Shown piece after piece: positions 1 to 64,000 of a stretch of DNA of 64,000 nucleotides. The DNA comes from an uncultured Gammaproteobacteria bacterium (GTDB lineage Bacteria > Pseudomonadota > Gammaproteobacteria > Steroidobacterales > MnTg04): assembly GCA_964568075.1 (NCBI GenBank), contig CAZMOM010000008.1, forward strand, positions 5,430 to 69,429, written 5' to 3'. Below the pieces are notes generated by a model. It made no database searches and was not told the DNA's origin. It saw only the letters and a program-made list of their open reading frames with translations. A program made the translations under genes and the position numbers. How positions within the stretch are numbered: position 1 is the first letter of the stretch; every line of letters begins with the position of its first letter.

Positions 1-50
1 AGAACTAAAGGTCAATTTAGCGCTGACCGTTAGCCACTGTTTCTTCGCCA

Positions 51-109
51 GGGGCGCACAGGGGGGTGCACAGCCGCTGATCAGGACTCCTGTCGGCCCC
101 GTTTTTTTT
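51..109 (+). terminator. Possible Rho-independent terminator for a gene ending upstream of the window
   Basis: GGGGCGCACA (51-60) pairs with TGTCGGCCCC (91-100) in 8 of 10 positions and is followed directly by T8 (102-109). The large loop makes it weak. Confidence 0.3.
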
Positions 110-489
110 GACTACGAGACAGAAAGCACGTCTGGCACACGTACATGGTCCAGGGCGGTCCGCTATAGGTACCGAGCGTTTGACACCACTTAACTTGCCA
201 ATACCTTCAAGGAGAGAGTTTATCGACCAAACGCCCTGTTGAGCTGCTCGTGACCTGGAGCGAAAGCTGCCGAGTTTTCGGGATTACTGCGACGATCAGC
301 GAACCCACCACGCCCAGGACGGTATCACGCCCAGCGAAAAATCCGGGAAGATGCTACCGAAGCTTGCAAATCCGGATGATTTGCACTGGCGTTCTCACTG
401 TCGAGGCTTAATCCGGCAGCCCGTCGCTGCGTGAATATTAATTCGCCACAGACACCTCGCCGCAGGTCTTCCCCCTCGTGGCTCCGTCT

Positions 490-1713
490 TTATTTCCCGG
501 TCTTAAACTTGGCGGCCTCATCCGATCCGCCGGTGGCGTCTCCCTCGCTGTATGCGTGTGCACCCGCTCCCGCCAGTTTCCCGCCTTGCACGATCAGATA
601 TTCATCCCTTATCGGTTTACCATCAAACCAGCACTCCAGAATCTCCCTGACACCCGCGGCGTATCGTGCCTGAGCCGAAAGCGACGTTCCGGACGTGTGC
701 GGTGTCATCGCGTGGTGGGGCATACTCCTCCACGGATGGTCCTTGGGCGGTGGCTGCGGGAACCACACGTCGCCAGCATAGCCCGCCAGCTGACCGCTCT
801 CCAGCGCTTTTGCGATGGCGTCCCGATCGCAGATTTTTCCTCGGGCCGTATTGACGATATAGGAACCACGCTTCATCTTGTTGATCAATTTCTCGTCAAA
901 AAGGTGTTCTGTCTCCGGATGAAGCGGGCAGTGAATGCTCAACACGTCGCTAACCTGCGCCAACGATTCCACATCCTCGTGAAAGGTAAGCCCCAGCTCT
1001 TTTTCGACCTCGGCCGATAGCCTGTGGCGATCAGTGTAGTGCAGTTCCACGTCAAACGGCTTCATGCGCTTGAGCACCGCCAATCCAATGCGCCCGGAGG
1101 CGAGGATGCCGATGCTCATTCCTTCGACATCGTACGATCTGGACACTGCGTCGGCTATGTTCCAGCCACCTTTTACTACCCAGCCGTACTGCGGGATGTA
1201 GTCGCGCACAAGCGCCAGGATCATCATGACGGTGTGCTCCGAAACACTGATGCTATTGCAAAAGGTGACCTCGCACACTGTCATATTTCTGTCGATCGCT
1301 GCCTGCAGATCGACATGGTCCGAGCCGATCCCGGCCGTGATCGCCATCTTCAGGTCGGTAGCCTTCGCAATCCGTTCGGCGGTCAGGTACGCGGGCCAAA
1401 ATGGCTGAGAAATCACGATGTCAGCGTCAACCAGTTCCTTCTCGAACACCGAATTCGGGCCGTCCTTGTCGGACATCACGACGAACTTGTGACCGCGATC
1501 TTCAAGAAAACTGCGTAATCCAAGCTCCCCTGTGACACAACCGAGGAGGTCGCCAGGAGAAAAATCGATAGCACTTGGCGAAGGCATCGACTGTCCGTCT
1601 GGATATGCCGTCAGCGTTGGCACGCTATCGCGCGCATATTTCGGTGGGTAGCCTCCTGCAGGATCATCATAAAGTACGCATACAATCTTGCTTTTCTCGT
1701 TAGACCCGCTCAT
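490..1713 (-). CDS. fdh: NAD+-dependent formate dehydrogenase
   Basis: Near full-length resemblance to the Pseudomonas sp. 101-type FDH (KIVCVLYDDP, PFWPAYLT, GIGSDHVDL, GRIGLAVL, C-terminal GGSDEAAKFK). Start moved from 1773 to ATG 1713 (MSGSNEK), which has AGGAGA 7 nt upstream. Confidence 0.93.
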   Translation of the reverse strand: MSGSNEKSKIVCVLYDDPAGGYPPKYARDSVPTLTAYPDGQSMPSPSAIDFSPGDLLGCVTGELGLRSFLEDRGHKFVVMSDKDGPNSVFEKELVDADIVISQPFWPAYLTAERIAKATDLKMAITAGIGSDHVDLQAAIDRNMTVCEVTFCNSISVSEHTVMMILALVRDYIPQYGWVVKGGWNIADAVSRSYDVEGMSIGILASGRIGLAVLKRMKPFDVELHYTDRHRLSAEVEKELGLTFHEDVESLAQVSDVLSIHCPLHPETEHLFDEKLINKMKRGSYIVNTARGKICDRDAIAKALESGQLAGYAGDVWFPQPPPKDHPWRSMPHHAMTPHTSGTSLSAQARYAAGVREILECWFDGKPIRDEYLIVQGGKLAGAGAHAYSEGDATGGSDEAAKFKTGK

Positions 1714-2254
1714 TTTTCGATCTCCTATTGCCATGCCGTAGCCCGGCCATCTAAAGATCCTCCAGGGAGTCATCCGTGGCTGCTCGTAGGAAGCGAGGAC
1801 CCATGGCTATTGCGTCCTGATCTTTAGGGCGGGTTTGGATTTATTGATGTTGCTTGTGACCCAAGTATAAGCTGGATGGTGGGTCTGAGGCGAATTAAAA
1901 TATTAAAAACTATGTCACCGCAATATCCGAGACTTGCCAGCAGAGTCGTGAATGGTGCGTTGACCGAGTCGCGCGTGACCTGGCCATCCTGTTTATCCAT
2001 CTGCTCGTATCGATCGCTCGGCCAGACGATTATCGCCGGGAAAAGTTCCGCCGGTGGTCCATGTCAGCTGCCAGGGGCAGCCTGCAGACTGATTCGCACC
2101 GGGCACAGGCGGCCAGGCCCGAAAAACACGGCCGTGCATTGGTAATTCATCTCGCCTCAGTAGCGATGCCGGATTTGTTGCTATCGGATACGAGTCAGTG
2201 GACAATAAATGATCCTACATACTAACCGGATAATTGATATATAGGATGGCTGAG

Positions 2255-3133
2255 ATGCGAAAACTAACTGTTCTTCTAGTGGTCCTGGCATTGACTGCGT
2301 GCGGTAAGACACCGACAGAAAGTAGTGAGTCGGCGACGAACGGGGCCTCCGACAACCGCCTCGAAGCCGTGTTAGACGCTCAATCCGAGACGATCAAAGC
2401 GCGCTACCAATATAGGCACCCCCAGGGAACAATCGACTTTTTCGGCGTCATGCCTGGCATGACCATTGTGGAGGTGCTTCCTGGTGGCGGTTGGTACACC
2501 AGGATTCTATTGCCGTTTCTCGGCAGGGACGGGCACCTGATCGGCGCTGATTACGCGCTAGACATGTATCCAAAATTTGGCTTTTACGATGATGAAATTC
2601 TGGCGGCAAAGAAGTCCTGGATTAGCGACTGGACGGCCGAGGCGGAGTCCTGGCGCGACGACGACAGTGCTTCTGTCTCGGCGTTTGTATTGGGATCAAT
2701 GCCCGATGAACTTGCCGGCACGGTCGATGCTGTTTTGTTTATCCGTGCTCTGCACAATCTGAACCGATTTGAAGATGACGGCGGCTATTTGACAGCAGCG
2801 TTGGATGACGCGTACCGGGTATTGAAGCCCGGAGGCATCGTCGGTGTCGTGCAACATCTTAGCGACAACCACATGCCAGACGAGTGGGCGGACGGCTCGA
2901 ACGGCTATCTGAAAGAGCGGCTCGTCATCGCGCGAATGGAAGCTGCGGGCTTCGAGTTTTGGTCCGGAAGTGGCATTAATGCAAATGACAGGGACCAGCC
3001 CGGTGAAGAGGACTTCGTCTGGCGGTTACCGCCGACTCTCGCCGGCAGTGAGGACGACTCCGAGCTGCGAGTCGCAATGCAGGCTATCGGCGAGTCTAAC
3101 CGAATGACGATGCTATTTCGAAAACCTGAGTGA
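2255..3133 (+). CDS. Class I SAM-dependent methyltransferase, probable lipoprotein
   Basis: Signal peptide with lipobox (LALTACG), then a methyltransferase fold (VEVLPGGGWYT, LKPGGIVGVV). Start could be 2234, 2246 or 2255. ATG 2255 has AGGA about 8 nt upstream. Confidence 0.7.
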   Translation: MRKLTVLLVVLALTACGKTPTESSESATNGASDNRLEAVLDAQSETIKARYQYRHPQGTIDFFGVMPGMTIVEVLPGGGWYTRILLPFLGRDGHLIGADYALDMYPKFGFYDDEILAAKKSWISDWTAEAESWRDDDSASVSAFVLGSMPDELAGTVDAVLFIRALHNLNRFEDDGGYLTAALDDAYRVLKPGGIVGVVQHLSDNHMPDEWADGSNGYLKERLVIARMEAAGFEFWSGSGINANDRDQPGEEDFVWRLPPTLAGSEDDSELRVAMQAIGESNRMTMLFRKPE

Positions 3134-3289
3134 ACGACGTCGCAGGTGCTGGGCGTTAGCAAGTTTTGCAGTCAAAAAACCTAGGTGGGTTTGGTGATTC
3201 AATGCTACGACCGCATGGCTGACGGTCTATTTTTTGCAGTTTCCGTCGGTTATTTGGTCGTACCATGAAAGTTGTTTTCAGCTGACTGC

Positions 3290-5646
3290 TTATTCTCCGA
3301 ATTCAACACGTACCCCTATCCAGCCACCCCGCCCAGCGCCGGGTCCCAGGAAGCGCGGATCGCCAAATGCGGGCCCCAGGACTTCTTCCGGTTCGCCCAG
3401 CAAACCAAAGGTCTCGTATTCGACATCGAATAGATTCTCCACTTTGGCAATTACCACAATGAGGTCGTTGACGTGATACTCCCCACGGAGATTCACCATG
3501 GCGTAACCATCCGTTTCGTCGAGCAAATTCGCCTCATCACCGCGCAGGAACCGGCCGGAGTTGAAGACGATATCCCCACCCAGTGTCAATCGAGGCGAGA
3601 CAGCGACGTCGGCGCCGAACTTCAGTAAATGTTCCGGAATTCCGGGAATGCGATCGCCTTTCTCGACAGCGATTTTTCCGTTGCTATTGGCAAAAGGATG
3701 ATTCGGGCTGGTGGTGGTAAACGGATCGTCAAATTCCGCATTGACGAAGGCATAGTTGGCGAACCAGTCCAGTCCGCCATAATCGCCGCTCAGTCCGACC
3801 TCGACGCCTTTGCGCACGGTATCGCCGACATTAGCGAAAAATCCTTCGTTCGCTGACACACCGCCAGTGGTCTGGAAAATAATGTCATCTTCATTGGTGG
3901 TATGAAACACGCCGGCATTCCAGGTCAGGTTGCCGCCACCCGTGCCGCCTATCTGCTGGATTTGCCCCCGCAGGCCACCCTCAAAACTCCTGGCCACCAC
4001 CTGCTCAAGCGGCGGATCGGCCAGAAAGGCATTGGGGAGGTTGCACGGGGCGGCCGGATCTGAACAGATGAGTTCCACCGGTGTCGGGACGCGTGAAGAC
4101 TCGCTGTAGCTGCCGTATACATTAAGTGACGGCATCGCCTGCCACGTCAGACCTATGGTCGGGTTGAATCGATCGAACCGATGATTTCCATTCAACTCCG
4201 GTTGAACGCCGGACAGGTCATCTATCTTTATCCGGGTAGTATTGAACCGCCCCGCCACGGTGAGCGTAATCTGCTGTGTCAAATAATTGATGTTGGTGAA
4301 AAAGAGCGACCCTGTTCGCGTGCGCGTTGCAACTTCTGTTGCCTCGTCGGGCACGAAGCGACCGCTTCCCGTCGTGCTCCGGTCCGCTTCCAAAACGGCT
4401 ACTTCAACCATCGAACGAAACTCGGCGTCCCCCTGCTGATACGCCGCACCGAAGATGAACCGATTCTCGCGATCAAAGAGATCGCCCAGAAATGTCTGTT
4501 GAATTGAACTGCCAAAGGATTCCTGCTGAAGCGCGCCGATGTTATTGATCGCATCGAAGTCGGCTGCATTCGCGAAGAAATTGCCGTTCTGGTCGAGCAC
4601 GATGTCGAAGTTGTCCACCACCGTGCACTGATCGTCGCCGTCCAGATCTTCGAAATCGTCGACCAGGATCTGTTCGCCTGCGATACTGCACGCATCGAAC
4701 TCCGTTCCGTCACCGTTGAAAGCATCCGTAACGATGTCACGATAAAACACGTTGCCCGACAGCAGCATGGTTTCACTGAACCAGTGCGTGCCATCGATGA
4801 TCACCATCTTCATATCGTTAGCGGTAATATCCGGTAACGTGAAGACGGCTTTACGATTGATGTCCAAAAGCTGTACGGGAGCCGGGCCATTGCCGATCAA
4901 TTCGCCATCACCATAGGTAACACCGATATCGACGGTGCTGCCCTCGCCGCGCCAGCCGGCCGTGCCGAAAAAACTCTTGACCTCGGAAGGCGATTCATCG
5001 CGCCAGCCGTCTTCGTCGAAGTAGTTCATGGTGGCGAAATAGCCAAACTCACCGTTATTCCAGCCGGCTTCCGCCTGGCCGACGCGCCGGCCGAAGGATC
5101 CGCCGTAGATCTCGCCACGGTAACCGGAATGGGTGAAACCATCCTTGGTCTCAATAGCCAACGAACCACCCAAGGTATTCAGGCCGAACAGGGGATTGGC
5201 TCCGCCGATTAGATTGATGCTGGCGATGGCGGATTCCGGTATGAGCTCCCAGTTGATCATATCACCGAACGGTTCCATGATCCGGACGCCGTCCTGGTAA
5301 ACCGCGATTCCCTGAGGTAGCCCCAGCAAGGGGGAAGCTGTGAATCCGCGGTACTGCACATCCGGTTGCAGTGGATTATTCTGCGCCGCACTAATATTCA
5401 CACCGCCGAGATTCCGATTCAAGAATTCGGTCAGATCTAGTGACTGACTCTGGTCCAGATCGTCACTGCTCGCAGTCTGAACGTTGCTGGGTATCACTTT
5501 TTTGGGAACGCCGACGCCATGGGTGGGCGTTATACCGATGACCACAATTTCATCTATCTGTTCTGTGTCCTGCGCAAAAGAACTAGTCGCCAATAATGAA
5601 ATGTACAGCCCCAGAAAAAAAATAAGCGTCCCTTTTCCAAATTCAT
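3290..5646 (-). CDS. TonB-dependent outer-membrane receptor; the only nearby ATG (5646) is one base out of frame at a T8 tract
   Basis: Plug domain (IDEIVVIGITP, NISAAQNNPLQPDVQYRGF, GGANPLFGLNTLGGSL) and a long beta-barrel. The ORF-track N-terminal extension to 6016 has no signal peptide. See the finding at 5610-5650. Confidence 0.85.
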
Positions 5647-6509
5647 TCCTCTTGGGCCAATCTGTCCGTAATCCCCTCGCATAGTCGATTTTTATTTCTT
5701 CGCTTACAGTTTCAGGAGAGGGTCTGGCAAATAATAGGAATAATTCCTGATAAAGGAAGGCAACCTCCAGTAAGCGTAACGCCAGATTGGCGGTCGAACG
5801 CAGTTCCCGAACAATCGTATTTCTAATGCTGTGAATCACACGCACAGGTCCGGCCACCAAGATTGGTATGACGGGGTCGTAACTGGCGGGAAAAGCTGGA
5901 ATCGAGAACTCATGGCGAACAGATCTTTTGACTTTGGAATCGTACGATATCGGATTCTTCATAGCAGGGCTATGCAAAAATTTCGTTGAGATCCATAAAA
6001 GTATGGCGTCTGCCATTTACGAATGCAGCTCCTGGTCCGAATCATCCTGTACCAGGATACAAAATCCAGCCAATGGGTTTAGCCCGGATCTAAATACCAT
6101 AATCGCGGTCCCGAGCCCGACCACCCGATCACCAGAGTCACGGGATAAGCTGAAATCAATTTACGTAAAAAGCGGGCGTGGATCGGTAATTCTGGATCGA
6201 CGAATGACGAATTAACTGCGTACGCTAGCCATTCGACGACAAACACATTACGATTACAGAACAAGAAATCCAAACCGGATGGATTGACATATTTCTTAAT
6301 TCCGGTAGAAATCTGCCCGACAGGAATTGTTGATATACGATGTTTTACAAACACGAAGAGACTTGCGCCGTACTCGGCGGTGGCGAAGGCACGTTGGGCG
6401 ATGAGTATGCCGGTAACCGGATCCGCTCGCCTGCAGCACCGGGCGTAGCATAGGTGGGCGTACGCATTAGCAGAACGAGAGTGCAGCCACATTGAAGACT
6501 GATGGCGCG

Positions 6510-6998
6510 ATGCGAAACGCGGGCGAATGGCTGGCGGTGCTACGAATTGCCACTGGCGCCTGGTTCATCAAGGCCATTTGGACCAAATGGGTTCTGCTCG
6601 GTGGATTTTTGCCCGTGCCGATGGCATCTCAGCGCTGGATCGAGACGATGCCGCGAATCCTGGAGGGGTATGCTGAAATCAATCCACTGGCCTTGTTCAG
6701 CAGCCTTCTCCAGCACAGCATAATACCCAACGTGGAAGTGTTTGCGCATCTGACTGCCATTGGTGAAGGGCTTATTGGGATCGGATTGACTCTTGGCCTG
6801 TTCACCAGAACATCAGCAGTTGGCGGTTTTTTTCTGCTCCTATGTTACGAGATCGGCGCAATGGGTTTGCCGTTTTCGCGACACGGACTTCGGTTGCTGA
6901 TGATTGTTGCCGTCGTGGCGTTTTTCTTTGCTCGCGCCGGCGCTGTCTGGGGATGCGACGCCTGGTTGAGCCGGCGGTCCGCTGCCCGATTGTTGTAA
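6510..6998 (+). CDS. DoxX-family integral membrane protein
   Basis: About 160 aa with four hydrophobic helices and a DoxX-like N-terminus (WLAVLRIATGAWFIKAIWTKW). ATG 6510 is in frame with TTG 6492. Confidence 0.6.
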   Translation: MRNAGEWLAVLRIATGAWFIKAIWTKWVLLGGFLPVPMASQRWIETMPRILEGYAEINPLALFSSLLQHSIIPNVEVFAHLTAIGEGLIGIGLTLGLFTRTSAVGGFFLLLCYEIGAMGLPFSRHGLRLLMIVAVVAFFFARAGAVWGCDAWLSRRSAARLL

Positions 6999-7001
6999 AT
7001 T

Positions 7002-8159
7002 CTATGGAGATGGTCGCGGATTCGGCCCGATCGCGACGCCCCACGGTGTTTCACCGACTTTGATCCTGGTTACTACGTCCATCGATTCGGTATCGACCAC
7101 AGTAACATCGTCCGAAGGTCCATTTGCTGTATACAGGAAACGCTCATCTTCGGTAAGCACAATCCCCCATGCCCTGGGGCCAACCTCGACCGAACCAACG
7201 ACTTCGAAAGTATTCAGGTCAATTGCCGATACCGTTTTTCCACGACCGTTGGCCACGTAGAGCCGCTTGTTGTCCGAGGTGATTACCATGCCCACAGGCT
7301 TTGCCGTAGCATCGAGTTCTATGGTCGCGACAACCTCGTGACTCACGACGTCTATCACCGTGATCGAATGCGCCAATTCGGCTGAGACAAACGCTCGCGA
7401 CCCGTCGGGAGCGAATACTACATCACGCGGCCGCAAGCCAACAGCGATCGTCGCGACGACGGTTCCGCTGTTGGCATCCAGCACGGTAACTTCGTGATCG
7501 GTTTCACTCGTGACATACACCAACCTACCGTCAGGGCTGACCCGAACGCCCTCCGGCTCACGGCCGACGGCAACTGTTTTCATAACTTCGCCACTGGCTA
7601 TATCTACGATAGTCGCCTGATCCGAATCTTCATTGGAAACAAACAAGCGCTGGCCGTCCGCACTGAGATCGAACTGTTCCGGGTCCGATCCGCCCGGTAG
7701 CACCTGCTCCAGATCGGCCGTCAAAACGTTAACAACTGCAATGCCGTCTTTGGTTTTGTCAGTTCCCTGTTTTTCGCAGTCCTCGTCAGACATAGATGGA
7801 GGACATTTCGGCGAGCCCGATAATGCAACAAATACTTTTTCCCCGGCGTGACCTACCCTGATGCCGCGTGGCCGCCGACCGACGTTCAAAGTGGTTATGA
7901 CTTGATTGCTTACTGTCGATATGATCGAAATATCACCGGAATCCTCGTTGCTGACATAAACGAATTCTCCGCCCGCTGGCCACCGCACCTCGGTTGGGGC
8001 CGGCGATTCGCCTTCTTTCCCTTCTTGAGATCCGGCTTCAATATTCGGTGTCTCGTCGCAGCCAGCCAAAATGGCGAGCATTAGAAATAGTCGGCAATAC
8101 GAACCCGTACTCAGACCCAACCCTGCGTTACCCATGTTTTTGACCCCCAGATAAGTCAC
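7002..8159 (-). CDS. YVTN-repeat beta-propeller lipoprotein (PQQ-dependent catabolism-associated beta-propeller type)
   Basis: Lipobox LAILAGC followed by repeated units of about 40 residues (FVSNEDSD..V.VID, YVTSETDHEVTVLD, YVANGRGKTVSAIDL, YTANGPSDDVTVVD). Confidence 0.8.
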   Translation of the reverse strand: MTYLGVKNMGNAGLGLSTGSYCRLFLMLAILAGCDETPNIEAGSQEGKEGESPAPTEVRWPAGGEFVYVSNEDSGDISIISTVSNQVITTLNVGRRPRGIRVGHAGEKVFVALSGSPKCPPSMSDEDCEKQGTDKTKDGIAVVNVLTADLEQVLPGGSDPEQFDLSADGQRLFVSNEDSDQATIVDIASGEVMKTVAVGREPEGVRVSPDGRLVYVTSETDHEVTVLDANSGTVVATIAVGLRPRDVVFAPDGSRAFVSAELAHSITVIDVVSHEVVATIELDATAKPVGMVITSDNKRLYVANGRGKTVSAIDLNTFEVVGSVEVGPRAWGIVLTEDERFLYTANGPSDDVTVVDTESMDVVTRIKVGETPWGVAIGPNPRPSP

Positions 8160-8204
8160 TCTGCAAAAGGCTGTAAAAGCGCATTAGAGTATTTTTCATG
8201 CTGA

Positions 8205-8648
8205 CTATTCGGTTTCCTCGCCGCCTGCGTGCCATTCACCGCCTCCGCTAACACATTGCTTTTTAGCCCGTGCCAACACCTGTTCCGATTTATCGTAAAG
8301 AAATATTTTTACGGGCGCGACCATTCCAGCTCCGACAACCAGTCGATCGCATTTTCCACTATAGGAAGCCGGACAATACGGTACGAATCGCGTCGTGACC
8401 TGGACGTTCGCCACAACCTGTACATCGGTCTTCCATTGGCATACACCAGATTCGAAAGAAGTTCGTTCCAGCGAAATGTTTTCGAAACAAGTTGTCGTGG
8501 TTTCATCTTGCGCGTCGCTTTTTTTATGAATAACGACACAACTACGGCCCGCTTCAACAGCTTCCTGGGCGAATGTTGTTCCCAACATCAAAATCAACAG
8601 AAATATCGATAGAATTCGCACAATCAAACTCCCTGTAGACTGACGCAC
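8205..8648 (-). CDS. Hypothetical secreted cysteine-rich protein
   Basis: Sec-type signal peptide (ILSIFLLILMLGTTFAQEA). No recognisable domain. Lies on the same strand between two supported genes. Confidence 0.45.
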   Translation of the reverse strand: MRQSTGSLIVRILSIFLLILMLGTTFAQEAVEAGRSCVVIHKKSDAQDETTTTCFENISLERTSFESGVCQWKTDVQVVANVQVTTRFVPYCPASYSGKCDRLVVGAGMVAPVKIFLYDKSEQVLARAKKQCVSGGGEWHAGGEETE

Positions 8649-8682
8649 GCCAGTGTATTTGTCCTGAGCGTGAAGCGGTTTT

Positions 8683-9105
8683 TTATGCGGCCCCGAACCT
8701 GTCGATCAACGCAGCGAAGCCGGCTTTGTATACGCCGGAAATTGCGGCTTGCGCATCAGCTTCCGGGGTCTCGTGCGGCTCGAATTCGCTCGACCACGTC
8801 ACGATGGAAACCGAGGTGTCCCCGCTCACTTCAAGAGTGGATTGATAGTTTCGAACCGGCAACGGGCCAGCATCCAGAATAGTGTAGGTGTAACTTCGCG
8901 CCTTATCGTCACTCTCGTCGAGGCGCTCGACAATCTTGCTGCCATCACCTAAGGTCAGGTGGCGGATCGAGCTGTCCCCACTGCTCGCCGCCTCGCTTGC
9001 AGCAATGGCCGGATGCCAGGTATCCAGACGGTCAAAATCACCGATAACTGACCAAATGTCCGTAGCGGACGCGTTAAGTGAGACCGATTCTTTTACTGTC
9101 GTCAT
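8683..9105 (-). CDS. SRPBCC (Bet v1 / polyketide cyclase-like) family protein
   Basis: About 140 aa with the typical SRPBCC N-terminus (VSLNASATDIWSVIGDFDRLDTWHP). No signal peptide. Start taken at MTTVKE. Confidence 0.7.
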   Translation of the reverse strand: MTTVKESVSLNASATDIWSVIGDFDRLDTWHPAIAASEAASSGDSSIRHLTLGDGSKIVERLDESDDKARSYTYTILDAGPLPVRNYQSTLEVSGDTSVSIVTWSSEFEPHETPEADAQAAISGVYKAGFAALIDRFGAA

Positions 9106-9216
9106 TGTCGAGGCTTCCTGCAACGGTACCAACGACGGACAATATCATTTCCCTCAGGCAATTGTTAGGATTCACAACGCTGCGACCATAAGCGACTCGA
9201 TCGGGGAGGCCGGGCG

Positions 9217-10083
9217 ATGAAAATACAGGCGGCGCTAATCTGCTTCATTCTGTTCGTGGGTATCGATGTCTTCGCTGTGGATTCCGAAGAGTTTCGAATT
9301 CTGAATCTGAGCCTTTTGGACGCGGCCAAAAAGGGTGAGTCGAAACTCGTCTTGTCCAAACTGAAAGAAGGCGCGTCCATACACACGCGCGATCGATTCG
9401 GCAACTCAGCCTTGATATATGCGGCGCGCACTGCCCACGTCGATACGGCCAGAATCTTACTGGACGCCGGAGCACAGGTAAATCAAGCTAATGTTGCCGG
9501 AAACACGCCATTGTTCGAGGCGGCCGCTAGTGGAGATGAGGACTTGGTGCGCCTGCTGCTGGATAGCGATGCCAACCCCAACGCCGTCAATATTAAGAAC
9601 GTATCGCCACTTTCTAATGCTATATTTCACAAGCACCCGGCTGTCGGCGCGCTGCTGTTGCAATACGGTGCCAGGGCCGATTTCGTGGATAATACCGGTA
9701 AAAGTGGTGCGGTGTATGCGGCAGCCAATGGTGAAACACGAATACTCCGCCACCTGTTGGACGCTCACAGGGGGTCAGAAATTTCGGTAGATGCGCGCTA
9801 CTCGCATGACCTGACGCTGTTGATGTGGGCCGCGGGTTACGGCCAGACTGATGTCGTCGAAATGCTCACGGCGCGGGGTGCGAAGTTGGATTTAGTCGAT
9901 GACCGCGGCAAATCCGCGTTACTGATGGCAGCCGAAGAAGGTCACTCCAATGTTGTCAGATTCTTGCTCAATAAGGGCAGCAATAGAGTGTTACGCGACA
10001 AGAACGGCCGAACAGCGCACGATCTGGCGCTGTTGGGCGGACACGAAGAAACAACGCGTGTGCTGATGGAATCAGCGAATTGA
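9217..10083 (+). CDS. Secreted ankyrin-repeat protein
   Basis: Signal peptide (ALICFILFVGIDVFA) followed by at least 6 ankyrin repeats (GNSALIYAA, GNTPLFEAA, G.SALLMAAEEGH..VVRFLL). GGGGAGG lies upstream of the ATG. Confidence 0.85.
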   Translation: MKIQAALICFILFVGIDVFAVDSEEFRILNLSLLDAAKKGESKLVLSKLKEGASIHTRDRFGNSALIYAARTAHVDTARILLDAGAQVNQANVAGNTPLFEAAASGDEDLVRLLLDSDANPNAVNIKNVSPLSNAIFHKHPAVGALLLQYGARADFVDNTGKSGAVYAAANGETRILRHLLDAHRGSEISVDARYSHDLTLLMWAAGYGQTDVVEMLTARGAKLDLVDDRGKSALLMAAEEGHSNVVRFLLNKGSNRVLRDKNGRTAHDLALLGGHEETTRVLMESAN

Positions 10084-10091
10084 GACAGTTT

Positions 10092-10685
10092 CTATAGACT
10101 GCTTAGGTGCTGCGCAACATTGATTAATTCCTGATCGGCGAAAGACGCCAGCAATGATCCTTTTGCAGGCGAATTTTGTCGCGACTTGGATTTGAAATCC
10201 AACATTGTCTTTGCAAGATATTCAGGATGTTGGCCCGCCAGCCGAGGTACGCGGCTATCGCCATCGAATTTACCTAGATGACACGCGATGCATTGCCCCG
10301 CTGTGATGACGGTTATTGCGGATCTGGTCACTTGATCATCGCTCGCATATTCGGTATCTGGCCAGACCTGTTCCGAAAAATACTTTGCGATGAGTTGCAT
10401 TTGATCTTTATCAAGTGCAGAAACGACGGGGCCCATTATCGGATTCGCGCGCAGTCCCGATTTGAAATCATTGAGCTGAACGTAGAGATAGTAGAATTCC
10501 TGTCCTGCCAATATCGGGTATTGTTGTTGAGTCGATGCCCCCTGATCACCGTGACAAACTTGACATGACTTCAGTAGGTCCGCGACGGGGGCATATTCAT
10601 CGCCGGTATCGATGTCTGCCAGCGTAATTGTCGCGCCAGCGAATGTCACAAACAAAAAAAAGTTCAGTAATCTTCCAATCATCAT
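10092..10685 (-). CDS. Dihaem c-type cytochrome (cytochrome c4-like), periplasmic
   Basis: Two CxxCH motifs (CQVCHG, CIACHL) and an N-terminal signal peptide. Lies downstream of the PQQ dehydrogenase, beyond a terminator hairpin. Confidence 0.8.
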   Translation of the reverse strand: MMIGRLLNFFLFVTFAGATITLADIDTGDEYAPVADLLKSCQVCHGDQGASTQQQYPILAGQEFYYLYVQLNDFKSGLRANPIMGPVVSALDKDQMQLIAKYFSEQVWPDTEYASDDQVTRSAITVITAGQCIACHLGKFDGDSRVPRLAGQHPEYLAKTMLDFKSKSRQNSPAKGSLLASFADQELINVAQHLSSL

Positions 10686-10774
10686 AAGCAATCTTGCTTT
10701 TAGAGCGATTCAGGTGATTTGACCGACTTTTATGACGTTCAGTTCCGGCGAATTGTCTACAGATCTGGTACCTG

Positions 10775-10804
10775 CAAAAATAGCGGCCGCATGTGCGGCC
10801 GCTA
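10775..10804 (-). terminator. Rho-independent terminator after the second PQQ dehydrogenase
   Basis: On the minus strand, TAGCGGCCGCA-CA-TGCGGCCGCTA (11-bp perfect stem) is followed by TTTTTG. Confidence 0.6.
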
Positions 10805-10829
10805 AAGATTACGATGACTTTTTGCCGAT

Positions 10830-12545
10830 CTACTTGCCGAGCTTGAACGCTATTATTTCATTGCCACGCTTGTAATCAAGCTGCACATTACCGCCCGCGC
10901 CAACCACAATGTATTGGTTGCCGCCCACGTTATATGAAGCCGGTGGAGCGTTGACGCCGGCATTCGCCTTGTATTGCCACAAGACTTCGCCCGTCTTCGA
11001 ATCGAAGGCTCTAAACCAGCCATTGCCTTCGCCGGTAAACACCAGGCCGCCGCCTGTCGCCAGAATCCCACCGATCATGGGCTGCTCGGTTTTGACCTTC
11101 CACCTGATTTTCCCGGTGTTGTAGTCAACTGCCGTGATATTACCCCATTGCTGTTCTTCAGCAATGACCTTGAATGCACCCCCTAGCCACAGTTTCCCGC
11201 CAGGATACGGCGTGGCCTCAACGTGGTACGTCATCGGCTGATGAAGATTGATCGCATAGGTCAAACCGAGGTTCGGATCGATGGCCATTGGAGACCATTC
11301 GACGCCACCATTAGCGCCAGGCAGCATGCGCTCGCCCTCGGGTGTCGGCAGGACCCAGCGATTTTCCTGAACCACCATGGGTTCGGAGAACCGTATGAGG
11401 CTGCAGTCTTTCGCACGGTGCACGTAGACATAACCTGTCTTGCCGGCGTGCAGCACACCCTTCACTTCGTTGCCCCTGTCGTCCACCACTGTTGTTAATA
11501 CCGGTGGACTCACGGCGTCCAGATCCCATACGTCGTGTGCGATGTATTGAAAATGGCACTTGTACTTACCGGTACTCAGATCAACCGCCACGAGTGAATT
11601 CGTGTACAGATTGTCCCCGGGCCGAATCGCCCCATAAAGGTCGGGAGACGGGTTACCGACAACGAAATACACCGTATTCGTTTCCCGGTCTATCGCCATA
11701 TTCTGCCAGACACCACCTCCCAGCGTTTTGTAGGGGTCACCGAGCTTTTTCAATGCCGCTTTTTCAGCTCGGATATCTCGCAACATATCGCGACCCGTTG
11801 CGTCTTTGGTCGCCCATACGCCGACAGAATTCTCGGCCGTTGTGTGGAACGTCCACAGCTCCTTGCCGGTATCCGCATCATAGGCCTTCACGAAACCGCG
11901 AATTCCGTACTCGCCGCCGTTCGTTCCGATGAGGATTTTTCCGTCAACCGCGGTCGGAGCCATGGTTTCGCTGTAGCCAAGCTCGGGATCGGCAATCTGC
12001 GTTGCCCACGCGAGACGACCTGTTTTCGCATCCAGGGCCACCAGCTTGGCATCCAGCGTACCCATATAGACTTTATCGCCATACGGGAACACACCGCGAT
12101 TGTTTGGTCCGCAGCAATACGTCGTAATCGGACCCATGTCGTGTTTGTAATGCCAGATCTTCTTGCCTGTTTCTGCATTCAATGCGTAGACATGGTTGAA
12201 TGACGTCGTGACATACATGACGCCGTTTACAACGATCGGTGTCGTTTCCAGAGACTCTACGACTTCAGTCTTGAACGTCCAGGCACGCTGCAAGCGGTCG
12301 ACGTTGCCGATGTTAATCTGGCGCGCCGGATAGTAACGCGTCTGATTGTAGTTTCCGTTGGTATGCAGGAAATTATTGGAGTCACCGGCCGCGCGATCCA
12401 ACATATCTTGCGTAACCGTCAGCATATCGCCGTACAACGTGCCGCCGCCGACTTCCTGAGATTGCACCGAACTGATACTGAACAGCGCGATACTCGATCC
12501 AACAAATAAATTTAAAAACAGATTATTGATTCTTTTGTTGCCCAT
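10830..12545 (-). CDS. PQQ-dependent dehydrogenase, methanol/ethanol family (second, divergent copy)
   Basis: Signal peptide, vicinal Cys-Cys ([11 protein letters not shown]), repeated propeller W-motifs, and HDVWDLD around the catalytic Asp. Start set at ATG 12545 (MGNKRINN), 8 nt downstream of GGAGG. The ORF-track extension to 12896 is rejected. Confidence 0.9.
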
Positions 12546-12929
12546 CACTCTCGCCTCCCCGGTGTGAACCTTATTATTTTCCTTCCGACTGGATGCCGAA
12601 CAGATACTGTGCAAATCGTGGTTCGACAATCCGAATTTAGTATACACGGTAATCGCTACAATAAGGCCCTGAACGACTAACCGGTTTCGGGCGCACAATG
12701 CTCGCAATATTTTGCGTATATCATACTGATAAATAAAGGAAAGTTTTCGATTTATCGTCATCCATTCGGGTGCTTTCGTACGACTGCAGGGACGCAGGAG
12801 GTAGGGCAACGCAGGAGCAGTTGCCGAGCAGGAATCCTTTCTGCGGCGCAGACCCGCTGGGCCTGCCCTATCACCTTGACGGAGTATTAGCTTCACCCAG
12901 AATCCGCGATCCCTGGTGAATTACGCAGG

Positions 12930-14648
12930 TTAGGTAGTTGCGGATTCCCCTACACCACCGGACACTGGCAAATGATGTTTATCCGCGACCGGTCGCATAG
13001 CAGCGTTGCTAAGCAGAGCGACGAATAGCAATGCGGCCATTAAATACATTGTTGTATTGTAAAGGCTACTGGTGGGATCGATGGTTCCGGGCGGTGCGAT
13101 TTCCATCAGCTTGGCAATCGTGACGCTGTTTTGTGCGACCAGCGCATCGAGTTGGTCGATACCCGCGCCAAATTTTGATGTAAACACGGTCGGATCGATC
13201 TTCGCCACCAGGTTCGAAATAGCATTGCTGATCGAGGACTCTCGCAAAGAGGTGATCGCCAGCGGCCCCAGCACGCCTGCAGTACTCCAGGCCGTAAGCA
13301 GACGACCGTGAATACCGCCGACATATTTGGTGCCAAATACATCCGCGAGATACGCGGGAATTGTTGCAAAGCCCCCGCCGTACATGGTGAAAATGATCAT
13401 GCTCGCCGCGTAAAAATAGACCAGCCAGACGACGCTGGGGTCTACACTGACACGCTGGGCAGAAAACGGTATCGAGCAATACAGCACAATACCGAGAGCA
13501 AAGAAAATCCAGTAAGTATTACGGCGGCCGATGAAGTCGGACGTGCTCGCCCAGAAGAAACGCCCGATCATATTGAAAACACTGATCATCACCACATAGG
13601 TTGCAGCAAACGCCCCATCGACGACGCTTGGAAGCGTGCTGCCGAATATTTCGCTCATCATGGTCTTTGCAACACCCAACACGCCGATGCCTGCCGTTAC
13701 GTTGAAACACAGGACGATCCACAGCTGATAAAACTGTCTTGTCTTTAGCGCCTGATCGATATCGACATCGCGATCGGTGATCATGCGTTTGGCCGCTTTG
13801 GCGGAATCTGGCGGCGTCCAGCCTTCGGGTTGCCAACCCTCTGCTGGCACGCGGTAAGCAAGAGCGGCAATCATCATCACGACGAAGTAGATAATGCCGA
13901 GCGTAACAAATGTTTGCGCCACGCCGGTGGACCCGGTTCCAACGAGGTAGACGCCCTCTGGGCCTGGCACGATCATGTTGGCGAGGTCGTTCGCACCGAC
14001 AATCACGACTTCTTTCAATTCGCCGGCAATTTCGGCAAAACGTTTGCCCGCTTGCGTGACTAATTGGAGGTCGGCGACCGGGCCAAGGTAGTCAGGCGCA
14101 CGGTAAAACGTTCTGATGAAGAACCCCTTCAACGGTGCGCCGATCATGGCACCACCACCGAAGCCCATGATCGCCATGCCTGCTGCCATCCCGCGCCGGT
14201 CAGGGAACCATCGAATCAGGGTACTGACCGGAGAAACGTAACCCAGCCCGAGACCACAACCGCCGATTACGCCATAGCCAATATAGACTAACCATAACTG
14301 GTGCGTAAAAACACCCAGGCTACCGATCAAATAACCACCACCCCAACAGCAGGCGGCGACGACGCCAACCATGCGCGGCCCAACTCGTTCCAGCCAACGG
14401 CCAGCAAATGCAGCTGCTAATCCCAGGAATACAATGGCTACCGTGAAAATCCAGACAACTTCTTTGAGTGACCAATCGCTGGCCGCACTTGCGACTATCC
14501 CATGTGCTTTGATCAGCGCGGGGTTGTAAATGCTCCACGCGTAAACCGAGCCGATACACAGGTGGATTGCGATAGAAGCCGGGGGGACACGCCAACGATT
14601 GAAGCCGGGTGCTGCGATGATGTGTTCTTTCGATAAGAATCCGACCAT
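12930..14648 (-). CDS. MFS transporter, oxalate/formate antiporter (OFA) family
   Basis: 572 aa and about 12 TM helices. The N-terminus (NRWRVPPASIAIHLCIGSVYAWSIY) is typical of OFA-family MFS proteins. Confidence 0.8.
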   Translation of the reverse strand: MVGFLSKEHIIAAPGFNRWRVPPASIAIHLCIGSVYAWSIYNPALIKAHGIVASAASDWSLKEVVWIFTVAIVFLGLAAAFAGRWLERVGPRMVGVVAACCWGGGYLIGSLGVFTHQLWLVYIGYGVIGGCGLGLGYVSPVSTLIRWFPDRRGMAAGMAIMGFGGGAMIGAPLKGFFIRTFYRAPDYLGPVADLQLVTQAGKRFAEIAGELKEVVIVGANDLANMIVPGPEGVYLVGTGSTGVAQTFVTLGIIYFVVMMIAALAYRVPAEGWQPEGWTPPDSAKAAKRMITDRDVDIDQALKTRQFYQLWIVLCFNVTAGIGVLGVAKTMMSEIFGSTLPSVVDGAFAATYVVMISVFNMIGRFFWASTSDFIGRRNTYWIFFALGIVLYCSIPFSAQRVSVDPSVVWLVYFYAASMIIFTMYGGGFATIPAYLADVFGTKYVGGIHGRLLTAWSTAGVLGPLAITSLRESSISNAISNLVAKIDPTVFTSKFGAGIDQLDALVAQNSVTIAKLMEIAPPGTIDPTSSLYNTTMYLMAALLFVALLSNAAMRPVADKHHLPVSGGVGESATT

Positions 14649-14689
14649 ACTAGTTTGTCATTCTTGGAACAACGATCCTTCTTTGTGCG

Positions 14690-15565
14690 TTAATCGTCAT
14701 CAGGCGAGGCCGCCACATCGGTGTCTGGCACAAAATCGAGCAAAGGCACGTGGTACTCAGCGAAGATCGCTGCCATCGGCACAGCGGTCTTGTGCATTAA
14801 CTCTTCCAGGACCCGTTTGCGTTCACCGTCGCCGTACCTCACACCCGCGGCGATCGCGAAATCGAATCGAATGCCGGGTTCTGATTCCAGGGAAATCACG
14901 ACCAGTTCCACGCCTTTTGCCCGGCTGGCGAAAAAGCCCGCCATCGGTCCCCAAATGATGGCTGCGTCGAGTCTTCCACCAACGAGCTCCTTCTCAATTA
15001 TTTCACCGGGGTAGGCTCCGGGATCGCCAGACATCGCGAGAAAACCGACCAGCTGCTCGCCCATGCCATGGCGTGCCAGCCATTTGGTTCCGGGCGTGGG
15101 GGTAAACGCACCGATTCTAAGACGATCGCGAATCTCGGGATTCAAGTTGATGAAGTCTTCGCCGCTCGCCACGTCATCCAGATTGCCCCCCTTCGCGTAG
15201 ACCAGCGCATACGTTGAGCGGTAGTAAGGCTTCGTCGTCAACAGGCGGTCATAACCGGCCGCTACCCCCATAACGATATCGCACTTGTACCCCTCTCCAG
15301 ACTGACTCGGCGCTTTGAGTGTGTTGCGGATAAATCCGCGCCGTTGCGGAAACCACGTGTACTCAATTGGCAGCCCAAGTTCATTTGCCCACAATTGCGC
15401 AATCTTGTTTTCAAACCCATCCCGATTTTTGGCCGATAAAGGTAGATTGTTTGGATCGGCGCAAACTCGAAACGCAGAAGCACCTTCAGCCAGCGCGCCA
15501 GCAGACAGACCCAAACCGATCAACAGAATTATGCCTCGTCGCATCAGGGAAGTTATCGCCAACAT
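14690..15565 (-). CDS. xoxJ: XoxJ/MxaJ-type periplasmic binding protein (quinoprotein dehydrogenase-associated SBP)
   Basis: Signal peptide plus FRVCADPNNLPLS and YTWFPQRRGFIRNTL motifs. Lies immediately downstream of xoxG. Confidence 0.85.
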   Translation of the reverse strand: MLAITSLMRRGIILLIGLGLSAGALAEGASAFRVCADPNNLPLSAKNRDGFENKIAQLWANELGLPIEYTWFPQRRGFIRNTLKAPSQSGEGYKCDIVMGVAAGYDRLLTTKPYYRSTYALVYAKGGNLDDVASGEDFINLNPEIRDRLRIGAFTPTPGTKWLARHGMGEQLVGFLAMSGDPGAYPGEIIEKELVGGRLDAAIIWGPMAGFFASRAKGVELVVISLESEPGIRFDFAIAAGVRYGDGERKRVLEELMHKTAVPMAAIFAEYHVPLLDFVPDTDVAASPDDD

Positions 15566-15575
15566 CTTATATTAC

Positions 15576-16148
15576 CTATGGTTTCTTCTTCGGGCGACCA
15601 GGCGGCAGAGCGCCGTCGGATCGAGCCTTGAGATAAGCGAACAATTCCTTGTATCGTTTACTGACATTTGGATTATCTTTCCAGGGCGGCATCACGCCGA
15701 CCGGGCCCGTATATCCGTTCGCCATGCGATCCACAAAAATATCAAACTCGAGCTCTTGCATACGGTCTACCAGGCTCGGTGCGAACGTGCTGCCCAACGC
15801 ATCCTGTGCATGGCAACGGTGGCAAAATCCATGAAACGTTCGCCACCCAATATAGGTGTCACCATCGACGTGACAAAACGCCTCACCTGCATCATTCACC
15901 TGTCCGCATTCGACAGAGTAAAGCGCGGAGGTGCTCGGCGTCGATTCTTTGTGCTCATCCCCGGCCTGAGCAACGACCGCAGCTTTTTCATTGCCGACTG
16001 ATTCTGGAGCTGGCCCTGCTGCGTTTGCCGATGCTTGATTCTGCGTGTTTTCCGCAGCGCAGGCAATTTGCGAGAACGCAACGGCGCTAAGAATCATGAA
16101 TGCAACCCCATGTGCGGGTGCTCCTCGATAGTTAACGCGAATTCCCAT
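15576..16148 (-). CDS. xoxG: XoxG-type cytochrome c (cytochrome cL family, methanol-metabolism related)
   Basis: Single CxxCH (CHRCHAQD), a signal peptide and a basic C-terminal tail. Lies between xoxF and xoxJ. Start set at ATG 16148 (MGIRVNY). Confidence 0.85.
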   Translation of the reverse strand: MGIRVNYRGAPAHGVAFMILSAVAFSQIACAAENTQNQASANAAGPAPESVGNEKAAVVAQAGDEHKESTPSTSALYSVECGQVNDAGEAFCHVDGDTYIGWRTFHGFCHRCHAQDALGSTFAPSLVDRMQELEFDIFVDRMANGYTGPVGVMPPWKDNPNVSKRYKELFAYLKARSDGALPPGRPKKKP

Positions 16149-16170
16149 GGTTCCACCGAAGTCGTGTGTG

Positions 16171-16205
16171 AAAAAAACCCCCGGCCACAATATGTGGCCG
16201 GGGGT
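16171..16205 (-). terminator. Strong intrinsic terminator or attenuator hairpin between xoxF and xoxG
   Basis: On the minus strand, ACCCCCGGCCACA-TAT-TGTGGCCGGGGGT (13-bp perfect stem) is followed by T7. Confidence 0.7.
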
Positions 16206-16239
16206 CGCAATTAAAACTAATTGCTGGCCAAATCGCAGT

Positions 16240-18051
16240 TTAATCAGGCAATACGAACACCGTCAATACACCACCCAACTGCGTGTATTGGTCTAGCGCC
16301 TTGTACGCACCGACCGCGCCAAGCCCGTCGGTGTCACCCGTCAGTCCTGCCGCCATGCCGATGCCGGCCCAGCCCCCGATACCGGAGAGTACGCCGATGT
16401 ACTGCTTGCCTTTAAACTTCCACGTGTTCACGTTGCCGATAATGCCAGACGGTGTCTTGAACTTATACAGTTCTTTGCCGGTTCTGGCATCGACCGCTTT
16501 GAGGTATCCCTCTAGCGTACCGTAGAACACAATGTCTCCCGCCGTCGCCAATGCGCCGCTCCAGACAGAGAACATTTCAGAGTTTGACCAAACGATTTTG
16601 CCTTTCGCGGCATCCCAGGCAATGAAGTTGCCCAGATTAGTGGTGCCGTCGCCAGTGACCCGACCTGCCGGGAACATGCTCAGCGTCGCACCTACATAAG
16701 GCTGGCCAGCGACATATTCGACCTCAAACGGCTCGTAGTCCATGCACACATGGTTTGTGGGTACATAGAACAGGCCGGTTTTTGGTGAAAATGCAGCCGG
16801 TTGCTGATCCTTACTGCCCAATGCCGCCGGGCACACGTTTTTCGTGTTGGTGTCTTGACCAGTCTGGTGCGTGCTGTATTTGGCAACAACTTGCGGGCGG
16901 CCAGTCTTCATGTCGACATGGGTTGCCCAGTTCACCGCCGGGTCGTACTTCTCCGCTACCAGCAGTTCGCCCGTTACACGGTCAAGCGTGTAACCGAAAC
17001 CGTTGCGGTCAAAGTGCACCAGGACCTTACGATTCTTACCTTTGATCTTGATGTCGGCAAGGATCATCTCGTTGATGCCATCGTAGTCCCACTCATCGTG
17101 AGGCGTCATCTGGTAGACCCACTTGGCCATGCCCGAGTCGAGATCGCGGGCAAAGATCGTCATGGACCACCGGTTGTCGCCGGGTCGCACCACGGGATTC
17201 CACGTGCTCGGATTGCCAGTCCCGTAATAGACCAGGTTGAGCTGTGGATCGTAGCTGTACCAGCCCCAGGTCGTCCCGCCACCGATTTTCCACTGATCGC
17301 CTTTCCACGTATTGGTGCCGGAATTCTTGCCAACCGGCTTGCCAAGATGGGTGGTCTTGCGGGGATCGATAAGCGTCTGATCGTCCGGACCGACGCTATA
17401 GCCTTTCCACGCCAGGCTGCCGTCCTTGGTATAGTATGCCGCCAGGAAACCCTGCACACCAAACTCACCGCCACTGATGCCGGTCAGCACTTTGTCTTTG
17501 ATAACGACCGGCGCGTTGGTATTGGTACTGCCCTTTGTCGGATCACCATTCTTGATGCGCCAGATCATCTTGCCGGTTTTGGCATTCAGGGCCACCAGAT
17601 GCGTGTCGGCCTGCTGCAAAAAGATTTTCCCGTCCGCATAGGCAAGACCACGGTACACCGTGTCGCAGCACATTACCGGAATCGTATCTGGATTTTGTTT
17701 TGGCTCGTAGCGCCAGATGATGGTCTGGTCGTTAAGATTGATCGCAAAAACCTTGTTCGGGAATGGTGTGTGTATATACAGCGTGTCACCAACAACCAAT
17801 GGTCCGCCTTCGTGACCCCGCAGAACTCCGGTTGAGAATGTCCACGCCACCTTCAAATCGCCAACATTCTTGCTGTTGATCTGATCCAGTTTGCTGTAGC
17901 GGGTGCCGGCGTAATCGCCGCCCCAGATAGCCCAATTGTCCGGGTTATCCATTAGCTTCATCAGCTCACTGTTTGCGCTCGATGTGGCAGGCACCATTAG
18001 AGCCAGTGCAACGCCGGCGATCGCAATTAATCCAATTATTCGTTTTATCAT
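16240..18051 (-). CDS. xoxF: XoxF-type PQQ methanol dehydrogenase (lanthanide-type signature)
   Basis: Signal peptide, [18 protein letters not shown], vicinal Cys ([10 protein letters not shown]), and HDEWDYDG (D-Y-D as in XoxF, against D-Y-A in MxaF). Start at ATG 18051 (MIKRII), 7 nt downstream of GGAGG. Confidence 0.95.
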
Positions 18052-18169
18052 CTCCCCACCTCCATTGATGGTTTTTATGCCTTGCATGCCAGCGCGGAAT
18101 TCACCGCATACCGCTGCAAGTAACCCCTCCGCCTTATTTTTGTAAGGTCGGCCTTGTCCTAACCAAAAC

Positions 18170-18574
18170 TTAACCGCGCTCATTGTCCTTATCGGCGGTA
18201 TCCGTTCTGAATCCCACGAAGCACGATTTTTTCGCGACCGCGGTGATATTACTTATTTTCTTGACGAGAAGGCTCGCACGATCCGGGTCCCGAAAAACCC
18301 CGCCTCGTTCTCCAGGCGTTGTGCGCAATTGAGTAAACACCTCCCCTTCGACGTATTCGTCGTATGCGATCTGCTCAGCTATTTTGTCTATGGCGCATAC
18401 GCACGAATACAAGTTTTCATATTTTTGACCACCATGGGAATCCATGCAACGCAAAACATATTCCACTCGAGCCTGAGTCGGAAAATCATTCGCATGAGCA
18501 GGAGAAGTCAAACACAGCATGCACAGAGTCGATGTTACAGCCACCCAATGCACGATTTCGCCTATTCCCACCAA
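18170..18574 (-). CDS. Hypothetical small secreted protein directly upstream of xoxF
   Basis: Signal peptide ending AHA-ND. Mature part is about 105 aa with conserved-looking Cys residues. Same strand as xoxF. Exact start (TTG or GTG) is uncertain. Confidence 0.5.
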
Positions 18575-19110
18575 GGTCTTTTTGTAGTCGTTCGTCGAAT
18601 GCTAGCAGAGTGCGAGTAGGGTGTCAGCCCACAGTTTCCACGCCACAGCTGTTTACGCTGGTTCAAATCAAGAAAAAGTTGAAAAATCAATATGAATTGC
18701 GATTGTCTTCAAGGAGTTTCATGACCGAAAGTTTAACATAAGACAGTCGTTTAGCGGAGTGGAGAGCCCTGCTTTGGCGATCGATGCGGCGGCAAAGACG
18801 GTCATGGTCGGTCGGAATAAGGCTATGCGACTGCTCTGCGGCGTGATCTTCACCCGTGGACAGGTCGTTTTTGAGGGCAATATCGGTGCGGGTCAGGAAC
18901 ACTCTTCTGCGTGCGGTCAACCGCAAGTCCGGTGACGGTTATGGGCGAATCGAAGGCGCCATCGACGTTATGCCGAGCGATCCAGTGTTTTACACGTATG
19001 CTGATGCAGATGGAAAAGCGCAGGTAGCACCGGGACCACTACTTACAAAAACGGCGAAGCACTTGCAACATTTTTATCAACGAAGTTAATCGCGCTCAAC
19101 CGCAAAGTTC

Positions 19111-19947
19111 CTACCGGCTGGCCGGAGCGATCTGCAAGGTCTGACTGAATCGGAGATCCTTCGTATCAGTGACTTCTGCAGTGAGCTGGCCCTCACTTTC
19201 CGGCACAAAGAAGAATTTGAAACTGGGGTTTTCGCTAATACCGAAGCCGGTCTCGGCGGAAAAAATTTCCTCGCCGTCGAAGCTCACTTTTACATGCCGA
19301 ACGAAATGGGCGGGTGCATACATATGCGTGACCTGATTCATTTGCAATCCGCTAAGATTCGGGTGGCTGATCATCAGCTGAGCCGCTGTCGGTCGGGCCA
19401 GATGGGTCACGCTATTCGTTTTCAATTTGATTTTCCCGAGCCGTGCCATCGCCGCATCAAGATCGGAGGCAGCAGGCGCAGAGCAGCCGCCCGTCGCTTT
19501 GATGAAGCGCCGGCTCATAAATAGCTCACCATCACTGGTTTCCGCGATCGCACGTATTGGGCTGTAGGCGTTGACCCTGACCCGAAACGCCAGGTCGGCT
19601 CGCCCGCTTTTTGGTGTGAAGTGAAACGTGCCGACCAACGGCCCGGGATTCCTGTCGATGAACAAGTGAATGGTTTTGATATACCGCTCGTTCGTCTGCG
19701 GTATCTGCGCCGTGATCGATATGGGCACGATGGCCGCATCTTCCGCACGATTTGGTGCATCCAGCACGATGACGTCATCCGATTGGGTTATCGGGCGATT
19801 CTCGAAATAAGCGTGTTTCAAGCCCCCGGTCCAAACCATGTCCTCTTCGACCGTTGTCGCCTCACCCACGACAGGAGCAAGCATCGTCAACACGATGGCG
19901 CACCCACGTAGGCTGGCGAACGCACTCCAACGCGTATTATTCATCAT
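19111..19947 (-). CDS. Quinoprotein dehydrogenase-associated SoxY-SoxZ fusion carrier protein
   Basis: Signal peptide. SoxY-like half ends in KATGGCSAP (GGC carrier-cysteine motif). SoxZ-like half contains ISHPNLSGLQMNQ. The start ATG lies 4 nt after the upstream MBL stop codon. Confidence 0.8.
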   Translation of the reverse strand: MMNNTRWSAFASLRGCAIVLTMLAPVVGEATTVEEDMVWTGGLKHAYFENRPITQSDDVIVLDAPNRAEDAAIVPISITAQIPQTNERYIKTIHLFIDRNPGPLVGTFHFTPKSGRADLAFRVRVNAYSPIRAIAETSDGELFMSRRFIKATGGCSAPAASDLDAAMARLGKIKLKTNSVTHLARPTAAQLMISHPNLSGLQMNQVTHMYAPAHFVRHVKVSFDGEEIFSAETGFGISENPSFKFFFVPESEGQLTAEVTDTKDLRFSQTLQIAPASR

Positions 19948-19951
19948 CCTG

Positions 19952-20920
19952 TCAATCCTCCCATTCCAGCTCGGCGTATGCGGCCCCCACATTGCGCCGC
20001 TGGTAGCGGTCAAACAATAACCACTCTTCTGATCGGGGCTGGCCAATTTTATCCTGCGCCGAGGCTAAATCACCACCGCTCGCAATCCAGCCGCGGACGT
20101 TCTCCCGTAGCCCGGTCAGATACCGCAGCGTCGGTCCGGCGGCCGCCGGCCAAAGTGCGCGCGCCGGGCCATGGCCCGGTACGACATAAGCCAACGATTC
20201 GCCGGACATTGCCTCGAGTTCGCCGATCCAGCCGTTGATGCTGCCGTCAATGACCGGCAAATGCTCGAGAAAAACCAGGTCGCCGAGAAACGCTGTCTTC
20301 GTTTGCTCGTCGACGATACTGATATCGTGGTCCGTATGGGCGCTTTTGTGAGCCCGAACGGTCAAGACCCTGCCCCCAATATCCAATTGGATCACGCGTG
20401 TCACCGTGCGTTCCGGGAAAACGAAAATCGATTCGTCCAGCACCCTGCTTTCGTACGCGGACGCACGCTCAAGATAAGTATCGCCCCGCATCGCCAACGC
20501 GCGTGGCAGTTTGGCGTGACCGATGAATTCCACCCCGGGGCGGTGAAACGCTAAATTGCCCAGCAGATGATCGGGATGGACATGCGTATTGATCACATAA
20601 CACACAGGTCGCTCGGTCACCTCGCGGATCGCACAATCCAATGCTTGCCCTTCCGCGGGACTACCGCCGGTATCGACTACCGCAACACAGCGATCGCCGA
20701 CGACAAAACCAATGTTCGCAATCTCGTCACCTTCAAATACGACTGCAGTATGCCCGGGCCGTACGTAAACACCTGCAGCGACTTGCACAACCGCGGTTGA
20801 TTGCGAGCAGGACTCCGGCGTTTGCACGGGGACCGCGCGGCAGGAAAGCGCCCAAAGAGCACAAGTCAGTTGCAACATTACCGACCTTCTGACACTGTAT
20901 TTGCGTTGATGGCTTGGCAT
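19952..20920 (-). CDS. MBL-fold zinc hydrolase (quinoprotein relay system metallohydrolase type), exported
   Basis: HVHPDHLLGN (HxHxDH), downstream His/Asp ligands (HKSAHTDHD, VPGHG), and an N-terminal RR-containing signal (KYSVRRSVMLQLTCALWAL). Start could be 20920 or 20878. Confidence 0.8.
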   Translation of the reverse strand: MPSHQRKYSVRRSVMLQLTCALWALSCRAVPVQTPESCSQSTAVVQVAAGVYVRPGHTAVVFEGDEIANIGFVVGDRCVAVVDTGGSPAEGQALDCAIREVTERPVCYVINTHVHPDHLLGNLAFHRPGVEFIGHAKLPRALAMRGDTYLERASAYESRVLDESIFVFPERTVTRVIQLDIGGRVLTVRAHKSAHTDHDISIVDEQTKTAFLGDLVFLEHLPVIDGSINGWIGELEAMSGESLAYVVPGHGPARALWPAAAGPTLRYLTGLRENVRGWIASGGDLASAQDKIGQPRSEEWLLFDRYQRRNVGAAYAELEWED

Positions 20921-21027
20921 TAATTCGTCCCAGTCTATAGAATTCTGACGAATACCGTTGCTATCACAGGACACCAACTGGCGCGAGGGCAGCGAAGCAC
21001 CGGCCTGCTGGACAAGTGGCCTTGAAG

Positions 21028-21050
21028 TATTTTAGACTTAGTCTAAAATA
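21028..21050. promoter_or_regulatory. Perfect 10-3-10 palindrome, candidate operator in a divergent promoter region
   Basis: TATTTTAGAC-TTA-GTCTAAAATA lies between the MBL/SoxYZ operon (minus) and the TonB receptor (plus). Confidence 0.45.
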
Positions 21051-21227
21051 GCTCGGTTTTCCGGTTCGCGTCGATAGAACGGAGCTGGGCACCACACGCG
21101 CTCGAATTGAGCAGGAATACTCAGGCAAATACCTGGCGCGGGCTCGCACGACAAAACCCTGTCAGTTACCGGCCTTGCGTACGCAAACTGAACAGTTGCC
21201 TGAAAATAAAAAAAGTGAGAATAACAA

Positions 21228-24480
<3,253 letters not shown>

Positions 24481-24824
24481 CGTCTTACAGTCAGCAAATC
24501 GGTCGATTGGAGGGGATCCCAGGGCCGGCATGGAGTCGGCAAATAGGATTCAAGGTTGACTATGGCGCAGTGGAGCAGCATTCTGTCGCGGAACAAGAAA
24601 GATAAGCGTGACGGTCGCCGTAGCGAGGGGAACCGTTACATCTGAAACCAACGCCGCAGGTGGATACCTGAAGCCTTATTGAGTATCAGAGAACCGCCTT
24701 CAAGGCCTCCCGTGATCGTCACAGTGAACCGCGATGCATCGCAACAGGTTTTGATTCGTTGGTTTTTCGTTGGTGTATGCACCGGGAGTCGACGGCGCAT
24801 TTTCGAAATGATGGGAGATTTGAG

Positions 24825-26090
24825 ATGATAATTAAACAATTCAAGAGTTCGGTCTTCGCGTTGACGGGAATGATTATCCTGCTTTTCACGTCGATTGATG
24901 CTCAGGCTTTCGAGTCAATGAAGATGGGCGATTGGGACGTCGACATCAGCGGCAATATTAACGCCTTTTTCACGAATATTGACTGCGATGCAAAAGGCAA
25001 CGGCGTTGTACAGTCCGGCCTGGCTTGCGGCTCATTAACGGGCTTTGACTACGATTCGGGAAATGTGCAGACGGGCTTATTGCCGTCCTGGTTCGGGTTC
25101 CACGCCAAGCAGGATTCCAAGGGCTATACCACGGAAATCACTATCGGCTTCCAACCGGGTGTCGACGGAGGGGGCGGCGCCATTGACACTGGCCTGGCCC
25201 TGAACTCGGAAAACCTGCGGCAGGTCAATCTCAAGTTCGGTGCCGACTGGGGCTCGATTATGCTCGGGCGCGATCTCGGCGTATTCGGTTCTGACGCGAT
25301 CCTTGCGGACATGACCTTGCTGGGTGTCGGCACTGTGTCCGACTTAGCTGTTTTTGGCGGTAATACGACACTGGGTCGGATCGGGGTCGGGTATGTATAC
25401 GCCGACTGGAAGGCCCAGATTCAGTACTCGTCACCCAGCTGGGACGGGTTTTCATTTAACCTTGCTATCGTTGACCCTTGGGGCCTCGTCGACCTGTCCG
25501 CCGCCGGCGGGCCCAGTCTGAGTCTCGATCAGGGTTCCTTCGGTCAGGACCCCGATACCTACGGTTTCGAAGGCAAAGCCGTCTATAAGTTCGGCGGCGA
25601 TGACGACTCCACGGTCAGCGGCAAGGTATGGGCCAGCTTTATCACCCAGGCATTGGATAGTTCGGCGTTCGCCAACCAGGACGCAACAGGATTTGATGTC
25701 GGAGCCAAAGTCGAACTTAACGACTTTGAACTCGTCGGGTATTACTACAGCGGGGACGGAATCGGCACCCTCGGCTTTCTATGGGACGCCGTAGATTTAA
25801 GTGGCAACACCCGCGATTCGGACGGTTTCTATGCGCAGGCAACTTACAAGGCACCGGGCTCGGGCACGAAGTTTGGCGTCAGCTTTGGCGAGAGCAATCT
25901 CGATCTCGCGCCGGGCGAAGCGGTCTCTGCCCTGGTAGAGACCAACGAGTCTTTCGTCATAGGCGTGTATCATCCGTTGACCCCAGCGCTGAACCTCGTA
26001 CTCGAGTACACGAATACGGAAGCGACAGCGCACAACGGTAATAGCGCAGAAGAAAGCACCATCGCCATCGGCGCCATCCTGTTCTACTAG
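24825..26090 (+). CDS. Outer-membrane porin (Gram-negative general porin type)
   Basis: Signal peptide (IDAQA-FE), alternating beta-strand pattern, Gly/Asp-rich loops, and a C-terminal aromatic residue (AILFY). Confidence 0.75.
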   Translation: MIIKQFKSSVFALTGMIILLFTSIDAQAFESMKMGDWDVDISGNINAFFTNIDCDAKGNGVVQSGLACGSLTGFDYDSGNVQTGLLPSWFGFHAKQDSKGYTTEITIGFQPGVDGGGGAIDTGLALNSENLRQVNLKFGADWGSIMLGRDLGVFGSDAILADMTLLGVGTVSDLAVFGGNTTLGRIGVGYVYADWKAQIQYSSPSWDGFSFNLAIVDPWGLVDLSAAGGPSLSLDQGSFGQDPDTYGFEGKAVYKFGGDDDSTVSGKVWASFITQALDSSAFANQDATGFDVGAKVELNDFELVGYYYSGDGIGTLGFLWDAVDLSGNTRDSDGFYAQATYKAPGSGTKFGVSFGESNLDLAPGEAVSALVETNESFVIGVYHPLTPALNLVLEYTNTEATAHNGNSAEESTIAIGAILFY

Positions 26091-26128
26091 TCGGGGCGGC
26101 GTTTACAAGGCGAAATAACGGTACGGGG

Positions 26129-26155
26129 CGGCGCCTTTGGGCGCCGTCTTCGTCC
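26129..26155 (+). terminator. Possible terminator after the porin gene
   Basis: CGGCGCC-TTTG-GGCGCCG hairpin followed by TCTTCGT, a weak U-tract. Confidence 0.35.
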
Positions 26156-26237
26156 CGCAGGCCTGCTTGTGATTAAGTGCCACGCGCGCGGGAAATTCAA
26201 AGTGCAAAACCGAAAACTCCAGTTGCTGCAATGTTCC

Positions 26238-27170
26238 ATGCCACGACCCGGGCAGGTCGCAGGGCTGCTGGTGGGATATCTTTGCGCTGTCCTTGCCTGC
26301 CTGCCGAGCGCTTATGCGGCTTCGAATTCGGTCATCTGGGAGCGCGGCGATCAGATCGTTAAACTGGTGCGGCAGGACGATCACTCGGCGGCACCGAACG
26401 ACCATCCGATTGGCATAACAGCCGACGAAATCGTAGCGATGCTTAAAATGCTGCGCTTGCGTTACGCCGATGAAGAGACCGACGTCACCGCGGTGTCGGT
26501 ATTCACAAAGGGGGAGATAGATAACCTCGGTAAGGCAATCGCAATCGGGCTCGGCCGCGCTACGCCGTCGCAGGACGTCATTTTTCATGTGATCGGTGCC
26601 CGCCGGCTGTCTCCAGGAGCGTTTGCAAAAAGGAACCGGGTATCTGCCGGACGCGTTTTCTATCGGGGCGGAAATCTCAATATTATTTTCGGTCAGGTCC
26701 AGTCACCGTATCGTAAGAAAAACGTGTATGGCCAGCTCGCTGAAGATTATTTTCCGCGCAACTACGGCAGCCGGACGGCGGCGGCAAAACACGATGCCGT
26801 CTTGTTGCCAAATGCGACGGCCAGTCTGTATCAAAGCGGTGGCGATGTGCGTGATGACTGGATTGTCATAGCGCTGAATGCCGCTGTCGTCGGTGACCTG
26901 CCGGACGACAAACCTGATCCGGCGCCCACACCAACTCGTGCAACCTCTGCTGCTCCGGCTGTGCTTGCGGAAACGCCGGAGGTACCATCACCACCCGCAA
27001 TCAAAAGTAACGAAATTGCAACCGGGCAACTCGAAGGAACGAGCGCCCAAGCAGCGCCGACAGCGGACATGGAGGAGCGCTTGCAAGCGTTGAAGCGGTT
27101 GCGCGAGCGCGAGCTCATCTCTGAGGATGCGTACCAATCCAAAATGACAGAGATTTTGCAGGATCTCTAG
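26238..27170 (+). CDS. Secreted protein with a Pro/Ala-rich linker and C-terminal SHOCT domain
   Basis: Signal peptide (LACLPSAYA-AS), a domain of unknown function of about 200 aa, a low-complexity linker, then RLQALKRLRERELISEDAYQSKMTEIL, which matches the SHOCT pattern. Confidence 0.6.
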   Translation: MPRPGQVAGLLVGYLCAVLACLPSAYAASNSVIWERGDQIVKLVRQDDHSAAPNDHPIGITADEIVAMLKMLRLRYADEETDVTAVSVFTKGEIDNLGKAIAIGLGRATPSQDVIFHVIGARRLSPGAFAKRNRVSAGRVFYRGGNLNIIFGQVQSPYRKKNVYGQLAEDYFPRNYGSRTAAAKHDAVLLPNATASLYQSGGDVRDDWIVIALNAAVVGDLPDDKPDPAPTPTRATSAAPAVLAETPEVPSPPAIKSNEIATGQLEGTSAQAAPTADMEERLQALKRLRERELISEDAYQSKMTEILQDL

Positions 27171-27317
27171 CCCGGCCTATTCATGAATCGTCGCGATGAT
27201 TGTGCAGAGCATTGTTTGCACACGGGATTTTCTGACCGAGTGGAATATCCCTGTATATTTCCGAGGGAAGAAAATCCCGTGTGCGGACAAGGATCAAGCA
27301 AGGGCGCGAGCGCATTC

Positions 27318-28109
27318 ATGAATAGTCCGGGCAGGGAGAGTCGGACGAGGTTCTGCCTCGTGCTTTGCGCAATTTTATTGCCAGCTGATTATGTGCGAGC
27401 CGAGGTAACGAATATCACCGTGCGCGTCATTGCGCGAAACGCACAGTATGTCGGTGACCTTGTCGAAGGCGCGTTCGTGACGATCACGGACGCCGCGAGC
27501 GGCGAGCTGCTGGCGCAGGGGATTACCACCGGAGATGCCGGTAATCCGCAACGCACGATGCGGACTCCGCGCAACCGCGGCGAGCCGATGGCTGCCAAAG
27601 GCGATGCGAAATTTGCCGCAACTTTGGATATCGACGAGCCGCGTTATCTACAGATAACCGTCTATGGCCCACTGGACAAGCGATTTATCGCGAATCGGGC
27701 TTCGGCGACCCAGTGGATTGTGCCGGGGAAACACGTAACCGGTGGCGATGGTTGGGTGTTGGAATTGGCGGGTTTGCTGGTATCGCCGAACCTTGCGGCG
27801 AGCACCGTTCCGCTGTCAACAGCGGCGAGCGGTATAGTCATCGAAGCTGAAGTGATGTTGATGTGCGGTTGCCCGATCAAACCGGGATTCTACTGGGACC
27901 CAAAAGACTACGAAGTGGTCGCGATCGTACGCCGGGGCGATCAGGACGTGGGTCGGTATCCACTCCGCTATGCCGGCGCTGCCAGCGAATTTGCAACACA
28001 ATTCACAGCGCGCATTCCGGGAGTTTATGACATCAGCGTATACGCTTATGATTCAGCGTCCGGGAATACCGGTGTGGGACAAATCGAACTAACTGTGACT
28101 GAAAATTGA
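27318..28109 (+). CDS. Hypothetical secreted protein
   Basis: Signal peptide (FCLVLCAILLPADYVRA-EV). No recognised domain. Lies 10-150 nt downstream of the SHOCT gene on the same strand. Confidence 0.5.
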   Translation: MNSPGRESRTRFCLVLCAILLPADYVRAEVTNITVRVIARNAQYVGDLVEGAFVTITDAASGELLAQGITTGDAGNPQRTMRTPRNRGEPMAAKGDAKFAATLDIDEPRYLQITVYGPLDKRFIANRASATQWIVPGKHVTGGDGWVLELAGLLVSPNLAASTVPLSTAASGIVIEAEVMLMCGCPIKPGFYWDPKDYEVVAIVRRGDQDVGRYPLRYAGAASEFATQFTARIPGVYDISVYAYDSASGNTGVGQIELTVTEN

Positions 28110-28144
28110 GCTTGCGCAAGAAATATCCGATGGCTGCGCAATCC

Positions 28145-28966
28145 TCACTCGATCTCGGCTTCGGCGAGATTTTTGACTTTATCCAGGCCGATAATTTTTT
28201 CCTTGCCGATCAACTGCACGAGATAGGCACCAGACACGTCCGAACCGGTTAAGTCCAGACCCGTAACGGACGCTTTGGTAAGGTCCGCGCCCGTCAATTC
28301 CGCGCCACGAAAATTCGCATTGTCCAGTAAGACACCTCGCATCGAGGCGTACTTGGCATCCAAACGCAACGCGTTAACATTGCGCATATCGGCGCCATCC
28401 AGTTTGGCCATTCGCAATACAGTACGCATCAAGCCCATCGATTGATTCTTCATATCGGCGCCCATATCGGCGTTGCTTAAGTCGGCTCCACGCAAGTCAG
28501 CGCGTTGAAGATTGGCAACGATTCGAGCCCCTGAAAGATTTGCGTCGCGTAGATTCGCGCGCTGCATCTGCGAAGACTTTAGACTCGCGCCCCGCAAGTC
28601 CGCGCCCTCCAGATTTGCATTTAATAACCACGCTGAGTCCAGAATCGTATCGCGTAAATTTGCGCCTCTTAGGTCGGTATTATTCAATCGTGCCCAGCGC
28701 AAATTTGCACCTTTGAAATCGACACGCCGCAAATCGAGCCCCGAAAGTCGTTTACTCGTCAAATCGATGCGCTCATTCACCGTCGCCCTGGACAAAATTG
28801 CCAGGAGTTCCTGGCGCGTCAGCTCCGATTTGGTCATTTCATCGCTGGTCAAATCGACATAATCCATCGGGTCCTGCCCGCTGGCCCGATCGAGTGGCCA
28901 AAACAGGATAGCGCAGCCCAATAGAACGCAAAACACGCTACGACTCGAAATGATCATTCCTTCCAT
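28145..28966 (-). CDS. Secreted pentapeptide-repeat protein
   Basis: Signal peptide followed by about 35 consecutive A(D/N)LxX pentapeptides ([33 protein letters not shown]...). Confidence 0.85.
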   Translation of the reverse strand: [273 protein letters not shown]

Positions 28967-29568
28967 TTTTTGCTTCCAAAATTAATTTTTTTCTGTCAGT
29001 TGAAAGACAGTGTAAATAACCTTAGCACATGAGTAAAGCTTGTAATTCAATGCACCGGCTGTGGCGCCGGGATACGCGCATTTAAGACAATCCGGCGACA
29101 TGCAGCCGCGAATCAGGGTTGCGCTGTTGACCGTTGCGACCGAAGCCTTGTTTTGCAGACTGCAGTTTAGCCGAGACTACGCCAGCCCGTTTGTTGCATA
29201 AGGTCAGTGGCTACTTTCTATCGCCGAACAACTCGGATGCGCCAACCGCACAGCCGCATGATGTCTGCTGCGGAAATTGGCGCCACTATGTGGGCTCGGG
29301 CAGACTCAACCAAAATTCTCTCTAAATTCAAGGAATTGGTCGCCGCCCAAATCAATATCGCGGCTAATTCCTCAAACTGTGACCTGCATCACACATTTTT
29401 CACAATTTGACTGCCTATACGGCGAATTCGGACACCGCATTGTCCTCCCGTTTCGCACAAACTGTACCTTAGAACGTGGCCAAGTAGGCCAATTGAGGTT
29501 TGGTCCTGTCGCTGGCCGCGTGAAATCGCAGAGCAATTCGGCTCTCGATACGAATGCGGTAACCGACT

Positions 29569-30006
29569 ATGATGGAACTGGACACTATTTTAGCAATACT
29601 TCTTGGCTGGGCTTCCTATCTGTCCGGCTATCCCATGCCTTCTGATCCGCCCGAAGTCCGGTTCGAGCAACATGCGTTTTTTGTTGAGAATGTCTGTGGC
29701 GGCAGCGAGTGTAGTGTCGTTGGTTGGTATAACGACGCGGACGTCGTCTATATCGATGAACGGTATCGCACTGTTGAGAGTCAATTCGCGACAAGTCTGG
29801 TGGTACACGAGTTCACCCACTATTTGCAACACAAAAGTGACACTTTTGACTCCCTGTCGTGCGAGGACAGCATCGCACGCGAACGGGAGGCCTATTATGT
29901 TCAAAATCTCTATATCATTGACGCGCTCGCGACAGTCCAAATGATCCGCCCAAGTCCCACAACCTGCAATTACGCCATTGCGGGAATGAGTCCTCACGGG
30001 GATTAG
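29569..30006 (+). CDS. Hypothetical small protein with an HExxH motif
   Basis: 145 aa with a hydrophobic N-terminus and VVHEFTHYLQH (zinc-metallopeptidase-like HExxH). Isolated within a gene-poor region. Confidence 0.4.
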   Translation: MMELDTILAILLGWASYLSGYPMPSDPPEVRFEQHAFFVENVCGGSECSVVGWYNDADVVYIDERYRTVESQFATSLVVHEFTHYLQHKSDTFDSLSCEDSIAREREAYYVQNLYIIDALATVQMIRPSPTTCNYAIAGMSPHGD

Positions 30007-30780
30007 CGCGATTTTTTCACCTGCCCCTCCTAATTTAACCGTCGCATAAGTCACACAGCCGATCTCCCGTACAAATGGTGCAGACCGCCTGATCACTTCA
30101 GCTCAACTGCCCTGCCCTCTTCGATAGGCTGATCCACTCTTCCGTCGGGCGCATCCTTTTCCAGGGATAGATGGGAAAAGATCAGCGGTTGTCACACTTT
30201 TGTCACAGTGCGAACGTTAGCCAACGTGACGTAACGTGATCAATTGTTATCAAAAAAAATATCTTATCTGAATGTTTTATCTGGTGTTATTCTGTAAGTT
30301 CTTGATTACGAACGGGTATGGCCTTGTATTCGGGAGGCAGGGGCCGTAGGTTCAAATCTTCTCACCCCGGCCGCTATTCCCTCTAACGTTCATTACAGTG
30401 AGCGTCAACTCACGAGAGTTCTGCGGGTTGCCGGGCTGTCCAATGCCGGCATTTTGTTGGCCACCGCTAACCGGCGAATTGCCGGCACTAAAACCCCTCT
30501 ATCGTTGGTACGCCTATGTGTTGGAGTCCTCAGTGCATGAGCACTGTCTGGGGTCGACACCTGCGTAAAGAACTTCACCAGGCGTAAATTGACCTGGCTA
30601 CGGGGTGCAGGTCATAGCGACCCACGGTATAGTCGATGGCAGGCAAAAAACCAATTCGAGCTCAGTACTCTTGTCATTTACCGGCAACCGGCTGCAAAAT
30701 TTAAGCGAAATGGCGTCTATTGATTTAGTCTGAGCATATCGTCTCGACTCATGCCCCATAAAAATACGGCGCGGTATCCG

Positions 30781-31407
30781 ATGAGCAAACACAAATCTTC
30801 CTCCAAATCAATCATCCGTGTTGGCGTCGCGGACAAGAGTCCGTTAGTGCAGGCGGCTCTGTTACACCTGTTTGCAGAGGATCAGCGTTTCGAACTGGTC
30901 GATGTGTGGGCTGATGGTGAGTCAATGCTGAAATCGATTGATCAGTGCGCTCTGAATATTGTGGTAACAGGCTGGATAATCAGCCCCGGGAACGCGAAAT
31001 ACATACTTGATCAGTTACGAGCCCATGCAAACGCACCACGGATCATTGTTTATTCCGGTGCAGAAGGCGAGTCCGTACCGGCGCAGGTCATGACGCACGG
31101 TGGCGCGGCATTTGTGTCCAAGAGAGAACAGCCGGAATATTTGCTCGATACAGTCGCGGCTGTCGCAGAGGGCCGCATGGTCTTTCCGTTCCTCGATGTG
31201 CGAAAGATCCACCGGAACCCTTTGACATCGCTCACGAAACGGGAGCTGGAAGTGCTTTCAACACTGGCTGCCGGGCACACGAACAAGCAGATCGCTGCCG
31301 CTCACGGCGTATCGCCCAATACCGTCAAATTTCACATCAAGAACCTGTTCGAAAAGCTGGGAGTAAATAATCGTGGTCAGGCCATTGCACTGTATCTAAA
31401 GTCGTAA
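30781..31407 (+). CDS. LuxR/NarL-family regulator with an atypical (pseudo-)receiver domain
   Basis: C-terminal LuxR HTH (TKRELEVLSTLAAGHTNKQIAAAHGVSPNTVKFHIKNLFEKLGV). The receiver-like N-terminus has T/G (NIVVTGWII) where the phospho-acceptor Asp normally sits. Confidence 0.85.
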   Translation: MSKHKSSSKSIIRVGVADKSPLVQAALLHLFAEDQRFELVDVWADGESMLKSIDQCALNIVVTGWIISPGNAKYILDQLRAHANAPRIIVYSGAEGESVPAQVMTHGGAAFVSKREQPEYLLDTVAAVAEGRMVFPFLDVRKIHRNPLTSLTKRELEVLSTLAAGHTNKQIAAAHGVSPNTVKFHIKNLFEKLGVNNRGQAIALYLKS

Positions 31408-31580
31408 CAGCGCGACCCTACCTATTTGAGTGGGTTATTACCCATTCCAATACCATGATACTACCCTCCATAAGGATGTGCCCGCGCTGTTCGACTCTCA
31501 ATATTATTCGTTCCATTGACCGGATATAGTGTTGAATCAAGTCAAAACGACCCAAATGAGCCAGCAATAAGCGAGGCGAA

Positions 31581-32627
31581 ATGAAGCAATTCCAAACACT
31601 CGAAAACTACCTGCAAACACAAGTAGCGGACGATGACATTCGATCGGCCGTTGCCACAACCATTCTTTGCATCGCCGCAGCAGCCATAAGAATCAAAAAC
31701 CTCGTGGCTCGAGGCCCACTGGCCGGCCGGTTGGATGCGGCCCGCGGCGACAACACGGACGGTGATGCCCAGAAAGAGCTGGATTTGATCGCCAACGATT
31801 ATATTATTGAAGCTCTGCAAAGCGCACCGATCGCATACCTGGTTTCGGAAGAACTGGATCAACCGGTGCTACTACATAAAGCTGCGCCGTTGTTAGTGAC
31901 AATTGACCCGCTGGACGGGTCCTCCAATATCGAGACCAACGCCGCCGTCGGCACGATCTTCTCGATATTGCCAGCAGTCGGTTCTGAAAAAGACCTGACC
32001 GACGATGCCGTTCTGCAGGCCGGTGTCAATCAACTGGCCGCCGGCTACTGCATCTATGGACCGCAAACTTCGCTCGTACTGACACTCGGCGCCGGTACGC
32101 ACATTTTTACACTGGACCCGGTGCAGGGTGAGTTTCATTTGACCACGCCCAATGCACAGATCGCGGAAACGACACGGGAGTTTGCGATCAATGTGTCGAA
32201 TTTCCGACATTGGGACCAACACATTCGCGCCTACATCGATGACTGCCTGGATGGTGAGGACGGCTTGCGAAAGAGCAACTACAACATGCGCTGGGTTGCA
32301 TCGCTGGTCGCAGAGTGTCATCGAATTCTGTCCCGTGGCGGCATCTTCCTGTATCCCGGCGACGCCCGCAAAGGCTATGCACAGGGTCGATTACGTCTTC
32401 TTTACGAATGCAACCCGGTAGCGTTCCTGATCGAACAGGCCGGCGGCGGCGCGACAACCGGACACCAGCGAATTCTGGATCTGAAACCCGAAAAAGTACA
32501 TCAGCGGGCACCGATGATCTTTGGCTCGCGCCGCGAGATTAGACGCGTTGAGCGCTACTACGCCGAATGTGACAGGACGGGCGAGAGATCGCCGTTGTTC
32601 AACAAGCGTGGACTGTTTCGCGTCTGA
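31581..32627 (+). CDS. cbbF: Class 1 fructose-1,6-bisphosphatase (Calvin-cycle FBPase/SBPase)
   Basis: DPLDGSSNIETNAAVGTIFSI, MRWVASLVAECHRIL, GGIFLYPGD; GAGG upstream of the ATG. Confidence 0.92.
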   Translation: MKQFQTLENYLQTQVADDDIRSAVATTILCIAAAAIRIKNLVARGPLAGRLDAARGDNTDGDAQKELDLIANDYIIEALQSAPIAYLVSEELDQPVLLHKAAPLLVTIDPLDGSSNIETNAAVGTIFSILPAVGSEKDLTDDAVLQAGVNQLAAGYCIYGPQTSLVLTLGAGTHIFTLDPVQGEFHLTTPNAQIAETTREFAINVSNFRHWDQHIRAYIDDCLDGEDGLRKSNYNMRWVASLVAECHRILSRGGIFLYPGDARKGYAQGRLRLLYECNPVAFLIEQAGGGATTGHQRILDLKPEKVHQRAPMIFGSRREIRRVERYYAECDRTGERSPLFNKRGLFRV

Positions 32628-32653
32628 AGGCGAAAGGACCGGGGTATAAAAAC

Positions 32654-33529
32654 ATGTCAATCGCTCATCCCATCATTTCAGTCACAGGCTCATCGGGCGC
32701 CGGTACCACATCGGTCAAGCTCACATTTGATCAGATATTCCGGCGCGAGGGCGTCAGCGCCGCTTTTGTCGAGGGTGATGCGTTCCATCGCTACGACCGT
32801 GCCGAGATGAAACAGGTTATGTCCGACGAGGCCGCCAAAGGCAACAATCACTTCAGCCACTTCGGCCCCGAGGCAAATCTGTTTGACAAACTCGAGGCGG
32901 TATTTCGCGATTTCGGTGAGACCGGTAGCGGAAAAACGCGGCACTACGTGCACGATGCCGACGAGGTCGAGCTCTATGGCGCGGATCCTGGAACGTTCAC
33001 AGACTGGGAGGATACGCCGGAAGGCGCCGATCTCCTCTTCTATGAAGGCTTGCATGGCGCGGTGGTCACTGACGCAGTCGATGTCGCGCAGTATGCCGAT
33101 GTCAAGATCGGCATCGTGCCGGTCATCAATCTTGAGTGGATTCAGAAACTGCACCGGGACAAAACGGAACGCGGCTATTCGTACGAGGCCGTTATGGACA
33201 CCATTCTGCGCCGCATGCCCGACTACATTCACTTCATAACCCCGCAGTTCAGTCGGACCGATATCAATTTTCAGCGTATTCCGACTGTCGATACGTCGAA
33301 TCCGGAGATCGCGCGCTTGATTCCGACACCGGACGAATCGATGGTTGTGATTCGCTTTCGGAATCCACACGGCATCGACTTTCCCTATCTACTGGCCATG
33401 ATCCACGACAGCTTCATGTCTCGTTCCAATTCCATCGTCATTCCCGGCAATAAACTGGATCTCGCGCTGCAACTGATTCTGACGCCGATGATCATGCAGC
33501 TCATCGAACGAAAAAGACGCGCGGTCTAA
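32654..33529 (+). CDS. cbbP: Phosphoribulokinase
   Basis: HPIISVTGSSGAGTTSV P-loop, EGDAFHRYDR, NLEWIQKLHRDK; about 290 aa, the bacterial PRK type. Confidence 0.93.
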   Translation: MSIAHPIISVTGSSGAGTTSVKLTFDQIFRREGVSAAFVEGDAFHRYDRAEMKQVMSDEAAKGNNHFSHFGPEANLFDKLEAVFRDFGETGSGKTRHYVHDADEVELYGADPGTFTDWEDTPEGADLLFYEGLHGAVVTDAVDVAQYADVKIGIVPVINLEWIQKLHRDKTERGYSYEAVMDTILRRMPDYIHFITPQFSRTDINFQRIPTVDTSNPEIARLIPTPDESMVVIRFRNPHGIDFPYLLAMIHDSFMSRSNSIVIPGNKLDLALQLILTPMIMQLIERKRRAV

Positions 33530-33544
33530 CAAGAGGAATTTTTC

Positions 33545-35572
33545 ATGAATGCAATTGCACAGGAATCCATGGCCGGCAGCGCCGTGTCCCAAAAGGCCAT
33601 GGCAAACGCGATTCGTTTCCTGGCCGCGGATGCGGTGCAACGTGCGAATTCAGGCCATCCCGGCATGCCAATGGGCATGGCGGATGTCGCGACGGTCCTG
33701 TTTACACGATTCCTCAAGTTCAATCCTGATGATCCGGACTGGCAGGATCGCGACCGGTTTGTACTTTCAGCCGGTCATGGGTCAATGCTGTTGTATTCGC
33801 TGTTGCATCTCACCGGATATCGGGCGGTGTCTATGGAAGAGATCAAGAACTTTCGCCAGATTGGCAGCGTAACGGCGGGACACCCCGAGTTCGGTCACGC
33901 GCCGGGCATCGAAACCACCACTGGTCCGCTGGGGCAAGGCATTACAACCGCAGTGGGCATGGCGCTGGCCGAGCGGATGCAGCAGGCACGATTCGGGGAC
34001 GACCTCGTCGACCATTACACTTATGTCATTGTCGGCGATGGTTGCCTGATGGAGGGCATCAGTCATGAGGCCATTTCGCTTGCCGGTCATCTTCGTCTTT
34101 CGCGGCTGATCGTTTTGTGGGACGACAACTCCATCAGTATCGACGGCTCGACCGACCTGTCTGTTTCGGACGACCAGTTAGCCCGATTCAAGGCGTCGGG
34201 CTGGCAGGTTGCTTCTGTCGACGGGCACGACCATGCAGCTATCGCCAATGCAATCGAAAATGCCCGCAAAGATAACCGCCCGTCATTCATTGCCTGCAGC
34301 ACGGTGATCGGATTTGGTGCGCCGAATAAAGCCGGTACAGCCGCCACTCATGGGGCTCCGCTCGGTGAAGATGAACTGGCAGCGAGCCGGGTGAATCTAA
34401 ACTGGCCGTATGCCCCGTTCGCCATACCGGATGATATCCAATTCGCGTGGCGCGCAGCCGGCACACGCAGTGCAGCTAGCTATGGTGATTGGCAGGAGCG
34501 TCTTGCTACCGCCAACGAGGAAAAGCGCCGTGAATTTCTCCGCACCACTGCAGGTGATTTGCCTGCCGGTTGGCAGGACGACATCAACGCATTCAAAAAG
34601 CGGCTTGCCGAAGAGCAGCCGACAATGGCAACCCGTAAAGCCTCGGGTGAAACGCTGAATATCCTGACTGCATCCATACCAGAATTGATCGGCGGATCCG
34701 CCGACCTAACAGGATCAGTCAACACCAAAACACCGCATACGGACCCGGTCACGGCGAACGACTTCAGCGGACGTTACCTGCATTACGGCGTTCGCGAGCA
34801 CGCCATGGCAGCGGTGATGAACGGCATCGCTTTGCACGGAGGCTTCATTCCCTACGGTGGCACGTTCCTGATCTTCGTCGATTATATGCGCGCTGCAATG
34901 CGCCTGTCGGCACTCACGCGACAGCGCGTCATCTATGTCTTGACTCACGATTCCATAGGCCTCGGTGAAGACGGACCGACGCATCAACCGGTAGAAACCC
35001 TGGCCATGTTGCGGGCGACGCCTAACTTCAATGTTTACCGGCCGGCAGATGCGACGGAAACCGCGGAATGCTGGGCGCTGGCATTACAGGACAGGAACAC
35101 GCCCTCGGGCCTCGCCCTGAGCCGACAGGGCTTACCCGCGCTGCGCACTGTGTATACCGATGATAACCTCTGCGCCCGCGGCGCTTACGTTCTGGCGGAG
35201 ACCGACAACGGTGAGCGCGAGGTAACCATCATGGCGACAGGCTCCGAAGTCAGCATCGCGATGGCTGCCAGAGACATCCTGCAAAGCGAAGGTATCGGCA
35301 CGGCTGTCGTTTCCATGCCGTGCTGGGAGCTATTCGAGAAACAGGATGCCACCTACAAGGACGAGGTGCTCGGGCCGGGGACCGTCGCCATTGGCCTCGA
35401 AGCGGCGGTCGGCTTCGGCTGGGACCGGTACATAGGCACTCGCGGCTGCTTTGTCGGCATGCAGGGTTTCGGCGCCTCGGCACCAGCAGCTGACCTATAC
35501 GAATACTTCGGCATAACAGCGGCTGCTGTTGTCGAGGCGGCAAAGACTTACCTGACAAGCGAAGACCGATAA
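33545..35572 (+). CDS. cbbT: Transketolase
   Basis: [71 protein letters not shown]. Confidence 0.95.
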
Positions 35573-35722
35573 CGAGAGGAAATCGACACGGCGGGACGTC
35601 AGTCAAAGAGCAAAGTTATTTCGTTGCCGCAGATGGTCGAACGGTACAAAAGCGGTGATTTAGAGCCGCAAACCGACCAAAGCCGGGTAGCGGCAGCATA
35701 GATTGAAAGAGGAGACAAGACG

Positions 35723-37102
35723 ATGGATCAATCCGATCGATATGCAGACCTGTCACTAGGTGAACAGGATCTGATTGCAGGCGGACAACATGTGTTGTGC
35801 GCCTACATTATGAAACCGAAAGCCGGTTACGAGTATCTAGCGACCGCTGCTCACTTTGCCGCAGAATCTTCAACCGGCACAAATGTGTCCGTCTCGACAA
35901 CGGATGATTTTACGCGCGGGGTCGATGCGCTCGTTTACGAAATCGACGAAGCGAACGAAGTCACGAAGATTGCCTACCCGGTGGAGTTGTTCGATCGGAA
36001 TATCATTGACGGACGAGCCATGATCGCCTCGTTCCTCACATTGACCATTGGCAACAACCAGGGCATGGGAGATGTCGAATACGCGAAGATGCACGACTTC
36101 TATATGCCGCATGACTTTCTGCGTCTTTTTGACGGACCATCGACGACGATATCCGATCTGTGGCGCGTGCTGGGCCGCCCGGTGGTTGACGGTGGCTTCA
36201 TCGTCGGGACCATAGTCAAACCCAAACTCGGTCTGCGGCCGGAACCGTTCGCGGAGGCGGCGCACCAGTTCTGGCTGGGCGGTGACTTTATCAAGAACGA
36301 TGAGCCGCAGGGCAACCAGCTCTTTGCACCGTTGAAAAAGACGATTTCGCTGGTTGCCGACGCAATGCGCCGGGCACAAGACGAGACCGGAGAAGCAAAA
36401 CTGTTTTCAGCAAACATCACCGCAGACGATCATTACGAAATGGTGGCCCGCGGTGAGTACATTCTCGAAACGTTTGCAGAAAACGCCGATCATGTGGCGT
36501 TCCTTGTTGACGGTTACGTCGCGGGCCCCGCAGCCATTACCACAGCACGGCGACGCTTCCCGAAGCAGTATCTGCACTATCATCGCGCTGGCCACGGCGC
36601 GGTAACGTCACCACAGTCAATGCGGGGATACACGGCATTCGTGCTCTCGAAGATGGCTCGCTTGCAGGGTGCTTCCGGTATTCATACCGGCACCATGAGC
36701 TTCGGCAAGATGGAAGGCGAAGCCAGCGACACCGACATGGCCTACATGATTCAAAGAGACAGCGCGGATGGTCCGTTCTATCACCAGGAATGGCTTGGTA
36801 TGAACCCAACCACACCGATCATCTCCGGCGGCATGAATGCGCTGCGCATGCCTGGATTCTTCACCAACCTTGGTCATTCGAATCTTATATTGACCGCCGG
36901 TGGTGGCAGCTATGGACATATCGACGGTCCCGCGGCCGGCGCCCGGTCCCTGCGACAGGCTGAACAGTGCTGGAAGGAAGGCGCCGATCCTGTTGCTTTC
37001 GCCAAAGAACATCATGAATTCGCCCGCGCTTTCGAGAGTTTCCCGAGCGATGCGGATCAGCTATTCCCGAATTGGCGTCAACAGCTGGGGCACGCCGCGT
37101 AG
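35723..37102 (+). CDS. cbbM: RuBisCO form II large subunit
   Basis: [12 protein letters not shown].., [49 protein letters not shown]; 459 aa with no small-subunit gene alongside. Confidence 0.95.
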
Positions 37103-37114
37103 CGGCCTGGCATC

Positions 37115-37795
37115 ATGAACGGCTACCCGGCGGCAATCATTTGGGATCTGGACGGAACGCTGATCGATTCCGCAGCGGATCTCGCTCAGACACTGAATAC
37201 GCTGTTGCGCGAGCATGGTTGCGCGGGTCTCGAGGAGCATCAGGTCCGGACCATGATCGGCGACGGGGTCGCGAAACTGATCGAACTAGGATTCAGGGCT
37301 GCCGGCGTTACAATATGCGGACCGCAATTGCAGAATATGATCCCGCGCTTCATGCTGCTCTATTCGGTACGCGCAACAAACAAAACCCGTCTTTATCCCG
37401 GGGCCCGATCGGTATTGCAGCACTTTTCCGATTCCGGCGTACGACAAGGTATATGCACCAATAAACCCGAAGATATCACTAGGCAGATTCTTTCGAACCT
37501 CTCGGTTTCCGACCACTTCGACATCGTGGTCGGTGGCGACACCGTCGCCGCGAAAAAACCGGATCCGCTCCCGCTTCGATCCTGCCTTGAGGCGCTGGAC
37601 GTAAAACCACGAAAATGCGTAATGATCGGCGACTCAGCCGTCGATGTAGCGACCGCGCGCGCGATAAATATGCCTGTCGGCGTGGTCAGTTATGGTTACG
37701 CCCGTAGAGCCGCCAGGACCCTCGGTGCGGACTTCGTAATCGACAAATTATCCTCGTTGCCGGCGTCCATCGGCGAGCTGCAAAAAGCAGGTTAG
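37115..37795 (+). CDS. cbbZ: Phosphoglycolate phosphatase (HAD family)
   Basis: IIWDLDGTLIDS motif I, CTNKP motif II, GDSAVDVATARA motif IV. Sits after cbbM, the usual position. Confidence 0.88.
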   Translation: MNGYPAAIIWDLDGTLIDSAADLAQTLNTLLREHGCAGLEEHQVRTMIGDGVAKLIELGFRAAGVTICGPQLQNMIPRFMLLYSVRATNKTRLYPGARSVLQHFSDSGVRQGICTNKPEDITRQILSNLSVSDHFDIVVGGDTVAAKKPDPLPLRSCLEALDVKPRKCVMIGDSAVDVATARAINMPVGVVSYGYARRAARTLGADFVIDKLSSLPASIGELQKAG

Positions 37796-37800
37796 AAACA

Positions 37801-38550
37801 ATCATATTTAAAGCAATTATTTTTGATGTCGACGGTACTCTCGCCGAAACCGAGGAGATTCATCGCGCGGCCTTCAATCAGGCCTTTAAAATATATGGCT
37901 TGCCCTGGCACTGGGATTGGTTGGCTTATCGACAATTACTCAAAGTAACCGGCGGCAAAGAGCGTATCCGTCTTTTTATCAGGCAGCATAAATCGGACTG
38001 CCCGCAGATGGCTGATATCGAGGGCTTTATTCGCGACATCCACAAAACGAAAACAGAAATATATACGCAAATGATCACGAGCGGCGAAGCGGAATTCCGT
38101 CCCGGTATCAGGCAGTTGATAAGAAAGGCAATCGAAGACGAAACGCGACTGGCGATTGCCACGACCACCAGTGCACCCAATGTGGATGCCTTATTGCGAT
38201 CTGAATTCGGCAGCGAAGGCCCCGGGATTTTTGAAGTGATTTGTACCGCCGACAGTGTAGCGAAGAAAAAACCAGCGCCTGATGTCTATCTTCTGACACT
38301 GGAAATGCTGGGCCTTCCAGCGGATGCCTGCGTGGCCATCGAGGACTCCCGCAATGGCCTATTGTCATCATCCGGCGCCGGTATTCCAACTGTTGTTACG
38401 CCCAGCGTATACACCAACGACGACAGTTTCGACGAAGCCATACTGGTAACAGACGAACTCAGTGACGTCGATTTCAGGGCAGTTTTCGCAGACACGCGAA
38501 ACGAAATTGCGGCAGAGAGCACTGCAGAGGACGTGTTTCTACAGCAATAA
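37801..38550 (+). CDS. cbbY: CbbY-type HAD phosphatase (xylulose-1,5-bisphosphate phosphatase-like); apparent non-canonical ATC/ATA start
   Basis: The in-frame translation from 37801 reads IIFKAIIFDVDGTLAETEEIHRAAFNQAF, the CbbY N-terminus including catalytic motif I. The first ATG/GTG/TTG in this frame is TTG 37900, downstream of that motif. Confidence 0.8.
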   Translation: MIFKAIIFDVDGTLAETEEIHRAAFNQAFKIYGLPWHWDWLAYRQLLKVTGGKERIRLFIRQHKSDCPQMADIEGFIRDIHKTKTEIYTQMITSGEAEFRPGIRQLIRKAIEDETRLAIATTTSAPNVDALLRSEFGSEGPGIFEVICTADSVAKKKPAPDVYLLTLEMLGLPADACVAIEDSRNGLLSSSGAGIPTVVTPSVYTNDDSFDEAILVTDELSDVDFRAVFADTRNEIAAESTAEDVFLQQ

Positions 38551-38570
38551 AAACCCCGCCGAAGCGGGGT
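38548..38570 (-). terminator. Terminator hairpin between the convergent cbbY and DUF1097 genes
   Basis: ACCCCGC-TTCG-GCGGGGT followed by TTTTT on the minus strand. The same hairpin on the plus strand lacks a U-tract. Confidence 0.55.
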
Positions 38571-38677
38571 AAAGACTGAAGATATCCTAATGGACACTCG
38601 GGTTTTCGAGTTGATTCTTATCCCGAGTAGTTATTATTAAATACTACAATTGGATAGACTTCATAACTGGCTAATTG

Positions 38678-39196
38678 TTAGTCACTACTCGCCAGGATTC
38701 CTCCAAGCTTTCCAGACAGCAAGCCAAAGAAAGCACCAACGACCAATGAGACTGCAACGACAACAAGGGCATTACTAAAATTAGCCCCTGTCAAAGTACT
38801 CATTTCCAATGCACCGTCGGTCTGTAGTAGATAAGCAGCTGTGGCAGCATAGCCGTAAACACTGGCCGGGATGGAATCAAGCGCTGGGAGATGCGCAGCT
38901 AAGCACATTCCCAGGACCGTCAAACCAACAGCTATGGCCGCACCTACAGCCCCCAAACCTCCCAAAGGGGTACCCATCAATATGATGGCCATAATCCACG
39001 CGCAAACAGCACCAAAGACATTACAAGTGATGGTTTTTTTGAGTGCTGCGGTGTCACCGCCTATAGCGAAAAAGGTGGCCCAACCGATGAATATGCCCCA
39101 AATCAGAATTATTCCTGCTAGCGGACCCAATGCCAAATATGTAGCGACGCCGCCAAGGACCCCAATACTTACACAAAGTGCAATTAAACTAGTCAT
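38678..39196 (-). CDS. DUF1097-family inner-membrane protein
   Basis: About 170 aa, 5-6 TM helices, N-terminus like YcdZ/DUF1097 (LIALCVSIGVLGGVATYLALGPLAG). ATG 39196 is preceded by GGGAGA. Confidence 0.7.
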   Translation of the reverse strand: MTSLIALCVSIGVLGGVATYLALGPLAGIILIWGIFIGWATFFAIGGDTAALKKTITCNVFGAVCAWIMAIILMGTPLGGLGAVGAAIAVGLTVLGMCLAAHLPALDSIPASVYGYAATAAYLLQTDGALEMSTLTGANFSNALVVVAVSLVVGAFFGLLSGKLGGILASSD

Positions 39197-39689
39197 ATGG
39201 TTTTTCTCCCTTTTTATCAATTGATGGACCATTCTTATGGCCGGTTGTGAAGCGATCATTGCTTTTTGCTACCGCCCAAACAGGCACCAAAACACCAGCA
39301 GTCAACGCCAGCCCAGCTGCCAGTCTACTTCTTATCTGAATCATTGATTTTACTCCCATGCCGGGGGGCTGTTCACGACTTGTCCGGGGAAGCGAGGACC
39401 CGTGGCTTCCCGTCTCCGTCTTTAGGCGGGTTCGCCTTTTTGTTGTTACCTCTTAACCATAGTTGAGAATTGGTAGATTGCCAGTCAGTTAACCCAATCG
39501 GGCAATATCCGCGCCCCGATAATGTCTGAACCGCCCCGGGTATTCCGGAGACTCCATTTTTTGCGAGGATGATTTATAAACACAGCAAAACGAAATTCCC
39601 CGGAAGTACGGGAGCGAGCGGTTCGGATGGTGCCGGACCCATGTCGGCAAGGCACTTGGCAGCTTATACATGCTAAAATCGCTGCAAAT

Positions 39690-42065
39690 ATGCATAACAG
39701 CGAATCGGGCCATCGGAACAGTGTCAGCATGCCGCCTCCTCTAGCATCAGTCGCTCTTATCGGCTCGTACCTGCCGAGACAGTGTGGTATCGCCACGTTT
39801 ACGACTGATCTTGCCACCGCGATTGTCGACAACGATCCAAACATTGACTGCACTATCGTAGCCATGAATGATCGGCGTGAGGGGTACGAGTATCCGGAAG
39901 CGGTCAAATTTCAGATCAGCCAGGACAAACTGAATGAATACCGTCGCGCTGCCGATTTCCTGAACCTGCGTGATCCGGATGTGGTTTGTCTGCAACACGA
40001 ATACGGAATATTCGGTGGTCAACGCGGCAGCTTCATTATCGAACTCGCCCGGAACTTGAAAAGCCCCTTGATAACCACCTTGCACACAATATTGAGAAAT
40101 CCATCAGCAGAGGAACGGACGATCATCAAGCAGTTATCGGAACTGTCCTATCGATTCGTGGTCATGAGTGAGCGCGGTGCCGATTTTCTTAGAGATATAT
40201 ATCAAGTTCCAGCGAGCAAGATAGCGCTCATCCATCATGGAATTCCCGATGTGCCTTTTCTGGACCCGGATCCGTGTAAGAGCAAGGTCGCTGCAGACGA
40301 CAAAATCGTGATCCTGACATTTGGCCTGCTCTCGCCCGGCAAGGGTATCGAGTTTATGATTGATGCCTTGCCGAACATCGTCAGCTCACATCCGGAAGTG
40401 CTCTATTTCGTGGTTGGCGCCACTCATCCAAACTGCAGGACCGAAAGTGGCGAGGCCTATCGCCTGAGTTTGCACCGCCGGGCAAAGGAACTGGGCGTGG
40501 CCGACAACATTGTGTTCCATGATCGATTCTTGGAGCGAGATGAATTGCTTGAGATCATTCGGGCTGCCGATATCTATGTCACCCCGTACCTGAATGAGGC
40601 TCAGATTGTATCCGGAACGCTCGCCTACGCGGTGGGAGCTGGAAAAGCCGTCGTCTCCACCCCGTATTGGCATGCAAAGGAGATGTTGGCTGATGGTCGA
40701 GGCAGGCTCGTACCATTTAAAGATCACATGGCTTTGGCGCACGAGATAAATCAACTTCTGGACTTTCCAGAGGAGCGACTCAAGATGCGCCGTGCAGCTT
40801 ACGAATATTCCCGACCCATGGTGATGAGGGAGATGGGCCGCCGGTATCTGGAATTGTTTTTACAAGCCAAGACGCAACATACGCGTATAGGCGACCTGCC
40901 GGTACTCGATACGCTGAGTCAGCGCGATCAGCGACTGCCGCAGATCAATTTGAAGCATCTCCGCCATATGACAGATCACACCGGCATACTCCAGCACGCG
41001 AAATTCACGGTTCCAAACCGCGCCCACGGCTACTGTGTCGACGACAATGCTCGGGCACTCATCGTTGTTACCAGAGCGCATGATCTGGATAGAACCGATA
41101 CCTCACTGACGGAATTGTCTTCCATTTATCTCAGTTTTCTGGATGATGCTTTCGATTCGGAAACCGGGCGATTTCACAATTTCATGTCGTACGATCGTAA
41201 ATGGCTGGACACCATTGGATCGGAGGATTCTCACGGCCGCGCGTTGTGGGCGCTGGGCACGATGGCAGGCTGGGGCCAAAATTCAGGTCAAGTCGCGCTC
41301 GCCACTAAACTCTTCCACGATGCGCTGCCGGCACTGGAAAACTTTTCGGATTCGCGTGCCATAGCATTCCCTATCCTTGGGATTCAAGCGTACCTCCGCC
41401 GGCACGACGACGATCACCAAGTCCGCGAGCTGATCAAATCGCTGGGCGAGACACTCTGGACCCGCTTCAGACAGCACGCCACCAAAGACTGGCAATGGTA
41501 CGAATCGATACTGACCTACGACAATGCACGCCTGCCCGAAGCATTGATGGTCTGTGGTCGCGTTACCAACGATGATGACATGGTGAAGACCGGTATCGAG
41601 GTACTCGAATGGTTGAGAGGCATTCAGCTCGATTCATCAGGCGAGTGGTTTGCACCGGTGGGTAATCAGGGTTGGTTCCACGAATCCGGCAGCAAGGCGC
41701 AATACGATCAACAGCCCCTCGAAGCAGCCGCCATGATCGGCGCCTGTATTGAAGCCTACGAATGTACGCAGCACGAGGAATGGGTTCAACTGGCATCGGT
41801 CTGCTTCAACTGGTATCTGGGTAAGAATGATCAACAAACCCAACTTTATGATCATACCAGTGGTGGATGCCGCGACGGGCTCACACGCGACGGGGCCAAT
41901 GAGAATCAGGGTGCGGAGTCAACACTGTCGTACCTGGCCTCCTTACTCGCCATTTATAATCTCCGCGGATTGACAGCGAACCATCGGGACGTTAAGAAGC
42001 CGGCGTTGGAAAAATATCTCGCGGAAAACACTAAGACGCAGCTCAAGTCTGCGGGTGCTCCTTAA
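39690..42065 (+). CDS. Bifunctional-looking GT4 glycosyltransferase fused to a C-terminal six-hairpin (alpha/alpha)6 glycosidase-like domain
   Basis: N-terminal GT-B/GT4 part (VALIGSYLPRQCGIATFTTDL, LQHEYGIFGG, E-x7-E region YVTPYLNEAQIVSGTLAYAVGAGKAVVSTP). The C-terminal part of about 400 aa has YDNARLPEAL and NENQGAESTLSYL. Start could be 39690 or 39729. Confidence 0.75.
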   Translation: MHNSESGHRNSVSMPPPLASVALIGSYLPRQCGIATFTTDLATAIVDNDPNIDCTIVAMNDRREGYEYPEAVKFQISQDKLNEYRRAADFLNLRDPDVVCLQHEYGIFGGQRGSFIIELARNLKSPLITTLHTILRNPSAEERTIIKQLSELSYRFVVMSERGADFLRDIYQVPASKIALIHHGIPDVPFLDPDPCKSKVAADDKIVILTFGLLSPGKGIEFMIDALPNIVSSHPEVLYFVVGATHPNCRTESGEAYRLSLHRRAKELGVADNIVFHDRFLERDELLEIIRAADIYVTPYLNEAQIVSGTLAYAVGAGKAVVSTPYWHAKEMLADGRGRLVPFKDHMALAHEINQLLDFPEERLKMRRAAYEYSRPMVMREMGRRYLELFLQAKTQHTRIGDLPVLDTLSQRDQRLPQINLKHLRHMTDHTGILQHAKFTVPNRAHGYCVDDNARALIVVTRAHDLDRTDTSLTELSSIYLSFLDDAFDSETGRFHNFMSYDRKWLDTIGSEDSHGRALWALGTMAGWGQNSGQVALATKLFHDALPALENFSDSRAIAFPILGIQAYLRRHDDDHQVRELIKSLGETLWTRFRQHATKDWQWYESILTYDNARLPEALMVCGRVTNDDDMVKTGIEVLEWLRGIQLDSSGEWFAPVGNQGWFHESGSKAQYDQQPLEAAAMIGACIEAYECTQHEEWVQLASVCFNWYLGKNDQQTQLYDHTSGGCRDGLTRDGANENQGAESTLSYLASLLAIYNLRGLTANHRDVKKPALEKYLAENTKTQLKSAGAP

Positions 42066-43527
42066 GACGGCGTAACAATTCGGGAATCGAAACGGTGGCA
42101 ACTCTGCAGCGTTGATCAGCAATGCCATAAGGGACAATCAACGCGTCCCCATGACTCATACTTCCGCAAGAATAGACCACATTGGGCACATAGCCGTCCC
42201 GCTCATGCTCATCAGGTGTCAGTATCGGTTCGTCTAGCCGGCCGATGACCTTGGACGGATCGTCAATGTCCAGCAGCTCGGCCCACATGCTGTATTTCCG
42301 CATCGGTCCGACACCATGGAAAAGCGCGAGCCATCCCTCGGACGTTTCCACCGGCGAGCCACAGTTGCCAACCTGAACGAACTCCAGCGGATGAACGGGC
42401 TCCTGAAGGAGCTCTGCCTCGTTCCAGAAACGAAGGCTGTCCGAGAACATGATGTAGTTATTAACGCCGTCCTGGCGTGACAACATCGCGTACTGTCCAT
42501 TGATCTTCCTGGGAAACAACGCCATACCCTTATTCTGTGCGGCTTTGCCACTGAGTGTGTGCATCTTGAAGGTCAGGAAGTCGGTAGTCTCGAGAATCTG
42601 CGGCAGTATGTCAAAACCATTGTATGCGGTATAAGTGGCATAGTAGACGACTGATTTATCATCATCCTCGAAACGCACAAACCGAGCATCCTCGATGCCT
42701 GCGCTCTCGTTTTCCGACACCGGAAAGATCACTCTCTCAGAGATCTGTGAATCAGGGCGGAATATCACTTCGTAATTGGACCGAGCCAGCCACATCGCCG
42801 TATCAATCGCGTGGTGTTTGTCCCTCAGTCGAAACTTGGTCGAGCGGAGATTGCGTATTTGTGTTTCCAGCTCATCAAACGTAAACGTCTCGTCTAATCC
42901 TTCCAACAGGTGATTCGTGAGCCGGTCGCGTACTCCCATCTCTTCGAGTTTTCGTCGAAAATGAAGACGGTGGTAAACGGGGTCTGTGTGCGTCTCAGGC
43001 GTGGCAACGTATTGGCTGATGGGATCGAAATAGATGTCCTGGTTTTCGTCAACGATTCCGCTACGAAATTCGATCGAGGACAGATGACCTTCGCCGGTCG
43101 CTCTGAAGCTCATGACGAATCGCTTCGATCCCTTGTCCACGCCTTTCTGATCGGGGTGCGGAACGATAGAAGGATTAAAGAACGCGGCTGCCTCAACTGA
43201 ATACTCTGCGGTAAAGTAGGCACCAAGCAAAAGCCGTTGCTCGGACGACAACGAGAGACGTTTCGGGACATGTTCTGCAATACGATTAAAGTTTCTCTCC
43301 AGGACCTCTCGAAAGTTCCGGTGGCGCCCTGAGAAGTCCTGGAATACAGCCTCCAGCAAGTGATGGACGTCTTCGTCGCTCAGCTTTGCGACGCGTTCGA
43401 TCAGGCTCTTGCTGCGTGCCTTGTCTCCTGGAATATGCGGCCGGGTAATAACGCGTGAGCTCTCGGCGTTCAGCAACGTTGACCGCCGTTTGACCAGTTG
43501 CTCGCGTTTTTCGCCAACTCCCATCAA
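42043..43527 (-). CDS. GH130-family glycoside phosphorylase-like protein with an N-terminal extension of about 200 aa
   Basis: C-terminal beta-propeller part (EDARFVRFEDDDKSVVYYATYTAYNG, KGMALFPRKINGQYAML, GWLALFHGVG, YVPNVVYSCG). No signal peptide. The 3' end overlaps the convergent GT4 gene by 23 nt. Confidence 0.75.
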   Translation of the reverse strand: MMGVGEKREQLVKRRSTLLNAESSRVITRPHIPGDKARSKSLIERVAKLSDEDVHHLLEAVFQDFSGRHRNFREVLERNFNRIAEHVPKRLSLSSEQRLLLGAYFTAEYSVEAAAFFNPSIVPHPDQKGVDKGSKRFVMSFRATGEGHLSSIEFRSGIVDENQDIYFDPISQYVATPETHTDPVYHRLHFRRKLEEMGVRDRLTNHLLEGLDETFTFDELETQIRNLRSTKFRLRDKHHAIDTAMWLARSNYEVIFRPDSQISERVIFPVSENESAGIEDARFVRFEDDDKSVVYYATYTAYNGFDILPQILETTDFLTFKMHTLSGKAAQNKGMALFPRKINGQYAMLSRQDGVNNYIMFSDSLRFWNEAELLQEPVHPLEFVQVGNCGSPVETSEGWLALFHGVGPMRKYSMWAELLDIDDPSKVIGRLDEPILTPDEHERDGYVPNVVYSCGSMSHGDALIVPYGIADQRCRVATVSIPELLRRLKEHPQT

Positions 43528-43665
43528 TTGATTGCGCCCCGATTTAAATTGACTAACAATGGTCCTGGGTAAGTGGCCCGGGTTCAGACGGTGCGGATTA
43601 TAGCCGCGAAGGCCGCCAGAAGCATGTATTACAATTCACACTTCTGAGAATCACGAGTTTTGAGC

Positions 43666-44700
43666 ATGTCTTTGCGTATCGCAGTCCTCAGCCCCATTTC
43701 ATGGCGAACCCCTCCTCGCCATTACGGACCATGGGAGTCCGTCGTGAGCCTGCTCACGGAAGAACTCGTACGAATGGGCCTGGATGTGACTCTTTTCGCC
43801 ACCGGGGATTCGAAAACCAGTGGCAAGCTGGTCGCTGTGTGTCCGCGCCCGTATTCGGAGGACCCCTCAGTGAATCCAAAGGTCGCCGAATGCCTGCACA
43901 TTTCGGAGGTTTTCGAGCGTGCTGCCGAATTCGATCTCATTCATAATCACTATGACTTTCTACCGCTCACATATTCCGCGCTCGTTGATACACCGGTGTT
44001 GACTACGATCCACGGTTTCTCATCGCCGTCCATCATCCCGGTCTACAGAAAATATCATGCTCGAAACCACTACGTAGCGATCAGCGAGGCAGATAAGTCC
44101 TCAGAACTCGACTACATAGCCACCATCCATCATGGTATTGATATTGCGCAATTTCCCTTTTATGAAGCTGCGGGAGAGTATCTGTTGTTTTTTGGTCGGA
44201 TCCATGCGGATAAGGGCGTGCACGAAGCGATTCAAGTGGCACAGCGCGTCGGAATAAAGTTGGTGATTGCCGGCATCATTCAGGATCAGGATTACTTCGC
44301 CACCCGAGTGGAGCCTCATATCGACGGAACAACTGTAGAGTATCTGGGTTCTGTGGGGCCTGACCGAAAAGCGGAAGTGCTGGGACGCGCACTGGCACTA
44401 TTGCATTTAATAAACTTCGAGGAGCCTTTCGGATTAAGCATGGTTGAATCACTGGCGTGCGGGACGCCTGTCATCGCGTTTACTCGTGGGTCAATTCCAG
44501 AGATTATCCGACACGGTGAAACCGGCTATATCGTCGAGGATATTGAACATGCGGTGAACGCGGTCGCTGCGATAAAATCGATCGACAGGTCCGCTTGTCG
44601 GGAGGACGTTGAGCAGCGCTTCTCACACACACGCATGGCACGCGACTACGTTGGCGTGTACCGAAAGATCATAAATCCAGGAGCAGGCGATGATCGATAA
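43666..44700 (+). CDS. GT4 glycosyltransferase
   Basis: MSLRIAVLSPISWRTPPRHYGPWE (GT4 N-terminus), FFGRIHADKGVHEAI, FEEPFGLSMVESLACGTPVIAF (E-x7-E motif). Confidence 0.85.
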   Translation: MSLRIAVLSPISWRTPPRHYGPWESVVSLLTEELVRMGLDVTLFATGDSKTSGKLVAVCPRPYSEDPSVNPKVAECLHISEVFERAAEFDLIHNHYDFLPLTYSALVDTPVLTTIHGFSSPSIIPVYRKYHARNHYVAISEADKSSELDYIATIHHGIDIAQFPFYEAAGEYLLFFGRIHADKGVHEAIQVAQRVGIKLVIAGIIQDQDYFATRVEPHIDGTTVEYLGSVGPDRKAEVLGRALALLHLINFEEPFGLSMVESLACGTPVIAFTRGSIPEIIRHGETGYIVEDIEHAVNAVAAIKSIDRSACREDVEQRFSHTRMARDYVGVYRKIINPGAGDDR

Positions 44701-45631
44701 GCAGTTAGTGACGCGGTATAAAGGCAATCCAATCCTCACCAAGCACGACATCCCCTACGCCGTGGAGACGGTTCACAATGCAGGTGCCTGCAAGTTTGCG
44801 GACAAATATGTCTTGCTATTTCGCTCCCACCTGCGCAACGGGCGATCGATAATCGGCATCGCATGGAGCGATGATGGTTACGAGTTTCGCGCAGAACCCG
44901 CGCCATTAATGGTGCCAAGCACCGAAGGCGTTTTTGCGGTGCACGAGGAGTACGGGATCGAAGACCCGCGAATTTGCTCCATTGCCGGTGAGCATTATAT
45001 TACTTACAGCGCTTATTCCAGGTTTGGCGTGCGCATCGGTTTGGCGAAGACACGGGACTTCAAGACAGTCGAGAGAGTGTCGCTGATTAGTCAGGCAGAC
45101 ATGCGCAATGTCGTAATTTTCCCGGACACGTTCAACGGTCGTTACGCGCGGCTGGATCGGCCCCACTCGGAAATCAACCCCTGGTGCATCTGGCTATCCT
45201 GGTCTCCGGATCTGATTCACTGGGGTGATTCGGTGCCGGTGATCCAGCCTGTCCCTTATCATTGGGACCAAATGAAGATGGGCCCAGGTGCGACGCCTAT
45301 CAAGACGCCGAACGGGTGGCTTAGTATTTACCATGGCGTGTTTCCAACGATGGATGGTGCCGTGTATCGCCTGGGTGTGGCACTTCATGATCTTGCCAAC
45401 CCCGCCAAAGTACTCGGTGTTGCTGACGATTGGATACTGTCACCGGAGGATCCGTGGGAGTTAACCGGTTACGTCCACAATGTAGTTTTTACCTGTGGTG
45501 CAATCGCCGAGGACGATGGTACCGTGAAAATTTACTGGGGCGGCGCAGACAGCGTCATGTGTATCGGCGTCGCGAAGATCGACGACCTGGTTGATCTTTG
45601 TCTGAAAAAGACCCGACCGCCCTTGTTATGA
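44690..45631 (+). CDS. GH130-family glycoside phosphorylase (beta-mannoside phosphorylase-like)
   Basis: NPILTKHDIPY, NAGACKF.DKYVLLFR, IEDPRI, GWLSIYHGV, YVHNVVFTCG. Its ATG overlaps the stop of the upstream GT4 gene (ATGATCGATAA). Confidence 0.85.
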   Translation: MIDKQLVTRYKGNPILTKHDIPYAVETVHNAGACKFADKYVLLFRSHLRNGRSIIGIAWSDDGYEFRAEPAPLMVPSTEGVFAVHEEYGIEDPRICSIAGEHYITYSAYSRFGVRIGLAKTRDFKTVERVSLISQADMRNVVIFPDTFNGRYARLDRPHSEINPWCIWLSWSPDLIHWGDSVPVIQPVPYHWDQMKMGPGATPIKTPNGWLSIYHGVFPTMDGAVYRLGVALHDLANPAKVLGVADDWILSPEDPWELTGYVHNVVFTCGAIAEDDGTVKIYWGGADSVMCIGVAKIDDLVDLCLKKTRPPLL

Positions 45632-45709
45632 CTGCGCTAGCCCTCAAATCAGTATTGTCAAGGTAACCCACTCGGCAACCGGAAATTGGCAATATCGGCT
45701 GTCTTGCAA

Positions 45710-45808
45710 GGTATCGATGCCGGTCATTAAGTTATTTGGTTTTTTTTACCAGGTATCTCACCGGAATTTCGATAACCTAATAACTACACGACCGGCACGA
45801 ATTTCGCG
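45710..45808 (+). repeat. Copy A of a palindromic intergenic repeat of about 95 bp
   Basis: GGTATCGATGCCGGTCATTAAGTTATTT...ATCTCACCGGAATTTCGATAACCTAATAACTACACGACCGGCACGAATTTCGCG aligns with copies at 49606 and 55735. Confidence 0.85.
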
Positions 45809-45887
45809 GCGGGCCCGCCAACGTCGTTGCCGATGCCCAGGCTCGAAATATTATTGCAGCGGCCGGTTAATCGGCGGTGGACCGCGA

Positions 45888-46478
45888 TTAACCCTTCAAT
45901 TTTCTCAATTCGTTTAGCAGAACCTTTGGATCCGGCCGGTCGATGACAAACCGCGAAAGTTTTGAAAACCGTATGATGCCTTCCGCGTCAACAACCAGTG
46001 CCATTGGCCAGACCGTATCCGCACCGTATTCCTTTCGGTGATCGCCGGGCACGCTGGCGGGCATAAGCAGGCCCAATTGCTTCGCTGCATTGAGCTGATC
46101 GTCCAGCCAGAATTCGAATTCGACTTCAAAAAACTCCGCAACACGACGAGTCATCTCGAGGGGTCTTGGTGTAACGAATATAAGTCTGGCACCGAGATCA
46201 ACGATATCTTTGTAATGCTTGGTCAGCTCTTCGACCTGCCTGGTACAAAACGGGCACCAGTTACCGCGAACGAAAAGCATCGCTGTCGGAGACCCAATCA
46301 ATTGTACAGACCGGACGGGGTTGCCTTGCTCGTCGACTGCGGCGAAGTCCGGCAGTGACTTTCCCGGCCGAAGTGCGTCAGGGATGCTCGGTCCGCTCTT
46401 CTTCTTGAGAAAAATCCAGACGCCGGCGATAAGCAGAATGACCGCTGCGCCAATAATCCAATAGAGATTGTCCGGCAT
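45888..46478 (-). CDS. Membrane-anchored AhpC/TSA (peroxiredoxin / thiol-disulfide oxidoreductase) family protein
   Basis: One N-terminal TM helix, then LPDFAAVDEQGNPV..LFVRGNWCPFCTRQVEEL (CxxC-type redoxin). ATG 46478 is preceded by GGGGAG. Confidence 0.8.
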   Translation of the reverse strand: MPDNLYWIIGAAVILLIAGVWIFLKKKSGPSIPDALRPGKSLPDFAAVDEQGNPVRSVQLIGSPTAMLFVRGNWCPFCTRQVEELTKHYKDIVDLGARLIFVTPRPLEMTRRVAEFFEVEFEFWLDDQLNAAKQLGLLMPASVPGDHRKEYGADTVWPMALVVDAEGIIRFSKLSRFVIDRPDPKVLLNELRKLKG

Positions 46479-47073
46479 GTCTATCTCCCCAGAGCGTGAG
46501 CCCGTCCCTGAGACATTGTCCGTTGATGTCCCGGCATTGGCCGAGTATGACGCGAGCGCGACTGCAGACACAAGCGGGACGGTGTGTACTCTTTAATTTG
46601 TCGAAAGTACCGGTACCAAAAGAACCCGGCCTGCTCGGCCGGTCCTCAGTCTGCATAGCCGACTCTTCAATTTTCGCTGTCCAGCGCCATGTGTACATGG
46701 ACTGTAGACCCTGTGTAAGGCCCGTGTAAGCCCTGCCTGGCTATGTTGGACCCACGATCACCAACCGGAGACCAGCCGTGATGTACGAACAGCCACAATA
46801 CGAGATTGAGAACAGCGTTATCGTCCTGGGAATTGCCTACGCAACGATTTTGATCAGCCTGATTGTCTGGATTGCCTGATCGACCGGTCGGATCCGAGCC
46901 TACAACGGCGGCACACCGACAAGACAATCGTTCACATCCGGAAACGCAATACCGGGCAACGTAAACCAGTGATGGAGACCTCCGGGAGCTGGCGAATCGA
47001 GACAATGGGCGCTCGCGTCCCGAAAACAGGAGGTATACTTGCCACTCTCCACTGAAGAATAAAGGCACCCGCA

Positions 47074-47889
47074 ATGAATGACGCGGCCGACTTCCTGATT
47101 GAGATTCACGACCTCCACTACTCGCGAGGGTCGCTGCAAATATTCACAGGCCTGAATCTCAGCATTCGGCGGTGTCAGATTACCGCCATCATGGGACCAA
47201 GCGGCACAGGCAAAACAACGCTGCTGCGGCTCATTACCCGGCAGCTGAGACCAGATCGCGGAACGATTCTGATCGACGGAATCGACATTGCCACCCTCAA
47301 TCAAAAGGAGTTGTACCGTCTGCGACGGCGTTTCGGAATGCTATTTCAAAATGGCGCGCTGCTGACTGACCTGAGTGTGTTCGAAAACGTCGCATTTCCA
47401 TTGCGCGAACACACCAGCTTGCCAAATCGTCTGATACGTCACGTCGTCCTGACCAAACTTCATGCGGTCGGACTGCGTGGTGCGGCCGACATGATGCCGG
47501 CCCAATTATCGGGTGGCATGGCTCGAAGGGTTGCACTGGCCAGGGCAATGGTGATGGATCCGGACATACTGATTTACGACGAGCCATTCGTTGGGCTTGA
47601 CCCGATTTCGATGGGTGTAATCGTGCGTCTTGTCCGCAAGATGAATGATGCACTTGGGGTCTCCAGCATTCTGGTCAGCCACGATGTGCAAGAGATCGCA
47701 GCGGTGGCGGACTGCAGTTATCTATTATCGGATGGCACCGTGGCTGCGTCGGGCAGTCCAGACGAACTCAGCAATGCCCCGTCTGAACTGGTCAGGCAAT
47801 TCATGCACGGCATGGCAGACGGGCCGGTTGCGTTTCATTTCGATGCCCCGGACTATGCAGAACAACTTCTCGGCCGGGATGCCGAGTAA
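47074..47889 (+). CDS. mlaF: Phospholipid ABC transporter ATP-binding protein MlaF
   Basis: Walker A GPSGTGKTT, signature LSGGMARRVALARA, Walker B ILIYDEPF; followed by mlaE and mlaD. Confidence 0.9.
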   Translation: MNDAADFLIEIHDLHYSRGSLQIFTGLNLSIRRCQITAIMGPSGTGKTTLLRLITRQLRPDRGTILIDGIDIATLNQKELYRLRRRFGMLFQNGALLTDLSVFENVAFPLREHTSLPNRLIRHVVLTKLHAVGLRGAADMMPAQLSGGMARRVALARAMVMDPDILIYDEPFVGLDPISMGVIVRLVRKMNDALGVSSILVSHDVQEIAAVADCSYLLSDGTVAASGSPDELSNAPSELVRQFMHGMADGPVAFHFDAPDYAEQLLGRDAE

Positions 47890-47895
47890 CTGGTA

Positions 47896-48660
47896 ATGCT
47901 CCGAGATCTTTACCGTTCATTTGTCGAATTCCTGCGCACCTTTGGCGCGTTGCAGTTATTTTTTATGCGGTTGCTCACGCATTCGCCGACAATTTTGGTA
48001 CGCCGGTTCGGCCTGGTGGTACAGCAGGTCTACAACGCCGGCGCTTTGTCGCTCGTGATCATCATGATCTGCGGCTTTTTTGTTGGTGGCGTACTCGGTC
48101 TACAAGGCTATGCAAATCTCTCGAAGTTCAATGCCGAGGATTCGGTCGGCACTTTCGTGGCATTTGCGCTGCTGAAGGAACTGGGTCCTGTCATCACGGC
48201 ACTGTTGTTCGCCGGCCGTGCCGGTACTGCACTGGCGTCCGAAATCGGCCTGATGAAGGCAACGGAACAGCTTTCCGCCATGGAAATGATGGCGGTCGAT
48301 CCTCTGCGGAGGATATTGGTACCGCGCTTCCTCGGCGGCGTGATATCGATGCCGATGCTGACTGCTATCTTCAGTGTCATTGGTTTATTTGGTGCTCACC
48401 TGGTCGCGGTCGATATGCTAGGCGTGGACGCCGGAGCGTTCTGGCAACAGATGCGGAGTACGCTGGAGATCGGCGATGTTTGGGAAGGCATCATCAAGAG
48501 CGTAGTTTTCGGCATCGTCGCGAGTCTGCTCGCGGTGTGGGAAGGTTATAATGCGATTCCGACCGCCGAAGGGGTCGGCCGGGCAACAACGAGAACGGTG
48601 GTAATCACAGCAATCGCGGTCTTGATCCTGGATTTCATGATCACTGCGATCGCAATTTGA
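47896..48660 (+). CDS. mlaE: Phospholipid ABC transporter permease MlaE
   Basis: 254 aa, about 5 TM helices, with the MlaE-typical LKELGPVITALLFAGRAGTALASEIGLMK. Confidence 0.9.
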   Translation: MLRDLYRSFVEFLRTFGALQLFFMRLLTHSPTILVRRFGLVVQQVYNAGALSLVIIMICGFFVGGVLGLQGYANLSKFNAEDSVGTFVAFALLKELGPVITALLFAGRAGTALASEIGLMKATEQLSAMEMMAVDPLRRILVPRFLGGVISMPMLTAIFSVIGLFGAHLVAVDMLGVDAGAFWQQMRSTLEIGDVWEGIIKSVVFGIVASLLAVWEGYNAIPTAEGVGRATTRTVVITAIAVLILDFMITAIAI

Positions 48661-48669
48661 GGTAGAACG

Positions 48670-49143
48670 ATGCAACAAACTCGATCAATCGAAATGGGAA
48701 CCGGGCTGTTCGTTCTGCTCGGAATGGCAGCATTATTCTTTCTGACTACGCAGACAACCGGGTCGGGCGACTTTTCCGGATCCGATACGTACGAAGTCAC
48801 CGCGCGGTTCGATAATGTCGGGAGTCTGAAAAACCGGGCTCCGGTAAGGATGTCCGGAGTCACGATCGGCCGCGTAACATCGGTGCGTTTTGACCCGGTG
48901 ACACTGGTTGCGGAAGTGAAACTCGAAATCGAGAGTCAATACGATCGGATACCGAAGGATTCGGATGCCGGTATCCTTACCGCAGGCTTGCTTGGCAGCC
49001 AGTACATTGGGCTGCAGGCGGGCGGATCGGACCTGAGCCTGCAAGACGGCAGCGAGATCGAGTTTACCCAATCCGCGATCATCATCGAAAATCTGATCAG
49101 CAAGTATTTGTTCAATAAAGGCTCCGATAGCGACAAAAAATAG
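48670..49143 (+). CDS. mlaD: MCE-domain periplasmic component MlaD
   Basis: N-terminal anchor, then the MCE domain (YEVTARFDNVGSLKNRAPVRMSGVTIGRV). Confidence 0.88.
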   Translation: MQQTRSIEMGTGLFVLLGMAALFFLTTQTTGSGDFSGSDTYEVTARFDNVGSLKNRAPVRMSGVTIGRVTSVRFDPVTLVAEVKLEIESQYDRIPKDSDAGILTAGLLGSQYIGLQAGGSDLSLQDGSEIEFTQSAIIIENLISKYLFNKGSDSDKK

Positions 49144-49224
49144 ACTGGGCAATGGAAAGAACGGAATTGACTATGAGGAATCGGCGCAGCAATTGGCGGC
49201 GGATGCCGGCAGCGGTCAGCTTCG

Positions 49225-49560
49225 ATGAGTAAATTTAGACTCGAAGACCAGGGTGGCGGCCGTTTCCTGTTAAGCGGCAAAATGACCTTTCGCTACGTCG
49301 GCCCGATACTTCGCGTGAGTATGGAATCGTTTCATGAGCACCCTCGTATCGAGGTTGATCTGTCCGGAGTTACCGAGACTGATTCGGCGGGCCTGGCACT
49401 GTTGCTCGAGTGGATTACCTGGGCCAACCACAATGTGCACGAGATTCAATTTCTACATACACCGGAAAAGATTGACGCGATCGCGAAAACGACAGAGGTT
49501 GACCACCTGCTGAAACGCGGTGAACGTTGGGCTGGTTTTATAAAGGCCCCGACCTCGTAA
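49225..49560 (+). CDS. mlaB: STAS-domain protein (MlaB-like)
   Basis: 111 aa with a STAS pattern (VDLSGVTETDSAGLALLLEW). Sits at the end of the mla operon. Confidence 0.7.
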   Translation: MSKFRLEDQGGGRFLLSGKMTFRYVGPILRVSMESFHEHPRIEVDLSGVTETDSAGLALLLEWITWANHNVHEIQFLHTPEKIDAIAKTTEVDHLLKRGERWAGFIKAPTS

Positions 49561-49605
49561 ATCACTCAATAGATTTATTGCCGAGGCAGCAGACCTCGTA
49601 GCGGA

Positions 49606-49700
49606 GGATTCGGTGCCAGTCATTAAGTTATTTAGTTGTTTGTACTACGCATCTCACCGGAATTTCGATAACTTAATAGCTAAACGACCGGTTCTAAATT
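49606..49700 (+). repeat. Copy B (most diverged) of the palindromic intergenic repeat of about 95 bp
   Basis: GGATTCGGTGCCAGTCATTAAGTTATTTAGTTG...ATCTCACCGGAATTTCGATAACTTAATAGCTAAACGACCGGTTCTAAATTC. Confidence 0.85.
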
Positions 49701-49789
49701 CATTTAGACTGCCGGAAAATTACCTGGATCATGCGGTGCTGACGCATTTGAAATCGGTCGCGGTACGAAACGCTCTGGCGTAGTCAGCT

Positions 49790-50629
49790 CTACTCGTTAA
49801 ACCGGGTCAAGGATCTGAGATCTTGCAGTACTTCCGATTCATCGCTCTCTTTTTTGAGGACCCAGAATATGTGCTTGCAGAAAATGACGGTGGGCAACAA
49901 GTTGAGCTTCGCTCTATCCCACAGAATTGCATATCTTCGACTCTTTTCGACATGCGTATTTTTCTTTCTATATAAACCGTATGCGACCAAGGACCCAACC
50001 GCAAACAAAGGATAAAACAAGATTCCGAGAATCACCGACGCACCGGTAATTTTGGTGCGCACACGCTCTGAAATCTTAAATCCTGATAGCGTACAAATGG
50101 TCTGAAGATGCTGTACGCTAACCAGAAACAGGTGGCCAAAATACAAGCGGCTGGAGTTCGCTTCCGAGAACCAAACGCTGTCTATTTCCGTTGGTGGCGT
50201 CCTGCGCCAAAGTTCGCTCTCCATTAAAAACATCGACAACCTACCCCGGGCGTGGGAAATATTTGGCGTTGTGATGATCAAGGTTCCGCCCTTCTTGAGA
50301 ACTCGATTGAATTCCTTAAACAGGCTAATCTTGTCTGGCATATGCTCTATGCCTTCCTGGCAGATCAGGTAGTCGACACTCGAGTCCTCAACCGGCATAC
50401 GGCCGGTGAGATCCGCATACTCGGCCTTGACTTCATCGAATTTCATGAACTCGGGATAAAGGTCGAACGCTTTGACCGTGGCGCCCTTGCAGGCGAACGT
50501 ATAACTGGATCGACCGTCACCACAGGGAATATCGATAACGACCTTGCCGGTCAGATCGGGTAGACCATCGATATACCGCGAGACGTAATTGTGAACGCCG
50601 GGATTTGGAAATTTGTATTCTTTTTCCAC
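49790..50629 (-). CDS. Class I SAM-dependent methyltransferase with C-terminal membrane segments
   Basis: VIDIPCGDGRSS (motif I), VDYLICQEGIEHM, LKKGGTLIITTPN, and two hydrophobic helices near the C-terminus. Looks more AT-rich than its neighbours by eye. Confidence 0.75.
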   Translation of the reverse strand: MEKEYKFPNPGVHNYVSRYIDGLPDLTGKVVIDIPCGDGRSSYTFACKGATVKAFDLYPEFMKFDEVKAEYADLTGRMPVEDSSVDYLICQEGIEHMPDKISLFKEFNRVLKKGGTLIITTPNISHARGRLSMFLMESELWRRTPPTEIDSVWFSEANSSRLYFGHLFLVSVQHLQTICTLSGFKISERVRTKITGASVILGILFYPLFAVGSLVAYGLYRKKNTHVEKSRRYAILWDRAKLNLLPTVIFCKHIFWVLKKESDESEVLQDLRSLTRFNE

Positions 50630-50908
50630 AGGTTTCAGTTTGTCCGTGATCGAGTCGTTCGGTCAGAAAGTATAGTCAAAACGCCACAGAAATTGGAGAA
50701 TTTGGTGGACGAATAAGATGGCGAAACCAAGCACAATCTTACCATTGTAATCACCGTCCCCACCACCATTAGAATCGAACGATTAATGTTGACCGCTGTC
50801 TTCTGAATCACCAGTCGCTGTATAGCGATGTTGATCCGCATGGACGGGCAGCGAAAATGGTTGGGTTAGAAAAAATGGGACTGTCAGTTTTTACCAGGAA
50901 ACCGCCTC

Positions 50909-52315
50909 ATGCGCACTAGAAAATTGTCGGTCGCTTTTATTGCACGACTATGTGTTTTCGTTACGCTGGGCTTGACCAGCATGAACAGTTCCAGTCTTGC
51001 GACGAACGTCGCAACGTACAAAATACAGGTTAGCCGAAATCTGAAAACTCTCGATATCTACGTAACTCCGTCTCCAGACCAGGTATTGACACGACTGCGC
51101 CCCCTCTCGCGTAACGCCTGGAATCGTCTCGACAAAAACAGTTTGCAAGGTCTGACTATCCGAAGAGCGGGACTAACTGTATCGCCGACCGCGGATCACT
51201 ATCGTTACTCGGTTGATATAGGCAGCGGCTCGCGGAGGTGGAGTTCAGGCAACTTCTTGACGGGAATCATCCGCCTGACAGATTCCAGAGACTGGTTTTG
51301 GGTACCTGACCAGTGGCAGGCGAACGACACCATACGGGTAGAGTTCGAGATTCCCGAGGGCCTATCGGTCTCGACACCGTGGGAGCGAATTTCGGATAGA
51401 GCTGATGAACAAGATTTGTCTGAACATTTCCTTGCCCGACCGGTGATGCTGTTCAACAAGAGCACCGTTTTATTCGGTCGACTTCAGTTGGCACAGGTTA
51501 AATTACCGGGTGGCACATTGAATCTTGCGGTCGCCACGAAAAAGAGGAGAACCAAGGATCGATATGTCGCCTGGACGAGGCGCATCACCAAGAGTGTCGT
51601 TGACGAATTTGGCCGAATGCCAGTGCCATCCACCCAGGTCGTTGTCATTCCCACGTGGATTGGCAGCGGATCGGTGCCCTGGGGCTCGGTGCAGCGTGGC
51701 AACGGATCAGGATTGTTCCTGGTTCCAAACAATGGAGCGACAATGGCCGAATTGGTAGAGGACTGGACCCTGTACCACGAATTCACGCATCTGTTCCATC
51801 CCTATCTTGGCAACAGAGGGCGCTGGGTCGCGGAAGGTTTCGCGAGCTATTATCAAAACGTATTGAGGGCGAAGGCGGGCGTAATAACGGCAGAATATGC
51901 GTGGGAACGTATGCTGGCCGGTTTCGCCCGTGGCGAGCAACAAACTCGTAGGGGAAGATCGGTAGTCAATGGCGGTTTGATGCGAACCTATTGGACTGGT
52001 GCGGTCATGGCATTGGAACTTGACATACGATTGCGGCAAGAGCATCGGACGACACTAGGCAATGTCCTCGGTAAATTTTCAGGTTGCTGTCTGCCGGCAT
52101 CACGTTCCTGGCGGCCGCTCAGATTCATGCAGAAACTCGATGAGATTACTGATACCAAGTTGTTCACCGATATCTACAGGGAATATTCGTCTGGCATGGA
52201 GTTCCCGGACTACGACGATTTATTGCACGCGTTGGACATCGACAATTCTGCCGACACGCTGGCATTCGGCAAATCAGCCTTGCGTGACTCGATTATGAAT
52301 GATTCCAGATCGTAG
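50909..52315 (+). CDS. Secreted MA-clan (gluzincin-like) zinc metallopeptidase
   Basis: Signal peptide, then LYHEFTHLFHPYLGNRGRWVAEGFASYY (HExxH plus a downstream Glu in the M1/M61-like arrangement). Confidence 0.6.
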   Translation: MRTRKLSVAFIARLCVFVTLGLTSMNSSSLATNVATYKIQVSRNLKTLDIYVTPSPDQVLTRLRPLSRNAWNRLDKNSLQGLTIRRAGLTVSPTADHYRYSVDIGSGSRRWSSGNFLTGIIRLTDSRDWFWVPDQWQANDTIRVEFEIPEGLSVSTPWERISDRADEQDLSEHFLARPVMLFNKSTVLFGRLQLAQVKLPGGTLNLAVATKKRRTKDRYVAWTRRITKSVVDEFGRMPVPSTQVVVIPTWIGSGSVPWGSVQRGNGSGLFLVPNNGATMAELVEDWTLYHEFTHLFHPYLGNRGRWVAEGFASYYQNVLRAKAGVITAEYAWERMLAGFARGEQQTRRGRSVVNGGLMRTYWTGAVMALELDIRLRQEHRTTLGNVLGKFSGCCLPASRSWRPLRFMQKLDEITDTKLFTDIYREYSSGMEFPDYDDLLHALDIDNSADTLAFGKSALRDSIMNDSRS

Positions 52316-52574
52316 GCGTACTTTGCGCAGCCTGTCGCAGGGTATATCCATGTCAAGCACCAGGTCTCAGCACCCTTAGCTCTTAACGTCACAGACGTCA
52401 GCATTATCACAGGCCCTGAGAAAATTTGATTTTCCTATCCGGTGGCTCACAATTGCGAAGGGGTAGCGCCTGAATCCGACGAGGCCGGCCACTGGTGCAG
52501 GCTGTCTTTATTGCCCGCGATATGGAAATGGCTACGCTTGACGCCAGGCACGAGCAGATAGGTAGGGACATATC

Positions 52575-55037
52575 TTGAAGTACCTGAAGTACGCAGCAGT
52601 CGTTTTGCTCATTCTGGCGATCCTTGCTGCTGTCATCCACTTCTATCGCGAATTGATTGCCCGCGAATTGGCTAACTCCGCGCTCGGTGAGTACGGAATT
52701 ACCGTGACTGAACTCTCCATTCAAACATTGGGAACCGATTACGTCCACTTGTCACGTCTCGTTCTCGAACAGGACGATGGTACGCGCTACCAGATTTCCG
52801 GGCTGTCATTTCCCATAAGTTTCCCCAGTGTGCGCGCGGAAAAGATCTCGATCGAACAACTAATCGTAACGCCGGCAGATACGGCAGCCGTGCCGGTGCC
52901 GCTTGCCCGCTTGCTGCTCACTTTTCTTCTGTTACCGAGTAGCGTGCCAAATACGGAAGTAAGAGTCTCCCATCTTACGGTGCCGGATACCCCGCCGGTC
53001 GATAACATCGTGTGGCGGTCTACGGATCGACAACAACATCTCGCGTTCAGGATCGATCCGGTCGAAATCACGATTGATGTCGATTCTGTGGACGATGGCG
53101 ACCATCAGGCAACGGTGAACGCGGTTGTCGGCGGTATTTCCGACGCATTGTCCATGACACTAACTATGCATCACAGCAACACCGGATTTTCGATTGACGG
53201 ACTGTCGACGATCATTCTTTCTCCATGGCTTCCGGTGCTCAAATCCGTCGGCATATTGCCAGCCGATATTATCTCGCTCGCCGCCGAGTTTGATGGTCGG
53301 GTTACGATCAGGTTGGACGACGACGAGACCCAGTCCGTTCCTGCCAGGGCGCACTTTTTACTTACCAGCGAGATGACCACGGATTACAGGATTGCTGACG
53401 ATTCGAGCGTCCGGCTGCGAACAAATTCTTCAGATCCAGTACGGCTTACCTTCGAGTACCCATCCCTCGAATGGACCGCCAGTGTCGGGCAGATCGATAT
53501 GCTCGTTGGGATAAACGCGAGCGATGACATTCCGGTACGACTCAGCGATCTCGAGTGCCGCTCGGGCATTCAATGCACGATGAGGGCATCTCTGGACGCG
53601 GGTCCCTTTGAACTGGGGGCTATGACCATCGGCAATGCTAAGCTGTCAGCGTCACTGGCAATTACTGACGACGAAACAACGCGCGTGAATATCTCGCCGG
53701 ATTTCGCCCTGACGCTGACCGAGATTGAATCACAGAGCTTCTCGGTGACATCAATCAGTACCACGCAGTTTTCCGGGGCACAGCTGGCTGTCGACGATGG
53801 CGCGTGGCGCGGCGATATCGATCACATGGAGTTGGTGTTCGACTCATTGACTGACGAAGAGAGCCTGTTCGCATCATTACCTGTAACATTCAACACACTG
53901 CGCCTGCGCCATAGCGGTGCAGTCCTCGATACTGAAGTTTCAATACGGCCAGGATCTGTCACTTTGTCCTGGGATGGTAGCAACATTATCTCGCCGGGTG
54001 TCGAAGGAAAAATTTCGCTGAAAGACGATAAAGCCGCAGCGTCCATTGTGCTGTTCGACGACGTACGCGCTCTGTCGGCACACGCTGATGTATCGCATAA
54101 CTTTGCGACAGGCGAAGGATCGGTCACAGTGCGTGACGCTGCGCTGCTTTTCGACCAAAGAAAACTTTCCGACCGCTTCTTGAAATGGCCACACGCATGG
54201 GATGTTGTTTCCGGTGCTTTGAGCATGGAACTTAAACTGAACTGGAAAACTGGCGATACCGGTACCGAGTACAGCGGCACAATGACGCATCACGCAAAAT
54301 CGCTGGCGGGCAATTACAACGATATCGCCTTCGCCGGCTTGAGCACCAAGTTGACTTCAAGGCTGGACTCGACGGCAGGCGTCGCAATATCGCCAATGTC
54401 TATCGAGGTAGCGTTACTCGACCTCGGCCTGCCGTTGGAGCGGATTACAGCAGATTTCGCACTGAATATCCGGGAACAATCGATGCAGGTGCAGAATCTG
54501 TCTATGTTGGCGCTGGGCGGGCAGATTGTGGCAGATCCTTTCCGCTTTGACATGCGGGAGGAGAGAAACGACATAGTACTGCGGCCACAATCTATTCAGC
54601 TTCAGTTCATGGTCGACCTTGTAGAATTCGAGCGCATTAAACTGACTGGCAGTATATCAGGGGTGCTCCCCATGGTAATCAGTAACAAGACAATGACGAT
54701 CGCCCACGGCCGGCTGGAGAATGATCCGCCCGGCGGTGTAATCCGTTACTTGCCGGGAATTGACACGGAGGACGTAGAGGTGTCTGATTCGAAGTTAGGC
54801 TTGGTATCGCGGGCGCTGGCTAATTTTCAGTTCAATTCGTTAACAGCGGACGTCGACTACGCGGAAAACGGAGACTTGATATTGCATATGAGGCTAGTCG
54901 GCATCAATCCCGACATGGACGACAAGCAGCCGGTCATCTTGAACCTGGGGGTGGAAAACAACATTCCACAATTGTTACGAAGCCTGCAGGCAATCAGGTC
55001 GGTCGAGGAAATACTTGAAAGAAGATCCGCAAATTAA
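52575..55037 (+). CDS. ydbH: YdbH-like AsmA-family intermembrane lipid-transport protein
   Basis: N-terminal TM anchor and a long beta-rich body. The C-terminal conserved block is GGVIRYLPG...ALANFQFNSLTADVDY..NGDLILHMRLVGINP...PVILNLGVENNIPQLLRSL. It is followed by ynbE and ydbL, as in E. coli. Confidence 0.85.
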   Translation: MKYLKYAAVVLLILAILAAVIHFYRELIARELANSALGEYGITVTELSIQTLGTDYVHLSRLVLEQDDGTRYQISGLSFPISFPSVRAEKISIEQLIVTPADTAAVPVPLARLLLTFLLLPSSVPNTEVRVSHLTVPDTPPVDNIVWRSTDRQQHLAFRIDPVEITIDVDSVDDGDHQATVNAVVGGISDALSMTLTMHHSNTGFSIDGLSTIILSPWLPVLKSVGILPADIISLAAEFDGRVTIRLDDDETQSVPARAHFLLTSEMTTDYRIADDSSVRLRTNSSDPVRLTFEYPSLEWTASVGQIDMLVGINASDDIPVRLSDLECRSGIQCTMRASLDAGPFELGAMTIGNAKLSASLAITDDETTRVNISPDFALTLTEIESQSFSVTSISTTQFSGAQLAVDDGAWRGDIDHMELVFDSLTDEESLFASLPVTFNTLRLRHSGAVLDTEVSIRPGSVTLSWDGSNIISPGVEGKISLKDDKAAASIVLFDDVRALSAHADVSHNFATGEGSVTVRDAALLFDQRKLSDRFLKWPHAWDVVSGALSMELKLNWKTGDTGTEYSGTMTHHAKSLAGNYNDIAFAGLSTKLTSRLDSTAGVAISPMSIEVALLDLGLPLERITADFALNIREQSMQVQNLSMLALGGQIVADPFRFDMREERNDIVLRPQSIQLQFMVDLVEFERIKLTGSISGVLPMVISNKTMTIAHGRLENDPPGGVIRYLPGIDTEDVEVSDSKLGLVSRALANFQFNSLTADVDYAENGDLILHMRLVGINPDMDDKQPVILNLGVENNIPQLLRSLQAIRSVEEILERRSAN

Positions 55038-55109
55038 ACATTGACACTTCCGCAGAGCTGAAGCACCGATTGATCTGTCGCGGAGGCACAACAAAGGTTC
55101 TCCACGGTT

Positions 55110-55295
55110 ATGAAAACATTATTTATTTTTCTAGTTTTACTTGCCTCTCTTGCCGGCTGTACGCCAACAGTACAGGTCGCCGTGCCGAAAGAACCGATCG
55201 AAATCAACTTGAATGTCAAGATCCAGCACGACATTCGTATACGGGTGGATAAGGAACTTGAAAGCCTGTTTGAAGAAGAGAGCGATATATTCTGA
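55110..55295 (+). CDS. ynbE: YnbE-family small lipoprotein
   Basis: 61 aa with lipobox LASLAGC followed by TPTVQVAVPKEPIEINLNVKI, typical of YnbE. Confidence 0.85.
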   Translation: MKTLFIFLVLLASLAGCTPTVQVAVPKEPIEINLNVKIQHDIRIRVDKELESLFEEESDIF

Positions 55296-55306
55296 GGGTT
55301 ACTGGC

Positions 55307-55630
55307 ATGAGAAAGATACTTGTAGCAATTTTTCTGGCCCTTGTTGTGCAGACAGCATGGGCCATCGATATCGGCACGGCCAAGGACCAGGGCCTGGTCG
55401 GCGAAGCAAACACCGGTTACCTGGCCATAGTAAGAACGCCAGCCAGCGCGGAAGTGCAAGCGCTAATTGTTAGCGTGAACGCGAAGCGCAAGGCCAAGTT
55501 CGAAAGCACCGCAAATAAGACCAAGACGACAATCAAACAAGTCAGCTACCGTTTCTATGAACTGGCGGTACAAAGAACCAAAGCTGGAAATTACTACCAG
55601 GCGGCTAACGGCAGCTGGAAGAAGAAATAG
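55307..55630 (+). CDS. ydbL: YdbL (DUF1318) periplasmic protein
   Basis: Signal peptide and GLVGEANTGYL...VNAKRKA..Y pattern. Third gene of the ydbH-ynbE-ydbL unit. Confidence 0.85.
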   Translation: MRKILVAIFLALVVQTAWAIDIGTAKDQGLVGEANTGYLAIVRTPASAEVQALIVSVNAKRKAKFESTANKTKTTIKQVSYRFYELAVQRTKAGNYYQAANGSWKKK

Positions 55631-55734
55631 ATCGTTCGGCGCCGTCTCTTCCAGCGCCCCTAGTACCGGAAACACTGCCGATGCCAGCGGCCAACGGCGT
55701 CTGGTTTGACAATATCAGGGAGCGTTCGCCCCCC

Positions 55735-55834
55735 GGTATCGGTGCCGGTCATTAAGTTATTTAGTTGTTTTTACTAGGTATCTCACCGGAATTTCGATAA
55801 CTTAATAAACTAAACGACCGGCACGAAATTCGCG
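55735..55834 (+). repeat. Copy C of the palindromic intergenic repeat of about 95 bp
   Basis: GGTATCGGTGCCGGTCATTAAGTTATTTAGTTGTTTTTACTAGGTATCTCACCGGAATTTCGATAACTTAATAAACTAAACGACCGGCACGAAATTCGCG; termini GTGCCGGTC / GACCGGCAC are a perfect inverted repeat. Confidence 0.85.
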
Positions 55835-55871
55835 CAAACTGTCCTTGTTCCCGATCCAAACGGCTGCGTGC

Positions 55872-56684
55872 ATGAAACAAGCAAAATCGCTTACACAGGC
55901 AGCGACGGTGGGCATTGCTCTCGTCCTTTGTAGCTGCGGTACTTTGCCAAACGGTCGTGGCTGGGGTCAGAATGCGACCATCAAACCGGGTTGGGATACA
56001 GTGCGTGAGTCAGCTATTCGCGCGGCAAAGTCACCGTATACCTGGGGGCCTCTTGCCGGGGCGCTGCTGTTGCAAGTCGATGACTGGGACGAAAATATTT
56101 CTAATTGGGCGGCGGATAAAACACCGCTGTTTGGTTCACAGCGATCCGCACGAGATGCCAGCGATGTCCTCAGAGGTCTTTCGATCGCTGCGTATTTGGC
56201 CACGGCCCTCGCCACTCCCAGCGGAGACTCGTCGGGCGATTGGCTCGCTGCCAAGACTAAGGGGTTTGCTGTTGCAGCCGCTGCCAATTTGTTGAATGGC
56301 GGGGCGACCGCTTCTTTGAAAAACTGGTCTGACAGAACCCGCCCGGATGCTAGCGATAGCAATAGTTTTCCGTCAGGCCACAGCTCCTTCGCAACACTCA
56401 GCTCAACCCTCGCTGCCCGCAACCTGCGATCTATTGACATGAACGCCAACTACAGGCGAACGATGGAAATCGGTCTGGGCGTATTTGCGGCTGGTGCCGC
56501 ATGGGCTCGGGTGGAAAGCAATTTACACTTTCCGTCCGACGTACTCGCCGGTGCGGCCCTTGGTCATTTTATTGCTGCGTTCATCAACGATGCATTTATC
56601 GGCCTCAACGAGTCAGCCCCCCGGTCGATCAACCTTTCATTGACGCCGGAATTAATTTTGATTCAATTTCAGCTAGCATTTTAA
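55872..56684 (+). CDS. PAP2-family (type 2 phosphatidic acid / lipid phosphate) phosphatase, probable lipoprotein
   Basis: Signal with LCSCG, then PAP2 motifs (K..SDRTRP, FPSGHSS, SNLHFPSDVLAGAALG). Confidence 0.8.
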   Translation: MKQAKSLTQAATVGIALVLCSCGTLPNGRGWGQNATIKPGWDTVRESAIRAAKSPYTWGPLAGALLLQVDDWDENISNWAADKTPLFGSQRSARDASDVLRGLSIAAYLATALATPSGDSSGDWLAAKTKGFAVAAAANLLNGGATASLKNWSDRTRPDASDSNSFPSGHSSFATLSSTLAARNLRSIDMNANYRRTMEIGLGVFAAGAAWARVESNLHFPSDVLAGAALGHFIAAFINDAFIGLNESAPRSINLSLTPELILIQFQLAF

Positions 56685-56735
56685 AATCGTTGCGGATACG
56701 GTCCCGGTGGTTTCGACTTTCTCGCGGATGCGATT

Positions 56736-57434
56736 TTAATCTCCTGCGCCGACTTCGGCGCGCAGATATGCCAGGCCACCCTCTTTTATATAGAGTACGC
56801 AACCGATGTCCGTTTGTGGCTGATGGCTGGCTTCAGCCGGTAAACGAAGCCAGGTGCCGGCCTCGTAACTGCCACGTTCGTCGGTGAACCGCCCTTCCAG
56901 CACGAAGTACTCGGCACCGGCCGCGTAACAAAGTGAATCTAGTACGCTATCCGACGTCCACCGTTCCAGGCGCATCGTGTCCAAAAAACCTTCTTGCTGG
57001 TACAGCGGTTTGACCTCGACTCCCGGTCGGGAGTTCGTTTGCCAGCTGAGCAGGTTGGTATCCAGTGCTATGTGTCGGCGTTGCCTGCCCGGGAGCTGCC
57101 GGAGCTTGACGAACAGTTTGCAGCCGTCTTTCGAGAACGGAGCGTGGCGAAACCCCTCCGGGTTCAGCAAATAGGTGCCAGCCGGCCAGTCACCGTGCTC
57201 ATCCGAAAAAACCCCATCGAGCACCAGGATTTCCTCGCCGTCGGGATGATCGTGCGCCGGAAATCTGGAGTTGGGCTGGAACCGAACCACGGAGGTTACC
57301 TGGCCCGATTCGGCCGGGCCGACCAGATGGACGCGCTTGCGCCAGACGGTACCGCTGGGACTCGGTATCCAATCCATCTGGCCAGTATCCACCGCAGCTC
57401 GGATGGACAGATCGCCATTAATTGTTTCGGACAT
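56736..57434 (-). CDS. Bicupin protein (ChrR-like cupin domains)
   Basis: Two cupin modules (FQPNSRFPAHDHPDGEEILVLDGVF, and GAEYFVLEGRFTDERGSYEAGTWLRLP). Confidence 0.7.
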   Translation of the reverse strand: MSETINGDLSIRAAVDTGQMDWIPSPSGTVWRKRVHLVGPAESGQVTSVVRFQPNSRFPAHDHPDGEEILVLDGVFSDEHGDWPAGTYLLNPEGFRHAPFSKDGCKLFVKLRQLPGRQRRHIALDTNLLSWQTNSRPGVEVKPLYQQEGFLDTMRLERWTSDSVLDSLCYAAGAEYFVLEGRFTDERGSYEAGTWLRLPAEASHQPQTDIGCVLYIKEGGLAYLRAEVGAGD

Positions 57435-57511
57435 CAGAACACCTGTCACTTTCGTATATTTGTCCGCGTATTGGAAATTAGCACGCTATATCAATCGTCG
57501 GACTGCTTTTC

Positions 57512-57922
57512 TCATTTTTCTGCCTTGCGATCCTCTACCAATTTCTCTACATCGTCTTTGCTTGCGGCTTCTTCAATGACCCGAATTCGGCAAGACTGTA
57601 AACCTCTACCCAGGTCGCGGTAGATAACCTCGCCAAAACTATCCGAGCACACTCTGGTGAAAGTATCTTTCACGGCGATCGTGTGTGCGCTCTGTAATCC
57701 GATGCATCCGCCGTCCACCGTGAACAGCAAGTGCTTGTGTGGACCAGTGGCCTTGACGTAGATGTGCCGGTCATCAATTGCATCGAATGACGTGATGTTT
57801 CTTACGCCTACGCATACTCTGCCGACCCCTTCCGATGACCTATCTGCCACCTTTTCCGATGAGGCGGCGCAGCCACTCAAAGCCAGGACCAGAACAAAGG
57901 GAATAGGTTGCCATCGTTTCAT
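57512..57922 (-). CDS. Hypothetical lipoprotein
   Basis: Lipobox LALSGC. 136 aa, resembling the small DUF6491-like lipoprotein pattern (I.SFDAIDDRHIYV). Confidence 0.55.
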   Translation of the reverse strand: MKRWQPIPFVLVLALSGCAASSEKVADRSSEGVGRVCVGVRNITSFDAIDDRHIYVKATGPHKHLLFTVDGGCIGLQSAHTIAVKDTFTRVCSDSFGEVIYRDLGRGLQSCRIRVIEEAASKDDVEKLVEDRKAEK

Positions 57923-58048
57923 AATGTTCCTCCATAGTTCATATTATTGAATATACAGGTCTAATTAGTTTTATTTTCTTATACGAACACATACACAATA
58001 ATATACCTATACAACGATATTTCTGAATATTACTGGAGGAGGGAGATC

Positions 58049-59008
58049 GTGGGATTATTAATCGACGGCCAATGGCACACCGACTGGTATGACACCGAAT
58101 CCACGGGCGGTGAATTCGTACGGAAGGACTCGCAGTTTCGCCAGTGGATCGGCGAACCGAGTATTGCAGCCGAAGCCGAGCGCTACCACCTGTTTGTCTC
58201 GCTGGCTTGCCCCTGGGCCCACCGCACCCTGATTTTTCGCAAGCTAAAAAAACTCGAGCAAATCATCGGCATTACGATCGTCGATGCCAAGATGCTGGAG
58301 CACGGTTGGGTATTTTCCGAGGATTCCCAGGATAATCCCATCGAGGGCATTGATTACCTGCACCAGGTTTACACCACCGCCGATGCCAACTACACCGGCC
58401 GGGTCACGGTGCCGGTGCTGTGGGATAAAAAACGACACAGCATAGTGAACAACGAATCCGCGGATATTATTCGCATGCTCAACAGCGCCTTTGATGACCT
58501 GACGGGAGAGCACAGCGACTATTATCCCCAACCACTGCGGGCGGATATCGATGAACTCAACCAGTCAGTCTATGACAATATCAACAATGGAGTTTACCGC
58601 GCTGGCTTTGCTACCTCGCAACAGGCCTATGAAGCTGCCTTCCATCGCCTGTTTGATACCCTCGAATTGATTGAACAACGTTTAGGGCAGCAGCGTTATT
58701 TGATGGGCGAACACATTACAGAGGCGGATTGGCGTTTGTTTACGACCTTGATTCGATTCGACGCGGTGTACTATGGCCATTTCAAAACCAACCTCAAGCG
58801 AATCGAGGACTACCCGAACCTTTCCAACTACCTGCGGGATTTGTTTCAAATTAAAGGTGTCGCCGACACGGTGAATTTCGAGCACATCAAGACTCACTAT
58901 TATTTCAGTCAGACCACGATCAATCCAACGCAGGTGATACCAGTGGGTCCGGCTCTGGATTTCGCTCGTCCCCACAACCGCAATCGATTTCTGGAGAATA
59001 CGGAATAA
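58049..59008 (+). CDS. yqjG: Xi-class glutathione transferase / glutathionyl-hydroquinone reductase (YqjG/ECM4 type)
   Basis: RYHLFVSLACPWAHRTLIFRKLK (CPWA active site), TVPVLWDK, EADWRLFTTLIRFD. GTG start is preceded by GGAGGAGGGA. Confidence 0.88.
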   Translation: MGLLIDGQWHTDWYDTESTGGEFVRKDSQFRQWIGEPSIAAEAERYHLFVSLACPWAHRTLIFRKLKKLEQIIGITIVDAKMLEHGWVFSEDSQDNPIEGIDYLHQVYTTADANYTGRVTVPVLWDKKRHSIVNNESADIIRMLNSAFDDLTGEHSDYYPQPLRADIDELNQSVYDNINNGVYRAGFATSQQAYEAAFHRLFDTLELIEQRLGQQRYLMGEHITEADWRLFTTLIRFDAVYYGHFKTNLKRIEDYPNLSNYLRDLFQIKGVADTVNFEHIKTHYYFSQTTINPTQVIPVGPALDFARPHNRNRFLENTE

Positions 59009-59132
59009 GTGGTCAGTATCGTCAAGGACGCTTGGTAATGTCTGCTTTCGGCTGCCGACTCAACCGAAGCCAATCCGGCCTGTCGCGGGCGATTTGTCGC
59101 TTGCGGAGTCAGTTTAAATAAGTGAATACGTG

Positions 59133-59172
59133 AACACCGGCACGATCGTCGCAACACCGGCACGATCGTCGC
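59133..59172. repeat. Perfect tandem duplication of a 20-bp unit
   Basis: AACACCGGCACGATCGTCGC occurs twice back to back, at 59133-59152 and 59153-59172. Confidence 0.9.
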
Positions 59173-59275
59173 TCCTCGCATGACCAAGGCGCCAGTTGAA
59201 ACCTCCACTTCGCAGGATGTCCCGTCGAATTCGATATGGGTGATTGTCGCCCGATGTTTGTATCGGCCTCGCAGT

Positions 59276-60163
59276 TCAATCGGTGTACTTGATGTCCTCG
59301 GGCACGGCCTGGGTGACCGCGTTTAGGCTCTCTTCAATGGTCAGATCCGATGTGTCGATAGTCTGGTGAGCCTTGGCGTAAAAAGGTTCGCGTTCACTGA
59401 GAATCAATCGCAGATCGGATATGGCGTCGTCATGATCGAGCATCGGTCGTAAGTCACCTTGCAGTTTGACACGCTCAATATACTGCTCGGGCCGGGCCCG
59501 CAGCCAAACGACAAAGCAGGTGGTCAGCAGTATATTCAACAATCGCGGTTCAGTGACGATGCTGCCGCCCGCTTCGATGACGCAACGATCATGACGCTTG
59601 AGCGTCTCCACCAGGGCCTGCTCTTCCAGTCGCCGGTATCCAGGCTGACCCGACAGGGAAAAAATCTCCGAAACGCTCATTCTGGCCATTTCCTCGATCA
59701 CCCCCACCAAGCGCACGAAGGGCAATCCGAGCTGCTCGGCCAGTATGGTCCCGATCGTGGTTTTCCCCGCACCGCGTAGTCCAATCAGAGCAACACGAAG
59801 TTGAGAGGTGGCTGGTAGCGAAAACCGCTCATAGAGCATTTGCAGCGCAGTTTTCTGATCGACGGCTGTCAGCTCCCGCAGCAACTCCGCCACCAGTATC
59901 TGTTCGGCAGTCTGGTGATCATGGATGCGCAGCAGCTCGGCCGCATCCGTCTGCAGGGCTGCGGCGACCCGGTCCAGCAACGCGATAGAGATGTTCCCGC
60001 ACCCCTGCTCCAGCTGTGCCAGGTAGCGCACGGAAACAGCCGAATGCTTAGCCAGCATCTTGCGGGTCATGCCCCGGCGAGCCCGCATGTTCCGAACCTT
60101 CTGGCCGACAAGTTTCAGTAACTCGGAGCTCTCTGTGATGTTGATGTCGGGTTGCGCAGCCAT
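59276..60163 (-). CDS. BzdR/BoxR-type regulator: XRE-family HTH fused to a shikimate-kinase-like domain
   Basis: N-terminal HTH (RRGMTRKMLAKHSAVSVRYLAQLEQGCGNISIALL). C-terminal P-loop kinase fold (VALIGLRGAGKTTIG..LGLPFV). Confidence 0.85.
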   Translation of the reverse strand: MAAQPDINITESSELLKLVGQKVRNMRARRGMTRKMLAKHSAVSVRYLAQLEQGCGNISIALLDRVAAALQTDAAELLRIHDHQTAEQILVAELLRELTAVDQKTALQMLYERFSLPATSQLRVALIGLRGAGKTTIGTILAEQLGLPFVRLVGVIEEMARMSVSEIFSLSGQPGYRRLEEQALVETLKRHDRCVIEAGGSIVTEPRLLNILLTTCFVVWLRARPEQYIERVKLQGDLRPMLDHDDAISDLRLILSEREPFYAKAHQTIDTSDLTIEESLNAVTQAVPEDIKYTD

Positions 60164-60596
60164 CGAGCCCTCAGGTGAACAATAATTCCGCCTGGCCTTG
60201 CCCGGCGATCGTTCGAAGTATATTATTCTGCATCTTCTATCAGCTATTTGGCAAGTTCACGCATTATTATGCATGCCATCCACCAAGCGGTTGCAGAATC
60301 CACCCCAACTGTAGATTTCCGCACCGGTCCGGAACCCTATCGGCACCGGGAGCTCTCGAGTGACGGACCCGAGACCATGGAGACCAGGATTTTTCGCCGC
60401 CTCAGTGCCTGGCAAAACTGGATTTTTTCGACGGCCCCACGCTGTCGGCGAATCCGGAAGTCTGAAGCTCAACGGCACGGACCGCCGCGCAGTGTGTGAC
60501 AGCAATAGAGACTGACAATGACCGAAGTAGGCTACGATTCATTGATCCTGAATAACGTGAAGCTGGCAGCCGGATGCGGAGACGGGAGAAGTAACC

Positions 60597-61187
60597 GTGA
60601 GCAATGAGTACGAGACGAAATCCAGGTCAGCCGGAGCCGCAGTAAACATTGCAGATGGAATGACCGCAACGGTGCTGCGCATCAACGGTGAAAATCATCC
60701 TGCGGTCTTTCCCACCAATCACACCCTGCTTGAAGTGCTGCGTGAAGAATGCCGGTTGACCGGGACCAAGCATGGCTGTGAGCTCGGTGAGTGCGGCGCC
60801 TGTGCAGTCCTGGTGAATGGTGAGCCGGTGTTGTCTTGTCTGCTGCTCGCCGCAGACATACAGGGAAAAACTATTGACACCGTAGAAGGTCTGCAACGCA
60901 ACAACGCGCTTCATCCCCTGCAGGCGGCGTTCGCGGATCTGGGTGCGACACAGTGTGGGTACTGCACGCCCGGCATCCTGATGGTCGCGGCTGCTCTTTT
61001 GAAACGCGAACCTGATCCAACCGAAGATCAGATTACCGAGGCCCTGTCGGGCAATCTCTGCCGTTGCACCGGTTATAACCGGATCGTTCAGGCGGTGCTG
61101 TGGGCGGCAGCCATGGAGCGTGGTGAAGACTGGTGCCCCGACGACGAGCTGTTCGAGGGAACCATATTGCCCGGCGCAAGCCACTGA
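60597..61187 (+). CDS. [2Fe-2S]-binding small subunit of a xanthine-dehydrogenase-family molybdenum hydroxylase
   Basis: GCELGECGACAVLVNG and QCGYCTPGILM..LCRCTGYNRI, the two 2Fe-2S cluster motifs. Start could be GTG 60597 or ATG 60660. Confidence 0.9.
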   Translation: MSNEYETKSRSAGAAVNIADGMTATVLRINGENHPAVFPTNHTLLEVLREECRLTGTKHGCELGECGACAVLVNGEPVLSCLLLAADIQGKTIDTVEGLQRNNALHPLQAAFADLGATQCGYCTPGILMVAAALLKREPDPTEDQITEALSGNLCRCTGYNRIVQAVLWAAAMERGEDWCPDDELFEGTILPGASH

Positions 61188-61207
61188 CCGGGCGCAGCAC
61201 CAGGATC

Positions 61208-63781
61208 ATGGTCAAGCCATTGGGAAAGCCATTAGGAAAGCAACCGGAAGGATCTTCTGAGGTAACGGAAGAAAGCGAGTTTCGATTGATCGGCAAACCA
61301 TTCCGGCGCGTCGATGGCCGGGCGAAGGTCACCGGCCGCACGCGGTTTGCCGATGATATGGACTTCCCGCGGATGGCCTTCGTGAAACTCGTACGCAGTA
61401 CCGTACCCCACGCCCGTATTGAATCCATCGATTTGTCAGCAGCCCTGGCCATGAAGGGCGTCCTGGGTACGCTCGTTGGAGAGGAAATCCCCAACTCATT
61501 CGGGATCTTGCCGGTTTCGGAAGACGAGCATGCACTGGCGATCGACACGGTTCGGTTCGTTGGTGACCCCGTTGCCGCGGTGGCCGCTGTCACCGAAGAC
61601 ATCGCCCATGCAGCGGCGCTGGCGGTAAGGGTGGAATACGCCATTCTGCCCACGATCTCCAGTTTCGATGAGGCACTCAAGATCGCCGAACCGAGAATTC
61701 ACGACTACGGCGACGGAGGAAACCTGCACAAGAAAGTTTCGTTGGAGTTTGGAGATGTCGATAGCGGCCTGCAGGAAGCCGATATCGTGCTGGAGGATAT
61801 ATTTTACTACGAGGGCAACACGCATCTGGCGTTGGAACAACACGCTTCGATTGCGATTGCCGAAGACGATGATCGCGTGACTTTGTACTCCTCCACCCAG
61901 ACGCCGCACTACGTGCACCGCGCACTGACGAAGACACTGGGCCTACCATCATCCCGGATACGCGTAGTTTCCTGCTCCAATGGCGGCGGGTTTGGTGGCA
62001 AGACCGATCCCTTCAATCATGAGGTGGTCGTCGCCAAGATGGCGCTGAAACTCGGCAGGCCGGTCAAGATCACGCTGACCCGCGAGGAAGTGTTTTACTG
62101 CCACCGGGGGCGTCACCCGGCGCTGATGCACCTCCGCACAGGCTTCCGCAAGGACGGCGCCATGACCGCTCAGCACCTGCGCACGGCACTCGACGGCGGT
62201 GCCTTCGGCAGCTACGGCGTCGCAAGCCTTTATTATACCGGTGCGTTGCAGACCACAACCTATCGTCTGCCAAATTACCGGTTCGATGGCGCCCGGGCGT
62301 TTACTAACAAGCCACCCTGCGGGCCAAAGCGCGGTCATGGCACGCCGCAACCCCGATTCGCGTTTGAGATTCACCTGGACAAAGCGGCGCACGCGCTGGG
62401 CATCGATCCAGCCGAGTTGCGCCTGCGGAACCTGGTATCGCCCGACACGATTACGGCGAACTGGTTGCAGATAGGTACGATCGGGCTGCGTGAGTGCATC
62501 GAGGCCGTGGTGGCAGGCAGTAATTGGCCGGAGCGTTACGGCAAACTGCCGGAAGGGCGCGGTCTTGGTCTGGCCTGTAGTGCTTATATGTGCGGCGCAG
62601 GTCTGCCGATCTACTGGAACCACATGCCCCAGTCAGGAGTTCAGCTACAGCTGGACCGCAGTGGTCGTGTCGCGGTGTTCTGTGGCGAAGCGGAAATCGG
62701 CCAGGGCTCGGACAGCGTGCTGGCCGCGGTTGTTGCCGAGGTCCTGGGGATCGATCTACAAGACATCCGCCTGTGCGTGGGGGATACGGATCTGACACCG
62801 GTGGACCTGGGCAGCTATTCCTCCCGGGTGACGCTAATGATGGGTCAGGCCGCCATGCAGGCAGCCGGGCGAGCCCGGGACATGATTGCCGAATCCGTTG
62901 CCGAGCACCTCGAGGTGCCGGCGGACACACTGGTCTTCGCTGATCGCCGGGTCTTCCCGGCCGGCGAGCCGGACAGCGGTCTGGACTTCAACGAAGCAGT
63001 CGTGGTCACGGAATCCCGTTTCGGGACGCTGGGCACGACCGGATCGTATATTCCGCCGCGGGCGCCAGGGCGTTACCGTGGGTCCGGTGTCGGCCCCTCC
63101 CCGACTTACTCGTACACAGCTGCCGTCATCGAGGTGGAAGTAGATCCAGACACGGGTCTGTACAACGTGGAACACGTCTGGTGCGCACACGATATCGGCC
63201 GGGCGATCAACCCGGTCCTGGCCCAGGGCCAGATCGAAGGCAGCATCTACATGGGGCTGGGCGAAGCGATGATGGAGGAACAGGTTTTTCGCCGGCTGCC
63301 CAAGCATTTATCGCCGGCGCTCGTGCACAAGATGCCATCCATGCTGGAATACAAGAGCCCCGGCTTCCACGATATGCCGGGCATCACCAGTTACATGATC
63401 GAAACCGTTGACGAGCGGGGTCCGTTCGGAGCGAAGGAAGCGGGTCAGGGTCCGCTGCTTCCCGTGTTACCGGCATTGGCGAATGCCATCTTCGATGCTG
63501 TTGGCGTGCGCGTGGATCAGGTGCCGATTCAGCCCGACATGGTACTCAAGGGCCTGCAGGCGAAGGCTGACGGGAAGGACGCGCGGGTCGGGCCGAAGAC
63601 ATTTCCACCTATCGAGTTCGGAGAACTGTTGCGGGTACCGACACCAGAGCAAGGTGGGGACGGGCGGGCGTTGGGGGATCCAAAGGCGAAGCATGCCGGT
63701 GTTCGGTCGGCATCGGGCACGATGAAGGACCGCGAAGAAGCATTGAAGGAGCACAGCAGTGCTACGCTTACCACCGATTGA
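61208..63781 (+). CDS. Molybdopterin-binding large subunit of a xanthine-dehydrogenase-family hydroxylase
   Basis: IGKPFRRVDGRAKVTGRTRFADD, GGGFGGKTD, EIGQGSDSVLA, FGAKEAGQGPLLPVLPALANAI. A C-terminal tail of about 80 aa lacks obvious family character. Confidence 0.9.
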   Translation: MVKPLGKPLGKQPEGSSEVTEESEFRLIGKPFRRVDGRAKVTGRTRFADDMDFPRMAFVKLVRSTVPHARIESIDLSAALAMKGVLGTLVGEEIPNSFGILPVSEDEHALAIDTVRFVGDPVAAVAAVTEDIAHAAALAVRVEYAILPTISSFDEALKIAEPRIHDYGDGGNLHKKVSLEFGDVDSGLQEADIVLEDIFYYEGNTHLALEQHASIAIAEDDDRVTLYSSTQTPHYVHRALTKTLGLPSSRIRVVSCSNGGGFGGKTDPFNHEVVVAKMALKLGRPVKITLTREEVFYCHRGRHPALMHLRTGFRKDGAMTAQHLRTALDGGAFGSYGVASLYYTGALQTTTYRLPNYRFDGARAFTNKPPCGPKRGHGTPQPRFAFEIHLDKAAHALGIDPAELRLRNLVSPDTITANWLQIGTIGLRECIEAVVAGSNWPERYGKLPEGRGLGLACSAYMCGAGLPIYWNHMPQSGVQLQLDRSGRVAVFCGEAEIGQGSDSVLAAVVAEVLGIDLQDIRLCVGDTDLTPVDLGSYSSRVTLMMGQAAMQAAGRARDMIAESVAEHLEVPADTLVFADRRVFPAGEPDSGLDFNEAVVVTESRFGTLGTTGSYIPPRAPGRYRGSGVGPSPTYSYTAAVIEVEVDPDTGLYNVEHVWCAHDIGRAINPVLAQGQIEGSIYMGLGEAMMEEQVFRRLPKHLSPALVHKMPSMLEYKSPGFHDMPGITSYMIETVDERGPFGAKEAGQGPLLPVLPALANAIFDAVGVRVDQVPIQPDMVLKGLQAKADGKDARVGPKTFPPIEFGELLRVPTPEQGGDGRALGDPKAKHAGVRSASGTMKDREEALKEHSSATLTTD

Positions 63782-64000
63782 GTTCAAGACGGCCAGGCGC
63801 ATGGAAGATGTCCTAGCGGCACTGGCCGGCGATGAAGTTCGGTTGGTGGCCGGCGGCACTGACCTGTGGCCGAATATGAAACGCCGGCATCAGCAGGCCA
63901 AAACGGTTGTCAGTTTGATGTCCATCCCGGAGCTGCGGGGCATCGAGCAGGCCGATGGCGATCTGCGCGTGGGTGCAACCACAACACTCACCGATATCGT
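63759..64000 (+). CDS. FAD-binding medium subunit of the same molybdenum hydroxylase (5' part only; runs off the window)
   Basis: In-frame translation VLRLPPIEFKTARRMEDVLAALAGDEVRLVAGGTDLWPNMKRR...DLRVGATTTLTDI matches the CoxM/HcrB-type FAD-domain N-terminus. GTG 63759 overlaps the large-subunit stop. Confidence 0.75.
   Translation, partial: MLRLPPIEFKTARRMEDVLAALAGDEVRLVAGGTDLWPNMKRRHQQAKTVVSLMSIPELRGIEQADGDLRVGATTTLTDI

Follow-up and report, generated by a model that had tools for sequence, protein, structure and literature searches.

The xoxF gene of this locus is probably served by a carrier-plus-hydrolase accessory system encoded beside it. Within the window, by which we mean the whole 64,000-nucleotide stretch of DNA that was analysed, three genes on the xoxF (minus) strand encode an MBL-fold hydrolase, a SoxY-SoxZ fusion carrier and a small four-cysteine protein. 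Export of all three is predicted from N-terminal sequences judged by eye. An earlier note on this DNA had described this trio, and both the genes and their coordinates were confirmed (Table 1). The same note held that the families of the hydrolase and carrier had been named computationally and have no known biochemistry, in agreement with the literature found (PMC12997753, PMC11237559, PMC11582611). The pairing of the MBL hydrolase with the SoxYZ carrier has already been named and discussed in papers from 2024-2026; what is new here is the small-protein family, the natural fusions and the assignment of a phage-borne carrier.

Table 1. Features of the locus in window coordinates, with strand and the basis of each assignment.
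Feature	Coordinates	Strand	Basis
MBL-fold hydrolase, exported (predicted)	19952..20920	-	TIGR04559, Pfam Lactamase_B
SoxY-SoxZ fusion carrier	19111..19947	-	TIGR04557, Pfam SoxY + SoxZ
moxR-like AAA ATPase fragment (pseudogene)	18856..19089	+	62% identity to intact MoxR of locus L001
Small four-helix, four-Cys exported protein (predicted)	18170..18574	-	family without annotation
xoxF, predicted XoxF5-type lanthanide-dependent PQQ methanol dehydrogenase	16240..18051	-	TIGR03075; PDB 6DAM, 6OC5
xoxG-like c-type cytochrome	15576..16190	-	TIGR03874 and Cytochrome_CBB3, both sub-threshold
xoxJ-like periplasmic binding protein	14690..15565	-	254 bits against TIGR03871 (cut-off 212)
MFS transporter, oxalate/formate-lactate family	12930..14648	-	directly downstream of xoxJ

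The carrier was matched to TIGR04557 at 278.9 bits (E 2.4e-83, cut-off 140), with the Pfam SoxY and SoxZ domains at residues 79-188 and 218-303 of the long ORF, and it fell below the models for true SoxY (79 vs 125 bits) and true SoxZ (58 vs 76 bits). The arm cysteine, Cys155 (codon 19485-19483), lies in the internal motif KATGGCSAP, as first reported, and its GGC is aligned with the GGC at the C-terminus of Thermus SoxY. Of 81 carrier homologues, 79 contain the arm motif [SA]GGC[SA]A and 62 have only one cysteine past residue 45. In the AF2 model, arm residues 149-161 form a low-confidence loop between two beta-sandwich domains; superposition of the SoxY domain on 2OX5 chain Y gave a TM-score of 0.80. 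The arm cysteine of SoxY is thus retained, in a loop between the two domains that the model predicts to be flexible. Translation starts at the ATG at 19947, four nucleotides (cagg) after the MBL stop codon, which is the spacing given in the earlier note. Across 61 loci the MBL and carrier genes are separated by small gaps or overlap in most cases, and the carrier gene is predicted to be translationally coupled to the MBL gene.

The product of the MBL gene scored 349 bits (E 2e-104, cut-off 280) against TIGR04559, the model for quinoprotein relay system zinc metallohydrolase 2, and 150 bits against the sister model TIGR04558, below its cut-off of 300. Together with the Lactamase_B match and the HVHPDH motif at 20584-20567, this upholds the original identification as an MBL-fold zinc hydrolase. 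The longest ORF (341 aa) reaches 20977, but translation probably begins at the ATG at 20920, and the stop codon is at 19952-19954. The window protein has the full ligand set (Asp; HxHxDH; His; Asp; His), and residues D102, H132, H134, D136, H137, H214, D233 and H269 (numbered on the 341-aa ORF) are each kept in 62 of 64 homologues. No conserved cysteine was found in this 64-homologue set. The best relatives in the PDB were an uncharacterised MBL protein, 8D2Z (3e-16), chlorothalonil dehalogenase (6e-8) and the alkylsulfatase SdsA1 (5e-6); glyoxalase II was represented by 2XF4 alone, at E 0.0088 and without a significant stretch. From its sequence, we assign the protein as a SoxH-related, exported binuclear metallohydrolase.

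The small protein is the third member of the module and comes from a large family without annotation. Its ORF ends 118 nt upstream of the likely start of xoxF (18051). The N-terminus resembles a signal peptide (..LTSPAHA|NDFPTQ), a GTG at 18553 is the probable start codon, and the mature protein (NDFPTQ...) starts near 18490. This agrees with the prior description of a Cys-containing protein of about 105 aa directly upstream of xoxF: the mature form has about 105 residues and four cysteines. No significant match was found in Pfam (DUF7208 was weak, E 0.0078, 15.6 vs 27 bits) and no family in NCBIfam. Sequence searching returned 645 homologues and profile searching at least 6,172, all of them named 'hypothetical', which argues that the ORF is real and not a chance occurrence. 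Residues N1, D2, P4, T5, C15, C30, C32, D35 and C90 (mature numbering) are invariant in the family, and the four cysteines probably form two structural disulfides. The AF2 model (pLDDT 81) consists of four helices, and a Foldseek search with it gave no PDB match at E < 1. In 47 of 80 related loci the gene is no more than about 10 kb from the carrier gene, mostly adjoining it.

The region upstream of the small ORF had been taken for non-coding, and here the earlier description needs correction, since these 536 nt (18575-19110) contain the moxR-like fragment on the opposite strand, which aligns with the L001 MoxR over 61 aa (E 2e-23). At the same position, the closest relatives (loci L001-L005) carry a moxR/DUF58/vWA-type operon of about 5.5 kb, also on the opposite strand. 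Thus, the MBL and SoxYZ genes are not part of an obligate operon with xoxF.

The partner enzyme is assigned, from its sequence, as a XoxF5-type lanthanide-dependent methanol dehydrogenase. It scored 764 bits against TIGR03075, and its best PDB matches were the XoxF structures 6DAM (1017 bits) and 6OC5 (956 bits), compared with at most 659 bits for MxaF structures. The translation contains WDYDG, with the extra lanthanide-coordinating Asp (DYD), and a vicinal Cys pair in PVMCCDTV. A GC-rich, terminator-like hairpin of 14 bp lies directly 3' of the xoxF stop codon (16206-16176), and the true start of the xoxG-like gene is probably downstream of it. The xoxG-like cytochrome scored 76 bits against TIGR03874 (cut-off 161) and 26.5 vs 27 bits for Pfam Cytochrome_CBB3, and 29 of 80 loci show synteny of its gene with xoxF. 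The MFS transporter, which adjoins xoxJ in L001 too, matched NF049980 at 327 bits (cut-off 320) as well as OFA-family models. Further along the window are a divergent PqqU-like TonB receptor (21228-23333; 442 bits, below cut-off), an FlhA-type glutathione-dependent formaldehyde dehydrogenase at 23374-24480, 2.4 kb from the module, an NAD formate dehydrogenase and Calvin cycle genes. Apart from the module, then, the genomic context is one of carbon metabolism (formaldehyde and formate dehydrogenases, formate-family transporter, Calvin cycle), which counts against the load-and-hydrolyse reading set out below.

The association of the module with xoxF, as first suggested for this locus, was borne out by synteny and by reciprocal look-ups. 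Of the related loci, 50 were full-length, flanked by 9 kb or more on each side. Among the 50, the MBL gene was present in 41, the small-protein gene in 34 and a PQQ dehydrogenase gene in 29, and 26 of these 29 were XoxF-like at 60% identity or more. Look-ups from three small-protein homologues led back to the same neighbourhood every time. The carrier gene here lies about 1 kb upstream of xoxF on the same strand, and in locus L090 a single operon on one strand runs from xoxF through xoxG, xoxJ, a 237-aa ORF and the small protein to a SoxYZ-MBL fusion. Carrier, hydrolase and small protein travel with xoxFGJ across the Alpha-, Beta- and Gammaproteobacteria; some methylotrophs (Methyloglobulus, Methyloversatilis) have the carrier gene by itself, distant from MBL and xoxF genes. 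A PQQ-associated CXXCW rhodanese-like protein (TIGR03865) is encoded in 34 of the 80 loci and was absent from the window and its closest relatives in tblastn searches with two family members as queries. One CXXCW-bearing island also has lanmodulin and ExbBD/TonB genes, and related islands carry PedC-type ABC and pqq genes. The carrier is also found, rarely, as part of natural fusion proteins, with a SoxH-like MBL domain (P0366, P0455) or with a TIGR03865 CXXCW domain (P0409); P0455 and P0409 were each seen on independent contigs. The carrier-MBL fusions have a degenerate metal motif, H[SA]RAEF in place of HxHxDH, indicating that hydrolysis is not conserved everywhere.

As for what the system does, we tentatively favour a load-and-hydrolyse cycle on the carrier cysteine in support of XoxF, a reading that, taken whole and with its preference for sulfur, falls somewhat short of an even chance. 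The loop cysteine would take up a covalent adduct, and the MBL protein would strip it and regenerate the free thiol of the carrier, by analogy with SoxB acting on SoxYZ. The adduct may be picked up from, or kept off, XoxF at its PQQ quinone and its strained Cys-Cys disulfide, and the module would in this way keep the enzyme active amid sulfide, sulfite, thiosulfate or thiols. Because the partners of the module are sulfur or thiol proteins, a sulfane, persulfide or S-sulfonate would be likelier than a carbon-based adduct such as a formyl thioester. That the adduct is sulfur-based and serves this protective role is, on its own, a possibility that we hold to be rather unlikely.

Several published observations bear on the cycle. 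For Sulfurimonas, work cited in PMC11237559 suggested that SoxH frees sulfate from SoxY. ThdT, a homologue of XoxF, joins tetrathionate with a thiol, according to Pyne 2018 (as cited in bioRxiv 10.1101/683490). Methanol growth of Hyphomicrobium is inhibited by thiosulfate, and the Methylorubrum extorquens AM1 operon includes a thioredoxin-like gene (PMC12997753). [quoted passage not shown] The missing CXXCW protein in this window, the methylotrophs with the carrier only and the degenerate metal motif of the fusions likewise weigh against the cycle.

[quoted passage not shown] The vicinal CC pair of the window XoxF, the CXXCW and thioredoxin-like partners in other genomes and the degenerate metal site of the carrier-fused MBL domain are consistent with this proposal. 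The retention of metal ligands in the stand-alone MBL proteins, however, points to catalysis. Furthermore, MxaF-type enzymes carry the same disulfide and we know of no SoxYZ-like gene in mxa clusters, while in many XoxF organisms the module is not beside xoxF. We consider this relay unlikely.

The earlier note had proposed a different chemistry, in which formaldehyde is trapped on the carrier as a hemithioacetal, oxidised by XoxF to a thioester and hydrolysed to formate by an MBL enzyme of the glyoxalase II type; another aldehyde could take the place of formaldehyde in such a scheme. Some MBL-fold enzymes, glyoxalase II among them, are thioesterases, and such a relay would suit a module associated with enzymes whose aldehyde products are released in the periplasm, as well as a window with a formate/oxalate-family MFS transporter after xoxJ and an NAD formate dehydrogenase. 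In lucinid symbionts, moreover, the fusion is clustered with fdhAB and xoxF, and the authors favour a role in carbon metabolism (PMC11237559). Our results lend this mechanism no support and make it improbable. The MBL protein is not of the glyoxalase II type, as glyoxalase II is a marginal relative (E 0.009) and 8D2Z, chlorothalonil dehalogenase and alkylsulfatases are closer, and the partners of the module are thiol or sulfur proteins. The relay has no role for the CXXCW rhodanese-like partner or the P0409 fusion, the metal motif is lost in fusion variants, and the module also occurs beside ped-type PQQ dehydrogenases, which have broad, non-methanol substrates. A cytoplasmic glutathione route and the NAD formate dehydrogenase are already encoded in the window. 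Thiol-formaldehyde adducts dissociate in the millimolar range, so a stoichiometric protein thiol would be a poor formaldehyde trap. In addition, published structures suggest that the active site of XoxF is buried, making access by a tethered loop cysteine sterically doubtful.

Less probable still is a function in cofactor delivery, whereby the carrier Cys holds PQQ as a reversible thiohemiketal or aids insertion of lanthanide or PQQ into apo-XoxF. The nearby PqqU-like receptor, the lanmodulin, ExbBD/TonB, PedC-type ABC and pqq genes of related islands and the remnant of a moxR/vWA operon between the module and xoxF would fit such a function. SoxY-type carriers and SoxH-type MBL proteins have no known precedent for binding PQQ or metal cofactors, the sequences hint at no oxygen-rich lanthanide site, and the role of the hydrolase is left unexplained. 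Ordinary dissimilatory sulfur oxidation by a Sox-type pathway, with the proximity of xoxF incidental, is the most improbable reading. In its favour, both proteins are homologous to SoxY, SoxZ and SoxH, and two soxYZ fusions are present in Methylophaga thiooxydans, a thiosulfate oxidiser that uses an unidentified enzyme (PMC6548844). Against it, the carrier scores below the cut-offs of the true SoxY and SoxZ models, its arm is internal and not a C-terminal GGCGG, an NCBIfam scan of the roughly 48 larger window ORFs found no SoxAX, SoxB or SoxCD, the synteny with xoxFGJ extends over three proteobacterial classes, and the carrier family has members in bacteria for which thiosulfate oxidation is reported to be absent (PMC11237559). 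The cut-off, arm-position and partner-gene tests largely refute a canonical thiosulfate-oxidising SoxYZ.

Members of the same carrier family are encoded on T4-like ocean phage contigs. On IMG/VR contig L086, the SoxYZ fusion shares 46% identity with the window carrier and scored 240 against TIGR04557 (cut-off 140). The viral soxYZ auxiliary genes of epipelagic T4-like phages, which encode the carrier without the MBL or small protein, have been read as a boost to sulfur oxidation (Roux et al. 2016; bioRxiv 10.1101/053090), and their re-assignment to the TIGR04557 family could shift this reading toward methanol or alcohol oxidation. Speculatively, and with little confidence, XoxF may depend on a protein-borne periplasmic thiol cofactor system of carrier, hydrolase, four-helix protein and often a CXXCW sulfurtransferase-like protein. 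Such a system would carry a C1 unit as thioester or repair sulfur damage to the Cys-Cys or PQQ, and the carrier would limit methanol oxidation, so that phages encode their own copy.

No methanol dehydrogenases are more widespread than the XoxF enzymes, on which lanthanide-dependent methylotrophy in soils, sediments and the ocean is based. The accessory set stands beside them in three classes of Proteobacteria and is treated as an open question in the 2024-2026 literature, and the natural fusions tie the carrier physically both to an MBL domain and to a CXXCW domain. If the carrier holds a C1 or sulfur adduct, it would add a new layer of periplasmic chemistry to C1 metabolism, with possible relevance to the engineering of XoxF or PedH in production strains.

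[quoted passage not shown] These too lie by lanthanide PQQ alcohol dehydrogenases, a c-type cytochrome and a MoxJ-like protein (PMC12997753, PMC12875217). In contrast to both, the partner in the window is a predicted XoxF5 methanol dehydrogenase in an autotrophic C1 island and the set includes a third, unannotated small protein; the window lacks a CXXCW rhodanese (PP_2666-type). The glutathione-dependent route (Gfa, FlhA/AdhI, FghA) shares with the formaldehyde relay the sequence of hemithioacetal, thioester and hydrolysis, and glyoxalase II has the MBL fold and HxHxDH in common with the window protein. That route, however, is cytoplasmic, employs a small-molecule thiol at millimolar levels and uses a serine hydrolase, FghA, as its thioesterase.

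Another comparable case is SoxH, known from Paracoccus pantotrophus and other sox clusters: this periplasmic protein has the MBL fold, its gene accompanies that of a SoxY-type carrier, and the TIGR04558 and TIGR04559 models take their name from it ('SoxH_rel'). SoxH is dispensable for thiosulfate oxidation. The window MBL gene differs from soxH in its context, which is one of PQQ dehydrogenases and not of sox genes. With SoxYZ/SoxB the module shares the SoxY and SoxZ folds, the Gly-Gly-Cys arm and a metallohydrolase encoded with the carrier; it differs in the fusion of SoxY with SoxZ, in the arm, which is an internal loop where SoxY has a free C-terminal end, and in the hydrolase, which has the MBL fold rather than that of SoxB. 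It is this dedicated metallohydrolase, encoded with its carrier as in SoxYZ/SoxB, that suggests the working analogy in which an adduct would be loaded onto the cysteine and hydrolysed off.

The earlier note had described an MBL-fold hydrolase, a SoxY-SoxZ fusion carrier and a small exported protein beside xoxF, and this gene set is confirmed by the family scores, by the match of the dehydrogenase to XoxF structures and by its WDYDG and Cys-Cys motifs. The coordinates, the order on the minus strand and the HVHPDH and KATGGCSAP motifs also agree with that description. The MBL protein scored 349 bits against TIGR04559 (quinoprotein relay system zinc metallohydrolase 2; cut-off 280). The dehydrogenase scored 764 bits against TIGR03075 (cut-off 480), has XoxF 6DAM (1017 bits) and 6OC5 as its nearest solved structures, and carries the lanthanide-type WDYDG together with a vicinal Cys-Cys pair. 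The carrier, whose ATG lies exactly 4 nt past the MBL stop codon, fell below the cut-offs for true SoxY (79 vs 125 bits) and true SoxZ (58 vs 76 bits). By sequence, the family assignments of hydrolase, carrier and dehydrogenase are unambiguous. On the membership tests, a true Sox pathway was rejected for these genes, and none of SoxAX, SoxB, SoxCD or the pqq biosynthesis genes was found among the approximately 48 larger ORFs of the window.

Features of the window, of loci from relatives (L070 to L090) and of a phage contig (L086), each in its own coordinates
Sequence	Feature	Position	Strand	Remarks
Window	NAD formate dehydrogenase	490-1773	-	
Window	Dihaem c-type cytochrome	10092-10691	-	after second PQQ dehydrogenase
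Window	Second PQQ dehydrogenase	10830-12896	-	VWDLD (Asp-x-Asp), vicinal YCCG; 450 bits vs TIGR03075, just under cut-off
Window	MFS transporter, oxalate/formate-lactate family	12930-14648	-	adjoins xoxJ downstream; same order in L001
Window	c-type cytochrome, then MoxJ-like binding protein, then MFS transporter	beyond xoxF	-	
Window	Terminator-like hairpin	16206-16176	-	14-bp, GC-rich, with T-run; directly 3' of xoxF stop
Window	xoxF PQQ dehydrogenase	16240-18183	-	ORF; likely start MIKRII at 18051
Window	Small ORF	18170-18574	-	118 nt before PQQ dehydrogenase
Window	Spacer	18575-19110		536 nt, between carrier gene and small ORF
Window	moxR-like AAA ATPase pseudogene fragment	18856-19089	+	inside spacer
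Window	Carrier, SoxY-SoxZ fusion	ATG 19947, stop at 19111	-	KATGGCSAP, its Cys at 19485-19483
Window	MBL-fold protein	ATG 20920, stop 19952-19954	-	HVHPDH at 20584-20567
Window	TonB-dependent receptor, PqqU-like	21228-23333	+	divergent from MBL gene
Window	Glutathione-dependent formaldehyde dehydrogenase	23374-24480		704 bits vs TIGR02818
Window	Fructose-bisphosphatase, phosphoribulokinase, transketolase, form II RuBisCO	31581-37102	+	Calvin cycle genes
L070	Exported protein of ~204 aa	6246-6860		unannotated
L081	CXXCW protein, TIGR03865	13917-14471		alphaproteobacterial island with module; after xoxJ
L083	Lanmodulin	5205-5609		alphaproteobacterial island with module; 3 kb from small gene
L086	Phage SoxYZ fusion	5641-6735		IMG/VR contig; also in L087, L088
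L089	P0409, carrier + CXXCW rhodanese-like domain	5003-6415		
L090	Exported 237-aa ORF	3425-4138		unannotated; between xoxJ and small gene
L090	P0455/P0510 fusion	4501-6171		

A scan with the carrier alignment, taking one genome per species, returned 579 relatives, and the best 80 loci, which span Gamma-, Beta- and Alphaproteobacteria, were analysed by tblastn with the window proteins. Among these 80, the MBL protein had a match at 62 loci, the small protein at 47, XoxF-like proteins at 40, XoxJ at 35 and XoxG at 29, and unbiased clustering of the neighbouring ORFs gave the same ranking. In a stricter subset, the 50 loci flanked on either side by 9 kb or more, the MBL gene was present at 41, the small gene at 34 and a PQQ dehydrogenase at 29 (26 of them at least 60% identical to the window XoxF); at 24 loci the MBL gene, the small gene and a XoxF-like gene coincided. 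The earlier note had asked for the co-occurrence with PQQ dehydrogenases to be examined; several loci are exceptions to it, with MBL-SoxYZ present and no PQQ dehydrogenase within 10 kb. In Methyloglobulus and Methyloversatilis the carrier gene stands alone amid unrelated genes.

In 60 of 63 cases the MBL gene immediately precedes the carrier gene in the same orientation. Where the small gene immediately follows the carrier gene, it is on the opposite strand (convergent) in 34 cases and on the same strand in nine. In a reciprocal test, the neighbourhoods of three distant small-protein homologues all had one layout, in which the small gene converges on SoxYZ-MBL and the genes for XoxF, cytochrome, binding protein and rhodanese run divergently from the MBL gene; one of these islands also encodes lanmodulin (177 bits, cut-off 135) and ExbBD/TonB. 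Two further exported proteins lack any family match: the 237-aa ORF of L090, and a protein of about 204 aa, exemplified in L070, with tblastn matches in 25 of the 80 loci.

The gap between the carrier gene and the small ORF, which had been read as non-coding, contains a moxR remnant with 62% identity over 61 aa to the MoxR of L001 (E 2e-23). In the five closest loci (L001-L005), an opposite-strand operon of about 5.5 kb, encoding an intact MoxR-type ATPase, a DUF58-like protein and vWA-type proteins, separates the carrier gene from the small gene. Since the operon is intact at the same spot in these relatives and only a fragment survives in the window, the spacer is, on this sequence comparison, a deletion scar from which the operon has been lost. 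With such an operon intervening, MBL-SoxYZ cannot be co-transcribed with xoxF in the nearest relatives, and a single transcript as a general rule was rejected. At most other loci the small gene is convergent with the carrier gene and xoxF is divergent or downstream; one lineage, L090, does have a single operon. The hairpin behind xoxF overlaps the start of the longest xoxG ORF and is likely an attenuator separating high xoxF expression from xoxGJ expression. That strong hairpin excepted, simple promoter and terminator scans gave counts not above those of shuffled sequence.

Of 81 carrier homologues, 79 have the arm motif [SA]GGC[SA]A, and in 62 the arm cysteine is the sole cysteine beyond residue 45. 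An AF2 model (pLDDT 70) contains two beta-sandwich domains, the first of which aligns structurally with Paracoccus SoxY (TM-score 0.80); at the arm (residues 149-161) the model has a loop of low confidence that leads into a short helix. The full canonical metal-ligand set is kept in 62 of 64 MBL homologues, which have no conserved cysteine and a conserved ExEWE at the protein end. Solved relatives of the MBL protein are the uncharacterised MBL 8D2Z, for which a literature search found no paper, chlorothalonil dehalogenase and alkylsulfatases, with glyoxalase II marginal (E 0.009).

The small protein has no NCBIfam match and no source names its family; against Pfam it gave one weak sub-threshold match, to DUF7208 (E 0.0078, 15.6 vs 27 bits). 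A sequence search found 645 relatives and a profile search at least 6,172, all of them unnamed. Invariant are the mature N-terminus N-D-[FY]-P-T, four cysteines (C, CxC, C) and one aspartate. The AF2 model (pLDDT 81) is a four-helix structure matching no PDB fold (best E 1.0). A redox-active CxC was rejected on the model, which puts both cysteines in a helix, where they should face different neighbouring helices; two structural disulfides would fit this better.

Among 1.8 billion cluster representatives, a profile search returned 327 carrier-family members at E ≤1e-30, a few of which are longer, fused proteins. In P0366 and P0455 the carrier is joined to a SoxH-related MBL domain. In P0409 it is joined to a domain of the CXXCW type, the PQQ-associated rhodanese-like family TIGR03865 (164 bits, cut-off 128; motif CHERCW), and the gene immediately follows a stand-alone MBL gene. 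Both types, P0455 and P0409, were recovered from independent contigs. The same-strand operon of L090 encodes xoxF (70% identical), xoxG, xoxJ, the 237-aa ORF, the small protein and, last, the P0455-type fusion. Of the computational evidence, these fusions argue most strongly that carrier, MBL and CXXCW proteins work jointly and are part of the XoxF system. The HxHxDH motif of the fused MBL domains is degenerate (H[SA]RAEF), which suggests that they are not canonical hydrolases; hydrolysis may thus not be universal. A CXXCW gene was not found in the window or in its nearest relatives.

Its gene content marks the window as an island for C1 oxidation and autotrophy. Because xoxF is accompanied in the window by Calvin cycle genes and an NAD formate dehydrogenase, the organism is probably an autotrophic methylotroph; its closest relatives are uncultured Gammaproteobacteria and Woeseiaceae MAGs. 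The second PQQ dehydrogenase, with a likely true start at MGNKRINN about 117 codons into the ORF, may be a further lanthanide-type alcohol dehydrogenase. The MFS transporter suggests exchange of formate or another small acid tied to periplasmic methanol oxidation. The TonB receptor matches the PQQ importer PqqU best (442 bits, far under the 1200 cut-off) and could take up PQQ or a lanthanide chelate. This receptor is kept at the same position in L001-L003. A PQQ-associated beta-propeller protein and a pentapeptide-repeat protein are also encoded in the window.

Together the data show a carrier of SoxY type, its arm cysteine invariant and flexible, that is tightly coupled to a hydrolase with an intact metal site, and co-inherited and occasionally fused with XoxF-system proteins and the CXXCW protein. 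By analogy with SoxYZ and SoxB, the carrier cysteine would take a covalent adduct and the MBL enzyme would hydrolyse it off, a general carrier-hydrolase model that we advance tentatively, as a serious possibility. More tentatively still, we favour a sulfur-based adduct, because the recurrent partners whose fold can be recognised are all thiol or sulfur proteins (SoxY/Z, SoxH type and CXXCW rhodanese type, joined in published loci by thioredoxin-like and YeeE-like proteins; PMC12997753, PMC11582611) and because the strained Cys-Cys disulfide beside PQQ in XoxF is an obvious sulfur-sensitive target. A role in maturation or as a redox relay appears unlikely; a 2026 review of the Pseudomonas putida ped cluster suggests either vicinal-disulfide maturation or shielding of PQQ from sulfur nucleophiles (PMC12997753). 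Less probable still is the formaldehyde relay of the earlier note, in which a hemithioacetal on the carrier cysteine is oxidised by XoxF to a thioester and released by the MBL enzyme as formate: its one specific support is the carbon-metabolism context (formate-family transporter, formate dehydrogenase, fdhAB association), and it leaves the rhodanese partner and the association with ped-type enzymes unexplained and requires a tethered loop to access a buried active site.

The carrier-hydrolase pair has been met repeatedly in the literature. The ped review describes PP_2677 (SoxYZ-like) and PP_2678 (SoxH-like) as uncharacterised and conserved with lanthanide PQQ dehydrogenases, with minimal transposon phenotypes when lanthanides were absent, and reports a homologous operon with a thioredoxin-like gene in M. 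extorquens AM1 (PMC12997753). Osvatic et al. 2024 found soxYZ fusions with a PQQ dehydrogenase and soxH, or with fdhAB and xoxF, and favoured a carbon-metabolism role; a proposal that SoxH is able to release sulfate from SoxY is cited there (PMC11237559). Li et al. 2024 reported the same ensemble in Hyphomicrobium beside YeeE-like genes unresponsive to thiosulfate (PMC11582611), and soxH adjoins xoxF5 in Roseobacter strain La 6 and Rhodobacter (PMC5934484). For the XoxF homologue ThdT, coupling of tetrathionate to glutathione has been reported (Pyne 2018, cited in bioRxiv 10.1101/683490). In line with the earlier note on these named families, our search found neither a biochemical study nor, in the searchable literature, data on how lanthanides or methanol affect the expression of these genes.

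Carrier homologues 45-46% identical to that of the window also occur on three phage contigs, which are T4-like and encode a UvsX-like recombinase and a DnaB-like helicase. The L086 protein passed the cut-off of the carrier family TIGR04557 (240 bits) and failed those of true SoxY and SoxZ. A phage 'soxYZ' auxiliary gene has been interpreted as a sulfur-oxidation booster (bioRxiv 10.1101/053090); it may instead belong to the quinoprotein-associated system. The analysis establishes no new mechanism; the function of the module can be approached by experiment. The analysis adds the placing of the small protein in a large, syntenic family that carries no annotation, the fusions of the carrier with MBL and CXXCW domains, the moxR deletion scar and the assignment of phage-borne 'soxYZ' genes to the carrier family. 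The pair of MBL and SoxYZ-like proteins beside PQQ dehydrogenases is already known and named, and the window locus adds a member to it.

Follow-up and report, generated by a model that had tools for sequence, protein, structure and literature searches.

The window, the whole 64-kb stretch of DNA that was analyzed, contains a compact cassette of four genes, here termed A to D, that encode two glycosyltransferases of family GT4 and two proteins of family GH130 (Table 1). All four open reading frames were found at the expected places, and their coordinates agree with the gene count and overlaps given in a preliminary description of this DNA. The convergent A and B frames end at 42065 and 42043, respectively, and share 23 nt; C and D share the 11-nt overlap ATGATCGATAA, as expected for the translational coupling claimed earlier. 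The A/B overlap is missing in several other Woeseiaceae loci.

Table 1. Genes and features of the cassette (positions are those of the window)
Feature	Position	Strand	Details
Gene A, atypical GT4 (GT-B) plus (alpha/alpha)6 barrel	39729..42065	+	778 aa; frame open from 39627
A, GT-B domain	39729..40898	+	aa 1-~390; Pfam, Foldseek, alignment with C and TeGSS
A, (alpha/alpha)6 barrel	40953..41984	+	aa ~409-752; AF2, Foldseek, HMM
A/B 3' ends, convergent overlap	42043..42065		23 nt
Gene B, GH130, predicted phosphorylase type	42043..43527	-	494 aa; E279-D280 (catalytic Asp), K333, R351, H404, Y412
B, helical insert 2	42781..42969	-	aa 187-249; not in Tardiphaga/Bradyrhizobium orthologues
B, helical insert 1	43216..43422	-	aa 36-104, first-blade region; AF2 secondary structure
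B-C divergent intergenic region	43528..43659		presumed site of both promoters
Gene C, GT4 of the TeGSS family	43660..44700	+	346 aa; start TTG 43660 or ATG 43666
C/D overlap	44690..44700	+	11 nt; C stop inside D start
Gene D, GH130, predicted phosphorylase type	44690..45631	+	313 aa; E91-D92, R139-N140, R157, H215, Y226

Within the window, the cassette is flanked by a Calvin-cycle operon and by genes for DUF1097, AhpC and Mla proteins. No flippase, polymerase or transporter gene was found in the 64 kb, and neither the window nor the conserved core of the cassette includes a solute-binding protein or a secreted glycanase. ManC/PMI is encoded elsewhere in the genome, outside the cassette, and the genome contains no GH130 genes besides B and D. 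A crude hydropathy test detected no hydrophobic N terminus or membrane-type segment in any of the four proteins (maximum KD19 1.55), in keeping with the absence of signal peptides noted previously.

A scan for promoter and terminator consensus sequences produced counts no higher than those in shuffled sequence, and no significant promoter was found in the B-C intergenic region. The 10-mer GCGCCCCGAT, present upstream of both A and C, was attributed to chance, being unconserved in a genome of the same genus and in 16 Woeseiaceae loci. A redoxin/AhpC gene, found near the cassette here and in Calditrichota, was likewise rejected as a linked neighbor: the two proteins are unrelated, and the pairing does not recur.

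Gene A: an atypical GT4 fused to a barrel

The frame of A extends upstream of its likely true start at 39729 (MPPPL). This start is preferred over 39627 because homologues of A, of which more than 8000 were found, are usually 771-778 aa long. Pfam matches (Glycos_transf_1, 69 bits; Glyco_transf_4, 40 bits) are confined to aa 54-393 and, with the GT-B fold, place this part of the protein in GT4. Foldseek aligns the domain with MshA, PimB' and PimA at 1e-16 to 1e-14. Its motifs include PRxCGIATFT, QHEYG, TTLHT and GATHP. The EX7E and GRxxxxKG signatures are not retained, since both glutamates and the arginine are replaced (LNEAQIVSGTLAYA, FGLLSPGKG) and only the lysine is kept. In an alignment, the same replacements occur in an accessory GT4, termed F3. 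Because the EX7E glutamates and the diphosphate-binding arginine are absent, A may use a donor other than a nucleotide sugar.

The C-terminal ~370 aa of A have no Pfam match at E values up to 10. In the AF2 model (pLDDT 89.7), this region folds as an (alpha/alpha)6 barrel that matches PDB 7TEM by Foldseek (1e-13, TM 0.69-0.71) and by HMM (1e-20), which bears out the earlier proposal that A fuses a GT4 with a six-hairpin glycosidase-like domain. By fold and profile, the barrel belongs to a YPO2471-like family that comprises 6649 clusters at 50% identity. HMM comparison with the PDB also produced a weak GH76 match (0.04). Foldseek searches with the whole A model returned mostly GT4 structures, and 7TEM is the sole barrel among the best 50 matches. 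Invariant residues of the barrel include D438/D439 (GYxxDDNAR), D500, D716 and E730 (NQGAES).

Genes B and D: GH130 proteins with intact phosphate sites

Both proteins score well above the Pfam cut-off of 26 bits for GH130 (PF04041), B with 119 bits over aa 263-489 and D with 173 bits. D aligns end to end with TM1225 (1e-54), and from this sequence alignment a five-bladed propeller fold is predicted for it. The N-terminal ~200 aa of B, earlier described as an extension of unknown function, do not form a domain of their own. The AF2 model (pLDDT 88.6, pTM 0.86) and Foldseek show a single GH130 five-bladed propeller with two helical inserts, in which the first blade is formed by aa 106-181 and carries the canonical Asn118 and Arg142. 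Against a 296-aa target, the alignment made by Foldseek extends over 384 columns, and Pfam has no match to the N-terminal part at E values up to 10.

GH130 hydrolases have carboxylates in place of the basic phosphate-binding residues that are characteristic of the phosphorylases, and the preliminary description had pointed to these residues as the means of telling the two apart. When positions were mapped on D104, R150, N151, R168 and H231 of Uhgb_MP, the catalytic and phosphate residues proved to be kept in B (D280, K333, R351, H404) and in D (D92, R139, N140, R157, H215). Because the catalytic Asp and the phosphate-binding Arg/Lys, Arg and His are intact, both proteins are predicted to be cytoplasmic enzymes of the phosphorylase type and not of the hydrolase type.

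The best structural matches of B are beta-1,2-oligomannan and beta-1,2-mannobiose phosphorylases (Foldseek 1e-20 to 9GPH/9FJ8, TM 0.77), with the beta-1,2-oligomannan phosphorylase closest. B also carries a Glu before its catalytic Asp (E279) and a Lys (K333) at the positions of E136 and K184 (+1 subsite) of Uhgb_MS, residues by which the beta-1,2-specific subfamilies GH130_4 and GH130_6 are recognized, and its L2 loop is short. The Glu-Asp motif, the Lys and a short L2 loop have been tied to beta-1,2 specificity and to use of GDP-Man (PMC12814180). D combines the Glu (E91) of beta-1,2/1,3 enzymes with the Arg139-Asn140 of beta-1,4 enzymes, and because of this mixture its linkage is unpredictable. 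Neither protein is a member of the NCBIfam equivalogs for characterized mannobiose phosphorylases, BtaManbiosPhlase (cut-off 550; B 151, D 218) or BManbPhaseBMBP (cut-off 450; B 143, D 188).

Gene C: a GT4 of the glucosylsucrose synthase type

C matches Pfam Glycos_transf_1 with 85 bits and aligns over its full length with TeGSS (7FG9; 302 bits, E 5e-89). The catalytic residues W15, Y22, R180, K185, E255 and E263 are conserved, and C is thus a member of the TeGSS family. Its identity is ~45-50% to TeGSS and 43-45% to cyanobacterial GSS, versus 55-64% to orthologues from other copies of the module. Twelve of 31 loci encode C as a fusion with a phosphomannose-isomerase cupin (PF01050). The genome, which is 97% complete, lacks sucrose-phosphate synthase (no TIGR02472 match above 27 bits), whether adjacent to C or elsewhere. 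The acceptor of C in this organism cannot be sucrose.

A mobile gene set linked to mannose supply

A adjoins a GH130 gene in ~63 of 80 loci, which represent more than 10 phyla and the archaeon Methanolobus. Among Pseudomonadota, 13 of the 14 genomes that carry A encode GH130, but only 13 of the 287 that lack it do so (Fisher p 7e-15, odds ratio 274), an association far beyond chance. Carriers include marine-sediment Woeseiaceae, rhizobia, sphingomonads, sulfate reducers, anammox bacteria and methanogens. On the Ilyobacter plasmid pILYOP02, C-D-B-A form a single operon between an IS256 element and a recombinase gene; the contiguous order is C-D-A-B in Calditrichota, A-d'-C-D in one Pseudomonadota MAG and A-F3-d'-C-D in Desulfomonilaceae.

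The genes that flank the cassette vary among Woeseiaceae, and its immediate neighbors in 10 further loci are unrelated. Flippase, polymerase, chain-length, export and transporter genes are absent from 77 of the 80 related loci; the exceptions are three Methanolobus loci, in which a Wzx-like Polysacc_synt gene lies between a GH130 gene and A. Adjacent export genes of the kind that mark Wzx/Wzy- or ABC-dependent envelope loci are therefore found neither in the window nor in those 77 loci. The preliminary description had set its intracellular reading against membership in a larger LPS/EPS locus, and the neighborhoods show a self-contained cassette with variable flanks. This cassette is horizontally mobile, occurring in many bacterial phyla and some archaea, and on conjugative plasmids.

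Some neighborhoods connect the module to mannose supply and to stress. An operon on p1 of Sphingobium xenophagum has the order groL-ManC-PMI-A-GH130-PMM. Seven loci from 4 lineages have HSP20 genes close to the module, although this is a modest enrichment that was spotted post hoc. A cyanobacterial GSS homologue, that of Fischerella, is also flanked by HSP20 genes.

Proposed function

Judging from the protein sequences and their genomic contexts, we propose, with a probability of about 0.6, that the four proteins constitute a cytoplasmic module that makes and phosphorolytically recycles a mannose-containing glycoside or short oligosaccharide retained in the cell, whose likeliest role is that of a stress protectant, a carbon buffer, or both. 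The intracellular build-and-recycle system suggested earlier is thereby favored by the active-site residues, the neighborhoods, the kinship of C to TeGSS, the PMI fusion, the Sphingobium operon and the HSP20 genes. Which donors and acceptors are used, which linkages are formed, and what the product is and does are what we infer from these observations, and any structure drawn for the product is guesswork.

In the proposed scheme, C, as a retaining alpha-1,2-glycosyltransferase of the TeGSS type, would add an alpha-linked hexose from an NDP-sugar onto a primer. The atypical GT-B domain of A would likewise attach a hexose in alpha linkage, probably mannose donated by GDP-Man. B and D, as inverting GH130 enzymes, would reversibly add or remove beta-mannosyl residues by way of alpha-Man-1-P and Pi, and B might use GDP-Man as well, given a short L2 loop like that of Teth514_1788. 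Chain length would then depend on the cellular hexose-phosphate/Pi state. The (alpha/alpha)6 barrel of A may trim, transglycosylate or bind the product.

The preliminary description had paired GT4 synthases 1:1 with GH130 recyclers. The genes do occur as A-B and C-D units; however, a retaining GT4 cannot form the beta-mannosidic bond that a GH130 enzyme cleaves. For this reason the pairing of synthase and recycler is indirect, and the GH130 enzymes are probably synthases as well as recyclers. In vitro, the glycosyltransferase activity reported for GH130 enzymes is weak, and its physiological relevance is doubtful. Mannosylglucosylglycerate was considered as the product, on the supposition that MggA/MggS are GH130-like, and was rejected: the published MggA is a GT4, and the compound is alpha,alpha-linked.

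GH130 is known mainly for catabolic phosphorylases, and the module might instead serve salvage, in which beta-mannosides taken up from outside or released from the cell's own glycans would be converted to Man-1-P for GDP-mannose synthesis, with the GT4s merely using GDP-Man. A Thermoanaerobacter cluster likewise combines a GT4, ManC and two GH130 genes, ManC and PMM adjoin cassette genes on the Sphingobium plasmid, and one locus has a weak GH5-like gene between C and A. We nevertheless regard salvage as quite unlikely. A transporter, a solute-binding protein and a secreted glycanase are missing from the window and the conserved core, the mobile cassette consists of synthases and phosphorylases only, and a homologue of C, TeGSS, is a biosynthetic stress-sugar synthase. 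Moreover, the PMI and PMM route from fructose-6-P to mannose favors de novo synthesis over salvage. Still less probable is a role in the envelope, in which the GT4s would build a lipid- or protein-linked glycan at the inner membrane face and the GH130s would edit it before export. In favor of it are the "cell wall biosynthesis" annotation of most GT4s and weak NCBIfam matches to EPS and PEP-CTERM glycosyltransferases, although the latter fall far under the cut-offs. The Wzx-like gene within the Methanolobus version fits such a role, whereas the window and 77 of 80 loci lack flippase, polymerase, chain-length regulator, initiating transferase and export genes, the flanking genes are unrelated and variable, and none of the four proteins has a membrane segment.

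The cassette could also be two unrelated pairs that are mere neighbors, with C producing a sucroglucan- or kojioligosaccharide-type alpha-glucan oligosaccharide and A-B handling a separate mannoside. Many loci have A and GH130 but not C and D, C lies 6 kb from A or is found without D in Tardiphaga and Methanolobus, and cyanobacterial GSS functions without any GH130. However, this arrangement seems unlikely in view of the single Ilyobacter operon, the contiguous gene orders in Calditrichota, the Pseudomonadota MAG and Desulfomonilaceae, the C-PMI fusion, which ties C to mannose metabolism, and the translational coupling of C and D in the present genome.

A bolder version of the mannose-glycoside proposal is possible, but we consider it doubtful. 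The module might make a prokaryotic counterpart of mannogen: a cytoplasmic hetero-oligosaccharide, with an alpha-linked primer and beta-1,2/1,3-mannosyl extensions, that protects against heat, osmotic stress or desiccation and buffers hexose phosphate. Horizontal transfer of the cassette would have carried this compound through more than 10 phyla and into archaea and conjugative plasmids. The A barrel would then be a new glycoside hydrolase/transglycosylase family, and the A GT-B domain, lacking EX7E, might have an unusual donor, as it would if it acted as a retaining Man-1-P-dependent phosphorylase.

If the proposal is correct, a widespread mobile gene set directs formation of an intracellular mannose sugar that is so far undescribed, and microbial stress physiology gains a new compatible solute or reserve carbohydrate. 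It would also supply the first physiological role for the "synthase" activity of prokaryotic GH130 enzymes, a matter left open in PMC12814180, and a function both for the barrel family of ~6600 clusters that includes PDB 7TEM and for the atypical GT4 subgroup of A. Cultured carriers with a plasmid-borne cassette make direct tests feasible.

Comparison with known systems

The searchable literature contains no description of the four-gene module (searches covered YPO2471, and GH130 plus GT4 with storage or gene cluster), which accords with the earlier remark that this is not a characterized pathway. Among the closest known systems is the cluster Teth514_1785-1796 of Thermoanaerobacter sp. X-514, in which two cytoplasmic GH130 phosphorylases are encoded beside a GT4 and a mannose-1-phosphate guanylyltransferase, together with an ABC importer and a GH5 protein, and which was read as a salvage system (Chiku et al. 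2014, PMC4264767). Its phosphorylases Teth514_1788 and Teth514_1789 (structures 9FJ8 and 7FIP) are the best sequence and fold matches of B, although identity is just ~22-30%, and they share with B the Glu-Asp motif, the Lys and the short L2 loop. In contrast to them, B carries two helical inserts, and the Teth514 cluster has neither a barrel-fused GT4 nor one of the TeGSS type.

A functional parallel is found in Leishmania mannogen, a cytosolic beta-1,2-mannoside that serves as a reserve and stress carbohydrate and is handled by GT108 mannosyltransferase/phosphorylases (Sernee 2019, as cited in PMC10913872 and PMC12814180). Compared by function only, the cassette would follow the same logic: mannogen is built and phosphorolyzed by GH130-related enzymes with a five-bladed propeller fold, by using GDP-Man and Man-1-P. 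The mannogen system differs in being eukaryotic, in relying on GT108 instead of GH130, and in having no GT4 or barrel partners.

TeGSS and Alr1000 (PDB 7FG9; PMC9909042) make a cytoplasmic oligosaccharide that is induced by salt and heat. W10, Y18, R179 and K184 of TeGSS and its EX7E glutamates are kept in C. However, TeGSS adjoins sucrose-phosphate synthase and has no GH130 partner, whereas the genome that carries C lacks this synthase. The C orthologues of the module group more closely together (55-64% identity) and often carry a fused PMI cupin.

For the A barrel, the only solved relative among the best 50 matches is YPO2471 of Yersinia pestis (PDB 7TEM), with which it shares the DDxAR and N(Q/S)GAEST motifs. 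YPO2471 is a stand-alone "putative exported protein" from structural genomics, whereas the A barrel is cytoplasmic and forms one protein with a GT-B domain. Cyclic beta-1,2-glucan synthase (Cgs) joins a GT84 domain, an (alpha/alpha)6 cyclase and a GH94 phosphorylase. It differs from the cassette in its families, sugar and product, the last of which is delivered to the periplasm. The resemblance is an analogy only and lies in the overall design, in which a transferase and an (alpha/alpha)6 domain are combined with an inverting phosphorylase that sets chain length.

Organization of the four-gene cassette

Four ORFs, termed A to D, make up the cluster: A encodes a GT4 glycosyltransferase fused to an (α/α)6 barrel, B a long GH130 protein, C a GT4 resembling the glucosylsucrose synthase TeGSS, and D a second GH130. 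A and B are convergent and overlap by 23 nt, and the D start encloses the C stop (ATGATCGATAA), an arrangement matching that reported in the preliminary description. Pfam detects GT4 domains in A (aa 54-393 only) and C, and GH130 domains in B (aa 263-489) and D. Because A homologues are typically 771-778 aa long, translation of A likely begins at 39729 (MPPPL). As previously proposed, none of the four proteins appears to be secreted: a crude hydropathy scan found neither a signal-peptide-like N-terminus nor a membrane-type segment in A, B, C or D.

Locations of features in the window and in related loci
Feature	Location	Strand	Remark
A	39627-42065	+	ORF
B	42043-43527	-	ORF
C	43660-44700	+	ORF
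D	44690-45631	+	ORF
Conserved stretch	39627-39728		~100 nt 5' of the probable A start
Shared 10-mer	39511-39522; 43534-43545		5' of both plus-strand units (A, C)
Calvin-cycle operon	31581-38550		FBPase, phosphoribulokinase (PRK), transketolase, form II RuBisCO (459 aa), two HAD phosphatases
Three ORFs in a row	24759-28109	+	443, 333 and 308 aa; no Pfam match
Insertion	L026:10022-11291		~1.27 kb, splits the A gene
Phosphoglucose-isomerase gene	L069:6436-7887		Directly 5' of A, Brocadiaceae locus
Weak GH5-like gene	L038:6757-7944		Between C and A, Bryobacterales locus

The conserved stretch retains nucleotide-level similarity in a same-genus genome (L002) and in a second related locus (L011). 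Similarity to both stops farther upstream, and the matching stretch of L011 contains an in-frame stop. The stretch is probably the 5' leader or promoter of the cassette and marks its left edge. The exact common 10-mer GCGCCCCGAT occurs only twice within the 64 kb. It is conserved neither in the same-genus genome nor in 16 Woeseiaceae loci, and therefore its sharing is probably due to chance.

A DUF1097 gene and the Calvin-cycle operon lie 5' of the cassette, and AhpC/TSA and MlaFED genes lie 3'. The operon is consistent with a chemolithoautotrophic Woeseiaceae-like gammaproteobacterium; its adjacency to the module is not kept in relatives.

Distribution and mobility

More than 8000 homologues of A were found. 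The 80 related loci compared with the window come in part from Woeseiaceae, its likely family, and also from Chloroflexota, Planctomycetota, Acidobacteriota, Calditrichota, Omnitrophota, Bacteroidota, Verrucomicrobiota, Desulfomonilaceae, Brocadiaceae, Bradyrhizobiaceae and the archaeon Methanolobus. A GH130 gene, of the long B type or of a short type (d'), is present in 63 of these loci, nearly always immediately beside A, and C is present in 31, usually with D coming after it. Among 301 Pseudomonadota genomes, the barrel is encoded in 14; GH130 accompanies it in 13 of these, each time within about 2.5 kb of A, and is found in 13 of the 287 genomes that lack the barrel (odds ratio 274, p 7e-15).

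A occurs in only 3 of 41 genomes of the window's own order, and the flanks of the cassette are wholly different among Woeseiaceae. Thus, the four genes are an accessory cassette. A was also found on 29 plasmids, including 17 conjugative ones. One of the plasmids, pILYOP02 of Ilyobacter polytropus, carries all four genes as a single operon, with an IS256/recombinase on one side and a restriction system on the other (identity to the window: C 59%, D 67%, B 53%, A 44%).

Two A copies closely resemble that of the window. One, 82% identical and split by an insertion, is in a MAG labelled Acidobacteriota (L026); the other, 80% identical, is in a locus labelled Bacteroidetes (L017). These copies suggest mis-binning or recent transfer.

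GH130 proteins B and D

This genome encodes no GH130 protein other than B and D. The N-terminal part of B, given in the preliminary description as an extension of unknown function, is not a domain in its own right. Instead, the structural model (pLDDT 88.6, pTM 0.86) predicts a single GH130 propeller, with a first blade at aa 106-181 and two helical inserts (aa 36-104 and 187-249), and Foldseek gives Teth514_1788 as the best match (1e-20). The conserved N-terminal residues FNPS and RATGEGHxSS..FR cover the canonical first-blade Asn and Arg.

Both proteins were aligned to TM1225, Uhgb_MP, Teth514_1788 and Lin0857. The catalytic Asp, second Arg, His and Tyr are all kept.

Key positions of the GH130 proteins
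Protein	Residue before catalytic Asp	Catalytic Asp	+1 subsite	Second Arg	His	L2 loop
B	E279	D280	K333	R351	H404	short, as in Teth514_1788
D	E91	D92	R139-N140	R157	H215	intermediate

GH130 hydrolases have other residues in place of the basic ones that bind phosphate; B and D retain the basic set and are therefore predicted to be of the phosphorylase type, as had been suspected. In both, Glu rather than Tyr precedes the catalytic Asp, a feature associated with β-1,2/β-1,3 rather than β-1,4 specificity (PMC12814180). B also has the Lys and short L2 loop of Teth514_1788, an architecture that leaves space for GDP-Man (PMC12814180). The linkage handled by D is not predictable, since its Glu occurs alongside the Arg-Asn found in β-1,4 enzymes. 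Both proteins score too low for membership in the NCBIfam equivalogs for mannobiose phosphorylases.

In many Woeseiaceae loci (L016, L020, L021, L023, L024, L027 and L030), a third GH130 gene sits immediately 5' of A on the opposite strand. Its product is another paralogue of the long B type, 43-46% identical to B, and is absent from the window.

The barrel-fused glycosyltransferase A

The earlier assignment of A as a GT4 joined to a six-hairpin-type domain agrees with an AlphaFold model (alignment of 35 sequences; mean pLDDT 89.7), in which a short disordered linker separates the predicted GT-B domain from an (α/α)6 barrel spanning aa ~409-752. Pfam gave no match to the barrel, and its match to GH76 α-mannanases is marginal (E 0.04). 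The barrel's sole relative with a solved structure is YPO2471 of Yersinia pestis (7TEM; Foldseek 1e-13, TM 0.7; HMM 1e-20), of which no mention was found in the literature searched. Invariant acidic residues (D438/D439 in DDNAR, D500, D716, E730 in NQGAES) suggest a putative catalytic site. The GT-B domain is atypical in that neither Glu of EX7E is kept and GRxxxxKG has lost its Arg. The same changes occur in F3, an accessory GT4 found with the module in some lineages.

The barrel family comprises 6649 clusters at 50% identity with E ≤ 1e-3, or 1994 with E ≤ 1e-30. Its members are fused to GT4, stand alone, or are joined to a GFO/IDH/MocA oxidoreductase or α/β-hydrolase. Because of the latter fusions, the barrel looks like a reusable carbohydrate-processing domain. 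P0414 and P0397 are YPO2471-like examples in which the partner is a GFO/IDH/MocA sugar oxidoreductase or an alpha/beta-hydrolase (BD-FAE/esterase).

The TeGSS-type glycosyltransferase C

C has a close characterized relative in TeGSS (tll1591, PDB 7FG9), which it matches over its full length (302 bits), and it keeps the catalytic Trp, Tyr, Arg and Lys and the EX7E residues of that enzyme. TeGSS is a UDP-Glc α-1,2-glucosyltransferase that elongates sucrose, and the resulting cytoplasmic oligosaccharides accumulate in salt and heat stress (PMC9909042). Because no sucrose-phosphate synthase was found in this genome (97% complete), sucrose, judging from gene content, cannot be the primer of C here. 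ManC/PMI is encoded. Module C orthologues share 55-64% identity with each other across phyla and 43-45% with the cyanobacterial enzymes. In 12 of the 31 loci with C, from Methanolobus, Desulfomonilaceae and one Pseudomonadota MAG, the protein has a phosphomannose-isomerase cupin (PF01050) at its C-terminus.

Proposed function of the module

The best-supported reading is that the genes encode a module working in the cytoplasm, where it would build a mannose-containing glycoside or oligosaccharide and recycle it by phosphorolysis, presumably in connection with stress or reserve metabolism. We infer its donors, acceptors, linkages and physiological role, and the intracellular build-and-recycle scheme originally put forward gains support by the same route. 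On plasmid p1 of Sphingobium xenophagum, the genes run groL, ManC (GMP/PMI), class I PMI, A, GH130, phosphomannomutase; the full set of steps that convert fructose-6-P into Man-1-P and GDP-Man thus surrounds the A-GH130 pair, beside a chaperonin. HSP20 genes are close to the module in seven loci of four lineages, and in Fischerella they flank the cyanobacterial GSS homologue.

If the module instead served to salvage imported mannosides, a transporter might be expected, but none is conserved with it and de novo mannose supply is part of it; salvage is quite unlikely. Synthesis of an envelope glycan is very improbable. As also bears on the earlier concern that the cluster might belong to a larger LPS/EPS locus, neither flank in the window is related to glycan export, and no flippase or polymerase is conserved with the module outside Methanolobus. 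In three Methanolobus loci (L075, L078, L084), a second short GH130 gene is separated from A by a gene for a Wzx/MurJ-like Polysacc_synt protein of 515 aa, the sole export-type gene inside the module in any lineage examined. That the genes represent two independent pairs is unlikely, given the single-operon arrangements and the PMI fusion.

GT4 enzymes retain configuration. They therefore cannot make the β-mannosidic bonds handled by GH130, and for this reason separate roles are proposed for the components of the build-and-recycle module. The GT4s (C and the GT-B domain of A) would install a primer or α-linked residues. With Man-1-P and Pi, the GH130 enzymes would reversibly add and remove β-mannose, B possibly using GDP-Man as well, and the barrel of A may trim or rearrange the product.

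The module appears to be a widespread and so far uncharacterized variant of known glycoside build-and-recycle systems, and cultured, plasmid-borne versions exist that make it testable. Its logic would be similar to that of the Leishmania mannogen cycle and of the Thermoanaerobacter GH130/GT4/ManC cluster, but it has partners of its own, a barrel-fused atypical GT4 and a TeGSS-type GT4, and it lacks an importer.
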